In this document: piece by piece, positions 1 through 35,177 of the stretch | Layout: every line of letters starts with the position of its first letter | Position numbering within the stretch: the first letter of the stretch is position 1 | IMG/VR virus record: IMGVR_UViG_2576861193_000006 | Reading direction: 5' to 3' (one strand) | Length of the DNA stretch: 35,177 nucleotides | DNA from: a virus | Taxonomy: Duplodnaviria > Heunggongvirae > Uroviricota > Caudoviricetes | The notes under the pieces: model-generated | The model's input: only the letters and a program-made list of their open reading frames with translations | The model's database searches: none | What the model was told of the DNA's origin: nothing | Translations under genes and position numbers: made by a program

Positions 1-462
1 ATGCTGGGTGATTGTTTCCCTCCTGATTTTAAGGCTAATTTTAGTCGTGAAAGAGGTATATCACCCGGTGATGTATTGTATCTTCATTGTGATTTTACGA
101 CCCCACCTAAAGTAAAATATATGGTGGTTGTTTGCTGTGAACCTCTTTTAGTTCTTCTAATAAATTCAGATATAAATGAATTTATTAAGAGAAACAATGA
201 TCTTATGGCTTGTCAGGTCGAAATTAATAGAGAGGACCATGATTTTCTTAAATGGGACTCATTTGTTAATTGCATTGAGGCTCATGCTGCTTTCGATCTT
301 GAAATTATTAAAGAGAAAATAGCCATCCAATATGGCGACGTGCTAAAAGGTCGCATTACAGATCATTGTATGAGACAAGTTCGATGTGCAGTTGAGATAT
401 CTAAAATCATGGTTAAACGGCATAAAAAACTGATACTCGCTGCTCTTCAACATTATGAATAA
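1..462 (+). CDS. hypothetical protein, 153 aa, AT-rich cargo gene; no recognisable domain
   Basis: ORF with ATG at 1 and TAA at 460-462, followed by a hairpin terminator; base composition visibly more AT-rich than the phage core; convergent with xis. May be 5'-truncated by the window edge. Confidence 0.4.
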   Translation: MLGDCFPPDFKANFSRERGISPGDVLYLHCDFTTPPKVKYMVVVCCEPLLVLLINSDINEFIKRNNDLMACQVEINREDHDFLKWDSFVNCIEAHAAFDLEIIKEKIAIQYGDVLKGRITDHCMRQVRCAVEISKIMVKRHKKLILAALQHYE

Positions 463-483
463 ACCCACCTTTGGATGGGTTTA
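461..483. terminator. hairpin between convergent genes (AAACCCA-loop-TGGGTTT)
   Basis: 7-bp inverted repeat at 461-467/476-482 directly after the stop of ORF 1..462 and 13 nt before the stop of the minus-strand xis-like gene. Confidence 0.5.
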
Positions 484-495
484 TTCATATTCTAT

Positions 496-768
496 TTAAA
501 TGAGCCTTTGTTTATGGGTTCTGACCCTTTCCCACTCAGCACGCCCTTCTTCTCGCCTTTTGTCTATGTATTCCGCAAGATCCTGAATATTGATGCAACG
601 TTTTGCTTTTTGTGATGTGCCGATGCGATATGTTGGAACGGGCAACTTACAAGCGTTTGCTTTTGCTTCTGCCGTGGCTGGACTCATGCCAAAGTACTTT
701 TGGCTAACTGCTGAGAGTTCAATGTTAGGGGTATTGAATTCAGCCATCAGTAAAAACAAGGTGTTCAT
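496..768 (-). CDS. xis: excisionase-like DNA-binding protein (putative Xis)
   Basis: Small basic protein MNTLFLLMAEF... resembling lambdoid prophage excisionase-like proteins; ATG at 768 has GGAG 6 nt upstream; the longer ORF reaching 795 lacks an RBS. Confidence 0.6.
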   Translation of the reverse strand: MNTLFLLMAEFNTPNIELSAVSQKYFGMSPATAEAKANACKLPVPTYRIGTSQKAKRCINIQDLAEYIDKRREEGRAEWERVRTHKQRLI

Positions 769-804
769 AATTTTCTCCATCAAAACCGGCTGCACCCGGG
801 AAAA

Positions 805-1380
805 TCATAATTCTGTGCTGGTGGCAGGAATTAATTTCTGCCAGATAGCGGAAACATATTTTGCCTGATGACGGGCATCAGCCAGGGCGTTGTGCCGTTC
901 GCCATCGAAAGGCATGTCCATTTTGGGGTCGAATCCGATGGAACGCCCAAGCGTAACGATCGTGCGTACATCGTGGTCATTCCAGTACGCCCACGGGCAG
1001 ATTTGTCCTGCTCGCTCATAAGCTCCACGTAAAATTACGTTGTCGAAGGTGGCCCCGTTACCCCAGACTTTTAAATATTTCGTATTGTCTGCGTGCCGGT
1101 TAATGAAATGGTTTAGTTCTGAGAGTGCATCGCTGATCGACAAAGTATCATCAATACAGATTGCAGCTCGCGCTTCAGGGCTTTGTTTCAACCACCACAG
1201 GATGGTATCGCCGTCAGGTGTAGCTCCTTGCTTCATAGCACTGTCTAGGCTGACAACCGCATAGAATTCTTGTCCGATGTCTCCGGTTTCTGGAGTGAAG
1301 AACACCGCGCCAATGGAAACGATCGGTGCATCCTTATTTTTCCCCATCGTCTCAAGGTCGATCATTAAGTTGTTCATCAC
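805..1380 (-). CDS. DEDD-family 3'-5' exonuclease (DnaQ-like)
   Basis: Motifs IDLETMG (Exo I) and HNALADA (Exo III); start ATG overlaps upstream stop (ATGA coupling). Confidence 0.75.
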   Translation of the reverse strand: MMNNLMIDLETMGKNKDAPIVSIGAVFFTPETGDIGQEFYAVVSLDSAMKQGATPDGDTILWWLKQSPEARAAICIDDTLSISDALSELNHFINRHADNTKYLKVWGNGATFDNVILRGAYERAGQICPWAYWNDHDVRTIVTLGRSIGFDPKMDMPFDGERHNALADARHQAKYVSAIWQKLIPATSTEL

Positions 1381-1925
1381 TTCACCTCCTGCGGCGGTTC
1401 CGGTAGCGGCATCCAGTGAGTTGCTTGCTCAATACCATTACCCGGCTTAATCGTTGCTTCTCCTCGCCGGAATGTGCTTCCTGTATAGCGTGCGGAGCAT
1501 ATTAGCGGTTCAACCAGATAGCTATCGAAATTCACCGAAATAAGCACGTTCTGGTTCTTTTCAGGCATCCGCTCACTACAGCTTATCCAACCATCCGGAG
1601 TTACCGGAGAGTTGCCATTTATATCGAAGTTTGGCTCTGCGTCCTGAACTAGGAGGATGTAACCATTCTTGGCAGTATCAAGTTCTAACGCCTCGGTGAC
1701 GGTACCGAAATAGCGATTACCTAAATCCGCATCACAAGTGCTTACATCAATGGAAACCTCCATGCCTTCGATTAATTCTGGCAAGTTGTAAGTTTGGCTT
1801 ACATGTTCTGCTCCCAGTGATGCCAGTGCAATCCGTGCCACTTCCATTTGTTCGCCACGGGTAAGCCCGTTATCAAGCGGATTTTTAATGAATAATTCGA
1901 TACGTTCTTTGGTAATAGTGGTCAT
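1377..1925 (-). CDS. DUF551-like phage protein
   Basis: 182-aa ORF with C-terminal HWMPLPEPP motif typical of DUF551 proteins of lambdoid prophages; translationally coupled to neighbours. Confidence 0.65.
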   Translation of the reverse strand: MTTITKERIELFIKNPLDNGLTRGEQMEVARIALASLGAEHVSQTYNLPELIEGMEVSIDVSTCDADLGNRYFGTVTEALELDTAKNGYILLVQDAEPNFDINGNSPVTPDGWISCSERMPEKNQNVLISVNFDSYLVEPLICSARYTGSTFRRGEATIKPGNGIEQATHWMPLPEPPQEVK

Positions 1926-1927
1926 AG

Positions 1928-2119
1928 CTATTTCACCTTAATCTCAACATTTCGCAGCTTTAGCTCTACTGGCAGGTCTGACTTTCCTGTTAATGCTAAT
2001 GCGAGATTTTCTGGGGTAATGAGAGCGGTTATTGTTTTCCCCATCGCCAGACGAATAATCATTCGTATCTCGCTATCGTCACATGCTCCCGGTCGAACAA
2101 TTGATATTTGTCCGTTCAT
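1928..2119 (-). CDS. small hypothetical protein (63 aa)
   Basis: ATG at 2119 lies 1 nt after the TGA (2121-2123) of the upstream gene; the longer ORF to 2200 would overlap that gene by 80 nt. Confidence 0.45.
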   Translation of the reverse strand: MNGQISIVRPGACDDSEIRMIIRLAMGKTITALITPENLALALTGKSDLPVELKLRNVEIKVK

Positions 2120-2120
2120 C

Positions 2121-2624
2121 TCACTCTCCTTTGATACGAATGCCCGCGGCGTGTGGCACATTAACTTCCACGATGCGCACTGTTGGTTTGTACATCTCAA
2201 TCGCTGTCAGCCAGTCAGCTCCTGTCATGCGCTTTTCCGCATCGCCATTAGTCCACTGAACCGGTACACCAATAGCCTTCATCGCGATTTCTATTTCCCC
2301 GGCAATGGCGCTTTTCCCGCAACCAGTAAAACCAGAGACAACGACAAGAACTTCACCTTTGGCTGGTTTTATTTCCCGTGCTTCCAGTTCTGCAATGCGT
2401 TTGCTTTGGGCTTCTCGTTCATCCAACAGCGCCTGCACTACTTCAGGGTTGAAAGCAGCAGCAAGACGGCTGGCGGTATAGTTAATACCCTCGTTGCGAG
2501 CCTCAGCACGTACTTCATCGAATTTACGCACCAGATACTCAGCATTTGTTTCATTCACTTTCAGATCTCGTGGTACACATTTCCCGCGAAGAAACCCTTC
2601 CATTTCGAAAACATTCATGCGCAT
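2121..2624 (-). CDS. P-loop (Walker A) containing early protein
   Basis: GFTGCGKS Walker-A-like motif in the C-terminal half; overlaps upstream HD gene by 10 nt. Confidence 0.65.
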   Translation of the reverse strand: MRMNVFEMEGFLRGKCVPRDLKVNETNAEYLVRKFDEVRAEARNEGINYTASRLAAAFNPEVVQALLDEREAQSKRIAELEAREIKPAKGEVLVVVSGFTGCGKSAIAGEIEIAMKAIGVPVQWTNGDAEKRMTGADWLTAIEMYKPTVRIVEVNVPHAAGIRIKGE

Positions 2625-3151
2625 TTGCGTAACTCCGATAAATCGTTAAAACGTTCCATAAACATCCCGTAGGCATGACCCGGTGCCAGTGGAATCACGT
2701 TGAACATCTCTGTTGCCGGGATGCCTTCCAGTACAGGCCAGAAAGAGCCATCATCAAGCCCGAGATCGCGGCGTTCGGTTGCCAGCATGATGAGATCGGC
2801 ATATTTCACGGGTGTACTCATAACTGGGGGTAACCCGTATTTCTCACGGATTACGGCGTCTATTTTTTCTTCCATCCGTTTATAGTCAGGAAGAAGGCGT
2901 TTCAGTGGTGCGGGAATGTCCTGGCAATACGCTTCTGTTGCATCATGCATTAACGCTTCAAAAGCAAATTCCTGCGGCACCAGCTGGCTGCAAAGAACCG
3001 CATGTTGGGCGACGCTGTAGAAGTGCGAAAGATGACCGGCAAAGCGACAGATATTTGAAAGGGAAACCGCGATATCGTTAATATCGATGTCGTCTTTATT
3101 TATCTTGTCATAATAAAAATGCTTCCCGGAAAAAGTTTTAATAAATGACAT
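2615..3151 (-). CDS. HD-domain phosphohydrolase (YfdR/YfbR-like 5'-deoxynucleotidase)
   Basis: H...HD metal-binding motifs (HFYSVAQHAV, LMHDATEA); start taken at MSFIKTF. Confidence 0.75.
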   Translation of the reverse strand: MSFIKTFSGKHFYYDKINKDDIDINDIAVSLSNICRFAGHLSHFYSVAQHAVLCSQLVPQEFAFEALMHDATEAYCQDIPAPLKRLLPDYKRMEEKIDAVIREKYGLPPVMSTPVKYADLIMLATERRDLGLDDGSFWPVLEGIPATEMFNVIPLAPGHAYGMFMERFNDLSELRKCA

Positions 3152-3278
3152 TTTGTTCTCCACGTATATGCACTGCACCGCGCTGAATTCTGGTAAAAGG
3201 AAGCCCTCACCATCCGGTGATTATTGAGTTAATTACGTTTCCATAAATGCCCCCGCAGGGGCATTTGCAGTAATGAAA

Positions 3279-4103
3279 TCAGGCGGTGAAAGTACCAATA
3301 AAGGTTTCTACTTTGCTGTCTTTGAATTTCTCAACAAGCAGATCACGAAATTCGTTAGCCATTTCTTCCTGCACCGCTTCCAGCTGAATAATGCGCAGAA
3401 CCAGTACAGGACGATCGCCAGTGATAATGCTGAGGCGTAATTTAAACGGACGTTCTTTCAGACCTTCAAACGGAACGCATTTAAATTCAAATGCCACTGG
3501 CATAATGTCTTTGGTCTTCGCTTCGACAGACTCCATCAGGGAGCGTTTGCCGCTGAAGTCATTATCTTCAAAATCAGCGGTCTGGTTTGCTTCAATCGTG
3601 ATTTTACGGACTGCCGCAGCCGCTTTTGTTGCTTGAATGGCGTCACCATTAGCATCAAAGCCCACAAGGTAGTCGGCCCAGTCTTCGATCCATTCTGCCA
3701 GTGACTTCTGGGAGTTACGCTCGCCGTTAACAGACAACAGAGCAGAGAACGGTGCTGTCTTTTTCAGTTTGAGAGTGGCAGTGTTATCTGCGTGACCTGG
3801 CTCATCAATAGTACCCAGGTTAAGCACACTGACGGCACGCATATTATCGGCATCGATAAAGCAGCGGGTGCCTTCATCTGCAAGATCTTTAGAATAACGG
3901 GTAAAATCATCGATGCTGGCAGTGGAAAGTGCACCACGGAAACGGAAGCGATTTAAATTAAATTTTTCCAGATCATGAATGCGGAAATTCTCAGGCAATG
4001 CCACAGCATCGGCACCAATCTTACTGATAATTTCATTAACACCCTGAGCAGAAATAAGGGCATGGATTTGATTAATTGCGGTTGCGTCTAAGTTCTGAGA
4101 CAT
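3279..4103 (-). CDS. DUF2303 / YfdQ-like protein
   Basis: 274-aa ORF starting [12 protein letters not shown], resembling YfdQ of E. coli CPS-53-type prophages. Confidence 0.7.
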
Positions 4104-4168
4104 AATAAGTCCTCACTATATAAAGATATTCAGTGATGAGATAAATAATCAGTTTATTACGAACGATA

Positions 4169-4531
4169 TTAACGACCTGCTGCGCGGAGTTTTCCGTCAG
4201 GTTCACCGGCAAGAGTCAGTAATTGTCCCTGGTCTTCCTGCAGAATAGTCAGGCGGCCACCGCGATTGACATACATCGGCGTTTCGGTGGTGTCTTCTTC
4301 GGAAATTTTCCCGCGGTTAGTCGGGCGAACATATGAGAGTTTGTGTTTGATTTTCACACGGTTCTCATCAAATGGTTCGATTTCCAGGTTGAGCGAGACC
4401 TTACCTTTGGTTTTCGTGTTCATCACACCGGAAGCGACTTCACTGAGAACTGCGCCGATTTTGGTTTCAAATACGCCGCCGTCCAGCTCCCCGATAAATG
4501 CCTGCACATCAGTACTGCGTTCGCTAGCCAT
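4169..4531 (-). CDS. YfdP-like hypothetical protein (120 aa)
   Basis: ATG at 4531 with GAGGAG 7 nt upstream; the longer ORF to 4762 has no RBS and an implausible N-terminus. Confidence 0.65.
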   Translation of the reverse strand: MASERSTDVQAFIGELDGGVFETKIGAVLSEVASGVMNTKTKGKVSLNLEIEPFDENRVKIKHKLSYVRPTNRGKISEEDTTETPMYVNRGGRLTILQEDQGQLLTLAGEPDGKLRAAGR

Positions 4532-4578
4532 TTTGCTGCTCCTCATCATATCGACCCTGCAAGGTCGGTTAGTTTCTC

Positions 4579-4680
4579 CACAAAACAGAGAAGAACACCT
4601 GCGGTGGCAGCCGCCCGGATGGATTGGGTTATGAGCCCGTCGTCCGGTGATGCTCTTCTCTGTTTTGTAAAAAGAGCGGT
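4579..4680 (-). promoter_or_regulatory. boxA-like motif (CGCUCUUUUUA on the leftward transcript) followed by a compound hairpin; candidate nutL/put-like antitermination element
   Basis: Reverse complement of 4668-4678 reads CGCTCTTTTTA; 14-bp perfect inverted repeat 4581-4594/4654-4667 encloses a nested CCGGA/TCCGG hairpin; located about 50 nt upstream of the first early-left gene. Confidence 0.3.
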
Positions 4681-5139
4681 ACCAGCCGGAAGCAAGTGTA
4701 CAAACTGGTACCGCCAAAGCAGTGGCTGTTGTGGTGGGGTTGTCACTCAGGTGTATGGTCAACCTGACAATCCGGTGTCCTCAACGGGGAAAGAGTAACC
4801 CCGCCATACTTACCGCCGCGCCATTTCGCGGATTACCACAACGCTGAGAGCACTTAGCCAGTTACGGCACCACACTTTGTCGCGGTTCCATAAATGCCCT
4901 CATCGTTGCACCCTGGTCTCTTCCCAGGCGTCAAACCGAATCGCCACGCTGGTTAGGCGTCTTATCAGCATCCTCATTGACTTGCACATTCCGGCTACCT
5001 GGTTTGTTTGCCCGAGCAAGGAGTGGATTGTCCCCTTTAACGTCCCCAGACCGCTAACGACGCATGTGCCATACGCCGTGTTACAACCAAATTTTGTTAG
5101 TACCTTGTTTGTAGGTCTGGAAAGAAAGATAAAATGAAG

Positions 5140-5178
5140 TTGCGCATTATGCAAGTGTTTTTATTGCGAGATATGCAA
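5140..5178 (-). promoter_or_regulatory. candidate OL operators and pL promoter
   Basis: Two TTGC-N7-GCAA 15-mers (5140-5154, 5164-5178); on the minus strand TTGCAT (-35), 17-nt spacer, CATAAT (-10). Confidence 0.4.
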
Positions 5179-5188
5179 TTTAGTGGGT

Positions 5189-5213
5189 AATGAAAAGCCA
5201 CCTTCTGGTGGCT
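5189..5213 (-). terminator. rho-independent terminator downstream of cI
   Basis: AGCCACC/GGTGGCT stem followed on the minus strand by TTTTCATT, 20 nt past the cI stop. Confidence 0.55.
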
Positions 5214-5234
5214 AATTGATGTTGAGGTAGGGGG

Positions 5235-5927
5235 TTAATTGTGTCGCTTAAGGGTTTGTGACTGACTGATTAAGACCTTTCCAAAGACCATAAACCGGTG
5301 TTCGTTTTCGCTGGTAATTCCCCATTCGCGGTAAATCTGATTATCAGAAATTACCAGCAGTTTATCAGGTATCATTTGCAGTCGTTTGACGTAAATTTTA
5401 TCATCAAAACCAAATACATATATACCATCCCCATCAAACTGATTGATACTGATATCAACGAAGATGAGATCTCCTGGCTCAATGGTTGGACACATACTGT
5501 CCCCACGAACGTTGATAACTTTAATGTGATTTGCTGGTCGTCCACCAAACATCGATACAGCATTATCAGTTCTGTATTCAATGGCATGAATCACATCAAT
5601 GACATCACCGCCCTGGATAAGGCCATTTCCCGCACTGGCACTGACATCCAGCATTTCAATACGGAATACATCCTTCACCTGCGCAACATCCTCACTAATA
5701 CTGTTTTTACATACAGTATTACTTTTGAGGTCTGAGGTAAAGAGATCAGCAATATCAACACCTAAGCTCCTGGCAATATTACTCAGGGCTTGTTCAGTGA
5801 ATTGTTTCTGCTTACCTGTTTCGAGGCGCGAGATATTCGCCGCATCCACTCCTATTGCTTCAGCGAGATCGGCGATTTTCATGTTCTTCGCCTGGCGAAG
5901 TTGTCTGACTCGATTTCCTATGTTCAT
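5235..5927 (-). CDS. cI: CI-type prophage repressor (HTH_XRE N-terminal domain + S24 LexA-like peptidase domain)
   Basis: N-terminal HTH (QLRQAKNMKIADLAEAIGV), C-terminal S24 features (GDSM ... K); divergent from cro-like gene across an operator region. Confidence 0.9.
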   Translation of the reverse strand: MNIGNRVRQLRQAKNMKIADLAEAIGVDAANISRLETGKQKQFTEQALSNIARSLGVDIADLFTSDLKSNTVCKNSISEDVAQVKDVFRIEMLDVSASAGNGLIQGGDVIDVIHAIEYRTDNAVSMFGGRPANHIKVINVRGDSMCPTIEPGDLIFVDISINQFDGDGIYVFGFDDKIYVKRLQMIPDKLLVISDNQIYREWGITSENEHRFMVFGKVLISQSQTLKRHN

Positions 5928-5939
5928 GCGTTTATTACA

Positions 5940-6015
5940 TTTCTTTATTGCGCGTTAAGCAAATCAACTTGCGCAAAATATTTGCGTGAAATAATATGCT
6001 CATCACGCAATATGT
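5940..6015. promoter_or_regulatory. OR operator region with candidate PR and PRM
   Basis: TTGC-N7-GCAA 15-mer (5948-5962) and related TTGCGC half-sites; PR candidate TTGCGC (-35, 5969-5974) / TAATAT (-10, 5992-5997); inverted repeat TTGCGTGA (5981-5988) / TCACGCAA (6004-6011). Confidence 0.45.
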
Positions 6016-6024
6016 GGAGGTTAT

Positions 6025-6285
6025 ATGCAATCACCATTACGGAATGTGCGTAAGGCGCACGGATTTACTTTGCAGCATGTTGCTGCGGGCGTTCAGGTCA
6101 ATCCAGCGACGCTGAGTCGTATTGAAAGACTGGAACAAATTCCATCTATCGATCTTGCAGAACGTCTGGCCAATTTTTTTAAGGGTGAAATCAGCGAAAT
6201 GCAGATTCTTTATCCGGCACGTTTTCAATCTAGCCAAAACCAGAATGGGTTTAAACCACAGGAACAGGAGGTAAGCCGTGGGTAA
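6025..6285 (+). CDS. cro: Cro-like HTH regulator
   Basis: HTH_XRE motif (FTLQHVAAGVQVNPATLSRIE); GGAGG 4 nt upstream of ATG; divergent from cI. Confidence 0.8.
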   Translation: MQSPLRNVRKAHGFTLQHVAAGVQVNPATLSRIERLEQIPSIDLAERLANFFKGEISEMQILYPARFQSSQNQNGFKPQEQEVSRG

Positions 6286-6829
6286 GCATCATTGGAAAGT
6301 GGAAAAACAACCTGAGTGGTACGTGAAAGCTGTCAGAAAAACTATCGCGGCATTGCCTGGGGGTTACGCTGAAGCTGCTGACTGGCTGGATGTAACAGAG
6401 AACGCTTTATTCAACCGCCTTCGTGCAGATGGCGATCAGATTTTCCCGCTGGGATGGGCAATGGTTTTACAGCGCGCGGCTGGCACTCACTACATTGCGG
6501 ATGCTGTCGCACAGTCTGCTGGTGGGGTGTTCGTATCGCTTCCTGAAATTGAGGAAGTAGAGAACGCCGATATAAACCAGCGCCTGCTGGAAGTCATCGA
6601 ACAGATCGGGAATTACTCAAAGCAGATTCGTTCGGCAATCGAAGATGGGGTCGTGGAGCCACACGAGCAGACAGCAATTAATGATGAGTTGTATCTGTCA
6701 ATTTCGAAGCTCCAGGAGCATGCAGCACTGGTCTACAAAATCTTCTGCGCTCCAGAAAAGAGTGACGCCCGCGAGTGTGCAGCTCCGGGCGTCGTGGCGT
6801 TTTGTGTCTGTGGAGAAACTAACGCATGA
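6278..6829 (+). CDS. CII-like / YdaT-like regulatory protein (putative)
   Basis: GTG start with AGGAGGT 5 nt upstream; position immediately after cro; weak remembered similarity to phage CII (CP76)-family proteins. Confidence 0.55.
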   Translation: MGKHHWKVEKQPEWYVKAVRKTIAALPGGYAEAADWLDVTENALFNRLRADGDQIFPLGWAMVLQRAAGTHYIADAVAQSAGGVFVSLPEIEEVENADINQRLLEVIEQIGNYSKQIRSAIEDGVVEPHEQTAINDELYLSISKLQEHAALVYKIFCAPEKSDARECAAPGVVAFCVCGETNA

Positions 6830-7236
6830 ACAGTTTAACGGCAAATAACCGTTTGTCGCAACAGCTGGTGGTCAGTGTCGCTGAACACCTGTTGTTACGG
6901 TATGAATGCAGATTACCAAATCACCTGGCTGTAAGTAACCACAGAGAACTTTACCTGACTGTGGGGGGCGAGTTGTGCAGGAACTTAACCGCTGGTTTCG
7001 TGACGGAAGAGGGCTTTATGTCCATGTTATTCGTTGGGAGCCAGAAACACAGCGCGTTATCTATCTTCGCAAAGACTACCCGCATGAGTGCTTTAGTCCT
7101 TTGTGGAAATTCAGGCATGATTTTGTTGAGTGTGAAGGACCACCAGCACATTGATTCTGCCATTCCGGGACGTTACACTGTTCAGGCACCTTATAAAGCG
7201 GGTGCCGGGCGTGGAAACCCGGAATTCACCAAAGCG

Positions 7237-7281
7237 CACAACCGCGCTCTTGCGGTTTTTTTGTGTAATGAGCAGCATTAC
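7237..7281 (+). promoter_or_regulatory. boxA-like CGCTCTT plus hairpins (terminator-like stem with T7 run; GTAATG/CATTAC hairpin)
   Basis: ACCGC/GCGGT stem (7241-7256) followed by TTTTTTT (7256-7262); CGCTCTT at 7245-7251; hairpin 7265-7281; lies inside the long ORF 6826..7977, arguing against that ORF's N-terminal part. Confidence 0.3.
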
Positions 7282-7431
7282 GCCCAAATTATGGTGGGGC
7301 GTGCAGGGCCAACTTCGGTTGGGCCGGGTTCTTTGGTGACCGGTATTTCCACCCCTGTACGTCTCACCACCAATAAGGTCGTGGAAAGCCTTGGTGGTGA
7401 GTTATTAAAAATCACCAAAGAGGCTGCCATC

Positions 7432-7977
7432 ATGGCTACGATCCCAACCCTCACTCAACCTGAAATTGCCATCGTTGATGGTCAGGCTGTTACTTCATCC
7501 CTGGCTGTTGCCAACTTCTTCTCCAAACGTCATGACGATGTACTGAAAAAGATCCGCACGCTTGAATGCTCTGCATCATTCACTGCCCGCAATTTTTCGG
7601 TGAGTGATTACACCGATTGCACAGGCCGCAAACTACCTTGCTATCAAATAACCCGCGACGGCTTTGCGTTTCTTGCTATGGGGTTCACGGGTAAACGTGC
7701 TGCCCAGTTCAAAGAGGCATACATCAATGCCTTTAACCAGATGGAGAAACAGCTTTCAAATCCCTCTGTACTGAGCGACGTTGCACATAACGCCAGCGTT
7801 CTCTATTCCTACATTTCATCAATTCATCAGGTCTGGCTGCAGCAGCTTTATCCTATGTTGGCAAAAGCCGAATCTCCGCTGGCTGTTAGCTTGTATGACT
7901 ATATTAATGATGCTTCGGCACTGGCCTGCCTCATAAATTTGTCGCTGAACCCTTCAGAGGTAAGGGGGCGCAAATGA
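7432..7977 (+). CDS. rha: Rha-family phage regulatory protein
   Basis: Rha domain begins at MATIPTLTQPEIAIVDGQAV...; GAGG upstream of ATG at 7432; the upstream in-frame extension to 6826 is judged not part of the protein. Confidence 0.7.
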   Translation: MATIPTLTQPEIAIVDGQAVTSSLAVANFFSKRHDDVLKKIRTLECSASFTARNFSVSDYTDCTGRKLPCYQITRDGFAFLAMGFTGKRAAQFKEAYINAFNQMEKQLSNPSVLSDVAHNASVLYSYISSIHQVWLQQLYPMLAKAESPLAVSLYDYINDASALACLINLSLNPSEVRGRK

Positions 7978-8198
7978 TCCGGAATATTTTCAAACGGTTT
8001 ACCAATCAGACTTTCCGTTGTCCTCGTCCTGGTCAGTGGTACACCACGCCTGCAGGGCATGTTCTACGTGTCAGCCTGGTTGACCGTGAATGTCAGAAGG
8101 TGATTTGTGAACCGCTGGGCCGTAATTACCGCATCAGTATGCCGCTTATAGCCTTTTGCTCCGGAAAAAACATGAAGCATCTCGGAGGTGCAGCATGA
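7974..8198 (+). CDS. small hypothetical protein (74 aa)
   Basis: ATG overlaps rha stop (ATGA). Confidence 0.45.
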   Translation: MIRNIFKRFTNQTFRCPRPGQWYTTPAGHVLRVSLVDRECQKVICEPLGRNYRISMPLIAFCSGKNMKHLGGAA

Positions 8199-9013
8199 GT
8201 ATGGAGCTGATGGTTAAAGCGATGAAAATTCGAGTGGGTAATCCATTGCGAAAACTGGTTCTGATCAAGCTGGCTGATAACGCCAGCGATCAGGGTGAGT
8301 GCTGGCCCAGCTACCAGCATATTGCTGACCAGTGCGAGATTAGCAAACGTTCTGTGATGAATCATATTGCGGCTCTTTGTGATTCCGGACTGGTAAAAAA
8401 AGTCACCCGGAAAGGTGAAAAAGGTAACTCAAGTAATATCTATCTCCTTCATCTTGATGGTGCAGGAGATTCACTAGGGGGTAGTGCAAATAATTCACTA
8501 TCTGGTGCAGCAAATTCACCAGGTAGTGCAGGAGTTGCACCAGGGGGTGGTGCAGGAGATTCACCCAGAACCAGTCACTCTTTTGAACCAGTCAAAGAAC
8601 CAGTCAATGAACCAATAGCTGTTGGTGCATCTGCTGATGAGTCTGTGCGAGTTCGTTCAAACCGACCGGAATACTCTCCGGAGTTTGAGCAGGCATGGCT
8701 GGCATACCCCAAACGTGCTGGTGGCAATTCAAAATCTGCAGCCTTCAAAGCCTGGAAAGCCCGTTTGAATGAGGGGGTAAACCCCGAAACCATGCTGGAA
8801 GGTGTGAAACGCTATGCGGGCTGGGTATCTGCGATGGGTAACAGCGGCACACAATTTGTGAAACAGGCTGTCACGTTCTTTGGTCCGGATCGTCATTTCG
8901 AAGAATCCTGGGAAGTTCCTGCGGTATCTGCAGCCAGACGTGAGGATCCGTACTTCAAAGCCAGTTACGACAACGTGGACTACAGCCAGATCCCGGCAGG
9001 ATTCAGGGGGTGA
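8195..9013 (+). CDS. replication initiator protein (winged-helix N-terminal domain, O-like)
   Basis: GGAGGTG 4 nt upstream of ATG 8195; N-terminal wHTH (LIKLADNASDQGECWPSYQHIADQCEISKRSVMNHI); Gly/Ser/Ala-rich linker encoded by iteron-like repeats. Confidence 0.75.
   Translation: MSMELMVKAMKIRVGNPLRKLVLIKLADNASDQGECWPSYQHIADQCEISKRSVMNHIAALCDSGLVKKVTRKGEKGNSSNIYLLHLDGAGDSLGGSANNSLSGAANSPGSAGVAPGGGAGDSPRTSHSFEPVKEPVNEPIAVGASADESVRVRSNRPEYSPEFEQAWLAYPKRAGGNSKSAAFKAWKARLNEGVNPETMLEGVKRYAGWVSAMGNSGTQFVKQAVTFFGPDRHFEESWEVPAVSAARREDPYFKASYDNVDYSQIPAGFRG
8459..8607. repeat. candidate origin of replication: five iterons (consensus GTGCA-N5-TTCAC) at 21-24 bp spacing plus three GAACCAGTCA repeats
   Basis: Iterons ending at 8474, 8498, 8519, 8540, 8564; GAACCAGTCA at 8569, 8585, 8598; embedded in the linker of the replication initiator gene as oriLambda is in gene O. 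Confidence 0.55.
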
Positions 9014-9015
9014 TC

Positions 9016-9504
9016 ATGAGTCTTTTGAATGAAGTTCAGAAATTCATTGAAGCCCATCCGGGGTGTACTTCCGGAGACATTGCGGATGCTTTTGCAGGTT
9101 ACTCACGGCAGCGCGTTCTGCAGTCAGCAAGCAAGTTACGTCAGAGTGGGCGTGTGGCTCACCGTTGTGAAGGAGATACACGCAGACATTTCCCGCGCCT
9201 GACTGAGAGAGCGCAGGAGCCGGAACCACAACCAGTTCGTGAAACCAGACCTGTGCGCAATTTCTATGTCGGCACTAACGATCCCCGGGTGATTTTGTGC
9301 CTGACCCGCCAGGCTGAAGAACTGGAGTCAAGGGGCTTATACCGTCGTGCTGCAACCGTGTGGATGGCGGCATTCCGTGAAAGCCACTCCCAGCCAGAAC
9401 GAAACAATTTTCTGACGCGTCGTGAGCGGTGCTTACGGAAAAGCAGCAAGCGCGCTGCATCGGGTGAAGAGTGGTATCTGTCAGGGAATTACGTGGGGGC
9501 TTAA
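9016..9504 (+). CDS. hypothetical DNA-binding protein (possible PerC-like regulator)
   Basis: ATG at 9016 with G-rich SD; N-terminal wHTH-like segment; C-terminal LESRGLYRRAATVWMAAF motif. Confidence 0.55.
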   Translation: MSLLNEVQKFIEAHPGCTSGDIADAFAGYSRQRVLQSASKLRQSGRVAHRCEGDTRRHFPRLTERAQEPEPQPVRETRPVRNFYVGTNDPRVILCLTRQAEELESRGLYRRAATVWMAAFRESHSQPERNNFLTRRERCLRKSSKRAASGEEWYLSGNYVGA

Positions 9505-10157
9505 TGAGTAATAAATATTGCCAGGCGCTGGTGGAACTGCGGAACAAACCAGCCCATGAACTGAAGGAAGTGGGCGATCAGTGGCGCACGCCGGACAACA
9601 TTTTCTGGGGAATTAACACCCTGTTTGGCCCGTTTGTTCTGGATCTGTTCACTGACGGTGATAACGCCAAATGTGCTGCGTATTACACGGCGGAAGACAA
9701 CGCGCTGGCGCATGACTGGTCAGAACGTCTTGCGGAGCTTAAAGGGGCTGCCTTTGGTAATCCCCCATACAGCCGCGCCAGTCAGCATGAGGGGCAATAC
9801 ATCACCGGCATGCGTTACATCATGAAACATGCCAGTGCCATGCGTGATAAGGGTGGGCGCTATGTTTTCCTGATCAAAGCTGCCACCAGCGAAGTGTGGT
9901 GGCCGGAAGATGCAGACCATATTGCTTTTATTCGCGGGCGTATTGGTTTTGAACTGCCTGCCTGGTTTATCCCGAAGGATGAGAAGCAGGTGCCGACAGG
10001 CGCTTTCTTCGCTGGTGCTATTGCTGTTTTCGACAAGACCTGGAAGGGACCGGCAATCAGCTACATCGGGCGCGATGAACTTGAGGCATGTGGTGAGGCG
10101 TTTTTGGCGCAGGTTCGCCAGCAGGCAGAAAAACTTGTCAGGGAGATGGCGGCATGA
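9504..10157 (+). CDS. dam: phage Dam-type DNA N6-adenine methyltransferase
   Basis: Catalytic FGNPPYS motif; ATG overlaps upstream stop (TAATG). Confidence 0.85.
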   Translation: MSNKYCQALVELRNKPAHELKEVGDQWRTPDNIFWGINTLFGPFVLDLFTDGDNAKCAAYYTAEDNALAHDWSERLAELKGAAFGNPPYSRASQHEGQYITGMRYIMKHASAMRDKGGRYVFLIKAATSEVWWPEDADHIAFIRGRIGFELPAWFIPKDEKQVPTGAFFAGAIAVFDKTWKGPAISYIGRDELEACGEAFLAQVRQQAEKLVREMAA

Positions 10158-10480
10158 CGACGTTAACTCAATGCCAGCAGCAGGTGCTGGATATGCTGAT
10201 TTCTTACCAGCAAGAGCGTGGCTTTCCGCCAACCAATCAGGAGGTGGCAACCATGCTGGGATACCGTTCAGTGAATGCAGCGGTGGAGCATCTTCGCGCA
10301 CTGGAGAAAAAAGGTGTCATCACGATAAAGCGTGGCGTGGCCCGGGGGATAACGCTTCATACCGCAGTGAAGGACGACGACAGCGAAGCGGTCGGTATCA
10401 TCCGCGCACTGCTTGCCGGTGAGGAGAACGCCAGGCTGCGTGCAGCCCACTGGTTACATGAGAGGGGCCTGAAAGTATGA
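10154..10480 (+). CDS. LexA N-terminal DNA-binding-domain protein (no peptidase domain)
   Basis: LTQCQQQVLDMLISYQQERGFPPTNQEVATMLGYRSVNAAVEHLRALEKKGVI resembles the LexA winged-helix domain; ORF ends after 108 aa. Confidence 0.7.
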   Translation: MTTLTQCQQQVLDMLISYQQERGFPPTNQEVATMLGYRSVNAAVEHLRALEKKGVITIKRGVARGITLHTAVKDDDSEAVGIIRALLAGEENARLRAAHWLHERGLKV

Positions 10481-10866
10481 AGTTGATCCTGCCTTTCCCG
10501 CCCAGTGTGAACACGTACTGGCGACACCCCAACAAAGGGGCATTTGCTGGTAAGAGCCTGATAAGCGAGGCGGGGCGAAAATTTCAGAGCGCGGCGTGCG
10601 CAGCAATAGTTGAGCAGTTACGTCGTCTGCCGAAACCAACGTCGGCACCTGCTTCAGTGGAGATCGTGTTGTTTCCTCCGGATAACCGGATCCGCGATCT
10701 GGACAACTATAACAAGGCGCTGTTTGACGCCCTGACCCACGCGGGTGTGTGGGAAGACGACAGACAGGTGAAAAGAATGCTGGTGGAGTGGGGACCGGTT
10801 ATCCCGAAAGGGAAGGTCGAGATCACTATCAGTAAGTATGAGAAACCGGCGGGTGCAGCCGCCTGA
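10477..10866 (+). CDS. rusA: RusA Holliday junction resolvase
   Basis: Canonical RusA N-terminus MKLILPFPPSVNTYWR and acidic catalytic residues. Confidence 0.9.
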   Translation: MKLILPFPPSVNTYWRHPNKGAFAGKSLISEAGRKFQSAACAAIVEQLRRLPKPTSAPASVEIVLFPPDNRIRDLDNYNKALFDALTHAGVWEDDRQVKRMLVEWGPVIPKGKVEITISKYEKPAGAAA

Positions 10867-10885
10867 TTAAGAGGAGAAACGAAGT

Positions 10886-11695
10886 ATGAATAATCTGATG
10901 GTCATTGATGGTATTGAAGTTCGTCGTGATGCTTATGGGCGTTACAGCCTGAACGATCTGCATCGCGCAGCAGTAGCATCTGGTGCAAATGCCAGAACCA
11001 AGGAGCCAGGAAAGTTTCTTTCCAGCCAACAAACTGTTGAGCTTGTTCATGAATTGACCAACACCCAGAATTTGGGTGTTGACCCGGTGAGTGTGATTCA
11101 TGGGGGAAATGAACGGGGAACGTATGTCTGCAAGGAACTGGTGTATGCCTATGCAATGTGGATCAGCCCGTCATTCCATCTGAAGGTGATCCGTACTTTC
11201 GACATGGTAACCAGCGCACCGGAAAAATTATCCGGACAGGCTGCTGACAAGATGCAGGCTGGTGTGATTCTGCTGGACTTTATGCGCCGGGAATTAAACC
11301 TGTCTAACTCTTCAGTGCTTGGTGCCTGTCAGAAACTCCAGGAGGCTGTTGGCTTACCGAATCTGGCACCGCGCTATGCCATTGATGCTCCTGCTGACGC
11401 GCCTGATGGCTCAAGTCGTCCTACGCTGTCGCTGAGTGCACTGCTGAAACAGTATGGTATCCGCCTTACGGCTAATCAGGCATATCACCAGATGGCGAAG
11501 CTGGGGATCGTTGAACAACGCGAACGATACAGCCGTACCGCGATTAACAACATCAAAAAATTCTGGTCGCTGACAGCGAAAGGTTGCATGTTCGGCAAGA
11601 ACATCACCAGTCCCGCAAATCCGCGCGAGACGCAGCCGCATTTCTTCGAATCCCGATTCCCTGAGCTGTTAAAGCTGCTCGATACCGTTCATTGA
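10886..11695 (+). CDS. KilA-N domain protein
   Basis: N-terminal KilA-N-like region (YSLNDLHRAAV ... KELVYAYAMWISPSFHLKVIRTFD); GAGGAG upstream of ATG. Confidence 0.75.
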   Translation: MNNLMVIDGIEVRRDAYGRYSLNDLHRAAVASGANARTKEPGKFLSSQQTVELVHELTNTQNLGVDPVSVIHGGNERGTYVCKELVYAYAMWISPSFHLKVIRTFDMVTSAPEKLSGQAADKMQAGVILLDFMRRELNLSNSSVLGACQKLQEAVGLPNLAPRYAIDAPADAPDGSSRPTLSLSALLKQYGIRLTANQAYHQMAKLGIVEQRERYSRTAINNIKKFWSLTAKGCMFGKNITSPANPRETQPHFFESRFPELLKLLDTVH

Positions 11696-11696
11696 G

Positions 11697-12692
11697 GTGA
11701 CCGTGAGAGCACTACTGACCCCTGAAATTGCCCCGCGTATGGGGATCGTATTGTTCAGGCCAGGTTCAGAGCTGATGCCCCTGTTTATGCAGGGGCGTGT
11801 CCTGCTGGAGCCTGAGCCGGAACGTTATTCATCTTTCGCCAGTGGTGTCGTTCCGGCGGCATCACAACCGCTGGCGGATGATCCTGCCGTTCGGGCCGTG
11901 TTCCGCAATGAGGAAGTGATCCGTCGTGCTGGTGGCGTGGAATGTCTTGAAAGCTGGTTACTTCGTGAAAAAGGCTGCCAGTGGCCTCATTCCGACTGGC
12001 ACAGCGAGAACATGACAACAATGCGACACGCGCCGGGCGCAATCCGTCTGTGCTGGCACTGCGATAACCAGCTGCGCGATCAGTTCACGGAACGGCTGGA
12101 ATCAATGGCAACGGATAACTGTGCCCGCTGGGTGTTGTCTGTTGTGCGTCGGGATCTCGGTTTTGATGATAGTCACGTTGTGACAATGCCGGAACTGTGC
12201 TGGTGGCTGATTCGTAATGACCTGGCGGATGCCTTACCGGAAAGTGCAGCCCGTAAGGCACTGAGATTACCGAAGCCTGTTGTGCCGTCTGTCACCCGGG
12301 AAAGTGACCTTGTGCCTTCGGTTCCTGCCACCAGCATCATCCAGGATAAGGCGAAAAAGGTGCTGGCGCTGAAAGTGGATCCGGAGTCGCCGGAGTCTTT
12401 TATGTTACGCCCAAAACGTCGCCGCTGGGTTAATGAAAAGTACACACGCTGGGTTAAGACACAGCCGTGTGCATGTTGTGGAAAGCCTGCTGATGATCCC
12501 CACCACCTGATAGGCCACGGTCAGGGGGGAATGGGTACAAAAGCGCATGACCTCTTTGTGTTGCCTTTGTGCAGAAAGCATCACGACGAGCTGCATGCGG
12601 ATACCGTGGCATTTGAAGAGAAGTATGGCTCCCAGCTGGAGCTGATATTTCGTTTTATCGATCGTGCGCTGGCAATTGGCGTGCTGGCCTGA
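11697..12692 (+). CDS. DUF968 domain protein (Cys/His-rich C-terminal domain, YdfU-like)
   Basis: C-terminal [44 protein letters not shown]; GTG start 1 nt after upstream stop. Confidence 0.7.
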
Positions 12693-12709
12693 TTTTGTGG
12701 AGAACGTTG

Positions 12710-13075
12710 ATGCGTGATATTCAAATGGTTCTTGAACGTTGGGGGGCATGGGTGGCAAATAATCACGAGGATGTCACCTGGTCGTCTATTGCTGCAGGAT
12801 TTAAAGGACTAATCCCTTCAAAAGTAAAATCCCGCCCGCAATGTTGTGACGATGATGCGATGATCATTTGTGGGTGCATGGCTCGCCTGAAAAAGAACAA
12901 CAGCGATTTGCACGATTTATTAGTGGATTATTATGTAGGTGGTATGACGTTTATGGCGCTTGCCCGTAAACATGGGCGTTCTGATTGCTGGGTTGGGCGT
13001 TTATTGCAAAAGGCTGAAGGTGTAGTTGATGGCATGTTAATGATGTTAGAAATTGAGCTAGAGATGGATCGTTAG
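12710..13075 (+). CDS. Q: late-gene antiterminator Q (phage 82/21 / QuuD type)
   Basis: [36 protein letters not shown]; GGAG 7 nt upstream of ATG 12710; located just before the late promoter region. Confidence 0.85.
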
Positions 13076-13116
13076 AAGACCTCTTATTGAGGGGGTAATT
13101 GAATCAGTTTAATGTG

Positions 13117-13150
13117 TGGGGAGTCGATTTATTCTCCCCATTTTATTTAA
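13117..13150 (+). terminator. hairpin terminator after Q
   Basis: GGGGAG/CTCCCC stem (13118-13123/13134-13139) followed by ATTTTATTT. Confidence 0.45.
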
Positions 13151-13159
13151 TTAATTTAC

Positions 13160-13606
13160 TTAAGGTTTTAATTCATCAAGACGTTGTTGGATAGTGTTTT
13201 TGCTTGCGTTGTCTGTTATAGCCATTTGTTGTACTTGCCCCATTGCCATTTGAGTTTCCATCCACATATCGGCCCACACTTTTGTATCGTTATTAACTTG
13301 AGCGATAGTAAATCTGACTTTTGATACCGGGGTTGTTGAATAGGCATTGCCGATTAACATTTGTCCAAAAACAGCAGACCCGCCTTCCAGTTCTTTACCA
13401 CATATAACACTGCTGTTATCAGCGTTGTAAATTATCAACCCTCTACTATTGCAGTAATTCACAAGGGCATCTTTGACTTTATCTTTTGTCGTATTTTGAT
13501 AAACCCCCTCAGGTTTTCCTGATTGAGTTTTTTTTATCAATGGTACGGAAGAAGTACAACCTGAAATGATAGTTGCGCTAAGTAATAGTACAGTCATTTT
13601 ATTCAT
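13160..13606 (-). CDS. lipoprotein (moron), 148 aa, unknown function
   Basis: Signal peptide with lipobox LLSATIISG-C; antisense to the phage late operon; AT-rich island 13080-13850. Confidence 0.8.
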   Translation of the reverse strand: MNKMTVLLLSATIISGCTSSVPLIKKTQSGKPEGVYQNTTKDKVKDALVNYCNSRGLIIYNADNSSVICGKELEGGSAVFGQMLIGNAYSTTPVSKVRFTIAQVNNDTKVWADMWMETQMAMGQVQQMAITDNASKNTIQQRLDELKP

Positions 13607-13671
13607 GTTTCTTATCCATTGTTAAGGGCATACCTACACAATTATTTTTATTGGAGATGAATAATCAACCG

Positions 13672-13699
13672 TTTACAATCGTAAAAAATCAAATATGCT
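13672..13699 (+). promoter_or_regulatory. candidate late promoter PR'
   Basis: TTTACA (13672-13677), 16-nt spacer, TATGCT (13694-13699); about 30 nt upstream of a strong terminator, as for lambda PR'/tR'. Confidence 0.4.
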
Positions 13700-13728
13700 G
13701 TTAAGAGTGGTTACTTCGCCACACAACT

Positions 13729-13756
13729 TAAACCCGCCACTGAGCGGGTTTTTTGT
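13729..13756 (+). terminator. rho-independent terminator (tR'-like)
   Basis: AACCCGC-CACTGA-GCGGGTT followed by TTTTTG. Confidence 0.6.
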
Positions 13757-13852
13757 ACCTGTAAACTTGGTGCAGTACAGTAAACACGCTGGTGGTCGTG
13801 AATACTGACTTTTTATCTTGCTGGCTTTTTAGACAAGAGTTATTGGTATGTC

Positions 13853-14080
13853 ATGTTAACCAGAAGGGAAAAAGACATGCTAAAACAGCAAGATATGACA
13901 GAAACCGCCGCCGCAGTCCTTCATTTCTTACCTGCTGACAAGTGGGTAACGCCACGCATGATGACGAGAACTACCGGAGTAAGCGAAGCCCAGTGCCAGT
14001 TAATACTGACTCAGTTAGTTCTGGCGGGTCTGGCGAAGGATAACGGCGGGTACGGGAATAAATTCAGACGCTGCCAGTAA
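13853..14080 (+). CDS. small hypothetical protein (75 aa), possible winged-helix
   Basis: ORF immediately upstream of the methyltransferase; LILTQLVLAGLAKDNG segment; weak RBS. Confidence 0.45.
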   Translation: MLTRREKDMLKQQDMTETAAAVLHFLPADKWVTPRMMTRTTGVSEAQCQLILTQLVLAGLAKDNGGYGNKFRRCQ

Positions 14081-14230
14081 TGGCGGTTTCCTGCTGTGAA
14101 AATGGGCGGCTGGTGGGTGTTGGTAGCACCTGCCAGCCATTCGCTCATGCTTACTGGTCACAAGCGAACCACGGCCCACTGCTTTAGCGCAAAAGCAGAG
14201 TGAGCCTACCAGAGTTACGCTTACTGATCC

Positions 14231-15283
14231 ATGAAAAATACTGTAAAAATAAACAGTGTTGATTTAATCAACGCTGATTGCCTGCATTTTATTCAGTCCC
14301 TGCCTGATAACTCCATTGATCTGATTGTTACCGATCCGCCGTACTTCAAAGTGAAGCCCAACGGCTGGGACAATCAGTGGAAAGGGGACGAAGATTACCT
14401 GAAGTGGCTGGACCACTGTCTGGCCCAGTTCTGGCGGGTACTGAAACCAGCCGGAAGCCTTTACCTGTTCTGTGGGCATCGCCTGGCATCTGATATTGAG
14501 ATCATGATGCGTGAACGTTTCAACGTGCTTAACCATATCATCTGGGCGAAGCCGTCCGGACGTTGGAATGGGTGTAATAAAGAAAGTCTGCGTGCATATT
14601 TTCCTGCCACAGAGCGCGTTCTGTTTGCTGAACATTACCAGGGGCCATATCGCGGCAAAAGTGACGGCTATGCGGCAAAAGAAAGGGAACTCAAACAGCA
14701 CATAATGGCACCGCTGATTTCGTATTTCAGGGATGCTCGTGCCGAACTGGGTATAACGGCAAAACAAATTGCCGAAGCCACAGGTAAGAAAAATATGGTT
14801 TCCCACTGGTTTGGTGCCAGTCAGTGGCAGTTGCCGAATGAGGCTGACTATCGGAAGTTACAGGCACTGTTTTCCCGTATAGCGGCAGAGAAGTTTCAGG
14901 AACAACAACTGGAACAACCACACCACCAGCTGGTGGCATCTTATGATTCACTGAATCGCAAATATTCTGAATTGCTGGATGAGTTTAAATCTCTCCGGCG
15001 CTATTTCTCCGTATCAGTCTCCGTGCCTTATACCGATGTCTGGATGCATAAACCCGTTCAGTTCTACCCGGGGAAACATCCGTGTGAGAAACCGGCGGAT
15101 ATGCTCAGGCAAATAATCAATGCCAGTAGTCGACCTGGTGATCTGGTTGCTGATTTTTTTATGGGATCCGGTTCCACAATAAAAGCAGCAATGGCGCTGG
15201 GGCGTCGGGCCTTAGGTGTTGAGCTTGAGTCAGAGCGGTTTAATCAGACAGTGAAAGAGATAAACGAGCTGGTGGGGAAATAA
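14231..15283 (+). CDS. orphan DNA methyltransferase (N6-adenine/N4-cytosine, beta class)
   Basis: Catalytic DPPY (LIVTDPPYF) near the N-terminus and AdoMet motif FFMGSGST near the C-terminus; no adjacent restriction endonuclease. Confidence 0.85.
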
Positions 15284-15287
15284 TCTG

Positions 15288-15316
15288 GTGGCCACGTCAG
15301 GTGGCCTTTTTATTTC
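15288..15316 (+). terminator. rho-independent terminator between methyltransferase and holin
   Basis: GGCCAC-GTCAG-GTGGCC followed by TTTTTATTT. Confidence 0.55.
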
Positions 15317-15350
15317 CATTACACAGCACCCGCATCTGCGAGGTGGGGTT

Positions 15351-15566
15351 ATGAAATCCATGGATAAGTTAACAACGGGTGTCGCCTATGGCACCTCAGC
15401 AGGTAGTGCCGGGTACTGGTTTTTACAGTTGCTCGATAAAGTCACGCCCTCACAGTGGGCGGCAATAGGTGTGCTGGGTAGTCTGGTATTTGGCCTGCTG
15501 ACGTACCTGACAAACCTTTATTTCAAGATTAAAGAAGATAAGCGCAAGGCTGCGAGAGGTGAATAA
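15351..15566 (+). CDS. S: class II holin, phage 21 S-type (pinholin) with dual-start motif
   Basis: [31 protein letters not shown]... closely matches S21; two in-frame ATGs (15351, 15360); GAGGTGG upstream. Confidence 0.85.
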
Positions 15567-16063
15567 TGCCTCCATCATTACGAAAAGCAGTTGCTGCTGC
15601 TATTGGTGGCGGAGCAATTGCTATAGCATCAGTGTTAATCACTGGTCCGAGTGGTGACGATGGCCTGGAAGGTGTCAGCTACATACCATACAAAGATATC
15701 GTTGGCGTATGGACTGTATGTCACGGACACACCGGAAAAGACATCATGCTCGGTAAAACGTATACCGAAGCAGAATGCAAAGCCCTCCTGAATAAAGACC
15801 TTGCCACTGTCGCCAGACAAATTAACCCGTACATCAAAGTCGATATACCGGAAACAACGCGCGGCGCTCTTTACTCGTTCGTTTACAACGTGGGCGCTGG
15901 CAATTTCAGAACATCGACGCTTCTTCGCAAAATAAACCAGGGCGATATCAAAGGCGCATGTGATCAGCTACGGCGCTGGACATACGCTGGCGGTAAGCAA
16001 TGGAAAGGGCTGATGACTCGTCGTGAGATTGAGCGTGAAGTCTGTTTGTGGGGGCAACAATGA
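15566..16063 (+). CDS. R: SAR endolysin (lysozyme with N-terminal signal-anchor-release domain)
   Basis: N-terminal Gly/Ala-rich SAR segment [18 protein letters not shown]; lysozyme catalytic region; TAATG overlap with holin. Confidence 0.9.
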
Positions 16064-16527
16064 GCAGAGTAACCGCGATTATCTCCGCTCTGGTTATCTG
16101 CATCATCGTCTGCCTGTCGTGGGCGGTCAATCATTACCGTGATAACGCCATCGCCTACAAAGAACAGCGAGATAAAAAAGTCAGTGAGCTGAAGCAGGCG
16201 ACCGCCACCATTACTGACATGCAGCAGCGCCAGCGTTCTGCTGATGCACTCGATGCTAAATACACGAAGGAGTTAGCTGATGCGAAAGCTAAAAATGATG
16301 CTCTTCGGCGCAAGCTTGATAATGGTGGTCGGGTGCTCGTCAAAGGAAAATGCTCTGTGCCATCCTCAGCCGAAACCTCCAGCGCCTCCGGCATGGGCAA
16401 TGATGCCACCGTCGAACTCTCTCCAGTTGCTGGACGAAACGTTCTCGGTATCCGGGACGGAATCATCAGAGACCAGACAGCACTGAGAACGCTTCAGGAA
16501 TATATCAGGACGCAATGCCTTCGATGA
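16060..16527 (+). CDS. Rz: Rz i-spanin
   Basis: N-terminal TM segment then coiled-coil; ATGA overlap with endolysin stop. Confidence 0.85.
16280..16486 (+). CDS. Rz1: Rz1 o-spanin lipoprotein, embedded in the +1 frame of Rz
   Basis: [19 protein letters not shown] lipobox then Pro-rich segment; entirely inside Rz; AAGGAG upstream. Confidence 0.8.
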
Positions 16528-16700
16528 TAGCGATAATTTTACTCATCATCCTTCACATCTGGCTCTGTAGACAGGGTGGTGATCACTTCTGGAGTGAATC
16601 CAGATTAAACATCTCATTGCTGATGCTTGAAGTTGAGCATCTGGCGCGCGGTAAGGGGCTGCGTTGAAATAAGAGCCAGTCATTACAAATACCAGGATTT

Positions 16701-16727
16701 AGCCTCGTATTCGCGGGGCTTTTTATT
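16701..16727 (+). terminator. rho-independent terminator after the lysis cassette
   Basis: AGCCTCG-TATTCG-CGGGGCT followed by TTTTTATT. Confidence 0.55.
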
Positions 16728-16738
16728 GCCATTACAAA

Positions 16739-16768
16739 AGCCACTCCCTACAGAGTGGCTTTGATAAT
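16739..16768 (+). terminator. second hairpin (AGCCACTC/GAGTGGCT), weaker terminator-like
   Basis: Perfect 8-bp stem, 6-nt loop, followed by TTGATAAT. Confidence 0.35.
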
Positions 16769-16786
16769 GGCTTATACCCTACACGG

Positions 16787-16860
16787 GATAACTTAACTGA
16801 TATCCCTTTTAACGGATATATCCCTTTTAAACTTAACTGATATCCCTTTTAACGGATAAA
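16787..16860. repeat. direct repeats: two copies of 28-bp ACTTAACTGATATCCCTTTTAACGGATA (period 40) with a third copy of the inner TATCCCTTTTAA
   Basis: Copies at 16791-16818 and 16831-16858; inner motif also at 16819-16830. Confidence 0.85.
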
Positions 16861-17193
16861 GGTATTCAAGCCTGACACATCATGCGCTGTATCGTCGCCG
16901 TATTCCCGTATTAACAGAGACCGTAGCCCGACGGGGAACTCCTTCTGCGAGAGTGTGCGGGAATAATCAAAAACGATGCACACCGGGTTTTTACCGCGTT
17001 TATGGTTCGCGGGTTTGTCCCTCATGCTCGCCAGTCCTGTGCGGGGGTGGAAGAAACAGGACACTTACACAGATTCTTGTGGGCGCGATGCTATGCCTTT
17101 CTGGATTATCCCGATGCCATTCATGCAAGGCGTTGTATCAGACGTTCGTCAGAGCTGTCAGGCTGACGGGTCCTCCCGGTGGGGTGGCCTGCC

Positions 17194-17213
17194 ACGGGGC
17201 GGGAGCGTCGCGG
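17194..17213. other. cos: candidate cos site (cosN-like ACGGGGCGGGAGCGTCGCGG)
   Basis: Remembered similarity to the lambda cosN context ACGGGGCGGCGACCTCGCGG; lies 170-190 bp upstream of the small terminase gene. Confidence 0.35.
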
Positions 17214-17382
17214 AAAAAGGCTAGTTTTTGCATTTTTATCGGCCACCATCATCTTTGCATCTTATTGATTATTAATGGTTGTTTGTTTTATGTATGTCGA
17301 ATTGAGTGTTTTTTGTTCGACATCGAACGCGTTTTCTTAAAGTTGTTCGCACGATGCATGTTTAAAGCTCTCCGGAGGAAAT

Positions 17383-17874
17383 ATGGATCATGAGTTGAAA
17401 AACCTGGTGCTGAATATTAATCAACTGGCGGCTTTATCTGGTCTGCACCGCCAGACTGTCGTGGCAAGACTGAAAAACATTCGTCCCGCTGGTGGACATG
17501 ACAAACTCAAGCTATACCGGTTGACCGATATTCTGACTGAATTTATGGGGTTACCACCGCCGGTTGCTGAGGGCGAAATGGATCCACATGAACGCAAAGC
17601 CTGGTATCAGTCTGAACGTGAGCGTCTTAAGTTCGAACAGGAAACGGCACAACTCATTCCGGCCAGTGATGTCAGACGGGAGTTTGCCATCTGGGCAAAA
17701 GCGGTCGTGCAGGTGCTGGAGACATTACCGGATATTCTGGAACGTGACTGCGGCCTGCAGCCTGCCGCTGTGAGCCGTGTTCAGTCCATTATTGATGATC
17801 TGCGCGATCAGATAGCCCTGCGGGTGACCGAAGCAGGTGCGGATGATGAGGAGGAATTACAGCAGGAGGAGTAA
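17383..17874 (+). CDS. terminase small subunit (Nu1-like, N-terminal HTH)
   Basis: HTH segment INQLAALSGLHRQTVVARL; acidic C-terminus; TAATG overlap with large terminase; GGAGG upstream. Confidence 0.8.
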   Translation: MDHELKNLVLNINQLAALSGLHRQTVVARLKNIRPAGGHDKLKLYRLTDILTEFMGLPPPVAEGEMDPHERKAWYQSERERLKFEQETAQLIPASDVRREFAIWAKAVVQVLETLPDILERDCGLQPAAVSRVQSIIDDLRDQIALRVTEAGADDEEELQQEE

Positions 17875-19976
17875 TGCTGAATCAGGAAACCGCAAAGGCA
17901 GCACGAACCGATTCAGGTTATATCCTTCGCGCACCGAGACGAATGCTGGTTGCTGATGCCGTTGCTCAGTATATGCGGGTGCCCATGGGGGCCGGGAATT
18001 CAGTCCCGTGGGATCCGCTGGTGGCACCGTATGTTATTGAGCCGATGAACTGCCTGGCCTCGCGTGAATACGACGCAGTGATATTTGTTGGCCCGGCACG
18101 AACTGGCAAGACTATCGGCCTGATTGACGGCTGGGTGATTTACAATGTGATTTGCGATCCTGCTGATATGCTGATCATTCAGATGACGGAGGAAAAAGCC
18201 CGCGAACACTCCAAAAAACGACTTGCCAGAACGTTTCGCGTCAGCCCGGAAGTGGTCAGTCGCCTGAGTCCGAACAAAAATGACAACAACGTTTATGACA
18301 GAACATTCCTTGCTGGCAACTACCTGAAAATCGGCTGGCCGTCAGTCAATATCATGTCCTCATCAGATTATAAATGCGTGGCGCTGACGGATTATGACCG
18401 TTTTCCAGAAGATATTGATGGCGAGGGGGATGCCTTCTCTCTTGCCTCAAAACGTACCACCACATTTATGTCCAGTGGTATGACGCTGGTGGAGAGTTCC
18501 CCCGGCAGGGATGTGAAGGATGTGAAATGGCGACGGACTTCACCGCATGAGGCTCCACCAACCACGGGGATACTGTCGCTCTATAACCGTGGCGATCGCC
18601 GTCGCTGGTACTGGCCCTGTCCACACTGTGGTGAGTATTTTCAGCCCTGCGGCGATGTGGTTGCTGGTTTCCGTGATATTGCCGATCCCGTGCTGGCAAG
18701 TGAGGCGGCTTATATTCAGTGTCCTTCCTGTTCAGGACGGATTATGCCTGAACAAAAACGTGAGCTGAACGGACGTGGGGTCTGGTTGCGGGATGGTGAA
18801 TCTATCAATGCGGATGGCAGTCGTTATGGTGATCCCCGACGCTCACGTATTGCGTCATTCTGGATGGAGGGTCCGGCAGCTGCTTACCAGACACTCTCGC
18901 AACTCGTTTACAAACTGCTTACTGCAGAACAGGAATACGAGACAACCGGAAGTGAAGAAACACTCAAGACGGTTATCAATACCGACTGGGGATTACCTTA
19001 TCTTCCCCGTGCCAGCATGGAGCAACGAAAAAGTGAACTGCTTGAGCAGCGGGCAGAGCCAGTTCCTTCCCGCAGTGTGCCGGATGGCGTTAATTTCCTG
19101 GTGGCGACAGTTGATGTGCAGGCGGGACGTCATCGCCGTTTTGTGGTTCAGGTAACGGGCTATGGCAGCCGTGGCGAACGCTGGATTATTGATCGTTACA
19201 ACATCACGCAGTCATTGCGCGGTGACAGCGACGGGGAGAGCCAGCGAATTGATCCGGCCAGCTATCCGGAAGACTGGGATGTCCTGCTGACGGATGTTTT
19301 TCATAAAAGCTGGCCGCTGGCCTCCGATCCTTCTCAACAAATGCGACTGATGGCAATGGCGGTGGACTCCGGCGGTGAAGACGGGGTCACTGATAATGCC
19401 TATAAATTCTGGCGTCGTTGCCGTCGTGATGGCCTTGGTAAACGTATTTACCTGTTTAAGGGCGACAGCATCCGGCGCGCAAAACTGATCACCCGTACAT
19501 TCCCTGATAACACCGGACGAACGGGCCGACGGGCGCAGGCCGCAGGTGATGTGCCGCTCTGGCTTCTTCAGACGGATGCCCTGAAAGATCGGGTGAATAA
19601 CGCGTTATGGCGTGACTCTCCAGGTCCCGGCTATGTGCATTTCCCTGACTGGCTGGGGAGCTGGTTTTACGACGAACTGACGTATGAAGAGCGGAGTAGT
19701 GACGGGAAATGGAGTAAGCCGGGTCGCGGTGCCAACGAAGCTTTTGACCTGATGGTGTATGCCGAGGCTCTGGTCATTCTGCATGGATACGAAAAGATCC
19801 GCTGGCCGGATGCACCGGAGTGGGCGAGCCGGGAAACCTGGCTGGAGTGTGTCCCGGACAGTACCGAACCGTCACCCTCACCGGAACCGGTATCCACGCC
19901 TGTTAAAAAACAAAAACGGAAGAAAACAGTAACTGACGATGTTAACCCCTGGCTGACTTCCGGAGGATGGTTATGA
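17874..19976 (+). CDS. A: terminase large subunit (GpA-like)
   Basis: 700 aa; Walker A VIFVGPARTGKT; position after small subunit. Confidence 0.9.
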   Translation: MLNQETAKAARTDSGYILRAPRRMLVADAVAQYMRVPMGAGNSVPWDPLVAPYVIEPMNCLASREYDAVIFVGPARTGKTIGLIDGWVIYNVICDPADMLIIQMTEEKAREHSKKRLARTFRVSPEVVSRLSPNKNDNNVYDRTFLAGNYLKIGWPSVNIMSSSDYKCVALTDYDRFPEDIDGEGDAFSLASKRTTTFMSSGMTLVESSPGRDVKDVKWRRTSPHEAPPTTGILSLYNRGDRRRWYWPCPHCGEYFQPCGDVVAGFRDIADPVLASEAAYIQCPSCSGRIMPEQKRELNGRGVWLRDGESINADGSRYGDPRRSRIASFWMEGPAAAYQTLSQLVYKLLTAEQEYETTGSEETLKTVINTDWGLPYLPRASMEQRKSELLEQRAEPVPSRSVPDGVNFLVATVDVQAGRHRRFVVQVTGYGSRGERWIIDRYNITQSLRGDSDGESQRIDPASYPEDWDVLLTDVFHKSWPLASDPSQQMRLMAMAVDSGGEDGVTDNAYKFWRRCRRDGLGKRIYLFKGDSIRRAKLITRTFPDNTGRTGRRAQAAGDVPLWLLQTDALKDRVNNALWRDSPGPGYVHFPDWLGSWFYDELTYEERSSDGKWSKPGRGANEAFDLMVYAEALVILHGYEKIRWPDAPEWASRETWLECVPDSTEPSPSPEPVSTPVKKQKRKKTVTDDVNPWLTSGGWL

Positions 19977-20185
19977 ACCAGAATGATATCGAAGCCATGA
20001 TTCAGCGTTATACGGAAGCTGAAATGGCGGTGCTGGACGGAAAATCCGTCACCTTTAATGGTCAGCAGATGACAATGGAAAACTTATCTGAGATCCGGCA
20101 GGGACGGCAGGAGTGGGAGCGCCGCCTTGCGGCTCTGATTACACGACGACGGGGGCATCCCGGGTACCGGCTGGCGAGGTTCTGA
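19973..20185 (+). CDS. W: head-tail joining protein (gpW-like)
   Basis: About 70 aa between terminase and portal, ending RRRGHPGY.. like lambda W; GGAGG 6 nt upstream of ATG 19973. Confidence 0.6.
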   Translation: MNQNDIEAMIQRYTEAEMAVLDGKSVTFNGQQMTMENLSEIRQGRQEWERRLAALITRRRGHPGYRLARF

Positions 20186-21693
20186 TGGCAATTCTTGATG
20201 ATGTGATTGGCGTTTTTTCACCAGGATGGAAAGCGGCAAGGCTGCGTTCCCGTGCGGTGATCCAGGCTTATGAGGCCGTAAAAACGACGCGGACACACAA
20301 AGCCCGGCGGGAAAACCGAACTGCCGACCAGTTAAGCCAGTACGGGGCCGTGTCGTTACGTGAGCAGGCCCGTTACCTTGATAACAACCACGATCTGGTT
20401 ATTGGTGTATTTGACAAGCTGGAAGAACGGGTGGTGGGGAAAAACGGGATTATTGTCGAGCCACATCCGGTATTACGCAATGGGGCCATTGCCCGTGATC
20501 TGGCAGCGGAGATACGCACCCGATGGAGTGAATGGTCTGTCAGTCCGGAAGTCACCGGGCAGTTTACCCGTCCGATGCTGGAACGTCTGATGCTGCGTAC
20601 CTGGCTGCGCGATGGTGAGGTGTTTGCCCAGATGGTTTCCGGGCGCATAAACAGCCTGACGCCTTCTGCCGGTGTTCATTTCTGGCTGGAGGCGCTCGAG
20701 CCGGACTTTATTCCCATGACCAGTGATGAGAGCAACAGGCTGAATCAGGGCGTGTTTGTTGATGACTGGGGGCGTCCCGAAAAATATCTGGTGTATAAAA
20801 GCCGTCCCGTATCCGGGCGGCAGATGGAAACCAAAGAAGTGGATGCAGAGCGAATGCTGCATCTTAAATTTGTTCGCCGTCTGCACCAGATGCGCGGGAC
20901 GTCTTTGTTGTCCGGTGTGCTGATCCGCCTCAGTGCCCTGAAAGAGTATGAAGATTCTGAGCTGACTGCAGCAAGGATCGCCGCTGCTCTGGGGATGTAT
21001 ATCCGGAAAGGCGACGGGCAGAGCTATGAACCGGATGGTAATGGCAGCAAGGAGAATGAACGCGAGCTTACCATTCAGCCAGGCATTATTTACGACGATC
21101 TGAAACCCGGCGAAGAAATCGGAATGGTGAAGTCGGATCGTCCCAATCCTAACCTTGAAACTTTTCGTAATGGTCAGTTGCGTGCCGTGGCGGCGGGCAG
21201 TCGTCTGAGTTTTTCCAGTACGGCACGCAACTATAACGGCACTTACAGCGCCCAGCGTCAGGAACTGGTTGAGTCTACTGATGGCTACCTGATCCTGCAG
21301 GACTGGTTTATTGGTGCCGTCACCCGCCCGATGTATCGTGCCTGGCTGAAACAGGCTGTGGCATCCGGTGTTATCAGGCTACCCCGCGATCTTGACCGTT
21401 CTTCACTGTATACCGCGGTGTATTCCGGACCAGTGATGCCGTGGATTGACCCTGTTAAGGAGGCTGAGGCCTGGAAAATCCAGATTCGTGGTGGAGCGGC
21501 GACAGAATCAGACTGGGTACGTGCTGGTGGTCGTAATCCGGATGATGTCAAACGTCGGCGCAAGGCCGAAATTGATGAAAACCGCAAGCTGGATCTGGTA
21601 TTTGATACCGATCCGGCCAGTGATAAAGGAGGCAGCAGTGCCGCAACGAAACGACAGGAGCCGCAGCACACCGACGACCAGTCCGAAGAATAA
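20185..21693 (+). CDS. B: portal protein (lambda gpB-like)
   Basis: About 500 aa after W; ATG overlaps W stop (TGATG); position and size typical of lambda-family portal. Confidence 0.85.
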   Translation: MAILDDVIGVFSPGWKAARLRSRAVIQAYEAVKTTRTHKARRENRTADQLSQYGAVSLREQARYLDNNHDLVIGVFDKLEERVVGKNGIIVEPHPVLRNGAIARDLAAEIRTRWSEWSVSPEVTGQFTRPMLERLMLRTWLRDGEVFAQMVSGRINSLTPSAGVHFWLEALEPDFIPMTSDESNRLNQGVFVDDWGRPEKYLVYKSRPVSGRQMETKEVDAERMLHLKFVRRLHQMRGTSLLSGVLIRLSALKEYEDSELTAARIAAALGMYIRKGDGQSYEPDGNGSKENERELTIQPGIIYDDLKPGEEIGMVKSDRPNPNLETFRNGQLRAVAAGSRLSFSSTARNYNGTYSAQRQELVESTDGYLILQDWFIGAVTRPMYRAWLKQAVASGVIRLPRDLDRSSLYTAVYSGPVMPWIDPVKEAEAWKIQIRGGAATESDWVRAGGRNPDDVKRRRKAEIDENRKLDLVFDTDPASDKGGSSAATKRQEPQHTDDQSEE

Positions 21694-21706
21694 TTCCTGG
21701 TTCAGG

Positions 21707-23665
21707 ATGCAGGCTGGTCACCAGAGTGACGCGGATATTTATATTTATGACGAGATTGGTTTCTGGGGTGTTACAGCGAAGCAGTTTATCAGTGATCTGA
21801 ATGCACTGGGCGATATCACCCACATTAATCTCCATATTAATTCACCGGGTGGCGATGTCTTTGAAGGCATCGCCATTTTTAATGCGCTGAAAACACATGG
21901 TGCGTCCATTACCGTTTATGTCGACGGTGTGGCGGCGTCAATGGCGTCGGTCATTGCGATGGTGGGAAACCCGGTCATTATGCCGGAAAACACCTTCATG
22001 ATGATTCATAAACCATTTGGCTTTACGGGCGGTGATGCGGAGGACATGCGCACCTATGCCGACCTGCTCGATAAGGTTGAGGCGGTTCTGTTACCCGCTT
22101 ATGCACAGAAAACCGGGAAAACCACCGATGAAATTGCTGCCATGCTGGCGGATGAGACCTGGATGTCCGGTGCCGAATGTCTGGCACATGGATTTGCTGA
22201 TCAGGTAACGCCAGCCGTTAAGGCAATGGCATGTATTCAGTCAAAACGTACAGAGGAATTTAAAAAGATGCCGGAATCCATTCGAAACATGATTACTCCG
22301 CCACGCAACAGTGCTCCACGCGTACAGGATGATGAACCTGCAGCCTCCCGGACGCCAGTGCAGGCAGCAGCACCTGTGGTGGATGAAAACAGTATCCGTG
22401 CGCAGGTACTGGCAGAGCAAAAAGCGCGTGTAAACGGTATTAATGATCTGTTTGCCATGTTTGGCGGGCGTTATCAGACGCTGCAGGCTCAGTGTCTTGC
22501 CGATCCTGAATGTTCGCTGGAGCAGGCCCGCGAAAAGCTGTTGAACGAGATGGGGCGCGAGTCCACGCCATCCAATAAAAATACCCCGGCTCATATTTAT
22601 GCCGGTAACGGTAATTTTGTGGGGGACGGGATCCGCCAGGCGCTGATGGCGCGTGCCGGATTTGAAAAAACCGAACGTGATAATGTCTACAACGGGATGA
22701 CCCTGCGTGAATATGCCCGTATGTCACTGACTGAACGGGGTATTGGGGTTTCCGGTTATAACCCGATGCAGATGGTCGGTGCGGCGTTCACACACAGTAC
22801 GTCTGACTTCGGTAATATTCTGCTGGATGTTGCGAACAAAGCCATTCTGCAGGGCTGGGAAGATGCTCCTGAAACCTATGAACAGTGGACGCGGAAAGGT
22901 CAGTTGTCTGATTTTAAAATTGCCCATCGTGTGGGTATGGGGGGCTTCAGTGCTCTGCGTCAGGTGCGTGAAGGGGCGGAATATAAATACGTCACCACCG
23001 GAGATAAACAGGCCACTATTGCACTGGCGACCTATGGCGAGCTGTTCAGTATCACCCGTCAGGCCATTATCAATGATGATCTGAATATGCTGACCGATGT
23101 CCCGATGAAGCTGGGCCGTGCGGCGAAATCCACTATTGCCGATCTGGTTTATGCCATTCTGACGTCTAACCCGAAAATCTCCACAGATAATGTAAGTCTG
23201 TTCGATAAAGCGAAACATGCAAACGTACTGGAGAGCGCTGCAATGGACGTGGCATCGCTGGATAAAGCCCGCCAGTTGATGCGCGTTCAGAAAGAGGGGG
23301 AGCGTCATCTGAATATTCGTCCTGCGTTCGTACTGGTACCGACGGCGATGGAGTCTGTTGCTAACCAGGTCATTCGCTCCTCAAGTGTCAAGGGGGCTGA
23401 CATTAACGCCGGTATTATTAACCCGGTGAAAGATTTTGCGACCGTTATTGCAGAGCCTCGTCTTGATGATAACAGCCAGACCACCTTCTACCTGGCTGCG
23501 TCAAAAGGCTCCGATACGATTGAAGTGGCTTATCTCAACGGTGTGGATACGCCATATATTGATCAGATGGAGGGCTTCAGTGTGGATGGCGTGACAACGA
23601 AAGTGCGTATTGACGCCGGTGTCGCGCCAGTTGATCACCGCGGTCTGGTGAAATGTACGGCGTAA
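21707..23665 (+). CDS. fused prohead protease (ClpP/S14-like) - scaffold-like linker - major capsid protein
   Basis: N-terminal ClpP-like region (INSPGGDVFEGIAIFNALK ... MASVIAMVG), central Ala/Gln-rich segment, C-terminal ~320 aa capsid-like domain; alternative GTG start at 21638 with AAGGAGG upstream. Confidence 0.8.
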   Translation: MQAGHQSDADIYIYDEIGFWGVTAKQFISDLNALGDITHINLHINSPGGDVFEGIAIFNALKTHGASITVYVDGVAASMASVIAMVGNPVIMPENTFMMIHKPFGFTGGDAEDMRTYADLLDKVEAVLLPAYAQKTGKTTDEIAAMLADETWMSGAECLAHGFADQVTPAVKAMACIQSKRTEEFKKMPESIRNMITPPRNSAPRVQDDEPAASRTPVQAAAPVVDENSIRAQVLAEQKARVNGINDLFAMFGGRYQTLQAQCLADPECSLEQAREKLLNEMGRESTPSNKNTPAHIYAGNGNFVGDGIRQALMARAGFEKTERDNVYNGMTLREYARMSLTERGIGVSGYNPMQMVGAAFTHSTSDFGNILLDVANKAILQGWEDAPETYEQWTRKGQLSDFKIAHRVGMGGFSALRQVREGAEYKYVTTGDKQATIALATYGELFSITRQAIINDDLNMLTDVPMKLGRAAKSTIADLVYAILTSNPKISTDNVSLFDKAKHANVLESAAMDVASLDKARQLMRVQKEGERHLNIRPAFVLVPTAMESVANQVIRSSSVKGADINAGIINPVKDFATVIAEPRLDDNSQTTFYLAASKGSDTIEVAYLNGVDTPYIDQMEGFSVDGVTTKVRIDAGVAPVDHRGLVKCTA

Positions 23666-23689
23666 ACGTCGCAGACAACAACTCTGATG

Positions 23690-23708
23690 GCCCGTAAGGG
23701 CTTTTTTT
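23690..23708 (+). terminator. short hairpin terminator after capsid gene
   Basis: GCCC-GTAA-GGGC followed by TTTTTTT. Confidence 0.45.
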
Positions 23709-23751
23709 GTACCTGAAATCAGCCCCTGAACGGGGCTGTGCGGAGACAGTT

Positions 23752-24075
23752 ATGGCAAAGAATTTTGTAGAAGAAGGAAAAACGGTGGCGATTGTTGCCA
23801 GTGCAGCCATCAGCAGCGGAGATCTGGTGCAGGTGGGTGATGTTTTTGCGGTGGCGCTGACCGATATTCCACAGGGTGAAACAGGCGACGGCATGACCGA
23901 AGGGGTGTTTATGCTGCCTAAGCTGAAAACGGATGACATGAAAACGGGTAAGAAGGTTTATCTGAAGTCCGGAAAAGTTCAGCTGACTAACAGCGGCTCT
24001 GATCCGCTGGTCGGGGTTGTCTGGGCAGATGCCGGAACCAGTGCAGAAGAAGTGCCGGTAAAACTCAATGTCTGA
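23752..24075 (+). CDS. small head-associated protein (possible decoration/DUF2190-like)
   Basis: GGAGA 5 nt upstream of ATG; position directly after the capsid gene. Confidence 0.55.
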   Translation: MAKNFVEEGKTVAIVASAAISSGDLVQVGDVFAVALTDIPQGETGDGMTEGVFMLPKLKTDDMKTGKKVYLKSGKVQLTNSGSDPLVGVVWADAGTSAEEVPVKLNV

Positions 24076-24343
24076 TCCCTTTTCCCGGCTGGCAGCGCGT
24101 ATGGATGCTATCACGGTCAGAAAGATGGGAAAGACAGCCTCGATTAATGATGTCGATATGACTGTGATCCCGGGAGAAACACTGGCAGAGCTGAATGCTC
24201 TGTCCGGACCTGCGGTCTCTCTGGTGGTGTTTTCTTCGGGATACCGCCCACGGCGCGGGGATCGCGTTGTTTATGACGGACAACAATGGACGGTCACACG
24301 GCATGAACGTTTTAACGGTAAGCCAATGATCTTTATTGAGTAA
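24068..24343 (+). CDS. head-tail joining protein (FII-like)
   Basis: C-terminal RRGDRVVYDGQQWTV resembles lambda FII (RRGDTLTIGEENFWV); position before Z. Confidence 0.6.
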   Translation: MSDPFSRLAARMDAITVRKMGKTASINDVDMTVIPGETLAELNALSGPAVSLVVFSSGYRPRRGDRVVYDGQQWTVTRHERFNGKPMIFIE

Positions 24344-24354
24344 AGAGGTGTGGG

Positions 24355-24933
24355 ATGAAGGGGCTTGAGAATGCCATCCGCAATCTGAACAGCCTTGATA
24401 CCCGTATGGTGCCACAGGCCAGCGCATGGGCGATAAACCGTGTGGCACAGAAAGCGGTCTCGGTTGCCACCCGGCAGGTTGCCGGGAATACCGTTGCGGG
24501 AGATAACCAGGTGAAAGGGATACCCCTGAAACTGGTACGTCAGCGTGTCCGGGTGTTTAAAGCCAGTCCGTCAGGAAAAATGACGGCCAGGATCCGCGTT
24601 AACCGGGGCAATCTGCCCGCCATTAAGCTGGGGACAGCCCGGGTCAGACTGGCCCGGCGTGGTGGAAAACTGCAGTACCGTGGCAGTGTGCTGAAGGTGG
24701 GTAAATATCTTTTCCGGGATGCATTTATTCAGCAACTGGCGAATGGTCGCTGGCATGTGATGCGGCGTATTGATGGCAAAAATCGTTACCCCATTGATGT
24801 GGTGAAAATCCCGCTGTCCGGACCGCTGACACAGGCATTTGAAGATGCCCGCGACCGCATCATTGCTGCGGAAATGCCGAAACAGCTGGGGTATGCACTG
24901 AAACAACAACTGAGGTTATGGCTGACCCGATGA
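24355..24933 (+). CDS. Z: tail completion protein Z-like
   Basis: 192 aa, MKGLENAIRNLNSL N-terminus; position between FII-like and U; AGAGGTG upstream. Confidence 0.7.
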   Translation: MKGLENAIRNLNSLDTRMVPQASAWAINRVAQKAVSVATRQVAGNTVAGDNQVKGIPLKLVRQRVRVFKASPSGKMTARIRVNRGNLPAIKLGTARVRLARRGGKLQYRGSVLKVGKYLFRDAFIQQLANGRWHVMRRIDGKNRYPIDVVKIPLSGPLTQAFEDARDRIIAAEMPKQLGYALKQQLRLWLTR

Positions 24934-25331
24934 ACCGACATACACAAATACGCCAGGTCGTACTGGCACGCCTTCGGGAACAGTGTGGAGACAGCGCCAC
25001 GTTTTTTGACGGACTTCCGGCATTTGTTGATGCGCAGGAACTGCCTGCCGTGGCGGTGTGGCTGAGTGATGCTCAGTACACCGGAAAAATGACGGATGAA
25101 GATGACTGGCAGGCTGTTCTGCATATTGCTGTCTTCATCCGGGCACAGGCACCGGATTCAGAGCTGGATATGTGGATGGAGAGCACCATTTTCCCGGCCC
25201 TGAATGATGTACCGGCACTTTCCGGACTCATCGACACCCTGATCCCACTCGGTTTTAACTATCAACGTGATAATGAGATGGCCACCTGGGCGATGGCGGA
25301 AATCACGTACCAGATCACGTACACGAATTAA
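24930..25331 (+). CDS. U: tail terminator protein U
   Basis: ATFFDGLPAFVDAQELPAVAVWLSDAQYTG ... PDSELDMWMES ... ITYQITY closely parallels lambda gpU; ATGA overlap with Z. Confidence 0.85.
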   Translation: MNRHTQIRQVVLARLREQCGDSATFFDGLPAFVDAQELPAVAVWLSDAQYTGKMTDEDDWQAVLHIAVFIRAQAPDSELDMWMESTIFPALNDVPALSGLIDTLIPLGFNYQRDNEMATWAMAEITYQITYTN

Positions 25332-25341
25332 GGAGGTGGTA

Positions 25342-26085
25342 ATGACCACACCAAATCCACTGGCAAAAACGAAAGGTGCGGGAACGACGTTCTGGATGTA
25401 TACCGGCAACGGCGATGCGTTTGCGAACCCTTTATCGGACACTGACTGGCTGCGTCTTGCGATGGTGAAGGATCTGCAACCTGGCGAAATGACCGCTGAT
25501 GCAGAAGATGACACTTATCTCGATGATGAAGATGCAGACTGGAAAACGACAACCCAGGGGCAGAAATCCGTCGGTGATACTTCGGCGACGCTGGCCTGGC
25601 GTCCGGGTGACAGCGGACAGAAAAAACTGGTTCAGTTGTTCGACTCCGGTGAAGTCTGCGCGTTTCGTATCAAATATCCCAACGGTACTGTTGATGTTTT
25701 CCGTGGCTGGCTGAGTTCACTGGGTAAAACCATTGCCTCAAAAGACGTGATGACCCGCACCGTGAAAATCAGCGGTGTGGGGCGTCCATATCTGGCAGAG
25801 GAGGGCACTGAAACCGTGGGCGTTACCGGGCTGACGGTGGCACCGGCATCCGCCAGTGTCAATGTGGGAGCAACCACCACGCTGACCTTTACAGTAAAAC
25901 CTGACGGAGCCAGTGACAAAGCGATCAGTGTGCATTCGACAGATCCACAGACTGCCACGGTGACCCTGAACGGGCTTGTGGCCACGGTGAAAGGCGTGAA
26001 GCAGGGCAGTGTCAGCATTGTGGGCATGACTTCTGACGGCGATTTTGTGGCAGTGGCTACGGTGGCTGTCAGCGCCGCAGGTTAA
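25342..26085 (+). CDS. V: major tail protein V with C-terminal Ig-like domain
   Basis: AGGAGG 5 nt upstream; C-terminal Big_2-like segment. Confidence 0.85.
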   Translation: MTTPNPLAKTKGAGTTFWMYTGNGDAFANPLSDTDWLRLAMVKDLQPGEMTADAEDDTYLDDEDADWKTTTQGQKSVGDTSATLAWRPGDSGQKKLVQLFDSGEVCAFRIKYPNGTVDVFRGWLSSLGKTIASKDVMTRTVKISGVGRPYLAEEGTETVGVTGLTVAPASASVNVGATTTLTFTVKPDGASDKAISVHSTDPQTATVTLNGLVATVKGVKQGSVSIVGMTSDGDFVAVATVAVSAAG

Positions 26086-26104
26086 CAGGACGATACTCAT
26101 CATT

Positions 26105-26129
26105 TGCCCCGGTTATCCGGGGCTTTTTT
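26105..26129 (+). terminator. rho-independent terminator after V
   Basis: GCCCCGG-TTAT-CCGGGGC followed by TTTTTTG. Confidence 0.6.
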
Positions 26130-26142
26130 GCAGGTGGAGAAC

Positions 26143-26532
26143 ATGATGTTTCTGAAACAGGGCACGTTTAATTATGAAAAGCAGTCCGTGGTGCTCAGTG
26201 AGCTGTCCGGGCTGCAGAGAATTGAATATCTGGCGTTTGTTCAGCAGCGAACGGCAAAGTTTGATGCCGAAGAGGGAGAACTGCCGGAGGCTGAACGACA
26301 GATTGCTTTTCTGCGGATGGGGATGGATATCAATGCCTGGCTGGTTTCCCGCTCACTGTGGAATGCGGAACAGTCTCAGGATGTTGAGACGCTTTGCGCA
26401 TCCGTTATTACAACATGGTCGTATGATGCCCTGGGAGCGGGGGCGGAGATGGTTCTGTCGCTGAGCGGTATGGGAGCCATTGAGAATACCGGGGATTTGG
26501 AGCATGAGGTGCTGACGCCGGAAAAGTCCTGA
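26143..26532 (+). CDS. G: tail assembly chaperone G
   Basis: MMFLKQGTFNYEKQSVVLSELSGLQRIEYLA resembles lambda gpG; GGTGGAGA upstream. Confidence 0.85.
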   Translation: MMFLKQGTFNYEKQSVVLSELSGLQRIEYLAFVQQRTAKFDAEEGELPEAERQIAFLRMGMDINAWLVSRSLWNAEQSQDVETLCASVITTWSYDALGAGAEMVLSLSGMGAIENTGDLEHEVLTPEKS

Positions 26533-26870
26533 CGCGGGAAATGCAGTTTGTCATGCGGCTTGCCCGGGAGTTCCGGCGGGCAGACTGGCGGCGGATGCTG
26601 TCGGAAATGTCGGCCACTGAGCTTGGTGAGTGGGGCGATTATTTCCGGATGCAGAGCTTCAGTGATGTGTGGATGGATGCGCAGTTTGCCTCGCTGAAGG
26701 CATTGATCGTGAGAATGGTGTCCGGTAGCAGTGATGCTGCGGTGGCTGATTTCAGCCTTTTACCGGAAGAGAACGGGATACCGGAGCGAACGGACGAAGA
26801 ACTGATGCATCTTGGGGAAGGTATTTCCGGAGGTGTGCGTTATGGACCAGATAGCCAACCTGGTCATTGA
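26508..26870 (+). CDS. T: T-frame segment of tail assembly protein G-T, expressed by -1 programmed frameshift from G
   Basis: -1 frame opens at 26508 and overlaps the end of G; candidate slip site GGAAAAG at 26520-26526; the conserved G/GT arrangement of lambda-like tails. Confidence 0.7.
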   Translation, partial: GADAGKVLTREMQFVMRLAREFRRADWRRMLSEMSATELGEWGDYFRMQSFSDVWMDAQFASLKALIVRMVSGSSDAAVADFSLLPEENGIPERTDEELMHLGEGISGGVRYGPDSQPGH

Positions 26871-29800
26871 TTTGGGGATTGATGCGGCAGAGTTTAAAAA
26901 TGAAATTCCCCGTATCAAAAACCTTCTGAATGGTGCAGCCAGCGATGCAGAACGGTCTTCTGCCCGTATGCAGCGTTTTATGGAGCGTCAGACTCAGGCC
27001 GCCCGGCAGACAATGCAGGCGGCTTCTTCGGCTGCAACAGCCGCATCCGTCCATGCGCAGACGGTGGAGAAGAGCGCACAGGCTCATGAACGCATGGCCC
27101 GCGAGGTGGAGCAAACCCGCCAGCGTATGGAGGCACTGAGCCAGAAAATGCGCGAGGAACAGGCGCAGGCCATGGCTCTGGCGGAGGCTCAGGATAAAGC
27201 GGCTGCCGCGTTTTATCATCAGATTGACAGTGTGAAACAGGCCAGTGCGGGGCTGCAGGAATTACAGCGTATTCAGCAGCAGATCCGACAGGCCAGAAAC
27301 AGTGGCGGGATTGGTCAGCAGGATTATCTGGCGCTGATTTCTGAGGTTACGGCGAAAACCCGTGTTCTTACGCAGGCTGAGGCAGAGGCTACCCGACAGA
27401 AAGTGGCGTTTATCCGTCAGCTTAAAGAGCAGGCAACCCGCCAGAATCTTTCTTCTTCTGAGTTGCTTCGTGCTAAGGCTGCCCAGCTGGGGGTAAGCAG
27501 TGCTGCAGAAGTGTATATCCGCAAAATGGAGCAGGCAGGAAAAGCCACGCATTCGCTGGGTCTGAAAAGTGCAGCGGCCCGCCAGGAGATAGGCGTTCTG
27601 ATAGGTGAACTGGCTCGCGGCAATTTAGGGGCGCTGAGGGGATCCGGGATAACGCTGGCTAACCGTGCCGGATGGATAGACACACTGATGTCACCGAAAG
27701 GCATGATGCTGGGCGGGGTTATTGGCGGTATTGCCGCGGCTGTCTATGGTCTGGGTAAAGCCTGGTATGACGGTCAGAAGGAGGGGGAAGAATTTAACCG
27801 CCAGCTGTCGCTGACGGGGCATTATGCCGGAGTCACTGCCGGGCAGCTGTGGACGCTCAGTCGTGCTATTTCCGGGAATGGTATCACGCAACATGCTGCA
27901 GCCGGTGCGCTGGCTCAGGTGGTGGGGAGTGGTGCATTTCGTGGAAACGATATCGGTATGGTGGCGAGAGCTGCCGCACAGATGGAGCGATCGGTTGGCC
28001 AGTCGGTCAGCGATACCATAAGTCAGTTTAAGCGGCTGAAGGATGATCCTGTAAATGCCGCGAAGGCTCTGGACAATGAGCTGCATTTTCTTACTGCCAC
28101 TCAGCTTGAGCAGATACGCGTCCTTGGGGAACAGGGGCGGTCCAGTGATGCGGCACGGATAGCCATGTCTGCACTGGCAGAGGAAACCGGTCGGCGTACT
28201 GCGGATATTGATAATAACCTCAATGCGCTGGGTAGTACGCTGCAAACCTTGTCTGACTGGTGGAAGCAGTTCTGGGATGCGGCCATGAATATTGGTCGTG
28301 AAGATTCGCTGGATGCGCAGATTGCCACTTTGCAGGAGAAAGTGTCGCGGGCGAAAAGACTCCCCTGGACGGCATCATCTTCTCAGGTTGAATACGATCA
28401 GCAGCGTCTTAACGATCTTCAGGAGAAAAAACGCCAGAAGGATTTGCAGGATGCAAAAGAGCAGGCAGAGCGGAATTATCAGGAGCAACAGAAACGCCGT
28501 AATGCTGAAAATGCTGCACTGAATCGGATGAATGAAACGGAAGCTGCACGACATCAGCGTGAAATTGCGCGTATTAATGCCATGCAGTACGCCGATCAGG
28601 CTGTCAGGGATGCTGCGATACAACGTGAAAATGAACGTTACGAGAAAGCCCTGGCATCCGGTAAGAAAAAAACACGCGAAACCCGTAATGATGAGGCCAC
28701 CCGGTTATTGCTGCAGTACAGCCAGCAACAGGCACAGGTGGAAGGACAGATTGCTGCTGCAAGACAGTCAGCAGGCATTGCCACTGACAGGATGACAGAA
28801 GCGCATAAACAGCTTCTGGCTCTGCAGCAGCGCATCAGCGAGCTGGACGGGAAAAAACTGACGGCAGATGAAAAGAGTGTGCTGGCCCGTAAAGATGAAC
28901 TGATTCAGGCACTGACGCTGCTGGATGTAAAACAGCAGGAGCTTCAGAAACAGACGGCACTCAACGATCTGAAGAAAAAAACAATTCAGCTGACCAGTCA
29001 ACTGGCTGAAGAAGAGCGCGCTCAGCGTCAGCAACATGACCTGGATATCGCCACGGTGGGTATGGGTGATCAGCAGCGGCAGCGATATCAGGTACAACTG
29101 AGTCTTCGCCAGAAATACCAGCAACAGCTGGAGCAGTTGAGGCGGGATAGTGAGCAGAAAGGGACATATAACACGGATGACTACAGAAAGGCCGAGCAGG
29201 CGCTGACGGAGAGCCTGAACCGACAACTGAATGAGAATCGCCGTTACTGGCAACAGCTTGAAATTGCTCAGGGTAACTGGAAAAACGGTGCTATGCGGGC
29301 GTTTCAGAATTTCACGGCAGATGCGGATAATGCGGCAGGCACTGCTGAGCAGATGCTTACAGCGGCATTTAACAGTGCAGGTAATGTACTGGCAACGTTC
29401 TGTACTACCGGAAAACTGAACTTCAAATCTTTTACCGCCTCGCTCCTTTCTGATCTGGCAAAAATCATGGCTCAGATGTCCATGATGCAGGCAGTTAAGG
29501 GGATTGGTTCGGCGTTTGGCTGGGGGAGTGCAGCAACTGCCAGTGTGACGCCCAATGCTGATGGTGGTGTTTATCAGTCTGCTGATTTGAGTCGCTACAG
29601 TGGCACGGTGGTTAACCGTCCGACGTTTTTTGCTTTTGCAAAAGGTGCAGGTGTGATGGGGGAAGCTGGGCCTGAAGCCATTCTGCCTCTGCGTCGTGGT
29701 GCTGACGGTAAGCTGGGGGTTGTGGCGGATATTGGTGGTTCAGGTATGGCGATGTTTGCCCCGCAGTACAACATCGAGATCAATAACGATGGCACGAACG

Positions 29801-29916
29801 GGCAGATAGGTCCGGCTGCCCTGAAGGTGGTTTATGACCTCGGGAAAAAAGCAGCAGCGGACTTTATGCAACAGCAGTCCCGTGATGGTGGTCTGTTCTC
29901 CGGAGGTGGACGATGA
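26842..29916 (+). CDS. H: tail tape measure protein (gpH-like)
   Basis: About 1020 aa, coiled-coil/Ala-Gln-rich; GGAGGTG 6 nt upstream of ATG 26842. Confidence 0.9.
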   Translation: MDQIANLVIDLGIDAAEFKNEIPRIKNLLNGAASDAERSSARMQRFMERQTQAARQTMQAASSAATAASVHAQTVEKSAQAHERMAREVEQTRQRMEALSQKMREEQAQAMALAEAQDKAAAAFYHQIDSVKQASAGLQELQRIQQQIRQARNSGGIGQQDYLALISEVTAKTRVLTQAEAEATRQKVAFIRQLKEQATRQNLSSSELLRAKAAQLGVSSAAEVYIRKMEQAGKATHSLGLKSAAARQEIGVLIGELARGNLGALRGSGITLANRAGWIDTLMSPKGMMLGGVIGGIAAAVYGLGKAWYDGQKEGEEFNRQLSLTGHYAGVTAGQLWTLSRAISGNGITQHAAAGALAQVVGSGAFRGNDIGMVARAAAQMERSVGQSVSDTISQFKRLKDDPVNAAKALDNELHFLTATQLEQIRVLGEQGRSSDAARIAMSALAEETGRRTADIDNNLNALGSTLQTLSDWWKQFWDAAMNIGREDSLDAQIATLQEKVSRAKRLPWTASSSQVEYDQQRLNDLQEKKRQKDLQDAKEQAERNYQEQQKRRNAENAALNRMNETEAARHQREIARINAMQYADQAVRDAAIQRENERYEKALASGKKKTRETRNDEATRLLLQYSQQQAQVEGQIAAARQSAGIATDRMTEAHKQLLALQQRISELDGKKLTADEKSVLARKDELIQALTLLDVKQQELQKQTALNDLKKKTIQLTSQLAEEERAQRQQHDLDIATVGMGDQQRQRYQVQLSLRQKYQQQLEQLRRDSEQKGTYNTDDYRKAEQALTESLNRQLNENRRYWQQLEIAQGNWKNGAMRAFQNFTADADNAAGTAEQMLTAAFNSAGNVLATFCTTGKLNFKSFTASLLSDLAKIMAQMSMMQAVKGIGSAFGWGSAATASVTPNADGGVYQSADLSRYSGTVVNRPTFFAFAKGAGVMGEAGPEAILPLRRGADGKLGVVADIGGSGMAMFAPQYNIEINNDGTNGQIGPAALKVVYDLGKKAAADFMQQQSRDGGLFSGGGR

Positions 29917-29949
29917 AAACCTTCCGCTGGAAAGTGAAACCCGGTATGG

Positions 29950-30282
29950 ATGTGGCTTCGGCCCCTTCCGGATGTGGCTTCGGCCCCTTCTGTGGCTTCG
30001 GCCCCTTCCGTAATAAAGGTGCGCTTTGGTGATGGCTATTCTCAGCGTGCGCCTGCCGGGCTGAACGCTGACCTGAAAACGTACAGCGTGACGCTTTCTG
30101 TTCCCCGCGAGGAGGCCACGGCACTGGAATCGTTTCTGGCTGAGCACGGGGGCTGGAAGGCCTTTCTGTGGACGCCGCCTTATGGCTACCGGCAGATAAA
30201 GGTGACCTGCGCAAAATGGTCGTCGCGGGTCAGTATGTTGCGTGTTGAGTTCAGCGCAGAGTTTGAACAGGTGGTGAACTGA
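29950..30282 (+). CDS. M: minor tail protein M (body of gene; N-terminus frameshifted relative to lambda-like start at 29913)
   Basis: VRFGDGYSQRAPAGLNADLKTYSVTLSVPREEA ... KVTCAKWSSRVSMLRVEFSAEFEQVVN matches lambda gpM; the lambda-like N-terminus MKTFRWKVKPGMDVAS is encoded in another frame from ATG 29913. Confidence 0.7.
   Translation: MWLRPLPDVASAPSVASAPSVIKVRFGDGYSQRAPAGLNADLKTYSVTLSVPREEATALESFLAEHGGWKAFLWTPPYGYRQIKVTCAKWSSRVSMLRVEFSAEFEQVVN
29951..30008 (+). repeat. three tandem copies of 18-bp TGTGGCTTCGGCCCCTTC (first followed by CGGA) at the 5' end of M
   Basis: Copies start at 29951, 29973, 29991. Confidence 0.85.
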
Positions 30283-30980
30283 TGCAGAATATCCGACAGG
30301 AAACACTGAATGAATGCACCCGTGCGGAGCAGTCTGCCAGCGTGGTGCTCTGGGAAATCGATCTGACAGAGGTCGGCGGAGAGCGTTATTTCTTCTGTAA
30401 TGAGCAGAACGAAAAAGGTGAACCAGTCACCTGGCAGGGGCGGCAGTATCAGGCCTATCCCATTCAGGGAAGTGGATTTGAGATGAACGGCAAAGGAGCC
30501 AGTGCAAGGCCAACGCTGAAAGTCTCTAATCTGCACGGCATGGTCACCGGGATGGCGGAAGACCTGCAGAGTCTGGTCGGAGGAACGGTGGTCAGGCGTA
30601 AGGTTTACGCCCGTTTTCTGGATGCGGTGAACTTCGTCAACGGAAACAGCGATGCCGATCCGGAGCAGGAGGTGATCAGCCGCTGGCGCATCGAGCAGTG
30701 CAGCGAACTGAGCGCGGTGAGCGCCTCTTTTGTATTGTCCACGCCGACGGAAACGGATGGCGCTGTTTTTCCGGGGCGCATCATGCTGGCCAACACCTGT
30801 ACCTGGACCTATCGCGGTGATGAGTGCGGTTATAGCGGTCCGGCTGTCGCGGATGAATATGACCAGCCGACGTCCGATATCACGAAAGATAAATGCAGTA
30901 AATGCCTGAGTGGCTGTAAGTTTCGCAATAATGTCGGCAACTTTGGCGGCTTCCTTTCCATTAACAAACTTTCGCAGTAA
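30282..30980 (+). CDS. L: minor tail protein L
   Basis: MQNIRQETLNECTRAEQSASVVLWEIDLTEVGGERYFFCNEQNEKGEP ... lambda gpL-like; TGATG overlap with M. Confidence 0.9.
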   Translation: MQNIRQETLNECTRAEQSASVVLWEIDLTEVGGERYFFCNEQNEKGEPVTWQGRQYQAYPIQGSGFEMNGKGASARPTLKVSNLHGMVTGMAEDLQSLVGGTVVRRKVYARFLDAVNFVNGNSDADPEQEVISRWRIEQCSELSAVSASFVLSTPTETDGAVFPGRIMLANTCTWTYRGDECGYSGPAVADEYDQPTSDITKDKCSKCLSGCKFRNNVGNFGGFLSINKLSQ

Positions 30981-30984
30981 ATCC

Positions 30985-31728
30985 ATGACAGAGACAGAAT
31001 CAGCGATTCTGGCGCACGCCCGGCGATGTGCGCCAGCGGAGTCGTGCGGCTTCGTGGTGAGAACGCCGGAGGGGGAAAGATATTTTCCCTGCGTGAATAT
31101 CTCCGGTGAGCCGGAAGAGTATTTCCGGATGTCGCCGGAGGACTGGCTGCAGGCAGAAATGCAGGGTGAGATTGTGGCGCTGGTCCACAGTCACCCCGGT
31201 GGTCTGCCCTGGCTGAGTGAGGCCGATCGGCGGCTGCAGGTGCAGAGTGATTTGCCGTGGTGGCTGGTCTGCCGGGGGGCGATTTACAAGTTCCGCTGTG
31301 TGCCACATCTTACCGGGCGGCGCTTTGAGCACGGGGTGACGGACTGTTACACGCTGTTCCGGGATGCTTACCATCTGGCGGGGATTGAGATGCCGGATTT
31401 TCATCGCGAGGATGACTGGTGGCGTAACGGTCAGAATCTCTATTTGGATAATCTGGAGGCCACAGGGCTGTATCAGGTGCCGTTGTCAGCGGCGCAGCCG
31501 GGCGATGTGCTGCTGTGCTGTTTTGGTTCATCGGTGCCGAATCATGCCGCCATTTACTGTGGTGACGGCGAGCTGCTGCACCATATTCCTGAACAACTGA
31601 GCAAACGAGAGAGGTATACCGACAAATGGCAGCGACGCACACACTCCCTCTGGCGTCACCGGGCATGGCACGCATCTGCCTTTACGGGGATTTACAACGA
31701 TTTGGTCGCCGCATCGACCTTCGTGTGA
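30985..31728 (+). CDS. K: tail assembly protein K (JAB/MPN + NlpC/P60-like)
   Basis: HSHPGG JAMM-like motif and C-terminal Cys/His segment; overlaps I by about 100 nt as in lambda. Confidence 0.85.
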   Translation: MTETESAILAHARRCAPAESCGFVVRTPEGERYFPCVNISGEPEEYFRMSPEDWLQAEMQGEIVALVHSHPGGLPWLSEADRRLQVQSDLPWWLVCRGAIYKFRCVPHLTGRRFEHGVTDCYTLFRDAYHLAGIEMPDFHREDDWWRNGQNLYLDNLEATGLYQVPLSAAQPGDVLLCCFGSSVPNHAAIYCGDGELLHHIPEQLSKRERYTDKWQRRTHSLWRHRAWHASAFTGIYNDLVAASTFV

Positions 31729-32267
31729 AAACGGGGGCTGAAGCCATCCGGGCGCTGGCCACGCAGCTTCCGGCGTTTCGCCAGAAACTGAATGAGGGCT
31801 GGTATCAGGTGCGCATTTCCGGGCGTGATGCAGGCGAAAACGAATTATCTGCCCGTCTTAATGAGCCGCTGGCAAATGGTGCCGTGATCCACATCGTACC
31901 GCGTCTGGCGGGTGCCAAAAGTGGCGGTATTTTTCAGGCAGTGCTGGGTGCGGCGCTAATTGCTACGGCAATCTGGATGCCGGGGCTTAGTATTGTTGCA
32001 AGTAATCTCATGTTCTCTCTTGGGGCAGGTATGGTTTTAGGCGGTGTTGCGCAGATGCTGGCACCGAAAGCCAAAACGCCTAAAGTGTCAGCCACTGATA
32101 ACGGTAAGCAAAATACCTATTTTTCCTCATTGGATAACATGGTTGCCCAAGGCAATGTCCTGCCTGTTCTGTACGGTGAAATGCGCGTGGGGTCACGTGT
32201 GGCATCTCAGGAGATCAGCACGGCAGATGAAGGGGATGGTGGTCAGGTTGTGGTAATTGGGCGGTAA
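31626..32267 (+). CDS. I: tail assembly protein I
   Basis: MAATHTLPLASPGMARICLYGDLQRFGRRIDLRVKTGAEAIRALATQLPAFRQK ... matches lambda gpI. Confidence 0.85.
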   Translation: MAATHTLPLASPGMARICLYGDLQRFGRRIDLRVKTGAEAIRALATQLPAFRQKLNEGWYQVRISGRDAGENELSARLNEPLANGAVIHIVPRLAGAKSGGIFQAVLGAALIATAIWMPGLSIVASNLMFSLGAGMVLGGVAQMLAPKAKTPKVSATDNGKQNTYFSSLDNMVAQGNVLPVLYGEMRVGSRVASQEISTADEGDGGQVVVIGR

Positions 32268-32339
32268 TATTATTTACTCATGTTCTAACTGATTTAATAT
32301 TTATATCGAACACTGATAATTATTCTGTTGGTTAGCTAT

Positions 32340-32678
32340 ATGAACAAAACGATTTTATTCTGCACGATTATTGCCTTAACAGGATGTAAATCTTTGGATT
32401 ACGTAAAATCCGGCAAGCCTGTAATGGAAGGTAATTCATTAAAAAATATTGATGAATTGTCAGGCTGCATATCCAGACAATGGGCTGGTAATGGAACACC
32501 TATAACATCCATTCCTATTGAGAATGGGGTAAGCCTTTTAGTTCCACAGGCTATGGGTGGGTATGATGTTGTGCTTGATATCAAAAAAGCAGGAAATGGC
32601 AGTAGTTTTACTCTTTATGAACGCGTACCAGCATTAACGCCAAAAATTTTTGCTGATAGTGTTAATGCATGTAAATAA
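32340..32678 (+). CDS. lipoprotein (moron) between I and J, 112 aa, unknown function
   Basis: Signal peptide with lipobox IIALTG-C; AT-rich island 32268-32700 between conserved tail genes; own downstream terminator. Confidence 0.75.
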   Translation: MNKTILFCTIIALTGCKSLDYVKSGKPVMEGNSLKNIDELSGCISRQWAGNGTPITSIPIENGVSLLVPQAMGGYDVVLDIKKAGNGSSFTLYERVPALTPKIFADSVNACK

Positions 32679-32701
32679 TAGTTAATCCTGCCGTAACTCA
32701 T

Positions 32702-32730
32702 GAGCCGCCTTTTGGGCGGCTTTGTTGTTT
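32702..32730 (+). terminator. rho-independent terminator after the lipoprotein gene
   Basis: GCCGCC-TTTTG-GGCGGC followed by TTTGTTGTTT. Confidence 0.6.
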
Positions 32731-32741
32731 ATGGAGTGTGA

Positions 32742-35177
<2,436 letters not shown>

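Follow-up and report, generated by a model that had tools for sequence, protein, structure and literature searches.

A probable PanT-type toxin gene as accessory cargo between attL and xis of a dusA-integrating Escherichia coli prophage

The virus record IMGVR_UViG_2576861193_000006, analysed here over its whole length of 35,177 nucleotides (the window), opens at its very first base with an AT-rich ORF lying tail to tail with an excisionase-like gene, which raises the question of what this ORF encodes, whether it is whole and what it does at the edge of a prophage. From the evidence set out below we consider it likely that the gene, here called panT, encodes the toxin of a PanA-PanT type II toxin-antitoxin pair, probably an endoribonuclease, carried as accessory cargo between attL and xis of a lambdoid E. 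coli prophage that integrates at dusA.

A complete low-GC gene in the slot between attL and xis

The panT ORF begins with an ATG at base 1 of the window and extends over 153 codons on the plus strand (Table 1), as read in the initial annotation, and because homologues of its product begin at the identical Met-Leu-Gly-Asp the gene is regarded as complete; the possibility that it is the 3′ remnant of a larger gene was rejected on account of this common start. The distinctly lower GC content noted initially was confirmed: the gene has 35.1% GC, and 24% at third codon positions (GC3), where the window averages 51.5% (sd 5.2). A GC content this low is reached by only 0.23% of 462-nt windows, all of which overlap panT, the minimum of the window. 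The absence of a recognisable domain also held at the sequence level, since Pfam, NCBIfam, PADLOC and PDB sequence searches with the panT product returned no match and a PHROGs search gave a single marginal one (0.009) to a family of unknown function. No Rfam match was found in window positions 1-1500.

Table 1 Features at the left end of the window.
Feature	Coordinates	Strand	Description
panT	1..462	+	Complete 153-aa toxin gene of a probable PanA-PanT pair, WP_001547986.1; predicted MazF/PemK fold, Kurata cluster T5 type
Hairpin	454..489	.	Between convergent panT and xis; terminator-like for the panAT operon on the plus strand
xis (excisionase-like gene)	496..768 (RefSeq start); longest ORF to 795 from GTG	-	PrtN/PF11112, phrog_1300; convergent with panT
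3′-5′ exonuclease gene (Rv2179c-like)	805..1380	-	First early-left-operon gene after xis; conserved prophage backbone begins

Two other low-GC patches occur in the window. The second island, at 13160-13606 on the minus strand (about 36%), contains an ORF of 148 aa whose product bears a lipoprotein-type signal sequence (MNKMTVLLLSATIISGC...), placed antisense and just downstream of a possible Q-antiterminator gene (12695-13075, assigned by position), and looks like another accessory cargo gene. The third, at about 32241-32700 (about 36%), covers a 116-aa ORF (32328-32678, plus strand) between the tail assembly gene I and the tail gene J, annotated as 'hypothetical' in strain GF153.

The convergent arrangement of panT and xis proposed initially was borne out, the minus-strand gene encoding a PrtN-type excisionase (PF11112, E 4e-23; excisionase family phrog_1300, E 7e-40). 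The hairpin between them has a stem of 14 pairs, into which the stop codon of panT falls, and follows the xis stop at a distance of 7 nt. Its calculated free energy is -18.1 kcal/mol for the plus strand and -19.6 kcal/mol for the minus strand, in each case with z about -5, and none of 200 shuffled sequences folded equally well. A T-rich tail follows it on the plus strand only, making it a textbook intrinsic terminator for panT only, so that the earlier description of a hairpin common to both genes stands for its position and not for its action as a canonical terminator of xis.

Window positions 496-800, comprising xis and the start of the exonuclease gene, are 100% identical to the end of the record of phage vB_EcoM-720R4. 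That record has Mu-like contractile-tail genes and the window lambda-type tail genes L, K, I and J, and the identity across xis thus indicates one xis-proximal sequence joined to different tail modules. The vB_EcoM-720R4 record stops exactly at xis, lacks int and panAT, and looks like a trimmed prophage.

Window positions 1-520 were found at ≥99% identity in 45 of 5426 complete E. coli genomes and at 95-99% in one more, every copy being chromosomal, which places a gene listed as 'hypothetical protein' in about 1% of complete E. coli genomes (46/5426), and also in Salmonella; a probable role can now be assigned to this gene. The order in six E. coli genomes is zur, yjbM (DUF2713), a 105-bp dusA 5′ fragment, a Panacea gene, panT and xis (yjbM and the dusA fragment being unannotated in one of the six, AVS0790). 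The dusA fragment, a pseudogene according to its annotation, represents attL and lies immediately to the left of the cassette. The prophage of strain GF153, which also matches the right end of the window, continues at its far end with tail J, lom, tail fibre, tail fibre assembly, DinI, integrase, intact dusA and pspG. Its int (WP_000332269.1) is divergent from intact dusA at one end and the 105-bp dusA remnant lies at the other; remnant and intact 5′ end share about 85% identity up to ATGCTCGA and diverge beyond it. This fits the layout described for dusA-associated integrase (DAI) elements, where dusA receives a new 5′ end from the element and the other boundary keeps a remnant (PMC4482086).

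The initial annotation had placed panT where the integrase would be expected and proposed looking leftward for integrase and att site. The extension located the att site, the dusA remnant being attL, and no integrase, since leftward of panT there are only panA, the dusA remnant, yjbM and zur; an integrase to the left of the window was accordingly rejected, and panT did not turn out to be the 3′ end of a housekeeping or integrase-associated gene. In the free phage mEp460 the order is DinI, int, attP region, two small plus-strand cargo ORFs, xis and exo. In this phage group attP thus lies between int and the cargo/xis side, so that in the prophage the integrase comes to lie at the far end beside intact dusA. 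This is the normal DAI layout and nothing has replaced an integrase at the position of panT. As the window stops inside tail gene J, its own integrase lies beyond the right edge, together with DinI and attR. A 586-aa minus-strand ORF at 33345-35105, with no Pfam match, is probably spurious, being antisense within tail gene J.

In this group of dusA-integrating phages, cargo is carried between attP and xis, in a slot whose content varies among sibling phages. In mEp460 it holds two small, unrelated hypothetical ORFs (locus 2519-3422) and in phiSTEC1575-Stx2k a distantly related 157-aa PanA with an unrelated 182-aa partner (locus 308-1352), and none of the 11 phage records carrying the xis sequence contains window positions 1-495. 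The slot is a hotspot for the swapping of Panacea pairs and offers a convenient natural system in which to study partner exchange and to ask if PanAT pairs protect lysogens from other phages. The initial suggestion of toxin-type prophage cargo at the att-proximal junction was sound.

The Panacea partner gene and the panT family

The gene preceding panT, panA (WP_001547985.1; annotated at 193 aa, with an internal start that would give 175 aa), shares its strand and ends outside the window, its stop 5 nt before base 1. Its product matches Panacea (PF13274) with E 6.8e-20 and 72.5 bits against a cut-off of 25.7 bits. The operon is thus cut by the window edge though panT is intact, and the early concern about truncation was justified for the locus and not for the gene; a functional test of panT must include the antitoxin gene that the edge cuts off. 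A candidate panA promoter (TTGACC-18-TAAGAT) lies 13 nt upstream of the annotated start and is given only as a candidate because the promoter scan yielded no more than chance.

A word-indexed search with the panT product retrieved 41 clusters, mostly from Enterobacterales, all of about 153 aa and all 'hypothetical', and a full HMM scan with the alignment of these clusters retrieved 1250 representatives (50% identity) at E≤1e-3, 633 of them at E≤1e-10. A Panacea ORF (PF13274) of about 150-220 aa was found directly upstream on the same strand in 20 of 20 loci, taken from a scan of one genome per species in which the upstream ORF ends within a few tens of nucleotides; the loci come from Photorhabdus spp., Proteus, Atlantibacter, Serratia, Idiomarina, Marinimicrobium, Thiotrichaceae, Acidobacteriota and Candidatus Vecturithrix. 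The only homologue in a phage record, gp24 of Serratia phage OS31 (45.6% identity), likewise has a Panacea protein (E 1e-22) encoded immediately before it, and this pair is placed after the Q antiterminator and before a methylase gene and the lysis genes. In Klebsiella the pair lies inside the tail module of some prophages or, elsewhere, beside a tailspike gene and a few genes downstream of Arc/Bro-N-type genes. In Rahnella aceris CP002505 (locus 4471-6688) a P2-like prophage carries the pair in the interval from gpA, the replication gene A, to the portal gene, which is known as an anti-phage hotspot of P2-like phages (PMC9122126). There the pair is directly followed by a 305-aa AbiJ_NTD4-domain gene, with which it likely forms a multi-system defence islet. 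The genes flanking the pair differ among the E. coli, Serratia phage, Klebsiella and Rahnella contexts.

The DUF4065 domain was named 'Panacea' by Kurata et al. (2022, PNAS; PMC8832971), who reported that PanA proteins neutralise many unrelated toxins (PanT) via direct binding and catalogued 88 toxin clusters. The product of panT belongs to cluster T5 of that catalogue. Photorhabdus T5 proteins are 51-56% identical to it (tblastn E 1e-51 to 1e-58), with 55% for WP_065390163.1 of P. namnaonensis, and the accessible part of Dataset S1 assigns this protein, P. khanii WP_036849733.1 and P. thracensis WP_046973966.1 to T5, antitoxin-first with a 3-nt gap (PMC8832971). Cluster T6, which contains the validated P. 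moraviensis toxin, was considered and rejected, as the accessions of the Photorhabdus homologues stand under T5 in that part of the dataset. The E. coli panT and panA accessions themselves were not found in the accessible part of Dataset S1 (PMC8832971), and the NetFlax supplement (PMC10440598) and a 2026 study of P2/P4 defence hotspots mention neither these accessions nor Panacea. Cluster T5 is large, numbering about 1250 clusters at 50% identity, and is not represented by a Pfam model. The one T5 member tested according to the accessible part of the source, from Chryseobacterium bovis, was 'Toxic' in E. coli and was not rescued by its own PanA (PMC8832971).

Predicted fold and conserved residues

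Of the structure and sensitive homology searches proposed in the initial annotation, the former pointed to a MazF fold and the latter, made with sequence profiles, gave no usable match. An AlphaFold2 model of the panT product (41-sequence alignment; pLDDT 88.2, pTM 0.82) has an N-terminal helix, a barrel of five to six strands and two to three C-terminal helices. MazF-mt3 (E 5.8e-4) and MazF-mt1 were its top Foldseek matches in the PDB, with probability 1.00, and an 'Endoribonuclease' was the top match among viral models (BFVD). Among the fold matches, the tier following MazF/Kid consisted of ToxN, AbiQ and CptN, likewise RNases. The predicted structure shows the SH3-like barrel fold of MazF/Kid/CcdB toxins with an added N-terminal helix and C-terminal extension.

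None of 118 diverse family members matched the Pfam PemK_toxin model, HMMER searches of PDB sequences with 25- and 118-sequence profiles were empty, and hhalign comparisons of the family profile with MazF of E. coli, EndoA of B. subtilis and a MazF/Kid profile built from four sequences gave non-significant probabilities of 0.3-5%. The HHpred values published for the T5 representative, 99.5% for EndoA/MazF and 98.3-98.6% for CcdB in the accessible part of Dataset S1 (PMC8832971), were obtained with much deeper profiles than those used here. The non-significant hhalign alignments are topologically sensible, placing LLINS (residues 52-56) over AITAQ of BsMazF/EndoA, which contains the catalytic Thr48, and WDSFVNC over RDSVILLEQ. 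Across the 118 members K39 is invariant and G23, F32, K37, N55, S56, F82, L83, S87 and C91 are at least 90% conserved. In the model strand 2 starts with K37 and K39, strand 3 ends with N55-S56, and K39 and N55-S56 sit at what we take to be the positions of the catalytic Arg and Thr of MazF. The two sites would thus match those of MazF with Lys for Arg and Asn/Ser for Thr, a mapping that is only suggestive because it is based on topology and on a non-significant alignment.

Probable role, competing explanations and closest known systems

The conserved pairing with a Panacea gene, the T5 membership and the predicted fold together make it very likely that the product of panT is the toxin of a PanA-PanT pair. 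We favour, with moderate confidence, a MazF-like endoribonuclease that blocks translation and is kept inactive through direct binding by PanA. By analogy with other PanAT pairs, PanA would bind and neutralise PanT directly, and free PanT would act, as suggested by MazF and by the T6 and T25 PanTs, as a sequence-specific endoribonuclease that arrests translation. The MazF-like PanTs of P. moraviensis (T6) and B. ruminantium (T25) inhibit translation, and PanA-PanT complexes have been reported (PMC8832971). The benefit of panAT would most likely lie in aborting infection by, or excluding, superinfecting phages, or in stabilising the prophage. We tentatively regard an exclusion or abortive-infection module for the prophage as possible, and it is compatible with a role in prophage stabilisation; neither PanA nor PanT matched a PADLOC model, so neither has a documented defence role.

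A more specific version of the defence role, which we hold to be unlikely, is that PanA senses a phage or induction cue and frees a MazF-fold nuclease retargeted by its Lys/Asn-Ser site and C-terminal helices, whose target would then differ from that of classical MazF and might be, for example, a specific tRNA or rRNA site. Antiterminated leftward early transcription at induction would run antisense through panT and panA, and the convergent layout of panT and xis could in this way couple prophage induction to the toxin:antitoxin balance.

The same fold also occurs in CcdB, and PanT might be a CcdB-like DNA gyrase poison, or act on some other non-RNA target, with PanA still its antitoxin. This is very improbable, as the ten better fold matches are all MazF/Kid RNases followed by the RNases of the next tier, endoribonucleases came first in both the PDB and the viral-model search, and the other tested MazF-like PanTs specifically inhibit translation (PMC8832971). 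It is likewise improbable that the pair is no active toxin-antitoxin system in E. coli. In that case PanT would be non-toxic or decayed, or would serve the prophage in another way, for instance in regulation or RNA binding, and some other joint function would explain why its gene lies beside panA. Some predicted PanTs were 'not toxic' when tested, such as that of the T1 pair of E. coli MOD1 in the accessible part of Dataset S1 (PMC8832971), and the canonical catalytic residues of MazF appear to be substituted in PanT. In E. coli AST240 (locus 1201-1705, at about window position 316) an additional A in the poly-A run GAGAAAA frameshifts and truncates panT and leaves panA intact, and three related O166:H15 genomes have a 521-bp match length identical to that of AST240; truncated forms of 112-113 aa, which may or may not stem from this frameshift, occur on more than 80 contigs. 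The frameshift in some lineages indicates that the toxin is dispensable there, yet a toxin-inactivating frameshift beside a retained antitoxin is typical of genuine toxin-antitoxin loci. Specific polar residues are moreover strongly conserved throughout the family, the intact 153-aa form is present on at least 1000 contigs, the gene pair is kept across phyla and, in the accessible part of the published data, one T5 member is toxic in E. coli.

As to biological role, the pair may chiefly be an addiction or stabilisation module by which loss or excision of the prophage is penalised, and not an anti-phage defence. The stabilisation of mobile elements is a classical role of toxin-antitoxin systems (PMC8832971, introduction) and the cassette occupies the outermost position on the attL side. 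It has also been kept in the degraded prophage of strain 730V1, in which the right end (locus 4315-7056) is broken by IS26 and IS5, no integrase was seen and panA-panT is intact at the left end. (The right end of the 730V1 prophage abuts a CP4-44-like island with genes for a GTPase, a DUF932 protein and antirestriction, radC and yeeT.) Stabilisation as the main role nevertheless seems somewhat unlikely to us, since unrelated phages carry the pair at different accessory sites, among them the P2 gpA-portal hotspot beside an AbiJ-like gene, and defence cargo typically shows such a spread; the two roles are compatible.

Among systems with related components, SocAB of Caulobacter, a type VI toxin-antitoxin system, has an antitoxin that carries the Panacea/SocA domain, as does PanA. 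Membership of panAT in this system was rejected, the SocA equivalog NF047745 scoring 17.1 bits against a cut-off of 190 bits, and SocB, a DnaN inhibitor of cluster T10, is unrelated to the panT product. The validated E. coli PanAT of STEC O31 belongs to T3 and has a membrane-depolarising toxin (PMC8832971). The PanA-led pair of phiSTEC1575-Stx2k, apparently in the same attL-xis slot as panAT, has a 22-nt spacing equal to that published for the STEC O31 pair and may be that pair, though the spacing alone matched and its accessions were not found in the accessible part of Dataset S1. Its toxin-position partner is unrelated to the panT product (BLASTP E 6) and its PanA is only distantly related to ours (E 3e-4).

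MazF, Kid (PemK) and EndoA resemble PanT in predicted fold, whereas PanT has no Pfam PemK match, about 50 additional residues that form the N-terminal helix and two to three C-terminal helices and, according to the model, probably a Lys in place of the catalytic Arg. The antitoxins differ as well, being MazE/PemI proteins of the AbrB or RHH type in MazEF-like systems and a globular Panacea protein in panAT. Also comparable are the PanTs of P. moraviensis (T6), which has no CDD match, and B. ruminantium (T25), which are neutralised by PanA, resemble MazF by HHpred, act as inhibitors of translation and have known or presumed complexes with PanA (PMC8832971); they represent sequence clusters other than T5 and are set apart from PanT by this assignment.

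The closest relatives are the PanAT pairs of cluster T5, which, like the E. coli pair, have the Panacea (DUF4065/PF13274) gene first and the toxin gene a few nucleotides downstream, the toxin in both cases being of about 150 aa, with no domain match at the sequence level and with a MazF-like fold. No T5 member with demonstrated neutralisation, complex or target is given in the accessible part of PMC8832971. The E. coli pair differs from the listed T5 pairs in its placement in the attL-xis slot of a dusA prophage. PanAT is an already catalogued family, and E. coli panT is an uncharacterised addition to it and not a new kind of system.

Follow-up and report, generated by a model that had tools for sequence, protein, structure and literature searches.

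The locus raises the question of what the early-left operon of a lambdoid prophage does when it carries nucleotide-acting enzymes and no Red-type recombination genes. The window, the whole stretch of 35,177 nucleotides from the Caudoviricetes record IMGVR_UViG_2576861193_000006, is apparently a complete prophage. The operon, its leader and the repressor gene are all on the minus strand, where yfdP, yfdQ, yfdR, an Ea22-like ORF, a 63-aa ORF, a DUF551 gene and a DEDDh exonuclease gene follow each other from 4531 to 805. This gene content had been listed in a preliminary description made from the sequence alone and was borne out by Pfam, PHROG and PDB matches and by identity to K-12 proteins. The reported lack of Red-type genes likewise held for the early-left operon in this window, with no SSAP, lambda-Exo/YqaJ nuclease, Gam or Abc2 match. 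Red, RecET, Erf, Gam, Kil and cIII-like families gave no matches among the ORFs between xis and cI, the scanned ORFs at 6025-20000 and two ORFs near the right end, and RusA (10477-10866) was the only recombination gene found in the scanned ORFs. The gene string is a yfdP-yfdQ-yfdR early operon of a kind that is common in lambdoid prophages of E. coli and has been annotated before, more precisely an early-left accessory operon of the CPS-53/SfV/mEp460 type. The module was matched in 3943 of 5426 complete E. coli genomes and is neither rare nor unstudied.

A cI-type repressor gene with HTH and S24 peptidase domains (5235-5927; Pfam Peptidase_S24 5.9e-19 and HTH families; phrog_4) lies upstream of the operon in the same orientation, and a terminator-like hairpin (5196-5213) marks its end. 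Just downstream of this terminator, the putative OL/pL region (5126-5178, repeat family D1, from sequence reading) contains two operator palindromes, TTGCGCATTATGCAA at 5140-5154 and TTGCGAGATATGCAA at 5164-5178, with a consensus common to the OR copy at 5948-5962. Also found there by eye were a candidate -35 (TTGCAT, 5149-5154) and a candidate -10 (TATCTT, 5126-5131); the promoter scanner made no call for the hexamers at 5126-5154. The two copies of the OR palindrome and the promoter-like hexamers make the designation as a pL operon plausible. Along the gene string, spacings of 65 nt (yfdP to yfdQ) and 127 nt (yfdQ to yfdR) are followed by -10, 1, 2 and -1 nt. Contrary to what had been stated, the genes are therefore not all translationally coupled: tight spacing holds at only four of the six junctions, and gaps flank yfdQ on either side. 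In the 127-nt spacer, folding revealed an 8-bp GC-rich hairpin, AAUGCCCC-UGCG-GGGGCAUU (3246-3265), which has a poor U tail and may serve as a weak terminator or attenuator; the terminator scan made no call at 3246-3265, and the folding z-score of the whole spacer, -1.75, is not decisive.

Between pL and yfdP extends a non-coding leader of about 590 nt, absent from the preliminary description, which contains a structured RNA of 173 nt (4908-5080) with four helices and the invariant single-stranded block GGUAGCCGGAAUGUGCAAG. In alignments A7 and A9, 95.8-98.1% of the cells were paired, compared with 27-42% when slid, and compensatory changes in 10 of 26 pairs represent strong covariation; the covariance model (CM) match reached 152.7 bits. 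An Rfam search with this RNA returned no match, and copies lacking annotation are present in 1831 of 5426 E. coli genomes. It occurs in a single copy per genome, with none after pR; in many phages of enterobacteria, accessory transcription units begin with it as a portable leader. This widespread, structured element had no prior annotation.

The first two genes encode the most constant part of the operon. YfdP (120 aa; 4169-4531) matched phrog_204 (2.5e-50) and, in precomputed tables, Pfam PF27127 'YfdP', and is 98% identical to K-12 YfdP; the predicted fold combines a long helix with a sheet of three strands, and its acidic tail is disordered (model pLDDT 69.5). YfdQ (274 aa; 3279-4103), a DUF2303 protein (Pfam 2e-92; PDB 9o7m, 1.2e-44), is 99% identical to its K-12 counterpart and belongs to a family that is uniform and single-domain over 1811 clusters. 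In 79 of the 80 species-level loci examined, YfdP immediately precedes YfdQ, whose obligate upstream partner it is in a strict pair. YfdR is found at most two ORFs downstream of YfdQ in 53 of these loci, the exonuclease at most eight ORFs downstream in 18, and exonuclease and HD gene together in 15. The two enzymes are not part of the invariant operon core, which is formed by the non-enzymatic pair YfdP-YfdQ.

This pair, possibly with the 3'-5' exonuclease, could be a DNA-end-binding, end-protecting or recombination-mediator unit working with host RecA/RecBCD or a phage SSAP, and would here be the remnant of a recombination region. The idea is consistent with the uniformity of the YfdQ family and with PDB entry 9o7m ('YfdQ Protein'), for which no explanatory paper was found and which holds an assembly of 36 YfdQ chains (example chain 'C'; A and B may be different molecules). 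It also agrees with the reported sensitization of K-12 to MMS and H2O2 by yfdQ deletion (PMC4776307), and with an operon shared by YfdP-YfdQ and Erf/exo/SSB in phage CP2, gam/RecT/exo/SSB in Stx2a phage P13374 and SSAP/exo/SSB in Vibrio phage 44E38.1; in a metagenomic prophage the pair adjoins SSB, SSAP and exonuclease genes. However, by fold neither YfdQ nor YfdP resembled Rad52/RecT/Erf/gp2.5, Gam or Ku-like proteins, and the 80 prophage loci are nearly devoid of nearby recombinases, with one RecT among 148 neighbour families. A recombination role is considered unlikely. Because the pair adjoins Erf or RecT, exonuclease and SSB genes elsewhere, it accompanies rather than replaces Red-like modules; the description of the operon as encoding its enzymes instead of Red applies to this window and not as a general rule, since CP2, P13374 and 44E38.1 carry both.

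YfdR (178 aa; 2615-3151) is an HD phosphohydrolase of the 5'-deoxynucleotidase type (phrog_318, 3e-111; PDB 2gz4, 3.3e-14), 99% identical to K-12 YfdR, and its metal ligands H50, H69-D70 and D119 are intact by motif reading. It shares the HD phosphohydrolase type and the H...HD...D ligands with E. coli YfbR and Agrobacterium Atu1052 (PDB 2gz4), and NCBI names it 5'-deoxynucleotidase like YfbR. Nevertheless, it scored 24.1 bits with the Pfam YfbR-like model, under the cut-off of 25.9, and 19.9 with the NCBIfam YfbR equivalog, against a cut-off of 122. YfdR differs from YfbR further by its DnaA binding (see below) and by its nucleotide affinity, which is low and much below that of YfbR for the K-12 protein according to the passage of PMC4776307 that cites Zimmerman 2008. 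The DEDDh 3'-5' exonuclease (190 aa from ATG; 805-1377) belongs to the Rv2179c-like/T4 DexA family (Pfam Rv2179c-like, 1.3e-75; PDB 8kel, 4.3e-11), and the catalytic residues D7, E9, D112 and H162-x4-D167 are all present by motif reading. With T4 DexA (exonuclease A, PDB 8kel) and Mycobacterium Rv2179c it has the DEDDh fold family in common, with a full-length Pfam match; similarity to DexA is distant (E 4e-11 over 138 residues), and the substrate may be DNA, RNA or an oligonucleotide.

Such enzymes might serve T4/T5-style scavenging, the exonuclease cutting DNA or oligonucleotides down to dNMPs and YfdR dephosphorylating them for precursor salvage or disposal, without a regulatory target. Homology of the exonuclease to T4 DexA, the PHROG label of the YfdR family (deoxyribonucleoside 5'-monophosphate phosphatase), the occurrence of YfdR-like HD genes in 333 phage records, many large lytic phages included, and the DNMK (dNMP kinase) and dATP/dGTP pyrophosphohydrolase genes in some YfdQ neighbourhoods point in this direction. 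T5 Dmp is a precedent by function alone. Yet for a temperate phage that lacks a host-DNA endonuclease no dNMP source is obvious, mosaic cargo separates the exonuclease from the HD gene, both being present together in just the 15 loci mentioned, and the low nucleotide affinity of K-12 YfdR does not fit; scavenging also leaves the strict YfdP-YfdQ pairing and the DnaA binding unexplained, and we regard it as quite unlikely.

The preliminary description was right in naming an HD protein and a DEDD exonuclease, and the catalytic motifs of both are intact, but the function deduced from them, remodelling of nucleotide pools or degradation of nucleic-acid signals, for example as counter-defence, found no support. 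In such a role the two enzymes would destroy immune second messengers or other nucleic-acid signals, or reshape dNTP/dNMP pools against nucleotide-depletion defences. The start of the early operon is a frequent place for lambdoid anti-host functions, both active sites are intact, the exonuclease weakly resembles a DEDDh model associated with CRISPR (PADLOC 4e-05), and the downstream cargo is highly mosaic, as accessory and anti-defence regions are. By Pfam, PHROG and PDB, however, the enzymes fall into the YfbR-like dNMP phosphatase and T4 DexA/Rv2179c branches, which differ from known signal-degrading anti-defence families, and the low nucleotide affinity reported for K-12 YfdR speaks against this role as well. 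Literature searches found no defence-related phenotype. In view of the enzyme branches, the DnaA data, the coexistence with Red-like modules and a core that is not enzymatic, with the exonuclease nearby in just 18 of 80 loci, counter-defence is without support and very improbable.

For the near-identical K-12 proteins, the only experimental data concern DnaA binding, oriC inhibition and weak nucleotide affinity (PMC4776307), and with regard to YfdR the earlier statement that these functions are essentially uncharacterised was wrong. Purified K-12 YfdR, 99% identical to the protein studied here, was shown to bind DnaA in a Phe46-dependent manner and to inhibit, to a moderate degree, the binding of DiaA and of DnaB to DnaA; yfdQRS or yfdQRT in multicopy inhibits initiation at oriC in vivo, and extracts do so in vitro (PMC4776307, Noguchi and Katayama 2016). 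YfdQ, YfdS and YfdT did not bind tightly to YfdR or DnaA, deletion of yfdQRST had no initiation phenotype, the effect on DnaA appearing on overexpression only, and the authors, who proposed a lambda-P-like role in an ancestral phage, conceded that the overexpression effect on initiation may be an artefact (PMC4776307). In addition, the HD catalytic residues are kept in Pseudomonas homologues of 40% identity; this suggests that YfdR has been selected for its catalysis and not for its binding to DnaA.

Altogether, a cI-repressed operon for takeover of host replication and DNA metabolism is the best reading, held tentatively and at somewhat less than an even chance. cI would repress the operon through the two OL operators; upon induction or infection, RNA polymerase would start near 5120 and proceed leftward through the structured leader, yfdP-yfdQ, the hairpin spacer, yfdR, the mosaic cargo and the DexA-like exonuclease gene into xis. 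YfdR would bind domain I of DnaA and compete with DiaA and DnaB, and together with YfdQ and a small downstream protein it would block initiation at oriC. In favour of this reading are the identity of YfdP, YfdQ and YfdR to the K-12 proteins and the DnaA data obtained with these, the operators and promoter-like site behind the cI terminator, the intact HD and DEDDh motifs with homology to Atu1052 and T4 DexA, the conserved core, the pAN operon described below, the SSB, SSAP and exonuclease genes next to the pair in other phages, and the 36 YfdQ chains of 9o7m. We infer that this block operates at natural expression in the phage cycle, that nucleotides from DNA and 3' ends would be the targets of the HD site and the exonuclease, and that YfdP-YfdQ may form large assemblies as a fixed two-protein unit of the phage replication/recombination gene neighbourhood.

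The mosaic cargo comprises the Ea22-like ORF, the 63-aa ORF and the DUF551 gene. The first of these, following yfdR (167 aa; 2121-2624) and overlapping the end of that gene with its first 10 nt, is a mosaic of a YfdS-like N-terminus (42 aa, 88% identity), a coiled-coil middle and a small C-terminal domain, with Ead_Ea22 as best Pfam match (2.3e-07). Its earlier naming as a P-loop protein is correct as to a Walker-A-like motif in the C-terminal domain, GFTGCGKS, after which the protein continues for only about 60 residues; AAA_16 reached 16.9 bits against a cut-off of 32.6, and the assignment is weak. In the closest genome (L001), PGAP annotates only a pseudogene fragment here. Next come the 63-aa ORF (1928-2119; phrog_1222, 2e-40), hypothetical in L001 and mEp460, the 182-aa DUF551-domain protein (1377-1925; Pfam DUF551 1.9e-22; phrog_60), the exonuclease and, 9 nt past its stop, a PrtN-family excisionase-like gene (496-795; Pfam PyocinActivator 3.9e-23; phrog_1300 excisionase) as last gene of the leftward string.

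The K-12 cryptic prophage CPS-53 (KpLE1) carries yfdP-yfdQ-yfdR in the same order but no longer has cI, pL or the leader RNA, and yfdS and yfdT follow yfdR, whereas the window has the Ea22-like ORF, the 63-aa ORF, a longer DUF551 protein and the exonuclease. Since intact yfdS and yfdT are missing, with DUF551 in a different protein, the published minimal set is incomplete in the window, which speaks against the takeover reading. Related early-left regions are those of mEp460, SfV (orf29-31), cdtI, 1720a-02 and the Stx2c/Stx2a_WGPS2 phages (97% DNA identity over 59-86% of the region in the closest phage records), which have the order xis-exo-DUF551-...-yfdR-yfdQ-yfdP-leader-cI in common and swap the cargo between yfdR and exonuclease (extra small ORFs, a methyltransferase, Ea22 variants). 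Pseudomonas phage pAN has YfdP, YfdQ, an HD protein and a DEDD exonuclease in one operon at 38-43% identity.

Lambda Red (exo-bet-gam), P22 erf-abc and RecET occupy the same place, the pL operon between immunity region and xis/int, with the same early timing, but YfdQ and YfdP showed no likeness to their proteins in fold, and the pair coexists with such modules in other phages. The leader RNA resembles the HK022 put RNAs, cis-acting antiterminators downstream of pL and pR, by position only, as a structured RNA just downstream of pL with no N gene before the first gene; it is larger (about 170 nt, four helices) and has no second copy after pR, and a 9-kb stretch of HK022, assumed to include the immunity region, gave no CM match. 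Like lambda P and B. subtilis SirA, YfdR is a DnaA binder of a mobile-element or developmental system that stops chromosomal initiation, and for SirA and YfdR alike the contact is the Phe46/Phe49 patch in domain I of DnaA (PMC4776307). Unlike these two, to which it is not homologous, YfdR belongs to the HD enzymes, and co-expressed YfdQ and YfdS or YfdT are required for its effect.

The early-left stretch (805-4531) is a widespread and already annotated yfdPQR module. With 805-4800 as megablast query, matches were obtained in 3943 of 5426 complete E. coli genomes; in 166 of these the match spanned 80% or more of the stretch, best in strain NDM1 (98.8% identity). The same query matched 472 phage records, among them those of numerous Stx phages as well as mEp460, 1720a-02, cdtI and SfV. 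In the 98.8%-identical genome, NCBI gene names are already in place for yfdP, yfdQ, yfdR (5'-deoxynucleotidase), the DUF551 protein and the 3'-5' exonuclease. What the preliminary description reported is thus largely real but ordinary, and already known.

The window is a lambdoid prophage, with the gene order excisionase-like gene, leftward early operon, cI, cro, cII-like gene, Rha/Ant-like gene, O-like replication gene, RusA, Q, lysis, terminase and lambda-like tail genes. Seven genes, all on the minus strand, make up the early-left stretch: yfdP (4169-4531), yfdQ (3279-4103), yfdR (2615-3151), an Ead/Ea22-like mosaic ORF (2121-2624), a 63-aa ORF (1928-2119), the gene for the DUF551 protein (1377-1925) and that for a DEDDh 3'-5' exonuclease of the Rv2179c-like family (805-1377). 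A PrtN-family excisionase-like gene (xis) starts 9 nt past the exonuclease gene. This agrees with the gene inventory proposed earlier, including the lack of Red-type genes as judged by Pfam and PHROG. The label 'pL operon' was reasonable as well, since operator-like palindromes and promoter-like hexamers lie right behind the cI terminator: two copies of a 15-nt palindrome that also occurs at OR are found just past the terminator (5196-5213), beside a plausible -35/-10 pair. Between this putative pL and yfdP extends a leader of about 590 nt with no credible ORF. Translational coupling had been claimed for all genes; the four distal junctions are indeed tight (-10, 1, 2 and -1 nt), but yfdP and yfdQ are 65 nt apart and yfdQ and yfdR 127 nt. 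The latter spacer (3152-3278) contains an 8-bp GC-rich hairpin at 3246-3265 of the minus strand, AAUGCCCC-UGCG-GGGGCAUU, with a poor U tail, which may separate a yfdPQ unit of the operon from one reached by read-through.

Several features outside the early-left stretch were recorded. At the left end of the window, a plus-strand ORF of 153 aa (1-462) has no Pfam or PHROG match. Its counterpart in the closest genome (2434-3635 of that locus), beside a dusA fragment that is likely the attachment site, encodes a Panacea-domain protein and two hypothetical proteins, and the segment beyond xis looks like a moron region. On the plus strand, Rfam matches to isrK (7186-7262, 67 bits) and C4 antisense RNA (7287-7374, 83.6 bits) fall within a long ORF (6826-7977) with a Rha/Ant-like C-terminal part; this region (7186-7374) resembles the antisense-controlled antirepressor modules of P1/P7 immI type, here situated in the pR operon of a lambdoid prophage. 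Three notable plus-strand genes of the nin-like region and the region after Q (9471-10157, 11697-12692 and 14231-15283) encode a PAPS-reductase-like/DNA-methyltransferase-family protein, a 331-aa HNH endonuclease (phrog_96) and a 350-aa DNA methyltransferase. In the GC-rich right end, among the tail genes, a 586-aa ORF on the opposite strand (33345-35105, minus) gave no PHROG match at 1e-8 and may be either a spurious antisense ORF or unusual cargo.

The core of the module is constant. In 80 E. coli prophage loci from IMG/VR, the order yfdP-yfdQ-yfdR was kept while the cargo between yfdR and xis was shuffled. Among 80 species-level loci of Gammaproteobacteria, a YfdP homologue lies directly upstream of YfdQ in 79; a YfdR-like HD gene follows within two ORFs downstream of YfdQ in 53 (adjacent in 44) and a DexA-like exonuclease within eight ORFs downstream in 18. 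The YfdP-then-YfdQ order recurs in metagenomic look-ups, and at 50% identity the YfdQ family falls into 1811 clusters, almost every one made up of single-domain proteins 265-290 aa long. In Pseudomonas phage pAN, a single operon encodes the four components together (YfdP 38%, YfdQ 43%, DEDD exonuclease 39% with 4e-37, HD protein 40% with 2e-31), which indicates that the pair became linked with the two enzymes long ago, though the link is loose. A conserved third partner downstream of YfdQ was considered and rejected, as the ~260-aa proteins found there in several lineages are not mutually homologous.

The module had been described as standing in place of Red recombination functions. In the window this is true. 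ORFs at 496-4762 and scanned ORFs between 6025 and 20000 contained no Pfam or PHROG family of single-strand annealing proteins (SSAPs; Red-beta/RecT, Erf, Rad52/Sak-like), and Kil or cIII families had no match in the flagged ORFs or in those scanned right of cI (most of 6025-20000). Neither a lambda-Exo/YqaJ 5'-3' exonuclease nor Gam or Abc2 was matched by Pfam or PHROG, the sole nuclease of the operon being the DEDDh 3'-5' enzyme, and RusA (10477-10866) was the only recombination gene among the scanned ORFs. The substitution does not generalise, however. In Xanthomonas phage CP2 the operon begins with YfdP (39%, 9e-18) and YfdQ and continues with a 511-aa protein, Erf, a lambda-Exo-like nuclease, an endonuclease and SSB; Stx2a phage P13374 has kil, a gam-like gene, RecT, exo and SSB, then YfdQ; and in Vibrio phage 44E38.1 YfdP-YfdQ is located among SSAP, exonuclease, RNase T/H-like and SSB genes. 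As these operons are shared, YfdP-YfdQ accompanies recombination modules and does not replace them, and the window prophage is simply one without the SSAP/exonuclease part. In a Pfam census of prophage loci, the 148 other neighbour families were mainly orphans, integrases, HTH and Ant proteins, with one RecT.

From such neighbourhoods one could argue that YfdPQ is an accessory of recombination or repair, and yfdQ mutants are mildly sensitive to MMS and H2O2 (PMC4776307). We consider this role unlikely. YfdQ (DUF2303) and YfdP were also examined as a cryptic SSAP, gp2.5-like or Gam-like protein; fold searches with AF2 models (pLDDT 75.6 for YfdQ and 69.5 for YfdP) gave no such match, profile-versus-PDB searches returned PDB entry 9o7m only, and the idea was dropped as unsupported.

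That entry, titled 'YfdQ Protein', is the sole solved relative of YfdQ found (1.2e-44; 2.2e-100 with a profile), the window protein itself matching DUF2303 over its full length (Pfam 2-269 of 269 positions, 2e-92). In a comparison over 260 residues, the 9o7m sequence had 98.8% identity with the protein of a CP2-like Xanthomonas phage (3068-3892 of its locus), and no citing paper was found in the literature. The entry has 36 identical chains, so that YfdQ either builds a large assembly or is part of one. When structural and early proteins of CP2 were concatenated (4625 aa), no additional chain of 9o7m was matched. Since no other CP2-like protein is present, the entry is neither a virion map nor a YfdP/ORF36/Erf complex, and, its example chain being 'C', none of the CP2-like proteins tested accounts for chains A and B.

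Both enzymes of the module retain their catalytic residues. Read from the sequence aligned to Atu1052 (2gz4), its nearest solved relative (3.3e-14), YfdR keeps the HD ligands H50, H69-D70 and D119. The protein belongs to phrog_318 (3e-111), and it scored 24.1 against a cut-off of 25.9 with YfbR-like Pfam PF12917 and 19.9 against a cut-off of 122 with the YfbR equivalog NCBIfam NF003009. Homologues were present in 333 phage records, many of them of large lytic phages. The exonuclease matches its family over the full length (Pfam 1-177 of 177 profile positions, 1.3e-75) with intact DEDDh motifs, i.e. Exo I D7-E9, Exo II D112 and Exo III H162-D167 (Hx4D), and is a distant homologue of T4 DexA (8kel, identity confirmed; 4.3e-11). 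Plain nucleotide scavenging of the kind performed by T4 DexA or T5 Dmp would fit that relationship, and is nevertheless quite unlikely in our judgement, the nucleotide affinity of YfdR being stated as much lower than that of YfbR (PMC4776307). In tblastn against phages, YfdR had no T5-like match among those listed, and Dmp is retained as a functional analogy only.

An early-expressed HD nucleotidase and exonuclease had also been suggested to degrade nucleic-acid signals as counter-defence. The basis of this suggestion was the position of the genes and the generic enzyme classes, whereas the two enzymes bear no resemblance to anti-defence proteins known to degrade signals: Acb1, Apyc1, ring nucleases and Tad/Acb2 were matched in Pfam, PHROGs or PDB by none of the seven, and PADLOC gave just a weak generic DEDDh match for the exonuclease. 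The interpretation is therefore unsupported, and we regard it as improbable.

The 'P-loop protein' of the preliminary description (2121-2624) did not hold up as such. A Walker A motif, GFTGCGKS, is present at residues 98-105, with just about 60 residues after it; AAA_16 scored 16.9 against 32.6, and no PDB relative was found below E 0.07. The best Pfam match is Ead/Ea22, while residues 1-42 share 88% identity with YfdS. In the 98.8%-identical genome, PGAP places only a pseudogene fragment at this position. The ORF is a mosaic of a YfdS-like N-terminus, an Ea22-like coiled coil and a small Walker-A domain.

The functions had been called essentially uncharacterised, which is fair for YfdP, YfdQ, DUF551 and the exonuclease. 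For YfdR, a host target is published: the purified K-12 protein binds DnaA at the Phe46 patch in domain I, initiation at oriC is inhibited in vivo when yfdQRS or yfdQRT is present in multicopy, and the corresponding extracts inhibit it in vitro (Noguchi and Katayama, PMC4776307). A preprint additionally reports that YfdQ production affects phage release in K-12. With these data, the reading of the stretch that has the best support is an early operon, repressed by cI, through which the phage would take over host replication and DNA metabolism; we give it slightly less than even confidence. YfdR would act on host DnaA together with YfdQ and a small partner, and the two enzymes would act on DNA-derived nucleotides and 3' ends. 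Against this takeover stand that the DnaA effect is an overexpression phenotype and that the initiation block needs yfdS or yfdT together with yfdQR (PMC4776307), neither of which is intact in the window.

The leader upstream of yfdP contains a structured RNA-like element of 173 nt (4908-5080, minus strand), which lies about 40 nt downstream of the putative start site. Its four helices show strong covariation. With 12 diverse copies, a four-helix structure left 98.1% of cells paired, compared with 29-41% when slid, and six pairs were compensatory. On 74 distinct sequences, in an alignment that was covariance-model recovered, model-fitted and seeded on an exact 19-mer and hence leans towards the structure, 95.8% were paired (27-42% when slid) and 10 of 26 pairs showed compensatory changes. 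Long single-stranded blocks are invariant, e.g. GGUAGCCGGAAUGUGCAAG. Rfam 15 gave no match at E<=1 in 4400-5300 (best at E<=10, 15.3 bits against a gathering score of 45), no tRNA was found, and the sequence strings of the element had no match in the literature. An N-like ORF in the leader was dismissed, the only ones present being implausible TTG or GTG ORFs. Given the absence of an N gene and the hairpin in the yfdQ-yfdR spacer, the obvious hypothesis is that the RNA would act in cis on read-through or processing.

The element is conserved in 79 phage records and annotated at that place in none of them; it always reads in the sense direction and stands at the start of an accessory transcription unit. 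It is located after cI in mEp460, cdtI, Stx2c phages and mEp390; between tRNA-Ile (in D6 alternatively tciAB) and ban or other genes in P1, P7 and D6; and, in a Klebsiella phage and epsilon15-like phages, between terminase and portal in a small unit of reverse orientation, often followed by tRNA-Arg. The latter follows it in 17 of 80 IMG/VR copies. Complete E. coli genomes contained it in 1831 of 5426 cases, at 2462 places, 551 of them on plasmids, and the 40 E. coli records listed had no annotated feature under the match. One IMG/VR contig carries two copies on the same strand (3996-4154 and 4803-4959), about 800 nt apart. A tie to yfdPQ was considered and rejected: the RNA was present in 5 of 78 species-level YfdQ loci searched, and 22 of the 80 IMG/VR copies precede yfdP.

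As originally formulated, the observation matters little, because the genes are among the commonest E. coli prophage gene sets, are named by NCBI and include an HD protein with a published host target. Two things retain value, namely the YfdP-YfdQ pair, as yet unexplained, and the structured RNA of the leader, as yet unannotated. The former is a strictly conserved, widespread early-gene pair with an unpublished 36-chain structure, whose function, once known, would close a gap in the understanding of how lambdoid phages without Red deal with host replication and with DNA of their own; the latter is a separate candidate for a new class of cis-regulatory RNA in enterobacterial phages. Both might belong to an undescribed two-layer system, a joint proposal we put forward as possible but doubtful. 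In its first layer, the portable and highly conserved 173-nt RNA would control how accessory transcription units of N-less phages are read through or processed; in the second, downstream of the RNA, the strictly paired YfdP-YfdQ would form a large assembly, a new kind of phage DNA-replication/host-takeover machine that would act with YfdR on DnaA.

A covariance model of the leader RNA found nothing in a 9-kb stretch of HK022, which we take to contain the immunity region, and the HK022 put RNAs come in two copies, after pL and pR, whereas the window has a single copy of the leader RNA. The CPS-53 cluster of K-12 carries yfdS and yfdT, while in the window YfdT has no match, YfdS persists only as the 42-aa N-terminus of the mosaic ORF and DUF551 resides in a different protein. 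The window has a CPS-53-type cluster, with yfdP, yfdQ and yfdR 98%, 99% and 99% identical to MG1655 b2359-b2361 and in the same order.

Follow-up and report, generated by a model that had tools for sequence, protein, structure and literature searches.

What occupies the interval between the leftward early promoter pL and the first early-left gene in a phage that carries no N gene there? The sequence-only reading had taken this interval (4532-5140 of the window, i.e., the whole 35,177-nt stretch of DNA analyzed here) as a structured, untranslated leader with a boxA-like motif, and considered a put-like RNA as in HK022, a boxA/Nus-dependent antitermination site, or another regulatory RNA. The leader is a testable case of an N-less phage passing an early terminator. 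The interval is, on the minus strand, the untranslated leader of the cI-controlled pL operon of an E. coli prophage of the mEp460/SfV/ST64B-like type, and the third of the options is the one that stands: the pL leader is structured and untranslated, lacks an N gene, and carries regulatory RNA. We consider it likely that the leader serves as a non-coding, polycistronic precursor from which several phage small RNAs derive, organized like the dicF part of the dicBF operon in Qin, a cryptic prophage of E. coli K-12, where dicF encodes a small RNA (DicF) that blocks cell division. This proposal builds on the homology, covarying structure, non-coding nature, and position after a repressor-controlled promoter, all of which are described below.

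Promoter and modules of the leader

Two operator-like 15-mers were found at the position at which pL had been placed (about 5140-5178), and the same motif occurs at OR (5948-5962), on the opposite side of cI. The consensus promoter scan of the window did not call pL. Judging from the sequence, pL more likely comprises TTGCAT and TATCTT (Table 1), by which the -35/-10 span is shifted to 5126-5154 and transcription would start near 5119. The spacing TTGCNN-17-TATCTT is common to phiNP, Flotzy, SfII, and the sequence L165, as seen by reading their sequences. With a start near 5119, the length of the leader is refined from about 600 nt to about 590 nt. The whole leader folds much better than its shuffled versions (minimum free energy of -238.9 kcal/mol, z = -6.5).

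No Rfam family was matched within the leader interval at either gathering or permissive thresholds, the only Rfam matches in the window being isrK and C4, both in the pR operon, and ARAGORN found 0 tRNA or tmRNA genes in the window. A literature search found no published paper containing the conserved sequences of the leader. The Pas sRNAs (bioRxiv 2026.05.13.724894) were considered as a leader element and rejected, as they belong to the late region.

Sequence comparison indicates that the leader is a mosaic of RNA modules and that the same modules have been recombined differently across many phages. In transcriptional order, we term them module C, stem D, module B, the DicF-like sRNA, and the long hairpin (Table 1). 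ST64B, phiNP, Flotzy, and SfII share a common layout, in which cI is followed by a 700-1000-nt non-coding module array, a terminator-type sRNA, the long hairpin, and a yfdP-like gene.

Table 1. Coordinates of the features in and around the pL leader (positions in the window).
Feature	Position	Strand	Description or basis
cI	5235-5927		Peptidase_S24 and HTH
cI terminator	5196-5213		
OL operator 15-mer, TTGCGCATTATGCAA	5140-5154	-	TTGCG..GCAA pattern
OL operator 15-mer, TTGCGAGATATGCAA	5164-5178	-	TTGCG..GCAA pattern
Putative pL -35, TTGCAT	5149-5154	-	inside the first OL 15-mer
Putative pL -10, TATCTT	5126-5131	-	by inference only
Module C	4908-5082	-	structured RNA of ~170 nt; covarying helices, profile match
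Module C, P1	5078-5074/5062-5058	-	
Module C, P2	5049-5046/5002-4999	-	
Module C, 19-mer GGUAGCCGGAAUGUGCAAG	4999-4981	-	near-invariant
Module C, P4	4960-4957/4949-4946	-	
Module C, possible pseudoknot PK2 (AACC/GGUU)	4954-4951/4937-4934	-	one covarying pair only
Module C, P5	4928-4924/4916-4912	-	
Stem D	4839-4908	-	long imperfect duplex, variable apical hairpin; predicted fold
Stem D, 5' strand CAACGAUGAGGGCAUU	4908-4893	-	
Stem D, 3' strand AAGUGCUCUCAGCGUUG	4855-4839	-	
Module B	4728-4842	-	closed multi-helix RNA; homology and covariation
Module B, closing stem	4842-4835/4735-4728	-	
Module B, hp1	4831-4827/4820-4816	-	
Module B, hp2	4803-4799/4789-4785	-	CU-rich loop
Module B, hp3	4773-4765/4745-4737	-	
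DicF-like sRNA	about 4668-4727	-	DicF alignment, genomic slot, hairpin and U-tract
DicF-like sRNA, 5' part AGCCACUGCUUU		-	short, single-stranded
DicF-like hairpin, GGCGGUACCAG(loop)CUGGUACCGC	4715-4705/4685-4676	-	terminator-type
DicF-like sRNA, tail UCUUUUUA	4675-4668	-	the "boxA" of the sequence-only reading
Long hairpin (5' strand, ACAAAACAGAGAAGAGCAUC)	4576-4672	-	stem of 20 bp or more; begins within the terminator U-tract
Long hairpin, apex		-	conserved CGACGGGCUCAUAACCCAAUCCAUCCGG and a second small hairpin
Small hairpin	4569-4550	-	fold prediction
Shine-Dalgarno, GAGGAG	4544-4539	-	7 nt ahead of the ATG at 4531
yfdP-like gene	4169-4531	-	ORF; first early-left gene
DUF2303/yfdQ-like gene			next after the yfdP-like gene

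Stem D, module B, and the DicF-like sRNA

The dicBF operon of Qin is leftward and has a repressor gene and a PL-like promoter upstream, as is the case for the leader. Its dicF region presents the same order of elements, namely a stem-D-type duplex, module B, and an sRNA of which the 3' half is a terminator hairpin, and the motif UUUGGCGGUAnCAGUUU is common to the two regions. Module B is ~88% identical to the Qin segment (L014, 2501-2623) that lies between ydfC and dicF, directly upstream of the latter, and 73% identical to a P1 segment downstream of Pban (L005, 5363-5461); it was detected in 4752 of 5426 E. coli genomes. In the module B homologues, 95% of the positions are paired, against 32-58% when slid, the GGAUUGUCA/UGACAACCC helix is kept, and the hp2 hairpin (CGGGG/CCCCG) is retained with at least 8 different stem sequences. 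As for the GGGGTT/AACCCC-closed element that had been proposed at 4727-4799, the pairing is present but the fold is not conserved; we dropped this helix in favor of hp2 and hp3, the folds that the homologues conserve.

In Qin, the transcript from the PL-like promoter dicBp is cut by RNase III into a 190-nt species and by RNase E into the 53-nt DicF, and some transcripts from dicBp are terminated while others read through (PMC10448788). By its sequence, module B is the apparent counterpart of the body of this 190-nt, RNase III-generated DicF species. In Qin, the position 190 nt upstream of the DicF 3' end falls in the 3' strand of the duplex equivalent to stem D. Stem D itself folds with -34.9 kcal/mol (z = -3.0), and its counterparts in other phages comprise dozens of strand pairs that differ from one another yet are complementary. 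By homology with Qin, stem D is likely an RNase III site that would be cut near 4844/4843.

The DicF-like element occupies the same slot as dicF in Qin, after module B in a PL-type operon, and its local alignment to the K-12 DicF scored 43, a value reached by 0 of 1000 shuffles (17.7 +/- 3.8). The arms of the hairpin match perfectly over 10 bp (the predicted fold has 12 pairs), the loop measures ~15-19 nt, and UCUUUUU follows, so that the 3' part is predicted to have the form of a Rho-independent terminator. The two RNAs differ in the 5' single-stranded part, the loop, and the 3' arm. The Rfam DicF model (RF00039; gathering threshold of 48 bits), which scores 76.7 bits on Qin, gave no match at E <= 10 in 4100-6100 or 4640-4780. 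As judged by sequence comparison, the AU-rich RNase E site 5' of DicF in Qin is not kept in the leader. With a crude method, the duplex between the DicF-like RNA and the ftsZ translation start was calculated to be -32.0 kcal/mol, no better than for shuffled sequences, which averaged -33.3, and a match found by eye was partial (AGUUU and CUUCCG only). The leader also lacks the upstream ydfABC and the downstream STnc100-like element or dicB of Qin and, unlike the Qin region, has module C upstream and the 20-bp hairpin downstream. In the P1 ban operon, a module B homologue and a terminator-type RNA (a "dicF-like region") directly follow the C1-controlled Pban.

Module C and the question of antitermination

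Module C begins ~35 nt after the putative start of pL transcription and is a genuine structured RNA with four helices. Across 30 sequences, 97.3% of the cells are paired, against 27-46% when slid, and 11 pairs bear compensatory changes. The covariance model of this module (R1) found a single match in the window, at 4908-5082 (147 bits, E = 3e-46). Of 110 sequences gathered by means of an independent anchor, 92 carry the 19-mer GGUAGCCGGAAUGUGCAAG unchanged. The pseudoknot PK1 (GCACAU with AUGUGC) proposed by RNAalifold was not supported, because its 3' strand had been in the search pattern and the independent anchor gave three uncompensated single variants.

Module C had no Rfam match. It is present in 34% of complete E. 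coli genomes and was restricted to phages of Enterobacterales in the scans made, while the R1 scan detected no copy in Qin. The module also occurs in P1 and P7, between trnI and ban, and in epsilon15-like phages beside tRNA-Arg. The P1 homologue (78% identity) lies on the transcribed strand like module B, but 2.3 kb separate the two modules and their order is reversed relative to the leader, with tRNA genes, tciABC, and two reverse-oriented genes between them. Module C is always co-oriented with the adjacent RNA genes (tRNA-Arg or module B 3' of it, or tRNA-Ile/Met(CAT) 5' of it), has a tRNA gene as the direct neighbor in about 40% of the contexts, and in some contigs resembles a stand-alone promoter-RNA-terminator unit.

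We are rather confident that module C represents an undescribed family of functional structured RNA, the role of which may be, for instance, host-factor binding or a decoy. As the module travels with tRNA and sRNA genes and not with a protein gene, we regard a stable RNA that is released from the precursor and acts on a host factor as the most likely function. Module C is common yet undescribed, having clear covariation but never having been annotated, and it is absent from Rfam and the searchable literature. ROOL and GOLLD are, by analogy only, comparable as large phage-carried structured non-coding RNAs, and they also adjoin tRNA genes, as module C often does. Module C is much smaller than ROOL or GOLLD and was found in Enterobacterales phages only in the scans made, and the Rfam searches made gave no family match in the interval.

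The leader has a layout in common with the HK022 put RNAs, as putL and putR are likewise non-coding structured RNAs, placed shortly downstream of pL in a lambdoid phage with no N and with terminators downstream. No similarity in sequence or covariance model accompanies this layout. In local alignments of putL and putR to the leader, a fraction of 0.35-0.39 of the shuffles scored at least as high, whereas the control alignment of putL with putR scored 52 against 18.5 +/- 4, and R1 had no match in the pL or pR leaders of HK022. Moreover, the elements at 4581-4799, for which antitermination had been considered, turned out to be the homologue of the Qin dicF region and a conserved downstream hairpin. 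A put-like function is conceivable for module C (4908-5082) only, which the sequence-only reading had not singled out.

In this reading, module C, possibly together with other leader modules, would be a cis-acting, protein-independent processive antiterminator that replaces N; functionally analogous to HK022 put, it would bind the RNA polymerase during transcription and allow passage of the DicF-like terminator and of later signals. No other structured element comes between pL and module C, either in the window or in other lambdoid leaders, and some contigs have the module starting only a few nt from the putative transcription start; no N-like ORF is present; and a terminator-type hairpin stands between the module and the first gene. 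In L165, module C is separated from the early genes by a bidirectional terminator and a reverse-oriented gene. SfII, ST64B, and phiNP carry another conserved element of ~65 nt, module F, in the slot of module C, which suggests interchangeable cassettes sharing one role.

The distribution of module C argues in the opposite direction. The P1 copy is found 2.3 kb downstream of Pban, past the dicF-like terminator and just before ban. The epsilon15-like phages have the module ahead of a tRNA and a small gene, and no terminator was noticed by eye 3' of the module in the P1 and epsilon15-like stretches read. The frequent direct neighborhood of a tRNA gene also disfavors this role, as do the early-left operon of the window, which has weak terminator-like sites only, and the homologous DicF terminator of Qin, which is naturally leaky without module C. 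The put RNA is ~70 nt with two stems and binds the zinc-binding domain of beta' (PMC9378689), whereas module C, dissimilar to putL and putR in both sequence and profile, has ~170 nt and four helices and resides in non-leader contexts as well. Altogether, a cis-acting antiterminator role for module C is unlikely. It is similarly doubtful that module C is a new class of self-sufficient RNA acting on RNA polymerase during transcription, analogous to put but larger and without sequence relationship to it. If this were true, N would be replaced in the pL leaders of the SfV/ST64B/mEp460 group by swappable antiterminator cassettes, either module C or the ~65-nt module F, which would control read-through of the DicF-type terminator.

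The long hairpin and processing of the leader

The inverted repeat noted earlier at 4581-4594/4654-4667 is real and larger than claimed, with arms of 25 nt and a stem of more than 20 bp. The hairpin folds with -58.2 kcal/mol (z = -5.2) and contains nested hairpins. Covariation across homologous phages had been proposed as a check, with an unconserved repeat counting against the element; the long hairpin is kept in ST64B, phiNP, Flotzy, SfII, and many contigs, and in 15 distinct homologous strand pairs the pairing amounts to 95%, compared with 35-64% when slid, and no fewer than five positions show compensatory changes. The hairpin is likely both an RNase III substrate and a leader element.

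For the phage bearing the leader, we infer Qin-like processing, partial termination, and action in trans. Upon inactivation of cI, pL would fire, and the first ~590 nt would fold co-transcriptionally as module C, stem D, module B, the DicF-like hairpin, and the long hairpin. Some transcription would end at the DicF-like hairpin and U-tract, setting the 3' end of the sRNA, while the remainder would read through into the yfdP/yfdQ/yfdR-like early-left genes; with partial stop and read-through, the DicF-like terminator would therefore be a leaky attenuator. RNase III would cut both long duplexes, stem D and the 20-bp hairpin starting in the U-tract, and thereby set free module C, the downstream mRNA, and a ~175-nt species of module B plus the DicF-like RNA, which would correspond to the 190-nt DicF RNA; RNase E may trim further. 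The DicF-like RNA would then act in trans by base pairing with host mRNAs. The conservation of the long-hairpin apex and the complexity of module C exceed the needs of simple processing sites, which counts against the precursor proposal, as do the negative result with the Rfam DicF model, the ftsZ pairing at shuffle level, and the loss of the RNase E site. If the DicF-like terminator is strong, an active mechanism of read-through would be needed.

The leader could instead be a purely cis-regulatory 5' untranslated region, in which the duplexes are RNase III sites tuning the stability and translation of the yfdP-like mRNA and the modules have no function as separate RNAs. The lambda N leader, which is processed by RNase III, is the model for such a case. 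The Shine-Dalgarno sequence is closely preceded by the 20-bp hairpin and the small hairpin, and in related phages the long hairpin is always directly before the first early-left gene. Nevertheless, modules B and C are also found in quite different surroundings where a yfdP-like gene is absent, namely in Qin, in P1, and beside tRNAs in epsilon15-like phages, and the Qin homologue gives rise to stable 190-nt and 53-nt RNAs with known targets in trans (PMC10448788, PMC5069750). Thus, we regard a purely cis-acting leader as quite improbable.

The boxA-like string and coding potential

The leader is positioned like the lambda nutL site, between pL and the first early-left gene, and the string CGCUCUUUUUA at 4678-4668 on the minus strand, which the sequence-only reading had matched to the boxA consensus, is indeed present and fits the boxA core. 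Antitermination by boxA and Nus factors at this string, in the manner of rrn or lambda nut, is nonetheless highly improbable. The motif is not enriched over chance: the window contains CGCTCTTT 2 times, where 1.1 occurrences are expected, and a count of 2 is reached by 33% of the shuffles, in line with the caution already expressed that CGCTCTT arises by chance. In the predicted fold, the "boxA" runs from the 3' arm (CTGGTACCGC, 4685-4676) into the U-tail of the hairpin of the DicF-like terminator, with CGC paired in the 10-12-bp stem and the rest belonging to the tail. The homologues vary at this position (CGCCCUUUUU, CGACCUUUUU, and GCACCUUUUUU) as terminator tails do and a conserved boxA does not. 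Unlike nutL, the leader has neither an N-like ORF nor boxB; the string is followed by a helix that spans 20 bp or more and has a multi-branched (three-way) apex, in place of a boxB hairpin with a GNRA-like pentaloop.

Mechanical ORFs exist in 4532-5140 on both strands, those on the transcribed strand including ones of 66 and 84 aa, but a small protein, N-like or other, is hardly credible, since the gap ORFs have no Pfam match, the 66- and 84-aa ones have no arginine-rich N-terminus, homologues of the 84-aa ORF region mostly have stops in all three sense frames and length differences that are not multiples of 3, and the substitutions in modules C and B and the long hairpin follow the pattern of paired RNA helices. 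The earlier view that the interval has no credible ORF is thereby upheld, and the conserved small arginine-rich ORF that would have spoken against it was looked for in the gap by Pfam and ORF conservation and not found.

DicF-type cassettes in viable phages

No relatives of DicF or DicB were found in phage genome databases in a study of 2016 (PMC5069750), and DicF has until now been studied as a curiosity of a defective prophage. We found relatives in viable phages: DicF-type cassettes together with the upstream scaffold reside in the pL leaders of mEp460, cdtI, Stx2c phages, ST64B, and SfII, and in P1. In its original setting, DicF would then belong to an early transcript under repressor control, by which small RNAs are delivered at induction. 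The leaders are built of modules, with structured RNA units shuffled among lambdoid, P1-like, and epsilon15-like phages and often swapping with tRNA genes. In phiV10-like phages, tRNA-Arg sits in the slot of module B.

Genomic context and non-coding nature of the leader

The window is a lambdoid prophage from E. coli and belongs to the mEp460/cdtI/SfV/ST64B type, with 99% identity to phage PhiR47_1 across 4400-5300. The cro gene and a cII-like gene are encoded in the rightward direction, and the first leftward genes include an HD-domain yfdR-like gene in addition to those listed in the table. Two operator-like 15-mers (TTGCG..GCAA) have the same motif as the operator at OR, and the TTGCNN-17-TATCTT arrangement is common to related phages. 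By comparison with these phages, we infer the pL position given in the table and a transcription start near 5119; a consensus promoter scan did not call this promoter.

The leader contains no credible ORF, as the sequence-only reading had stated: its ORFs found no match in Pfam, and for the largest ORF on the minus strand, most homologues carry stops in every frame and differ in length by numbers not divisible by three. The leader transcript folds far better than its shuffles (z = -6.5). In deposited phage records, 'hypothetical proteins' are annotated over the RNA modules (mEp460_036/037, cdtI orf40, SfII_35/36 and three small CDS in Flotzy; 4343-4798 and 4877-5137 on the plus strand of the window), and these are probably mis-annotations.

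In a sensitive blastn search, separate pieces of the leader matched different phage groups, and every match fell on the transcribed strand. The homology with other-immunity phages ends at ~5098, and therefore the modules are part of the operon, not of the immunity region.

Elsewhere in the window, isrK scored 67 bits and C4 antisense RNA scored 83.6 bits, each exceeding the gathering score of Rfam. They form a tandem pair within 6826-7977, a mechanical ORF, on the downstream side of the cII-like gene. The pair looks like a P1 immI-like antirepressor module under antisense-RNA control in the pR operon. At the left end, a 14-bp perfect hairpin (TATGAATAAACCCACC..GGTGGGTTTATTCATA) between converging ORFs is probably a bidirectional terminator.

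Coordinates of the features in the window and, where named, in fetched loci (L numbers)
Feature	Position	Strand	Remark
cI repressor	5235-5927	minus	HTH and Peptidase_S24 domain matches
Terminator of cI	5196-5213		
Operator-like 15-mers	5140-5154; 5164-5178		
Putative pL	-35, 5149-5154; -10, 5126-5131	minus	
Module C	4908-5082	minus	
Stem D	4839-4908	minus	
Module B	4728-4842	minus	Qin counterpart, L014 2501-2623
DicF-like RNA	~4668-4727	minus	
Long hairpin	4576-4672	minus	
yfdP-like gene	4169-4531	minus	first leftward gene
DUF2303/yfdQ-like gene	3279-4103	minus	
isrK	7186-7262	plus	
C4 antisense RNA	7287-7374	plus	
14-bp hairpin	454-489		
Leader piece	4532-4716		matches SfV, SfII, ST64B
Leader piece	4720-4842		matches PPompW-type phages
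Leader piece	4836-5079		matches phiV10/TL-2011b-type phages, there adjoining tRNA-Arg
Leader piece	4915-5092		matches P1, P7, SJ46, between trnI and ban
Module F	L269 (ST64B) about 1500-1570; L003 (SfII) about 3400-3470		also in L270 (phiNP), L271 (Flotzy)
STnc100-like modules	L001 (mEp460) about 2900-3000; L014 (Qin) 2696-2836; L269 (ST64B) 1092-1210		

Module B and the DicF-like RNA

Module B is ~88% identical to the ydfC-dicF interval of the Qin prophage and present in 4752 of the 5426 complete E. coli genomes. Directly after module B, the Rfam DicF model matches in Qin, whereas the same slot in the window is occupied by a diverged relative to which this model gave no match. The two RNAs have UUUGGCGGUAnCAGUUU and the same architecture (terminator hairpin plus U-tail) in common, and their local alignment scored 43 against 17.7 +/- 3.8 for shuffles, none of the 1000 reaching 43. 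The DicF-type cassette in the leader is a novel variant within a known kind of element; no convincing complementarity of the DicF-like RNA to ftsZ was found. P1 likewise has, immediately downstream of its C1-controlled Pban, module B and then a stretch annotated as "dicF-like region", which includes a terminator.

For the Qin transcript from dicBp, a PL-like promoter, Ragunathan et al. (2023; PMC10448788) showed that cutting by RNase III yields a DicF species of 190 nt and cutting by RNase E the 53-nt RNA, and they observed terminated as well as read-through transcripts. A distance of 190 nt upstream of the 3' end of DicF leads to the 3' strand of the long duplex ahead of module B, and therefore the 190-nt RNA corresponds to module B plus DicF. 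Stem D is a duplex of the same kind, and recurs in many phages with differing but complementary sequences. Altogether, the evidence best supports reading the leader as the polycistronic precursor of small RNAs, with a terminator that would be leaky and long duplexes that would be cut as in dicBF. Homology, structure and the lack of coding are shown for the leader itself; by analogy with Qin, processing, partial termination and trans-action are predicted for this phage.

Among 20 diverse sequences, the closing stem, hp1 and hp3 of module B were 95% paired, against 32-58% when slid. The stem of hp2 exists in at least eight different sequences, and its loop is CU-rich. The element downstream of module B can be canonical DicF, the window type or another RNA of the terminator type, these others differing in their single-stranded 5' parts. 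Such variation is to be expected from base-pairing sRNAs with exchangeable seed regions.

In other phages, the variable apical inserts of stem-D hairpins contain tRNA T-arm-like pieces, CUGGUUCAAUUCCAG and GGUUCGAUUCC (L007, SPN1S; L270, phiNP; L211). In phiV10-like and Klebsiella phages, the junction of ..CAGCGUU with GUGG.. leads into a complete tRNA-Arg, and the same junction in the window leads into module B.

Module C and the antitermination readings

Across 30 diverse sequences, 97.3% of the pairs in helices P1, P2, P4 and P5 of module C hold and 11 pairs show compensatory changes, while slid controls drop to 27-46% paired. With a covariance model, the window gave a single hit (147 bits), and HK022, SfII and Qin gave no hit. 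Of 110 sequences gathered via an independent anchor, 92 carry the exact 19-mer GGUAGCCGGAAUGUGCAAG; in these 110 sequences a pseudoknot using the 19-mer was unsupported, and a second pseudoknot has one covarying pair as its sole support. Module C occurs in 1831 of the 5426 E. coli genomes (annotated in none), in 29 species-representative genomes, essentially all of Enterobacterales, and in IMG/VR among the matches listed. In its 154 distinct contexts, it is always co-oriented with neighbouring RNA genes, and no protein gene accompanies it. Counted by eye from the context table, tRNA-Arg lies directly 3' of it in roughly 35 contexts and module B lies 3' of it in roughly 27; in roughly 25, from P1-like elements, tRNA-Ile/Met(CAT) lies directly 5'.

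A put-like role of module C is unlikely. Module C comes first among the elements after pL and has a terminator downstream, but in P1 it sits past the terminator, just ahead of ban, and it is also found beside tRNAs and, in some contigs, as an apparently stand-alone promoter-RNA-terminator unit. From a boxA-like motif with an adjacent 14-bp inverted repeat, the sequence-only reading had suggested an HK022 put-like or boxA/Nus antitermination RNA, or another regulatory RNA. The repeat is real and conserved with compensatory changes but had been understated in size, as it belongs to a helix that spans 20 bp or more in the long hairpin (95% paired across 15 distinct strand pairs, and 35-64% when slid). 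The pairing of the GGGGUU/AACCCC element noted with it exists, but evolution keeps another pairing. The "boxA" string is present as the 3' arm and U-tail of the hairpin GGCGGUACCAG...CUGGUACCGC-UCUUUUU, but the frequency of CGCTCTTT is that of chance. The HK022 put reading fails on similarity and is disfavoured by architecture, and the lambda-nut/boxA reading fails at every feature that could be tested.

Related leaders and further RNA elements

ST64B, phiNP, Flotzy and SfII share the order of cI, a 700-1000-nt non-coding array, a terminator-type sRNA, the long hairpin and a yfdP-like gene. Their arrays open, directly after pL, with a conserved ~65-nt element, module F (GCGAACAGGCAGGACGCCCACGAAGUAGCCGCCGGUGGCAUACGAAUGACCGGAUGAUUCGC), in the slot equal to that of module C in the window; SfII retains a stump of the first hairpin of module C ahead of it. 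Module F was found in 51 phage records from Enterobacterales and Aeromonas, among them phages of Yersinia, Pectobacterium and Aeromonas. Compensatory changes were recognized by eye in its closing stem and inner hairpin. Modules C and F and the long hairpin, whose apex is conserved, appear undescribed: none has an Rfam family, and no paper with their sequences was found, which does not by itself prove absence from the literature.

STnc100-like RNA modules (GUGGUGAAUGCGG..) occur within the same arrays, taking the place of module B in mEp460 and lying between dicF and dicB in Qin. Locus L165 (1950-3300) has the order of a cI-like gene, a terminator, pL, module C, a bidirectional terminator with a reverse-oriented gene for a 268-aa membrane protein, and early genes; transcription from pL would have to pass the terminator before the early genes. 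A further recurrent non-coding element after module C, 'Module E' (..GCUUAGCGGGACUGGAAGAGUUACCACUUGGAGACGGUCC..AAAUGUCCUGGACAGUGGCG), was seen in L009 (mEp390, about 1840-1990), L012 (PAT1) and several IMG/VR contigs, and is labelled a hypothetical protein in the mEp390 record.

Follow-up and report, generated by a model that had tools for sequence, protein, structure and literature searches.

An interval of some 600 bases (6826-7431) between a cII-like gene and rha, in a sequence of 35,177 nucleotides (IMG/VR record IMGVR_UViG_2576861193_000006; below, the window), raised the question of what it encodes, as open frames overlap within it and hairpins and a boxA-like motif lie among them. A first-pass annotation had left the choice between a small unannotated gene, a frameshifted gene and/or a nutR/tR1-like regulatory site on the rightward transcript, and a re-check of the sequence and its ORFs found every feature it had named in its place. 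Sequence comparison now makes it very probable that the interval is a known type of RNA immunity switch, that of phages P4 and P1, set within overlapping genes of a lambdoid prophage of the mEp460/SfV/ST64B type. There is good reason to see in it several layers of control packed into a small space, on the plan of the immunity region of the satellite phage P4; it is an ordinary member of a known system, and one that is poorly annotated in databases. The parts mapped in the window below are all on the + strand.

The RNA cassette ahead of rha

Only two Rfam matches were obtained in the whole 35-kb window, and both lie inside the interval: an IsrK/SeqA-like leader RNA at 7186-7262 (RF01394, 67 bits against a gathering score of 50, E 2e-12) and a C4/CI-like antisense RNA at 7287-7374 (RF01695, 83.6 bits against a gathering score of 45, E 3e-15, positions 1-87 of the 87 in the model). 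In all likelihood, the parts of the switch are a promoter of its own, the IsrK/SeqA-like leader with its terminator, and the C4/CI-like antisense RNA covering the ribosome-binding site of rha. The arrangement is a recurrent one: in 15 of 16 related loci, N15, P88 and phiP27 among them, isrK precedes C4 by 21-35 nt; the exception, P7, has RF03163 (c4-a1b1) in the place of isrK.

Ahead of the leader is a predicted sigma-70-type promoter (7151-7179; -35 TTGATT at 7151-7156, a 17-nt spacer, and -10 TACACT at 7174-7179), from which transcription is predicted to start near 7186. The two hexamers keep a fixed spacing, and a fixed distance to the start of the Rfam isrK match, in 14 of 14 loci, P4 and N15 included, and the predicted promoter is the counterpart of PLE in P4 and of PisrK in Gifsy-1. 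The promoter scan had missed this site because it matches the consensus at 8 of 12 positions, while the scan threshold was 9. A search for a repressor operator at the promoter, with palindromes guessed from the cI-cro spacer, gave matches nowhere, not even in the source of the palindromes. The leader ends in an intrinsic terminator, an AACCGC/GCGGTT stem (7240-7257) followed by a run of seven T residues (7256-7262), which forms the 3' end of the Rfam isrK match. A hairpin and T-run are present in 14 of 14 homologues (stem variants ACCGC/GCGGT, GACGC/GCGTC and ACACGC/GCGTGT), and by these two lines of evidence the ACCGC/GCGGT hairpin that had been called terminator-like is a real terminator within a regulatory site. 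It was also picked up by an independent terminator scan, by itself weak evidence, since 8 sites were called in 4 kb where 3.9 would be expected, and pair counts for the stem were left unused because MAFFT sets the two stem classes out of register (RNAalifold: 3 pairs only).

The C4-type RNA of P1 and P4 is a stable molecule of ~77-80 nt that is excised from a longer transcript, with processing of its 5' end by RNase P. In the window, the C4 match folds into a long closing stem around two hairpins (27 pairs); across 14 sequences, 100% of 378 cells hold standard pairs, 11 of the pairs have changed in both partners, and in slid controls the figure is 34-47%. The same structure is obtained from the minimum-free-energy fold of 7186-7445 (z = -3.9). 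Two of its segments have partners elsewhere in the interval, b' (TCTTTGGTGA, 7330-7339) in the loop of the second hairpin, which pairs with b1 and b2, and a' (TTTCCAC, 7346-7352) in a single-stranded joining region, which pairs with a1 and a2. Of these partners, a1 (GTGGAAA, 7211-7217) and b1 (TCACCAAAG, 7226-7234) are in the leader, and a2 (GTGGAAA, 7381-7387) and b2 (TCACCAAAGA, 7412-7421) are in an mRNA target region (7381-7423) equivalent to seqC of P4 and a2b2 of P1, where b2 overlaps the rha Shine-Dalgarno sequence GAGG (7420-7423). Between a2 and b2 lies GGTGGTGAG (7393-7401), the complement of 7363-7371, which forms the 3' strand of the stem that closes C4.

The pairing is supported by a three-way co-variation that is directly observed. 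The 13 loci have at least 10 different versions of b and about 6 of a, and every version has its match at all three places (C4, the leader and the Shine-Dalgarno sequence), so that a1 and b1 of the leader vary together with a' and b' of C4. The b'-b2 duplex of the window has an energy of -17.6 kcal/mol, and the means over the 13 loci are -18.5 kcal/mol for cognate and -10.4 kcal/mol for non-cognate pairs; the cognate target ranked top in 9 of the 13 loci for b'-b2, and in all 13 for a'-a1. If the switch works as proposed, the a/b alleles would define heteroimmune specificity classes. What the cassette regulates is likely rha, nested at the position that kil has in P4. It encodes 181 aa from an internal in-frame ATG (7432-7977; Pfam Phage_pRha, E 1e-30), and, as had been noted, it has its own Shine-Dalgarno sequence (GAGG) and start at 7432; the Phage_pRha match covers aa 223-308 of the long ORF described below. 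Its Shine-Dalgarno/ATG context (GAGGCTGCCATCATGGCTAC) and N-terminus (MAT(I/V)P.L) are common to homologues with differing downstream domains, and P4 Kil also has a start context of the rha type (...EAAIMATTLTPSHPE).

Overlapping genes in the interval

The cassette is contained in a long ORF of 383 aa (the Y frame, 6826-7977) that is the positional equivalent of P4 eta. In order, the frame comprises a YmfM-like N-terminus, an overlap with a DUF4222 gene, a stretch matched by the 'Ash' model of Pfam (Phage_ASH, aa 117-213) that runs through the RNA cassette, and the Rha domain; it is annotated at full length in mEp460, cdtI, ST64B and PhiR47_1. The gene upstream (6278-6829), named ymfL in RefSeq E. 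coli genomes, is YmfL/CII-like (Pfam Phage_CP76, 54.9 bits; phrog_101, CII-like activator), and its stop shares the sequence ATGA (6826-6829; AACGCATGA) with the ATG of the Y frame. This junction and a homologous N-terminus recur in most of 35 loci from other Enterobacteriaceae. The ORF has a phrog_1170 match at aa 48-96 and, in BLASTP, 33% identity to the cell division inhibitor YmfM of e14 (E 1e-9), and in its non-overlapped coding part (6826-6974) four groups have dN/dS values of 0.15-0.43 and the window lineage has values of 0.23-0.79. By its recurrence and by these dN/dS values, the ATG at 6826, previously noted as coupled to the cII-like stop, proves to be the genuine start of a YmfM-like gene, under translational coupling. 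A crude codon-position count in 12 close relatives (11/14/14) had suggested that 6829-6974 is non-coding, a reading that was overturned by the dN/dS analysis of the 35 loci.

The second gene, nested in another frame at 6975-7154, encodes a 59-aa DUF4222 protein, with a GTG start, a stop TGA at 7152-7154 and a G-rich Shine-Dalgarno sequence at 6963-6972. What had been recorded as a protein-like peptide in a different frame thus proves to be a small gene, with matches to PF13973 (50.9 bits; gathering score 27) and, over 59 of 59 positions, to phrog_1343 (E 3e-36), and with strong purifying selection: changes at its three codon positions number 4/4/17, and within the overlap dN/dS is 0.04-0.16 in the DUF4222 frame against 1.2-3.9 in that of the long ORF. 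The gene is intact in 35 of 35 further loci, where the start codon has the same position (29 ATG, 3 GTG and 3 TTG), and PGAP lists it in some E. coli genomes. Across the 53 codons of overlap, the long-ORF frame is free of stops in 37 of 37 distinct sequences, which by synonymous resampling of DUF4222 has a chance of ~0.035. From these sequence patterns, we are confident, if short of certain, that selection maintains both frames.

A frame kept open through the cassette

Beyond the DUF4222 gene, the Y frame continues through both RNAs to rha, and several observations show it to be kept open. Of 12 aligned homologues, 11 have no stop in it, and the four indels of the window lineage are all multiples of three. 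C4 has a conserved AUG (7291 in the window) in frame with rha, and among 110 distinct IMG/VR C4 loci, 82% have at least 47 stop-free codons ahead of this AUG in its frame, as against 20-26% for the other frames; the distance between the AUG and the leader hairpin is a multiple of three in 90 of 102 loci. In about 60 distinct family members, Y-frame stops number 4 in the spacer (18 expected), 1 in the b1 linker (16 expected) and 28 downstream of C4 (73 expected), counts drawn from sequences that are not phylogenetically independent; weighting by cluster (33 clusters) weakens the depletion in the spacer to 3.0 against 5.5 and 7.8. The first-pass implication that the 383-aa ORF was a mere product of the ORF track is not supported, given the open frame in 11 of 12 homologues, the depletion of stops and the documented P4 equivalent, eta.

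The frame is not, however, under one kind of constraint from end to end: the 383-aa ORF is conserved at full length, but synonymous-biased substitution does not extend throughout it. In the Y frame of the cassette, codon-position bias is absent, with changes of 15/19/14 in isrK, 21/18/20 in C4 and 15/19/19 downstream, so that what is supported there is openness of the frame and not a constrained peptide. Nor is translation through the cassette universal, since the Y frames of N15 and P7, both experimentally studied systems, hold stops.

Alternative readings

The long frame could be an artefact, if only the YmfM-like stub, DUF4222, the two RNAs and the 181-aa Rha protein were functional and the conserved RNA happened to be stop-free. 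Such a reading would account for the lack of codon-position periodicity in 7155-7431, for the stops in N15 and P7, for the frame of P88 and Shae_phiSM, which has no stops but is not the frame of the gene that follows, and for the three differing PGAP calls of the region. It also fits the 'Ash' match (PF10554), which spans from the -10 box of the promoter to the end of C4, and the obsolete 'cI protein' CDS of P4, which lies over the CI RNA and matches the same Pfam model, the real epsilon protein being PF25738. We nevertheless consider it unlikely, as stops are depleted in the non-conserved segments of the Y frame relative to the other two frames and to shuffles, the indels and the leader hairpin-AUG distances keep to multiples of three, the DUF4222 overlap is held open against odds, and P4 eta is a documented translated ORF of the same type. 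The stop depletion and the eta precedent likewise spoke against the related proposal that 'Ash' is only a translated RNA and the long ORF spurious. The opposite reading takes the 'Ash' stretch, about aa 117-213, for a true protein domain with a fold of its own that belongs to the Bro/Rha network, and gives the RNA matches second place. It can point to the strength of the PF10554 match (57.5 bits; gathering score 26; E 2e-15), to an ORF that is open in most family members, and to the literature, which counts Ash among Bro-network domains. We give it hardly any credence. The conserved and variable blocks of the 'peptide' track the RNA stems and specificity loops, base-pair compensation and the three-way a/b co-variation explain the variation, and the Pfam model begins at a promoter -10 box; the absence of third-position bias goes the same way, codon-position changes in the PF10554 stretch giving no sign of amino-acid-level constraint apart from that on the RNA. 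The findings indicate that what Pfam models as the 'Ash domain' is for the most part the imprint of conserved RNA genes, together with a frame held open so that ribosomes can pass.

It might also be supposed that the YmfM-like N-terminus and DUF4222 are one protein, split by mutation or joined by programmed frameshifting, as purifying selection is seen in the long-ORF frame to ~6974 and in the DUF4222 frame from 6975, and the latter extends without a stop for 3-117 nt ahead of its start codon (in most loci, 54 nt), which makes the two frames overlap. This we regard as highly improbable, because the start codon is kept at the same codon in the 35 further loci and the window, a Shine-Dalgarno sequence is present in 4 of 4 start contexts inspected, and DUF4222 is a stand-alone 59-aa PHROG family; moreover, the long-ORF frame stays open for the 53 further codons, which a fusion would not need. 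The idea of a frameshifted gene was accordingly abandoned. Scarcely any weight, finally, attaches to a lambda-type nutR/tR1 site, where read-through of the terminator would depend on an N-like antiterminator brought in by the boxA-like heptamer together with the hairpin next to it. Its appeal was positional: CGCTCTT (7245-7251) has a terminator and a hairpin as neighbours, and the early rightward transcript carries it in the part between the cII-like gene and the replication genes. The heptamer, though present as reported, is a chance match: the window has 7 copies where 4.1 are expected, a number that 12 of 100 shuffles reach, the heptamer forms the loop of the terminator, and homologues have CGCTCAT, CGTAGAT or GCGCCAG in its place. 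The candidate boxB, the GTAATG/CATTAC hairpin at 7265-7281, is real in the sequence of the window (-7.9 kcal/mol) but not conserved, the same spacer giving 0 to -2.4 kcal/mol in the closest relatives; it lies in the variable spacer between the two RNAs (7263-7286), in which 20 of 24 columns vary. Comparison of the homologues for a conserved boxA with an adjacent boxB hairpin, as in lambda nutR/tR1, found neither, and the Rfam isrK and C4 models account for the whole stretch. A regulatory site on the rightward transcript had been rightly suspected, then, but it is the isrK/C4 cassette and not of the nutR/tR1 kind.

Comparison with known systems

The P4/P1-type RNA switch preferred here has its closest precedent in P4 itself, the eta/kil mechanism of which is summarised in PMC10111431. 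In the P4 genome, the Rfam C4 match is at 8420-8507 and that of isrK at 8615-8692, and a Y-frame ORF starts at an ATG (8767) that overlaps the stop of ORF88 and continues for 199 codons across both RNA matches, Kil starting within it at EAAIMAT. Translation of this long ORF from the upstream promoter makes P4 transcription insensitive to the RNA immunity, and the nested gene is followed by a Rho-dependent terminator, timm. P4 and the window thus share an internal promoter of constitutive type, a SeqA-like leader, a CI-like RNA and a target at the Shine-Dalgarno sequence of a nested in-frame gene, as well as a long ORF that overlaps an upstream stop (CGCATGA in both) and reads through the whole cassette. 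Kil of P4 and Rha of the window even have a common SD/ATG and N-terminus (EAAIMAT..P..PE). They differ in that P4 is a satellite and the window a lambdoid prophage, and that the nested gene encodes the 65-aa Kil in the former and a 181-aa Rha-family protein in the latter. The long ORF of the window has a YmfM-like module and the DUF4222 overlap, both of which P4 is without, and the upstream promoter, PLL in P4, would in the window be the early rightward promoter.

The isrK-orf45-anrP locus of Salmonella Gifsy-1, where read-through of the terminator yields a processed RNA, STnc1160 (PMC4825925), is likewise in a lambdoid prophage, and has an IsrK sRNA with its own promoter, a leaky terminator, a C4-like RNA and a gene of antirepressor type. 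There, too, the C4-like RNA has an AUG at its 5' end from which a frame leads toward the downstream gene, and translation in that frame starts at this AUG; the pairing between IsrK and the downstream RNA corresponds to a1:a' (PMC4825925), such that helix b-I of Gifsy-1 (G28/G31 of IsrK with C162/C159) equals a1:a' of the window. The short IsrK RNA was found to trans-activate downstream translation (PMC4825925). Gifsy-1 orf45, however, has a stop and is coupled to anrP, whereas the frame of the window enters rha stop-free and extends far upstream, and the Gifsy-1 locus adjoins antQ, whereas the cassette of the window is in the early right operon.

The immI region of P1/P7 and immA of N15 resemble the window in having a processed antisense RNA whose two segments pair with targets repeated upstream and downstream, the downstream one covering the ribosome-binding site of the first gene of an antirepressor operon, and in having specificity alleles that vary between phages. 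P7 is unlike the window in its c4-a1b1 element in lieu of an isrK-type leader, both P7 and N15 have stops in the frame through the RNAs, and what P1/P7 and N15 regulate is icd/ant and not rha.

A proposed working of the switch

The sequences directly show the individual elements, the fold of the RNA, the three-way co-variation, both coding frames and a long frame that is kept open; by analogy with P4, P1 and Gifsy-1, we infer promoter activity, RNA ends, RNA processing, translational repression and escape by translation along the following lines. The interval has three layers: the long ORF from 6826, translationally coupled to the ymfL/cII-like gene and continuing in one frame to the end of rha; the 59-codon DUF4222 gene (6975-7154), nested in another frame; and a self-contained RNA cassette that comes straight after the DUF4222 stop, still within the long ORF. 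When the internal promoter alone is active, most transcripts would end at the terminator as a 77-nt leader RNA, and those that read through would be processed to C4. Pairing of C4 a'/b' with a2/b2 would block translation of Rha, the untranslated RNA then probably being subject to polarity, and a1/b1 of the leader may compete for the same C4 segments and so tune the block. The Gifsy-1 data favour a short IsrK that acts as an activator through a structural switch in cis, and not by simple titration of C4. On transcripts made from the early rightward promoter, ribosomes loaded at 6826 would already be elongating through the terminator, C4 and a2/b2, and because of this such transcripts are proposed to be exempt from the RNA block and to give rise to the Rha domain and the products of the downstream replication genes, one of which is at 8195. 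The depletion of stops and the multiple-of-three spacing in the Y frame lend this escape indirect support.

Distribution and annotation

The interval is matched at least in part in 1415 of 5426 complete E. coli genomes, at least 80% of it in 443, and the module is also found in many Stx-converting, SfV-like and ST64B-like phages. A P4-type RNA switch ahead of rha and the replication genes offers a concrete hypothesis for how an antirepressor-type protein is gated, Shiga-toxin prophages included. Public records do not agree on a name for the module: some give a single protein of 383 aa called 'Rha' or 'antirepressor', others an 'ash family protein' or a 'peptidase', and others no label at all, and the PGAP annotation of the region exists in three different versions across E. 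coli genomes. The two RNAs are listed in none of the nine annotated records of the module inspected (six phage records and three E. coli genomes), a count that excludes P7, N15 and P4, which are annotated under their own schemes.

The nested DUF4222 gene extends beyond loci with the cassette. In e14 of E. coli K-12, as in the window, the ymfL stop overlaps the ATG of a homologous YmfM-like ORF (MNSLT...), and the nested DUF4222 ORF is present, with 61% identity and a TTG start codon at position 1204001 of NC_000913. Along with 18 similar loci, e14 is without the isrK-C4-rha cassette, and in these the YmfM frame ends 159 nt into DUF4222, a stop that the window lineage does not have. The DUF4222 protein is without annotation in e14, which flags a conserved, unannotated gene within K-12 ymfM. 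It is conceivable, if rather doubtful, that the segment corresponding to 6975-7154 is dual-coding across the Enterobacteriaceae and that nested DUF4222 could explain some or all of the SOS-inducible filamentation attributed to YmfM (SfiC): the published filamentation clone held the whole ymfM ORF, the nested DUF4222 ORF included, and both frames were therefore present in that experiment.

Elsewhere in the window, a 74-aa ORF after rha has a BLASTP match to DUF4222 with an E value of 0.05, and a weak PHROG match is common to the two.

The RNA cassette upstream of rha

The window represents the early region of a lambdoid prophage, in which a cI-like repressor gene (5235-5927, minus strand), a cro-like gene (6025-6285) and a YmfL/CII-like gene (6278-6829; Pfam Phage_CP76) are followed by the interval under study, rha, a 74-codon ORF (7974-8198; phrog_1153) whose ATG overlaps the rha stop, and a replication gene. 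Over the interval the window shares 99.5-100% identity with the Escherichia phages PhiR40_1 and mEp460, compared with 86-90% for SfV, cdtI, ST64B and several Stx2c phages. All features listed for it in the first-pass annotation were found in place; its observation of an ambiguous region is confirmed and its interpretation partly supported. The element belongs to the RNA immunity cassettes of the P4/P1/Gifsy-1 type and lies within an eta-like ORF; a locally distinctive feature is that its 5' end codes in two overlapping frames, ymfM-like and DUF4222.

Scanned against Rfam at gathering thresholds, the whole window gave two matches only, both within the interval: isrK (RF01394; 7186-7262; 67 bits, gathering score 50) and the C4 antisense RNA (RF01695; 7287-7374; 83.6 bits, gathering score 45). 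The ACCGC/GCGGT hairpin and T7 run noted earlier proved to be the intrinsic terminator that closes the isrK match. A nut site had also been suggested, and nothing was found in its support: the boxA-like heptamer CGCTCTT occurs at chance frequency and is not conserved, and neither is the GTAATG/CATTAC hairpin. The order isrK then C4, 21-35 nt apart, recurred in 15 of 16 related loci, among them N15, the P2-like phages P88 and Shae_phiSM, and phiP27; P7 has RF03163 ("c4-a1b1") where other loci have isrK, and in P4 the Rfam C4 and isrK matches lie over the CI RNA and seqA, respectively. Across 14 sequences the C4 fold retained 100% standard pairs, with 11 pairs changed on both sides (slid controls reached 34-47% at most), and the minimum-energy fold of 7186-7445 again gave the C4 structure (z = -3.9).

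A candidate promoter (TTGATT at 7151-7156, a 17-nt spacer, TACACT at 7174-7179) ends 6 nt upstream of the isrK start, its -35 hexamer containing the DUF4222 stop codon. Such hexamers at equal spacing were present in 14/14 loci, at the expected position of the constitutive PLE promoter in P4 and where the antirepressor operon begins in N15, and BLAST matches of the window to cassette-only phages start at 7150 or 7186.

The unpaired C4 segments b' (7330-7339; TCTTTGGTGA) and a' (7346-7352; TTTCCAC) each have two targets, b1 (7226-7234) and a1 (7211-7217) in the leader, and b2 (7412-7421) and a2 (7381-7387) downstream of C4, with b2 overlapping GAGG (7420-7423), the Shine-Dalgarno for the rha start codon, an ATG at 7432. 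This is the a1b1, c4, a2b2 scheme of P1/P7 and the seqA, CI, seqC scheme of P4. Across 13 loci, b occurs in at least 10 versions and a in about six, with the three copies co-varying within every locus; predicted b'-b2 duplexes averaged -18.5 kcal/mol for cognate vs -10.4 for non-cognate pairs, and the cognate a1 ranked first for 13/13 C4 RNAs.

The 3' strand of the C4 closing stem (CTCACCACC, 7363-7371) is also complementary to a conserved downstream sequence (GGTGGTGAG, 7393-7401), a complementarity that co-varies in N15 (GCTACCACC / GGTGGTAGC) and suggests an alternative pairing in the precursor. In the minimum-energy fold CCTTGGTGGTGA pairs with TCACCAAAGAGG (7388-7426), so that the rha Shine-Dalgarno is predicted to be sequestered in a local hairpin as well, by a sequence resembling b'.

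Two overlapping coding frames

The suggestion of a small unannotated gene was borne out: the 59-codon ORF at 6975-7154 gives a Pfam hit to DUF4222 (50.9 bits; gathering score 27) and a full-length hit to phrog_1343. Changes at its three codon positions in 12 close relatives numbered 4/4/17, and dN/dS was 0.04-0.16 in its frame vs 1.2-3.9 in the long-ORF frame (comparators ST64B, an Stx1a phage, a Klebsiella phage and e14). Another 35 loci examined in other Enterobacteriaceae all have the ORF intact, starting at the same codon with ATG, GTG or TTG, and all four start contexts inspected have a Shine-Dalgarno. PGAP annotates the gene in some genomes and misses it in others. A weaker match of its product to phrog_1153 (E 0.007), and a weak alignment with the 74-codon ORF protein (E 0.05), indicate that the latter may be a distant paralogue.

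The long ORF (6826-7977, 383 aa), which runs through the DUF4222 gene, the cassette and rha, was at first read as an artefact. The residues that match Pfam "Phage_ASH" (aa 117-213) are those encoded between the -10 box and the C4 end, and the obsolete P4 "cI protein" CDS has the same match over the CI RNA, the true P4 epsilon protein belonging to another family. That reading was overturned by the start, the overlap, the open frame and stop depletion. Most of the 35 wider loci have an ORF in this frame whose ATG overlaps the stop of the ymfL-like gene (AACGCATGA), and the N-terminus, homologous to e14 YmfM, has a dN/dS of 0.15-0.43 where it is not overlapped (0.23-0.79 in the window lineage). 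The 53-codon DUF4222 overlap is dual-coding, since it lacks a premature stop in the long-ORF frame in 37/37 distinct sequences, despite a probability of only ~0.035 of being stop-free when synonymous codons were resampled with the DUF4222 protein fixed. The frame is open in 11/12 window-lineage sequences, whose indels (4/4) are multiples of 3; in the sole closed sequence, 118970_sal3, a 1-nt insertion disrupts both this frame and DUF4222. Nothing supported the proposal of a frameshifted gene.

Among 110 distinct IMG/VR C4 loci, 82% keep the frame free of stops over 47 or more codons before the C4 AUG, vs 20-26% for the other frames. In the variable segments of about 60 distinct family members, stops were depleted in this frame only: four in the spacer (18 expected from shuffles; 10 and 18 in the other frames), one in the b1 linker (16 expected; 21 and 12) and 28 downstream of C4 (73 expected; 61 and 96). 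The spacer depletion was weaker, though still present, after cluster weighting (3.0 vs 5.5 and 7.8 of 33 clusters), and in 90/102 loci the leader and the AUG are separated by a multiple of 3 nt. No codon-position bias of the long ORF was found within the cassette, where the maintained feature is the open frame and not the peptide sequence. Judged from sequence, the long ORF is thus real, like the DUF4222 gene.

The 118970_sal3 insertion (Salmonella phage, L009:1501-2659) lies at the equivalent of window ~7021 and either reflects a sequencing error or marks a pseudogene; ST64B is otherwise near-identical, and the 118970_sal3 record annotates two "putative antirepressor" pieces. In the e14 prophage of E. 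coli K-12, b1148 ("cell division inhibitor YmfM") holds a nested, unannotated 59-codon DUF4222 ORF in another frame (L020:3823-4181, NC_000913 1203822-1204180, homologous to window 6826-7154), with a TTG start, GGAG upstream and 61% identity to the window protein. The DUF4222 frame of e14 is conserved more strongly than the ymfM frame; the published filamentation clone comprised the whole ymfM ORF, with no mention of a separate test of the two frames.

Precedents and proposed mechanism

The layout of the long ORF and rha is the eta/kil arrangement of P4. As related in the P4 account of PMC10111431 (citing Forti et al. 1999), an internal start gives rise to Kil, a truncated form of Eta, and full-length Eta is translated from the upstream promoter only, is coupled to the upstream gene and blocks termination by its translation. 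The P4 counterpart ORF has 199 codons, an ATG overlapping the ORF88 stop (CGCATGA) and a course across isrK and C4, and its Kil start context (...EAAIMATTLTPSHPE) can be set beside that of the window at 7432 (...EAAIMATIPTLTQPE). The Rfam C4 and isrK models have also detected CI/seqA relatives inside Bro-network genes (PMC10111431). In Gifsy-1, the isrK terminator is leaky and is followed by a processed C4-like RNA, STnc1160, at whose 5' end a conserved AUG (window equivalent 7291) starts orf45, on the translation of which the antirepressor AnrP depends; the mapped inhibitory helix is the counterpart of a1:a' (PMC4825925).

The analysis shows the elements with their structure and co-variation, both coding frames and the open frame; by homology with these systems, the switch most likely works as follows. 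While the early rightward promoter is repressed, transcription from the internal promoter would yield mainly the 77-nt leader, and read-through would give C4 RNA, which would mask the rha Shine-Dalgarno; read-through transcripts left untranslated would, as in P1 and P4, be liable to termination. Competition from the leader a1/b1 for C4, whether in cis or in trans, would set the threshold. Once transcription arrives from upstream, ribosomes initiated at 6826 would translate across the terminator, C4 and a2/b2, producing a fusion that contains Rha and safeguarding expression of the replication genes downstream.

Other carriers and their annotation

Some IMG/VR contigs carry two or three tandem isrK and C4 cassettes. 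In one (L107, 9289-11266, minus strand) every cassette lies inside its own ~220-codon ORF, with a 4-nt overlap between each ORF and the next, and the eta-like genes form a coupled chain; C4 copies are ~656 nt apart in three others (L066, L082, L084), and the two copies of L129 are 2.6 kb apart. In Shae_phiSM (L014:1611-1985) and P88 (L016:1611-1985), b2 abuts the Shine-Dalgarno of a 76-aa "derepression protein" (PF25738, epsilon-like), and the C4-AUG frame is open, yet out of frame with that gene.

The same DNA (equivalent to 6826-7977) has received three PGAP annotations in RefSeq E. coli genomes (L004, L005, L006), namely a full 383-aa Rha protein, DUF4222 with an internal-ATG Rha protein, and DUF4222 with an "ash family protein"; an ncRNA feature for isrK or C4 is absent from all three records. 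The P4 RefSeq entry (NC_001609, L019:8168-8584) still places the historic "cI gene product (AA 1-137)" CDS, labelled "transcriptional repressor" and matching Phage_ASH, over the CI RNA, and a 2021 survey took PF10554 as the profile of the epsilon protein, which is actually PF25738.

What the first reader, a model, noticed from the sequence alone, without database searches (positions are those of the whole stretch)
13076..13700. Antisense lipoprotein moron in the Q-to-late-promoter hotspot
A 148-aa lipoprotein gene (13160-13606, minus strand) sits in an AT-rich island between Q and the candidate PR'/tR'. This is the classical cargo hotspot of lambdoid phages (stx, nmpC, cold-shock genes occupy it in other prophages). 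Antisense orientation, distinct base composition and flanking hairpins indicate an independently expressed lysogenic-conversion or exclusion gene. I could not match the sequence to Bor, Lom, Cor or another known family from memory.
Basis: partly seen in the sequence, partly recalled or inferred. Interest (0 to 1): 0.5.

Follow-up and report, generated by a model that had tools for sequence, protein, structure and literature searches.

The report
Prophage cargo gene for membrane lipoprotein
A small, AT-rich, backwards-facing gene for an outer-membrane lipoprotein of unknown function has been inserted between a prophage's late-gene activator Q and its late promoter; it is a real, conserved piece of phage cargo that turns up at different places in many phages, most often among the tail-tip genes, which hints at (but does not prove) a role in blocking other phages.

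Summary
A 148-aa ORF lies at 13160-13606 on the minus strand. It has a signal peptide and a lipobox (IISG-C17). Its GC content is 0.376, against about 0.5 in the flanks. It is a real gene: pN is far below pS against homologs, and it matches phrog_3152 ("unknown function") over its full length. It is 100% identical in the plaque-forming phages PhiR40_1 and PhiR55_1 and occurs in 185 of 5426 complete E. coli genomes, always in this context.

Comparison with H-19B and DLP12 shows a ~0.6-kb cassette (about 13072-13670). It is spliced between the Q codons ...LEMD(R) and the -35 of the late promoter PR' (13672-13699, with a terminator at 13730-13754). DLP12 carries nmpC, also antisense, in the same slot.

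Homologs at 40-72% identity sit at other junctions in other phages. Most are co-oriented inside the tail-tip block (TMP|M, M|L, K|I). Others lie in the nin region, in a P1-like element and in a Mu-like element. This is typical moron behaviour.

The predicted fold is a generic BamC/KA1-like helix-grip. The protein does not match Bor, Cor, Llp, Lom, TraT or any defence model.

The function is unproven. My best inference is envelope-level superinfection exclusion, at about 0.35-0.4. This is an ordinary but well-defined moron from an uncharacterised family, of moderate to low interest.

The parts
12710..13075 (+). Antiterminator Q (PF06530). It is 83% identical to H-19B Q, 84% to DLP12 QuuD and 93% to Lambda_ev087 Q. 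All four diverge immediately after ...LEMD, and the 23-residue C-terminal tail of H-19B Q is absent here.
13072..13670 (.). Inserted AT-rich cassette of about 0.6 kb. The left junction is where similarity to H-19B Q stops (after GAGATGGATCG). The right junction is where similarity to the H-19B/DLP12 PR' region starts (GTTTAC).
   Evidence: breakpoints of partial matches in 1463 E. coli genomes fall at window 13672-13731
13118..13139 (+). GC-rich hairpin (GGGGAG-N10-CTCCCC). On the + strand it is followed by TTTTATTT, which is terminator-like for the Q transcript. On the minus strand it follows the lipoprotein stop codon but has no U-run.
13160..13606 (-). Lipoprotein CDS, 148 aa, phrog_3152. 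The signal peptide is residues 1-16. The lipobox Cys17 codon is at 13556-13558. The mature protein is 132 aa. The predicted fold is beta-alpha-beta-beta-alpha-beta-beta-beta-alpha (helix-grip).
13641..13668 (-). Candidate sigma-70 promoter of the lipoprotein gene (TTGATT-16-AATAAT, 9/12), about 35 nt upstream of the ATG. It lies back to back with PR', with the two -35 hexamers 3 bp apart. This is a consensus match only.
   Evidence: the sequence read
13672..13699 (+). Late promoter PR' by homology (TTTACA-16-TATGCT). It aligns with the H-19B sequence that overlaps the Q stop codon and with the element upstream of essD in DLP12.
   Evidence: spacing check against the 258-nt PR'-tR' distance reported in PMC7547250
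13730..13754 (+). PR'-proximal intrinsic terminator (AAACCCGC-CACTGA-GCGGGTTT followed by further T residues through 13754). It is conserved in H-19B, DLP12, 569R4, Ayreon and hundreds of Stx phages, and is part of the late leader rather than of the cassette.

Best explanation
SHOWN.
- A self-contained cargo cassette of about 0.6 kb (a 'moron') has been recombined into the joint between the end of the antiterminator gene Q and the late promoter PR' of a lambdoid prophage. In doing so it replaced the dispensable C-terminal tail of Q.
- It carries one gene, antisense to the phage's early and late transcription.
- The product has a signal peptide and a lipobox. No family member has Asp at position +2.
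- It has two conserved cysteines (C52, C69) and a compact alpha+beta helix-grip domain.

From these features I infer that the product is lipidated at Cys17 and anchored in the inner leaflet of the outer membrane, facing the periplasm.

INFERRED, expression. The gene is transcribed from its own sigma-70 promoter, divergent from PR'. It would therefore be made in the lysogen independently of the lytic programme, and would be insulated from late transcription because it lies upstream of PR'.

INFERRED, function (least certain). The protein acts at the cell envelope to exclude incoming phages, either by binding the periplasmic face of an outer-membrane component or by blocking the tail-tip/tape-measure step of genome delivery. 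Known exclusion proteins of siphophages work this way: the lipoproteins Llp, Cor and Rtp45, and the inner-membrane protein HK97 gp15. In other phages the same gene is embedded, co-oriented, among the tail-tip genes. There it would also be expressed late and would protect progeny from adsorbing to debris.

CONFIDENCE. About 0.9 for the anatomy (moron cassette encoding an exported lipoprotein). About 0.35-0.4 for the exclusion function. The figure given is for the whole statement.
For: Gene reality and lipoprotein nature:
-.
- 115 of 148 family representatives have a lipobox, and none has Asp at +2.

Insertion:
- In H-19B the Q stop codon lies inside the PR' spacer.
- The window has 0.6 kb between the same two sequences.
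- DLP12 has antisense nmpC in the same slot.
- 569R4 has two other antisense ORFs there.

Viability: PhiR40_1 and PhiR55_1 are plaque-forming phages that are 100% identical across the region (PMC13190303).

Mobility:
- Homologs lie between K and I in Salmonella, Jejubacter, Morganella and several IMG/VR phages.
- Homologs lie between TMP and M in Citrobacter and others, and between M and L in others.
- Homologs also occur before J in Proteus, in the nin region in Phytobacter, in a P1-like element in Enterobacter, next to GemA in Halomonas, and next to a MobA relaxase.
- About 22 of 36 non-E. coli loci fall inside the tail-tip block, at 5 or more different junctions, always co-oriented with the tail genes.

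Cassette architecture in homologs:
- A canonical terminator follows the stop codon directly in Citrobacter, Salmonella and Jejubacter.
- Citrobacter also has a promoter-like TTGATT-17-TATTAT site.

Base composition: low GC relative to flanks in 4 of 6 contexts.

Precedent for periplasmic exclusion lipoproteins that bind outer-membrane receptors from inside: PMC9586334 (listed) and PMC12685063.
Against: - There is no direct evidence of any function. There is no sequence or fold similarity to Llp, Cor, Rtp45, Bor or TraT and no PADLOC hit.
- The known exclusion lipoproteins are about 6-8 kDa. By my arithmetic from the 132-residue length, this mature protein is about 14-15 kDa.
- The family is not tied to one receptor-binding domain. 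The J C-termini of PhiR40_1 and the Salmonella phage are unrelated.
- The tail-module bias could reflect inheritance with tail modules, or permissive junctions, rather than function. The loci are not independent samples.
- In this window the gene is far from the tail genes.
- The promoter is only a 9/12 consensus match, and the 3' hairpin lacks a U-run in the gene's own direction.
- A large non-phage branch of the family exists (823 clusters, some fused to PDZ). The domain therefore has some general periplasmic role.
Confidence: 0.4

Rival explanations
1. Host-fitness (lysogenic conversion) factor. The lipoprotein alters the envelope to the host's benefit, for example through serum or complement resistance as with Bor and TraT, through adhesion, or through lipid binding and membrane maintenance as with the lipocalin Blc. 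It would have no role in phage-phage competition.
For: Other cargo just downstream of Q consists of outer-membrane proteins of this type: the porin NmpC in DLP12 (in this same Q-PR' slot) and the lipocalin lipoprotein Blc in Lambda_ev087 (after Q and a terminator). The helix-grip/SRPBCC/KA1-like fold is often lipid-binding or ligand-binding. The antisense orientation and separate promoter fit expression in the lysogen. The gene is carried by human, animal and environmental E. coli.
Confidence: 0.25
2. Periplasmic immunity or inhibitor protein against bacterial weapons. Examples would be an orphan immunity protein against a T6SS or CDI peptidoglycan hydrolase, against a lysozyme-type bacteriocin, or against a colicin. 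It would be carried by mobile elements as a public good.
For: It is a small periplasmic lipoprotein with conserved polar surface motifs (T-x-SGxPE, GNxYSTTP, ETQMAxGQ). It occurs on phages, a P1-like plasmid prophage, a Mu-like element and a mobilisable element. Many immunity proteins are orphan lipoproteins (my own knowledge).
Against: No cognate effector gene is nearby in any context examined. There is no hit to known immunity or inhibitor families such as MliC/PliC, Ivy, Tai or Tli in Pfam or NCBIfam. This reading does not explain the tail-module bias.
Confidence: 0.1
3. The selected function is regulatory. On this view, transcription of the antisense cassette runs past its weak 3' hairpin into Q and damps Q expression, acting as a PaQ-like brake on late gene expression. 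The protein would be incidental.
For: The hairpin after the stop codon has no U-run in the gene's direction, so read-through into the 3' end of Q is plausible. The cassette promoter is back to back with PR'.
Against: The protein is under strong purifying selection. It is conserved at 40-72% identity in contexts where it is co-oriented and nowhere near Q. The hairpin may still terminate transcription.
Confidence: 0.03
4. Chance ORF or annotation artefact in AT-rich intergenic DNA.
For: The databases call it 'hypothetical protein', and no curated family matches it.
Against: P(open by chance) is about 1e-5. It matches phrog_3152 at E=1e-104 over the full length. A further 823 clusters are related. 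pN is far below pS. The AlphaFold model is confident, with pLDDT 85.8. The lipobox Cys is invariant.
Confidence: 0.01

Closest known systems
nmpC locus of the cryptic prophage DLP12 (E. coli K-12)
   Same: Identical architecture: a Q homolog (QuuD, 84% identical to this Q) ending just after ...LEMD, then a hairpin, then an antisense outer-membrane cargo gene, then the same PR'-like promoter and terminator, then the lysis genes.
   Different: The DLP12 cargo is a 16-strand-porin-type gene (interrupted by IS5), not a lipoprotein. The insert is about 2.9 kb rather than 0.6 kb. The nmpC promoter lies about 360 bp from PR', not back to back with it.
Superinfection-exclusion lipoproteins of siphophages: T5 Llp (FhuA), T1/phi80/N15 Cor (FhuA), Rtp Rtp45 (LptDE)
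   Same: All are phage-encoded, Sec/Lgt-type lipoproteins anchored in the inner leaflet of the outer membrane. Their genes usually lie beside tail or receptor-binding genes, as do most homologs of this gene. For mechanism, see PMC9586334 and PMC12685063.
   Different: There is no detectable sequence or fold similarity. Those proteins are about 6-8 kDa, while this mature protein has 132 residues (about 14-15 kDa) and a helix-grip fold. No exclusion phenotype is known. In this window the gene is next to Q, not the tail genes.
HK97 gp15 moron (Cumby et al. 2012, J Bacteriol 194:5012; cited from the reference list of PMC13190303, paper not held)
   Same: It is a single-gene moron inserted inside the tail gene cluster of a lambdoid phage, expressed from the prophage, and it blocks genome entry at the tape-measure step. 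Many homologs of this lipoprotein sit directly next to the tape-measure gene.
   Different: gp15 is an inner-membrane protein, not a lipoprotein, and it is unrelated in sequence.
Lambda Bor / plasmid TraT (serum-resistance lipoproteins) and phage-borne Blc lipocalin
   Same: These are prophage-borne outer-membrane lipoproteins expressed in lysogens. Blc sits in antisense orientation just downstream of a 93%-identical Q (after a terminator) in Lambda_ev087.
   Different: There is no hit to PF06291 (Bor), TraT or lipocalin models, and the fold is different.
BamC N-terminal domain, DUF4468, DUF3568 (Flpp3) and KA1 helix-grip domains
   Different: Identity is 6-10%, no match reaches Foldseek E <= 1e-3, and none of the family's conserved motifs is shared. 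This is a fold-level resemblance only and carries no functional inference.

Membership tests
Moron (Hendrix/Juhala sense: autonomous extra gene in a phage genome) | The gene is present at a junction where close relatives have nothing or something else. | tested here: met
   H-19B has no insert, with the Q stop inside PR'. DLP12 has nmpC. 569R4 has two other ORFs.
Moron (Hendrix/Juhala sense: autonomous extra gene in a phage genome) | Base composition differs from the surrounding phage genes. | tested here: met
   GC is 0.376 against 0.53 and 0.49 in the flanks. Homologs are also low in GC in 4 of 6 contexts.
Moron (Hendrix/Juhala sense: autonomous extra gene in a phage genome) | The gene has its own promoter and terminator flanking it. 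| tested here: inconclusive
   There is a promoter-like TTGATT-16-AATAAT site (9/12) upstream. The 3' hairpin lacks a U-run in the gene's direction. Homolog cassettes in Citrobacter, Salmonella and Jejubacter do have canonical terminators, and Citrobacter has a promoter-like site.
Moron (Hendrix/Juhala sense: autonomous extra gene in a phage genome) | The gene is expressed from the repressed prophage. | not testable with these tools
   This needs RNA-seq or 5'-RACE on a lysogen.
Bacterial lipoprotein (Lgt/LspA/Lnt pathway) | An N-terminal signal peptide ending in a lipobox [LVI][ASTVI][GAS]C. | tested here: met
   The sequence is MNKMTVLLLSATIISG-C17. The Cys is invariant in 20/20 and 58/58 aligned homologs, and 115 of 148 representatives have a lipobox.
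Bacterial lipoprotein (Lgt/LspA/Lnt pathway) | Outer-membrane sorting, meaning no Asp at position +2. | tested here: met
   The +2 residue is Thr here. Across representatives it is A, V, S, T, M, G, Q, L or I and never D. The sorting rule itself comes from established E. coli Lol biology.
Bacterial lipoprotein (Lgt/LspA/Lnt pathway) | Demonstrated acylation and globomycin sensitivity. | not testable with these tools
   This is an experimental test.
Bor (PF06291), TraT, Lom/Ail | A match to the family profile. | tested here: not met
   A Pfam scan at E <= 0.1 returned only noise (SapB_1, SUR7). NCBIfam returned nothing.
Cor / Llp / Rtp45 exclusion lipoproteins | Sequence or fold similarity to a family member. 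| tested here: not met
Cor / Llp / Rtp45 exclusion lipoproteins | The gene is adjacent to tail or receptor-binding genes. | tested here: inconclusive
   This is not the case in this window, where the gene is next to Q. It is the case for about 22 of 36 homologous loci in other phages.
Cor / Llp / Rtp45 exclusion lipoproteins | The protein blocks adsorption or infection by binding an outer-membrane receptor from the periplasm. | not testable with these tools
   This needs plating, adsorption and binding experiments.
Known anti-phage defence systems (PADLOC-DB 2.0) | A match to any defence protein model. | tested here: not met
   There were 0 families at E <= 0.1.
phrog_3152 (PHROGs v4, unknown function) | A full-length profile match. 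| tested here: met
   E=1.3e-104, residues 1-148 against profile positions 1-148.
BamC-like helix-grip domain | Significant structural superposition together with the BamD-binding N-terminal segment. | tested here: inconclusive

The most novel reading that the evidence does not exclude
The protein founds a new class of phage exclusion lipoprotein. It would be a helix-grip, outer-membrane-anchored protein of about 14-15 kDa, unrelated to Llp, Cor or Rtp45. It would block siphophage genome delivery at an envelope step conserved across Enterobacterales, Haemophilus and Halomonas, independent of which receptor the J protein uses. Phages would have recruited it from a large, undescribed family of periplasmic lipoprotein domains (823 clusters, some fused to PDZ).
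Probability: 0.25. Interest if true: 0.6.

Novelty: new member of a known kind. Interest (0 to 1): 0.35.

Why it matters
Cargo genes of temperate phages are a main source of phage-resistance and virulence traits, yet most remain 'hypothetical'. This one is easy to work on. It is a single small gene, it is present in two cultivable phages (PhiR40_1 and PhiR55_1) and in 3.4% of complete E. coli genomes, and it has a confident structural model. Its repeated placement among tail-tip genes gives a concrete hypothesis to test.

If the protein excludes phages, it would add a structurally new type to the short list of periplasmic exclusion lipoproteins. It would also matter for phage-therapy host-range prediction. 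If it does not, it is simply one more envelope moron.

The analysis also documents the Q-end/PR' joint (GAGATGGAT ... GTTTAC) as a recombination slot. That slot accepts antisense outer-membrane cargo without disabling Q.

Tried and rejected
- Pfam, NCBIfam and PADLOC scans of the protein gave nothing, or noise only.
- PDB sequence searches with the single protein and with a 58-sequence profile gave only signal-peptide-level hits, E >= 0.19.
- Foldseek against viral structures (BFVD) gave nothing at E <= 1e-3.
- Foldseek against AFDB50 could not be run because the library is not installed.
- The UniRef label 'VirB7' on the Xenorhabdus homolog is, from my own knowledge, probably a lipobox-rule artefact. 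I ignored it.
- tblastn against 50,697 phage records found only PhiR40_1 and PhiR55_1.
- Literature searches for the accession, for the PR' sequence and for exclusion lipoproteins found no study of this gene.
- I looked for a link to one receptor-binding domain of J and found none.
- I looked for conserved operon partners in non-phage members and found none.
- The search for related loci with the broad alignment failed because there was no sufficiently conserved stretch. The close alignment worked.
- An Rfam scan of the region gave only a sub-threshold STnc130 hit, and there are no tRNAs in the window.
- I considered whether PR' might lie directly after Q, with the late transcript reading antisense through the gene. 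I rejected this because the H-19B/DLP12 PR' homology lies at 13672-13699, downstream of the gene.
Full report
**1. The observation**

The ORF listing gives an ORF at 13160-13606 on the minus strand, 148 aa, starting MNKMTVLLLSATIISGCTSS. It has a basic n-region and a hydrophobic core, and the motif I-S-G-C17 is a standard lipobox.

GC content falls to 0.36-0.38 between 13000 and 13900. Upstream it is 0.47-0.59 and downstream about 0.48-0.55. The gene itself is 0.376, against 0.53 and 0.49 in 3-kb flanks.

The upstream + strand gene is antiterminator Q (PF06530, E=2e-51). Downstream on the + strand come a small ORF (phrog_331), an N6/N4 DNA methyltransferase, a P21-type holin, a lysozyme and Rz. 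With the local base composition, the chance of 148 stop-free codons is about 1e-5.

**2. It is a real, conserved gene**

- The protein matches phrog_3152 (function unknown) end to end, E=1.3e-104.
- It has no Pfam, NCBIfam or PADLOC match.
- The 625-bp region is 100% identical in Escherichia phages PhiR40_1 and PhiR55_1. It occurs in 185 of 5426 complete E. coli genomes, always on the chromosome, annotated 'hypothetical protein' (WP_001038608.1).
- About 30 clusters at 50-72% identity exist in Salmonella, Jejubacter, Citrobacter, Enterobacter, Phytobacter, Morganella and Xenorhabdus.
- An exhaustive profile search finds 823 clusters (50% identity level) at E <= 1e-3.
- In alignments, Cys17 is invariant. 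Also conserved are T-x-S-G-x-P-E (27-33), C52, C69, G-N-x-Y-S-T-x-P (86-93), K-V-W-x-D-x-W-x-E-T-Q-M-x-x-G-Q (109-124) and N133/N137/Q140.
- Against six homologous genes, pN is 0.18-0.48 and pS is 0.70-0.87. Where dS is not saturated, dN/dS is 0.07-0.24.
- AlphaFold2 gives a confident model (pLDDT 85.8, pTM 0.76) with order beta-alpha-beta-beta-alpha-beta-beta-beta-alpha.

**3. Where exactly it sits**

The Q protein is 83% identical to Q of the Stx1 phage H-19B, 84% to QuuD of DLP12 and 93% to Q of Lambda_ev087. All four are colinear up to ...LEMD and then diverge completely.

In H-19B, Q runs on for 23 more residues after ...LEMDR, and its stop codon lies inside the sequence AGTTTACGATCGTAAAAATCTGCATATCATGATAAGAGTGGTTAC...AACCCGCCGATGCGCGGGTTTTTTT. 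The window has the same element at 13671-13757: GTTTACAATCGTAAAAAATCAAATATGCTGTTAAGAGTGGTTAC...AAACCCGCCACTGAGCGGGTTTTTT. This contains a promoter-like TTTACA-16-TATGCT (13672-13699) and a strong hairpin followed by a T-run (13730-13754).

I take this to be PR' plus a promoter-proximal terminator, for three reasons:
- Its position is directly after Q in H-19B.
- It is conserved in hundreds of Stx phages.
- A spacing check fits. If the H-19B start is about 7 nt after its -10 hexamer, the second terminator in H-19B ends 258 nt downstream. That is the PR'-tR' distance reported for the near-identical Sakai Stx phages (PMC7547250; my arithmetic).

The same paper reports that PR' is constitutively active and terminated in lysogens.

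About 0.6 kb (roughly 13072-13670) has therefore been inserted between the Q core and the -35 of PR', replacing the Q tail. The arrangement is functional. PhiR40_1 and PhiR55_1 were propagated on ECOR13 and E. coli C, and PhiR40.1 and PhiR55.1 were used as test phages in PMC13190303.

All 185 E. coli genomes that have the gene have the whole 12900-13900 stretch. Another approximately 1280 genomes share only the part from 13672-13731 onward. In E. coli this is therefore a single, fixed module.

**4. The slot is a known one, but not the stx slot**

In DLP12 of K-12, the sequence GGTTTACGTACGTAAAAAATTGGTTATGCTGTTAAGAGTGGTTAC...AAACCCGCCGTCGAGCGGGTTTTT lies between the 5' end of nmpC and essD. DLP12 thus has the same order: Q, a hairpin, an antisense outer-membrane cargo gene, PR' and terminator, then the lysis genes.

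Phage vB_EcoS-569R4 has two other antisense ORFs immediately upstream of the same PR'. Lambda_ev087 has an antisense Blc lipocalin lipoprotein after Q and a terminator.

stx, by contrast, lies downstream of PR'/tR' and is co-oriented (PMC6266700).

A consequence of the upstream position is that late transcription never crosses the lipoprotein gene. Only early transcription running out of Q could do so, and the hairpin at 13118-13139 with its + strand T-run is placed to stop that.

**5. Signals of the cassette itself**

On the minus strand, TTGATT-16-AATAAT (13668-13641) lies about 35 nt upstream of the ATG. Its -35 hexamer is 3 bp from the -35 of PR', so the two promoters are divergent and back to back. 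This is a 9/12 consensus match and nothing more.

A higher-scoring site (13625-13596) has its -10 hexamer inside the ORF, so it cannot drive the full-length protein.

After the stop codon, the hairpin GGGGAG-N10-CTCCCC lacks a U-run in the gene's direction. Termination there is therefore uncertain.

In the Citrobacter, Salmonella and Jejubacter homologs, a canonical terminator (GACCCGCTYCGGCGGGTTTTTTTA, or its equivalent) directly follows the stop codon. Citrobacter also has TTGATT-17-TATTAT upstream. That is the textbook promoter-gene-terminator moron layout.

**6. The same gene at other junctions**

Neighbours were classified by BLASTP against annotated tail and early proteins and by Pfam.

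| Position of the homolog | Where found |
|---|---|
| K / lipoprotein / I | Salmonella, Morganella, Jejubacter (within a cluster of small cargo genes), at least four IMG/VR phages |
| TMP / lipoprotein / M | Citrobacter, three IMG/VR phages |
| Directly after TMP | Several further loci, including Haemophilus |
| M / lipoprotein / L | Two IMG/VR phages |
| Before a DUF6950/NlpC-P60 protein and J | Proteus |
| Just upstream of TMP | One locus |
| nin region, between a RecA-like gene and a LexA-like/RusA/DUF968 block | Phytobacter, one IMG/VR phage |
| P1-like element, after ddrB | Enterobacter |
| Next to GemA of a Mu-like prophage | Halomonas |
| Next to a MobA/MobL relaxase | A distant metagenomic member |
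| At prophage edges (icd, truA-dedA) | Two loci |

Roughly 22 of 36 non-E. coli loci lie in the tail-tip block, at five or more different junctions, always co-oriented with the tail genes. The loci are not phylogenetically independent, so I treat this as suggestive rather than statistical proof.

The J C-terminal domains of PhiR40_1 and the Salmonella phage are unrelated. The gene is therefore not tied to one receptor specificity.

The wider family also includes chromosomal, stand-alone members and fusions to a C-terminal PDZ domain (15 of 50 sampled, biased towards long proteins). No Pfam or NCBIfam model covers the domain.

**7. Structure**

All are at 6-12% identity. Foldseek ranks DUF4468, BamC-N, a 'TBP-like' protein and KA1 first, none below E=1e-3. 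BFVD gave nothing at E <= 1e-3.

The fold is a common helix-grip alpha+beta sandwich. I draw no function from it. Neither Llp nor Rtp45 appears among the listed top matches.

**8. What it most likely does**

Shown:
- It is a mobile single-gene cassette.
- Its product has a signal peptide, a lipobox and no Asp at +2. Outer-membrane, periplasm-facing localisation follows from the E. coli Lol sorting rule and is an inference.
- The two conserved cysteines fit a periplasmic disulfide (inference).

Inferred: it is expressed in the lysogen from its own promoter.

For function, I favour envelope-level exclusion of incoming phages, at about 0.35-0.4, for three reasons:
- The only well-understood phage-borne periplasmic lipoproteins of siphophages do exactly this. 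Llp acts on FhuA (PMC9586334). Rtp45 acts on LptDE (PMC12685063). Cor is a further example, from my own knowledge.
- Their genes, and the HK97 gp15 exclusion moron, sit in or beside tail modules. So do most homologs of this gene.
- The gene is carried by very different temperate elements (lambdoid, P1-like, Mu-like, mobilisable). That fits a competition function useful to any resident element.

Against this:
- There is no homology to those proteins, and this protein has roughly twice their mass.
- There is no link to a receptor type.
- There is a large non-phage branch of the family.
- There is no experiment.

Rivals are a host-fitness envelope factor of the Bor/TraT/Blc type (0.25), an immunity or inhibitor protein against bacterial weapons (0.1), a mainly regulatory antisense role towards Q (0.03) and a chance ORF (refuted).

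**9. Novelty and score**

The gene is already catalogued (phrog_3152, RefSeq hypothetical) but uncharacterised. Its kind, a prophage moron encoding an outer-membrane lipoprotein in the Q-PR' slot, is well known from DLP12 nmpC, Bor and Cor. I file it as a new member of a known kind.

Two things here go beyond the annotation: the precise junctions, and the repeated association of the family with tail-tip genes. The second makes an exclusion hypothesis cheaply testable in PhiR40_1.

Interest is 0.35. A phage biologist would not be surprised, but the family is a reasonable candidate for a structurally new exclusion lipoprotein.

Noticed in passing
window 32328-32678 (+) and 33345-35105 (-): After tail gene I (31626-32267) the window does not continue into J. 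Instead it has a 116-aa ORF (phrog_914, unknown function) and a 586-aa antisense ORF with no Pfam, PHROG or PADLOC hit. This is further cargo in the K/I-J junction, which is the junction where homologs of the lipoprotein sit in other phages.
   Followed up: partly
L014 (Escherichia phage Lambda_ev087) 2050-2574, minus strand: A phage with a 93%-identical Q carries an antisense Blc lipocalin (outer-membrane lipoprotein) gene just after Q and a terminator. This is another lipoprotein cargo in nearly the same place.
   Followed up: partly
L017 (Escherichia phage vB_EcoS-569R4) 1-519 and 506-1366, minus strand: Two antisense ORFs lie directly upstream of the same PR' element. One is 286 aa (phrog_2802, unknown function). 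The other is 173 aa with no hit. There is no PADLOC match. They may be an uncharacterised two-gene cargo in the Q-PR' slot.
   Followed up: partly
L018 (E. coli K-12 DLP12) 4187-4275: A PR'-like promoter and terminator nearly identical to the window's lie between nmpC and essD. nmpC is therefore inserted between quuD and PR', not downstream of PR'.
   Followed up: yes
window 13730-13754; L015 (H-19B) 1982-2010 and 2197-2223: The conserved terminator begins only about 25 nt after the predicted PR' start. H-19B has this hairpin and also a second terminator 258 nt from the start, which fits the published tR'. How a strong terminator so close to the promoter coexists with the reported 258-nt StxS precursor is unexplained.
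   Followed up: partly
window 13722-13858, minus strand: A sub-threshold Rfam match to the enterobacterial sRNA STnc130 (30.1 bits against a gathering score of 55, E=0.053) overlaps the late leader on the opposite strand. It is probably driven by the terminator hairpin.
   Followed up: no
proteins P0046-P0193; locus L008 6001-6810: The lipoprotein domain belongs to a large family with no Pfam or NCBIfam model: 823 clusters at the 50% identity level. About a third of the top representatives are longer than 190 aa. Many carry a C-terminal PDZ domain, and single cases carry TPR/YbgF-like, SH3_3 or SHOCT domains. This is an undescribed periplasmic domain family.
   Followed up: partly
window 13853-14080 and 14231-15283 (+): The late operon opens with a small phrog_331 ORF and an orphan N6/N4 DNA methyltransferase (PF01555; PADLOC MTase_II, E=1e-152) ahead of the holin. 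The same block follows a different Q in phage Ayreon.
   Followed up: no
window 12695 versus 12710: The mechanical ORF for Q starts at a TTG at 12695 (126 aa). RefSeq and GenBank annotate the ATG at 12710 (121 aa, MRDIQ...), which matches the N-termini of H-19B Q and QuuD.
   Followed up: yes

Follow-up and report, generated by a model that had tools for sequence, protein, structure and literature searches.

The 40-nt repeat expansion splitting tail gene M of a lambdoid Escherichia coli prophage is most probably an artefact of a draft contig

In the DNA analysed here, the tail gene M of a lambdoid E. coli prophage is split over two reading frames by a 40-nt repeat expansion, and this feature is most probably not real. 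We analysed the whole 35,177-nucleotide stretch of the virus record IMGVR_UViG_2576861193_000006, which is called the window in the following. The explanation we prefer, with a probability of about 0.7, is that the additional 40 nt in M constitute a false local duplication introduced by stitching or gap closure of a draft contig. This explanation is based on the presence of three private insertions in a sequence that otherwise shows 0-1 substitutions per 7-11 kb, on the equal length and equal jump sizes of two of these events irrespective of coding context, and on their mirror symmetry about one block, their chance-level microhomology and the mixing of alleles in the third insertion.

Results

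Structure of gene M and its repeat tract

The region around M contains the following elements:

26842-29916, plus strand: tape measure gene H, intact, 1024 aa
29902-29908, plus strand: Shine-Dalgarno sequence GGAGGTG of the native M start, anti-Shine-Dalgarno duplex of -10.8 kcal/mol
29913-30032, plus strand: truncated 5' ORF of M, consisting of 19 native codons, 20 out-of-frame codons and a TGA stop (30030-30032)
29948-30010, plus strand: M repeat tract, with GGA-U-C at 29948-29969, GGA-U at 29970-29990 and U-C at 29991-30009; novel junction sequences CCCTTCCGGATGTGG and CCCTTCTGTGGC
29950-30282, plus strand: +1-frame ORF, carrying M residues 13-109 after 7 junk residues and a duplicated VASAPS
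30282-30980, plus strand: tail tip gene L, intact
30985-31728, plus strand: gene K
31665-32267, plus strand: gene I
32745 to window end, plus strand: gene J, open to the window end

The ATG of M (29913-29915) overlaps the TGA stop of H as ATGA, just as the initial annotation had read it, and the ribosome-binding site in front of it has a strong GGAGG core (29902-29906). The frame starting at 29913 reads MKTFRWKVKPGMDVASAPSGCGFGPFCGFGPFRNKGALW, of which MKTFRWKVKPGMDVASAPS is native and the following 20 residues are unrelated to M. A lambda-like N-terminus had been recognized in this frame, and the residues MKTFRWKVKPGMDVAS are indeed identical to those of lambda. The earlier description of a 39-codon frame that terminates at 30030-30032, with the rest of M in the +1 frame, was also correct; the +1-frame ORF includes VIKVRFGDGYSQRAPAG and runs to 30282. 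Residues 1-19 are encoded by positions 29913-29969 and residues 13-109 by positions 29989-30279 in a different frame, and the ATG at the H stop does not open an unbroken frame of about 109 codons in the window.

The 18-nt unit U (TGTGGCTTCGGCCCCTTC) had been reported at 29951, 29973 and 29991. Exact matching recovered these three copies and found no other copy in the window. Tandem Repeats Finder returned an array at 29948-30010 with periods of 22 and 18, and the tandem junction pattern did not occur in any of 100 dinucleotide-preserving shuffles of the window. When we aligned the region to lambda and to E. coli 4/1-1, a relative with 100%-identical flanks, the tract read GGA-U-C-GGA-U-U-C in the window and GGA-U-C in its ancestral form. 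This corresponds to a frame-shifting addition of exactly 40 nt (22+18), the length given before, and the single copy in lambda, as stated in the initial annotation, was visible in the alignment.

The identity of the gene is well defined. It is located between the tape measure gene H and the tail tip gene L, and the ORF 29950-30282 matched PF05939 (Phage_min_tail) with 116.1 bits (cut-off 39) over profile positions 10-108; for M of an intact relative, 131.4 bits over positions 1-108 were obtained. Comparison of the same ORF with the lambda tail tip protein M (PDB 8IYK, chain M) gave E = 4.4e-56. Its lambda counterpart gpM serves as the distal tail protein (Dit). This protein assembles into a hexamer ring that connects tip and tube, and in the virion none of its 109 residues is disordered (PMC10721106, PMC11101478, PMC7291167).

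It is extremely unlikely that M is still made from this arrangement, either by starting at the ATG at 29950 or by +1 ribosomal frameshifting at CCC-U within the repeats. An N-truncated M starting at 29950 had been proposed earlier, and an in-frame ORF up to 30282 that keeps most of the PF05939 profile does exist. However, the start codon lacks a Shine-Dalgarno sequence (-3.0 kcal/mol vs -10.8 kcal/mol for the native start) and lies inside the ORF that begins at the native start, and the product would be devoid of the conserved residues 1-12 of a fully ordered ring protein. Rescue from this codon is therefore unlikely. As to frameshifting, CCC-U codons are prone to +1 slippage, and reading of the sequence places such sites in the repeat units, in the frame of the 5' ORF. 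On the other hand, no homologue employs a frameshift in M, since all homologues examined have one ORF, and the tract does not fold in any special way (z about 0).

Several specific routes were considered and rejected. Initiation at the ATG at 29950 or at downstream GTGs would involve anti-Shine-Dalgarno duplexes of -1.7 to -3.3 kcal/mol, compared with -10.8 kcal/mol for the native M start. Ribosomes re-initiating at TGATG (30030) would enter the third frame, in which the ATG of this motif lies. Programmed ribosomal frameshifting was discarded because the two-frame organisation is not conserved among the homologues examined, which are single-ORF.

The insertion in M is private to one record

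The H-M-L region was matched in 3,905 of the 5,426 complete E. coli genomes, and among the best matches listed, which have 100%-identical flanks, the matched span was 561 nt for a 601-nt query. A 101-nt query centred on the M tract yielded no full-length match among the 5,426 genomes. Similarly, no tandem junction of U was found in IMG/VR and metagenome contigs, where a single-copy control pattern matched 9 viral contigs. The junction scan was also negative (0 matches) in a collection that is nearly uninformative for E. coli because it holds one genome per species.

The truncated 39-aa product is recorded in one contig only, AYKC01000019.1 of the NCBI draft GCA_000511525.1. This contig and the window have the same sequence and end at the same position, inside J. 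Such a position is typical of a short-read draft that breaks at prophage repeats. A published table assigns the AYKC accession series to strain FBP1 of E. coli, with pig faeces as source and the Netherlands as country (PMC11893012). Searches with rare proteins, aimed at further parts of the contig or at a second assembly of the strain, recovered this contig alone.

At least 55 blocks in the collection of assemblies contain a residue-identical H protein, and all other contigs examined have an intact M of 109 codons right after this H. Apart from the 40 nt, two relatives (L015, L018) agree with the window at each of 7,095 aligned nt, and another one (L043) has 1 mismatch in 11,111 nt. On the basis of these sequence comparisons, the 40-nt insertion is private to one record; it occurs in one assembly only and near-identical relatives do not have it, as expected of an assembly artefact. 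Functional intact phages sharing the identical three-copy tract would have spoken against a defect in M, and no such relative was found among those searched.

These data also bear on the suggestion of the initial annotation that the tract is slippage-prone and toggles M. A contingency locus, in which changes in repeat number switch M and tail production on and off, is not supported and has a very low probability. The tract does consist of three frame-shifting tandem units in the 5' coding region, and loss of a unit could restore the frame: deletion of the 22-nt unit would leave an in-frame M with six extra residues, and deletion of all 40 nt would give the wild type. However, thousands of M genes from complete genomes, IMG/VR, metagenomes and identical-H contigs did not show any repeat-number polymorphism, so that copy-number variation was absent from every relative searched. 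The in-frame variant with six additional residues was not found by exact look-up in a collection of 15 billion proteins, and the other hypothetical intermediates were likewise absent; negatives for short peptides are uninformative here, since the recorded 39-aa product was missed as well. Moreover, there are few units, and these are long and irregular (22, 21 and 19 nt), and an event of identical format in non-coding DNA (see below) indicates that the tract is not specific to M.

The remaining genes of the prophage

The window represents a lambdoid E. coli prophage with repressor and cro-like genes, an antiterminator Q, a lysis cassette, a terminase, a portal, a protease-capsid fusion and a lambda-type tail module. 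When about 50 annotated proteins of two relatives were compared with the window by tblastn, M was the sole protein split over two frames. Nearly all other proteins aligned at full length without gaps; the few exceptions are located in the mosaic left arm or concern a variant terS, which is itself an intact ORF. Since about 50 other genes are full length, the window sequence is not generally error-prone.

A number of additional features were observed. The tail chaperone gene G ends with CCGGAAAAGTCCTGA and T begins 9 nt later (26520-26541). The slippery heptamer GGGAAAG of lambda is absent from this junction and thus, any G-T frameshift site must differ from that of lambda. Inside J, a 586-codon antisense ORF (33345-35105, minus strand) is unlikely to be a gene and probably results from the composition of the J coding sequence. 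In relatives (L032-L041), the end that corresponds to positions 1-520 of the window adjoins the chromosomal ubiC-ubiA-plsB-dgkA-lexA-dinF-zur region, and a SocA/Panacea-domain gene immediately precedes the first ORF of the window (1-462), for which Pfam gave no match. An integrase gene was not found at the 1-520 end of the window.

Two further private insertions

In addition to the M tract, the window carries the following elements:

16790-16857, plus strand: twin insertion of exactly 40 nt, non-coding, between the lysis cassette and terS; novel junction sequences ACGGATATATCCC and TTTTAAACTTAAC
16830-29969, no strand assigned: 13.1-kb block from terS up to the beginning of M, with one of the 40-nt events at each end
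34288-34299, plus strand: third private insertion, 12 nt, in frame in J, changing SSGTT to SSGTTSGTT; novel junction sequence ACCACTTCCGG

A repeat scan of the whole window detected one other array with periods of 22 and 18 (16790-16858). Alignment with relatives indicated the layout X-Y-Z-Y-X-Y-Z at this twin site and X-Y-Z in the ancestral form, where X is AACTTAACTG, Y is ATATCCCTTTTA and Z is ACGGAT. The top listed matches among the complete E. coli genomes had 100%-identical flanks and spanned 611 nt for a 651-nt query, which means that these genomes do not have the 40 nt of the twin. The twin junction was absent from IMG/VR.

Computed decomposition of the two 40-nt events showed that each of them consists of three ancestral segments joined by two backward jumps. 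At the twin site a jump of 18 nt is followed by one of 22 nt, and in M the 22-nt jump precedes the 18-nt jump. At either end of the 13.1-kb block between the sites, it is the 22-nt jump that borders the block, so that the two events are mirror-symmetric about it. The microhomology at the junctions amounts to 1 and 1 nt at the twin site and to 1 and 0 nt in M. The same format recurs regardless of coding context, once in M and once between genes. We infer that the block 16830-29969 was a separate primary assembly unit.

The third insertion is of a different kind. In J, allele alpha of one segment (CCTCCGGTACCA) stands in tandem before the resident allele beta (CTTCCGGCACCA), and the inserted 12-mer represents an alternative natural allele, present in three of the loci retrieved, rather than a copy of the adjacent sequence. 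Two versions of one sequence are thus mixed at a join. The flanks have 0 mismatches over 5,187 nt to a relative with the resident allele, the best matches in complete E. coli genomes spanned 189 nt for a 201-nt query, and the 12-nt insertion was absent from IMG/VR and metagenome contigs. This sequence arrangement suggests abutted contigs with a mismatched overlap that was kept. Prophage DNA is typically present in multiple copies in E. coli, and the tandem arrangement of the two J alleles would imply that the strain has a second near-identical J region and that the deposited contig was stitched.

Besides the three insertions, the only other noted difference from close relatives that did not prove to be natural variation is a T5 run at 5158, intergenic and downstream of the repressor gene, where four of the closer relatives have T4. 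It could be either a homopolymer-type sequencing error or natural variation. Iteron-like direct repeats are present in a replication-type gene with an HTH_36 domain (8480-8531, 21 nt x 2.5; 8585-8614, 12 nt x 2.5). One relative (L047) has one 12-nt iteron copy fewer, and this array therefore varies naturally, whereas the M tract does not.

Genuine mutation as a possible alternative origin

A genuine recent mutation is an unlikely origin of the insertion. According to this explanation, a double template switch (serial replication slippage) put the 40 nt after codon 19 by going back 22 nt, copying 21 nt and going back another 18 nt. The inserted DNA is an exact and local copy of the adjacent sequence, as slippage would produce it, and the M event can be reached by two tandem duplications, solely in the order 22 nt and then 18 nt. 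Natural decay is also seen elsewhere in this prophage family: one relative (L019) is devoid of the DNA corresponding to window positions 31485-32228 (K/I), another one (L020) of positions 23985-25706 (Z-U-V), and in a third one (L024) the protease-capsid gene is interrupted by an IS66 element. Loss of the frame after residue 19 would fit into this picture, since it would inactivate a hexameric gpM in which all 109 residues are ordered (PMC10721106).

However, a twin of the same length and with the same jumps in non-coding DNA at a distance of 13 kb is very unlikely to result from independent mutations; we roughly estimate the chance of such a coincidence at 1 in 1000 for jump sizes distributed over about 5-40 nt. 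Slippage normally uses several nucleotides of microhomology, which neither site offers with its 0-1 nt at the junctions. The twin cannot be derived by any route via one or two simple tandem duplications and would require a double switch in one step. Thus, simple slippage, which the initial annotation had listed as an inactivating mutation, is a poor fit. Furthermore, three private insertions would have accumulated alongside 0-1 substitutions per 7-11 kb, and the insertion in J has the bases of the other allele. A variant of this explanation, slippage promoted by a hairpin, was rejected because folding was no better than for shuffled sequences in the tract (z = -0.07), in its ancestor (z = -0.03) and in the opposite strand (z = -0.99).

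It is very unlikely that both insertions will be confirmed by reads and that one process of fixed geometry, a 22/18-nt double backward switch with almost no microhomology, generated them. Such a process would have struck twice, in mirror fashion, at the ends of the 13-kb head-tail block. We know of no described bacterial or phage mechanism with a paired 22/18-nt switch signature.

If the insertion were real, it would be a null mutation of M. Ribosomes would stop after 39 codons, no distal tail ring would be formed, and the particles would be tail-less or non-infectious. M is likely to be required for a functional tail as the ring between tip and tube, and because gpM forms this ring, the prophage would be tail-defective through gpM loss. 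The defect could be rescued only by M supplied from another lambdoid prophage or if a repeat unit were lost.

Discussion

Proposed origin of the probable false duplication

A false duplication created during assembly would account for the observations as follows. The draft contig AYKC01000019.1 (GCA_000511525.1) is likely to have been stitched from smaller assembly units, and the redundancy would have been created in this step. The three insertion sites would then mark joins between primary contigs, and the breaks between these contigs were probably caused by the presence of another lambdoid prophage of almost identical sequence in this genome. A joining or gap-closing step with fixed parameters would have left redundant sequence at each join. 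The true genome would contain a single-copy, in-frame 109-codon M and an intact tail module, and the novel junctions would be without support in the raw reads. Independent natural mutations would give such a pattern very rarely, whereas processing of joins with fixed parameters would give it readily. Gap closers are reported to insert often sequence that is unlike the true one (PMC8848313).

Some observations do not fit easily. No simple model of an untrimmed overlap yields the middle segments of the two 40-nt events. The copies in M and at the twin site are exact, which is also expected of fresh real duplications, and the M event, unlike the twin, can be obtained by two ordinary tandem duplications. 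None of several models that we went through on paper (unremoved k-1 overlaps, tiny graph nodes, gap filling after edge trimming) reproduced both sites, and we could not name any assembler, scaffolder or gap closer that has the 22/18/40 geometry. A literature search for AYKC01 and FBP1 did not retrieve a paper on the sequencing and assembly method. Taken together, an assembly error, one of the options of the initial annotation, is best supported, since two more private insertions share the hallmarks of the M tract; its nature is rather a false local expansion than the repeat collapse that had been suspected.

These findings call for caution. A striking frameshift in an essential phage gene turned out to be one of several fixed-format insertions private to one 2013 draft, and it should be taken as prophage decay or as a regulatory switch only after confirmation at the read level. 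A practical test for similar cases is to seek sibling events of equal size and geometry in the non-coding DNA of the same record. If, however, the tracts were true, the paired 22/18-nt switches would point to an undescribed mutational mechanism.

Comparison with known systems

The M region of the window resembles that of lambda in the gene order H-M-L-K-I-J, in the M start over the H stop and in the N-terminus of the protein. However, lambda and every relative examined have one 109-codon M ORF, whereas in the window record the 40 nt split it after codon 19. Contingency loci likewise have tandem repeats near the 5' coding end that change the frame, but the M tract differs from them by its lack of polymorphism among relatives, its long irregular units and its copy number of only three. 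Serial replication slippage also copies immediately upstream sequence in two successive backward steps, but two independent events that share both jump sizes are not expected of it. The frameshift in stf of laboratory lambda is a precedent for the inactivation of a tail-related gene by a frameshift (PMC10721106). Unlike M, stf is not needed for plaques to form, and its frameshift has been demonstrated by experiment, whereas that in M of the window is a putative one. The insertions of the window resemble false local duplications at contig joins or closed gaps of draft assemblies, as they are private to one draft record, recur with fixed sizes and mix two alleles at one join. The typical false duplication is a single overlap that was not removed, whereas here each 40-nt event comprises three segments and two jumps.
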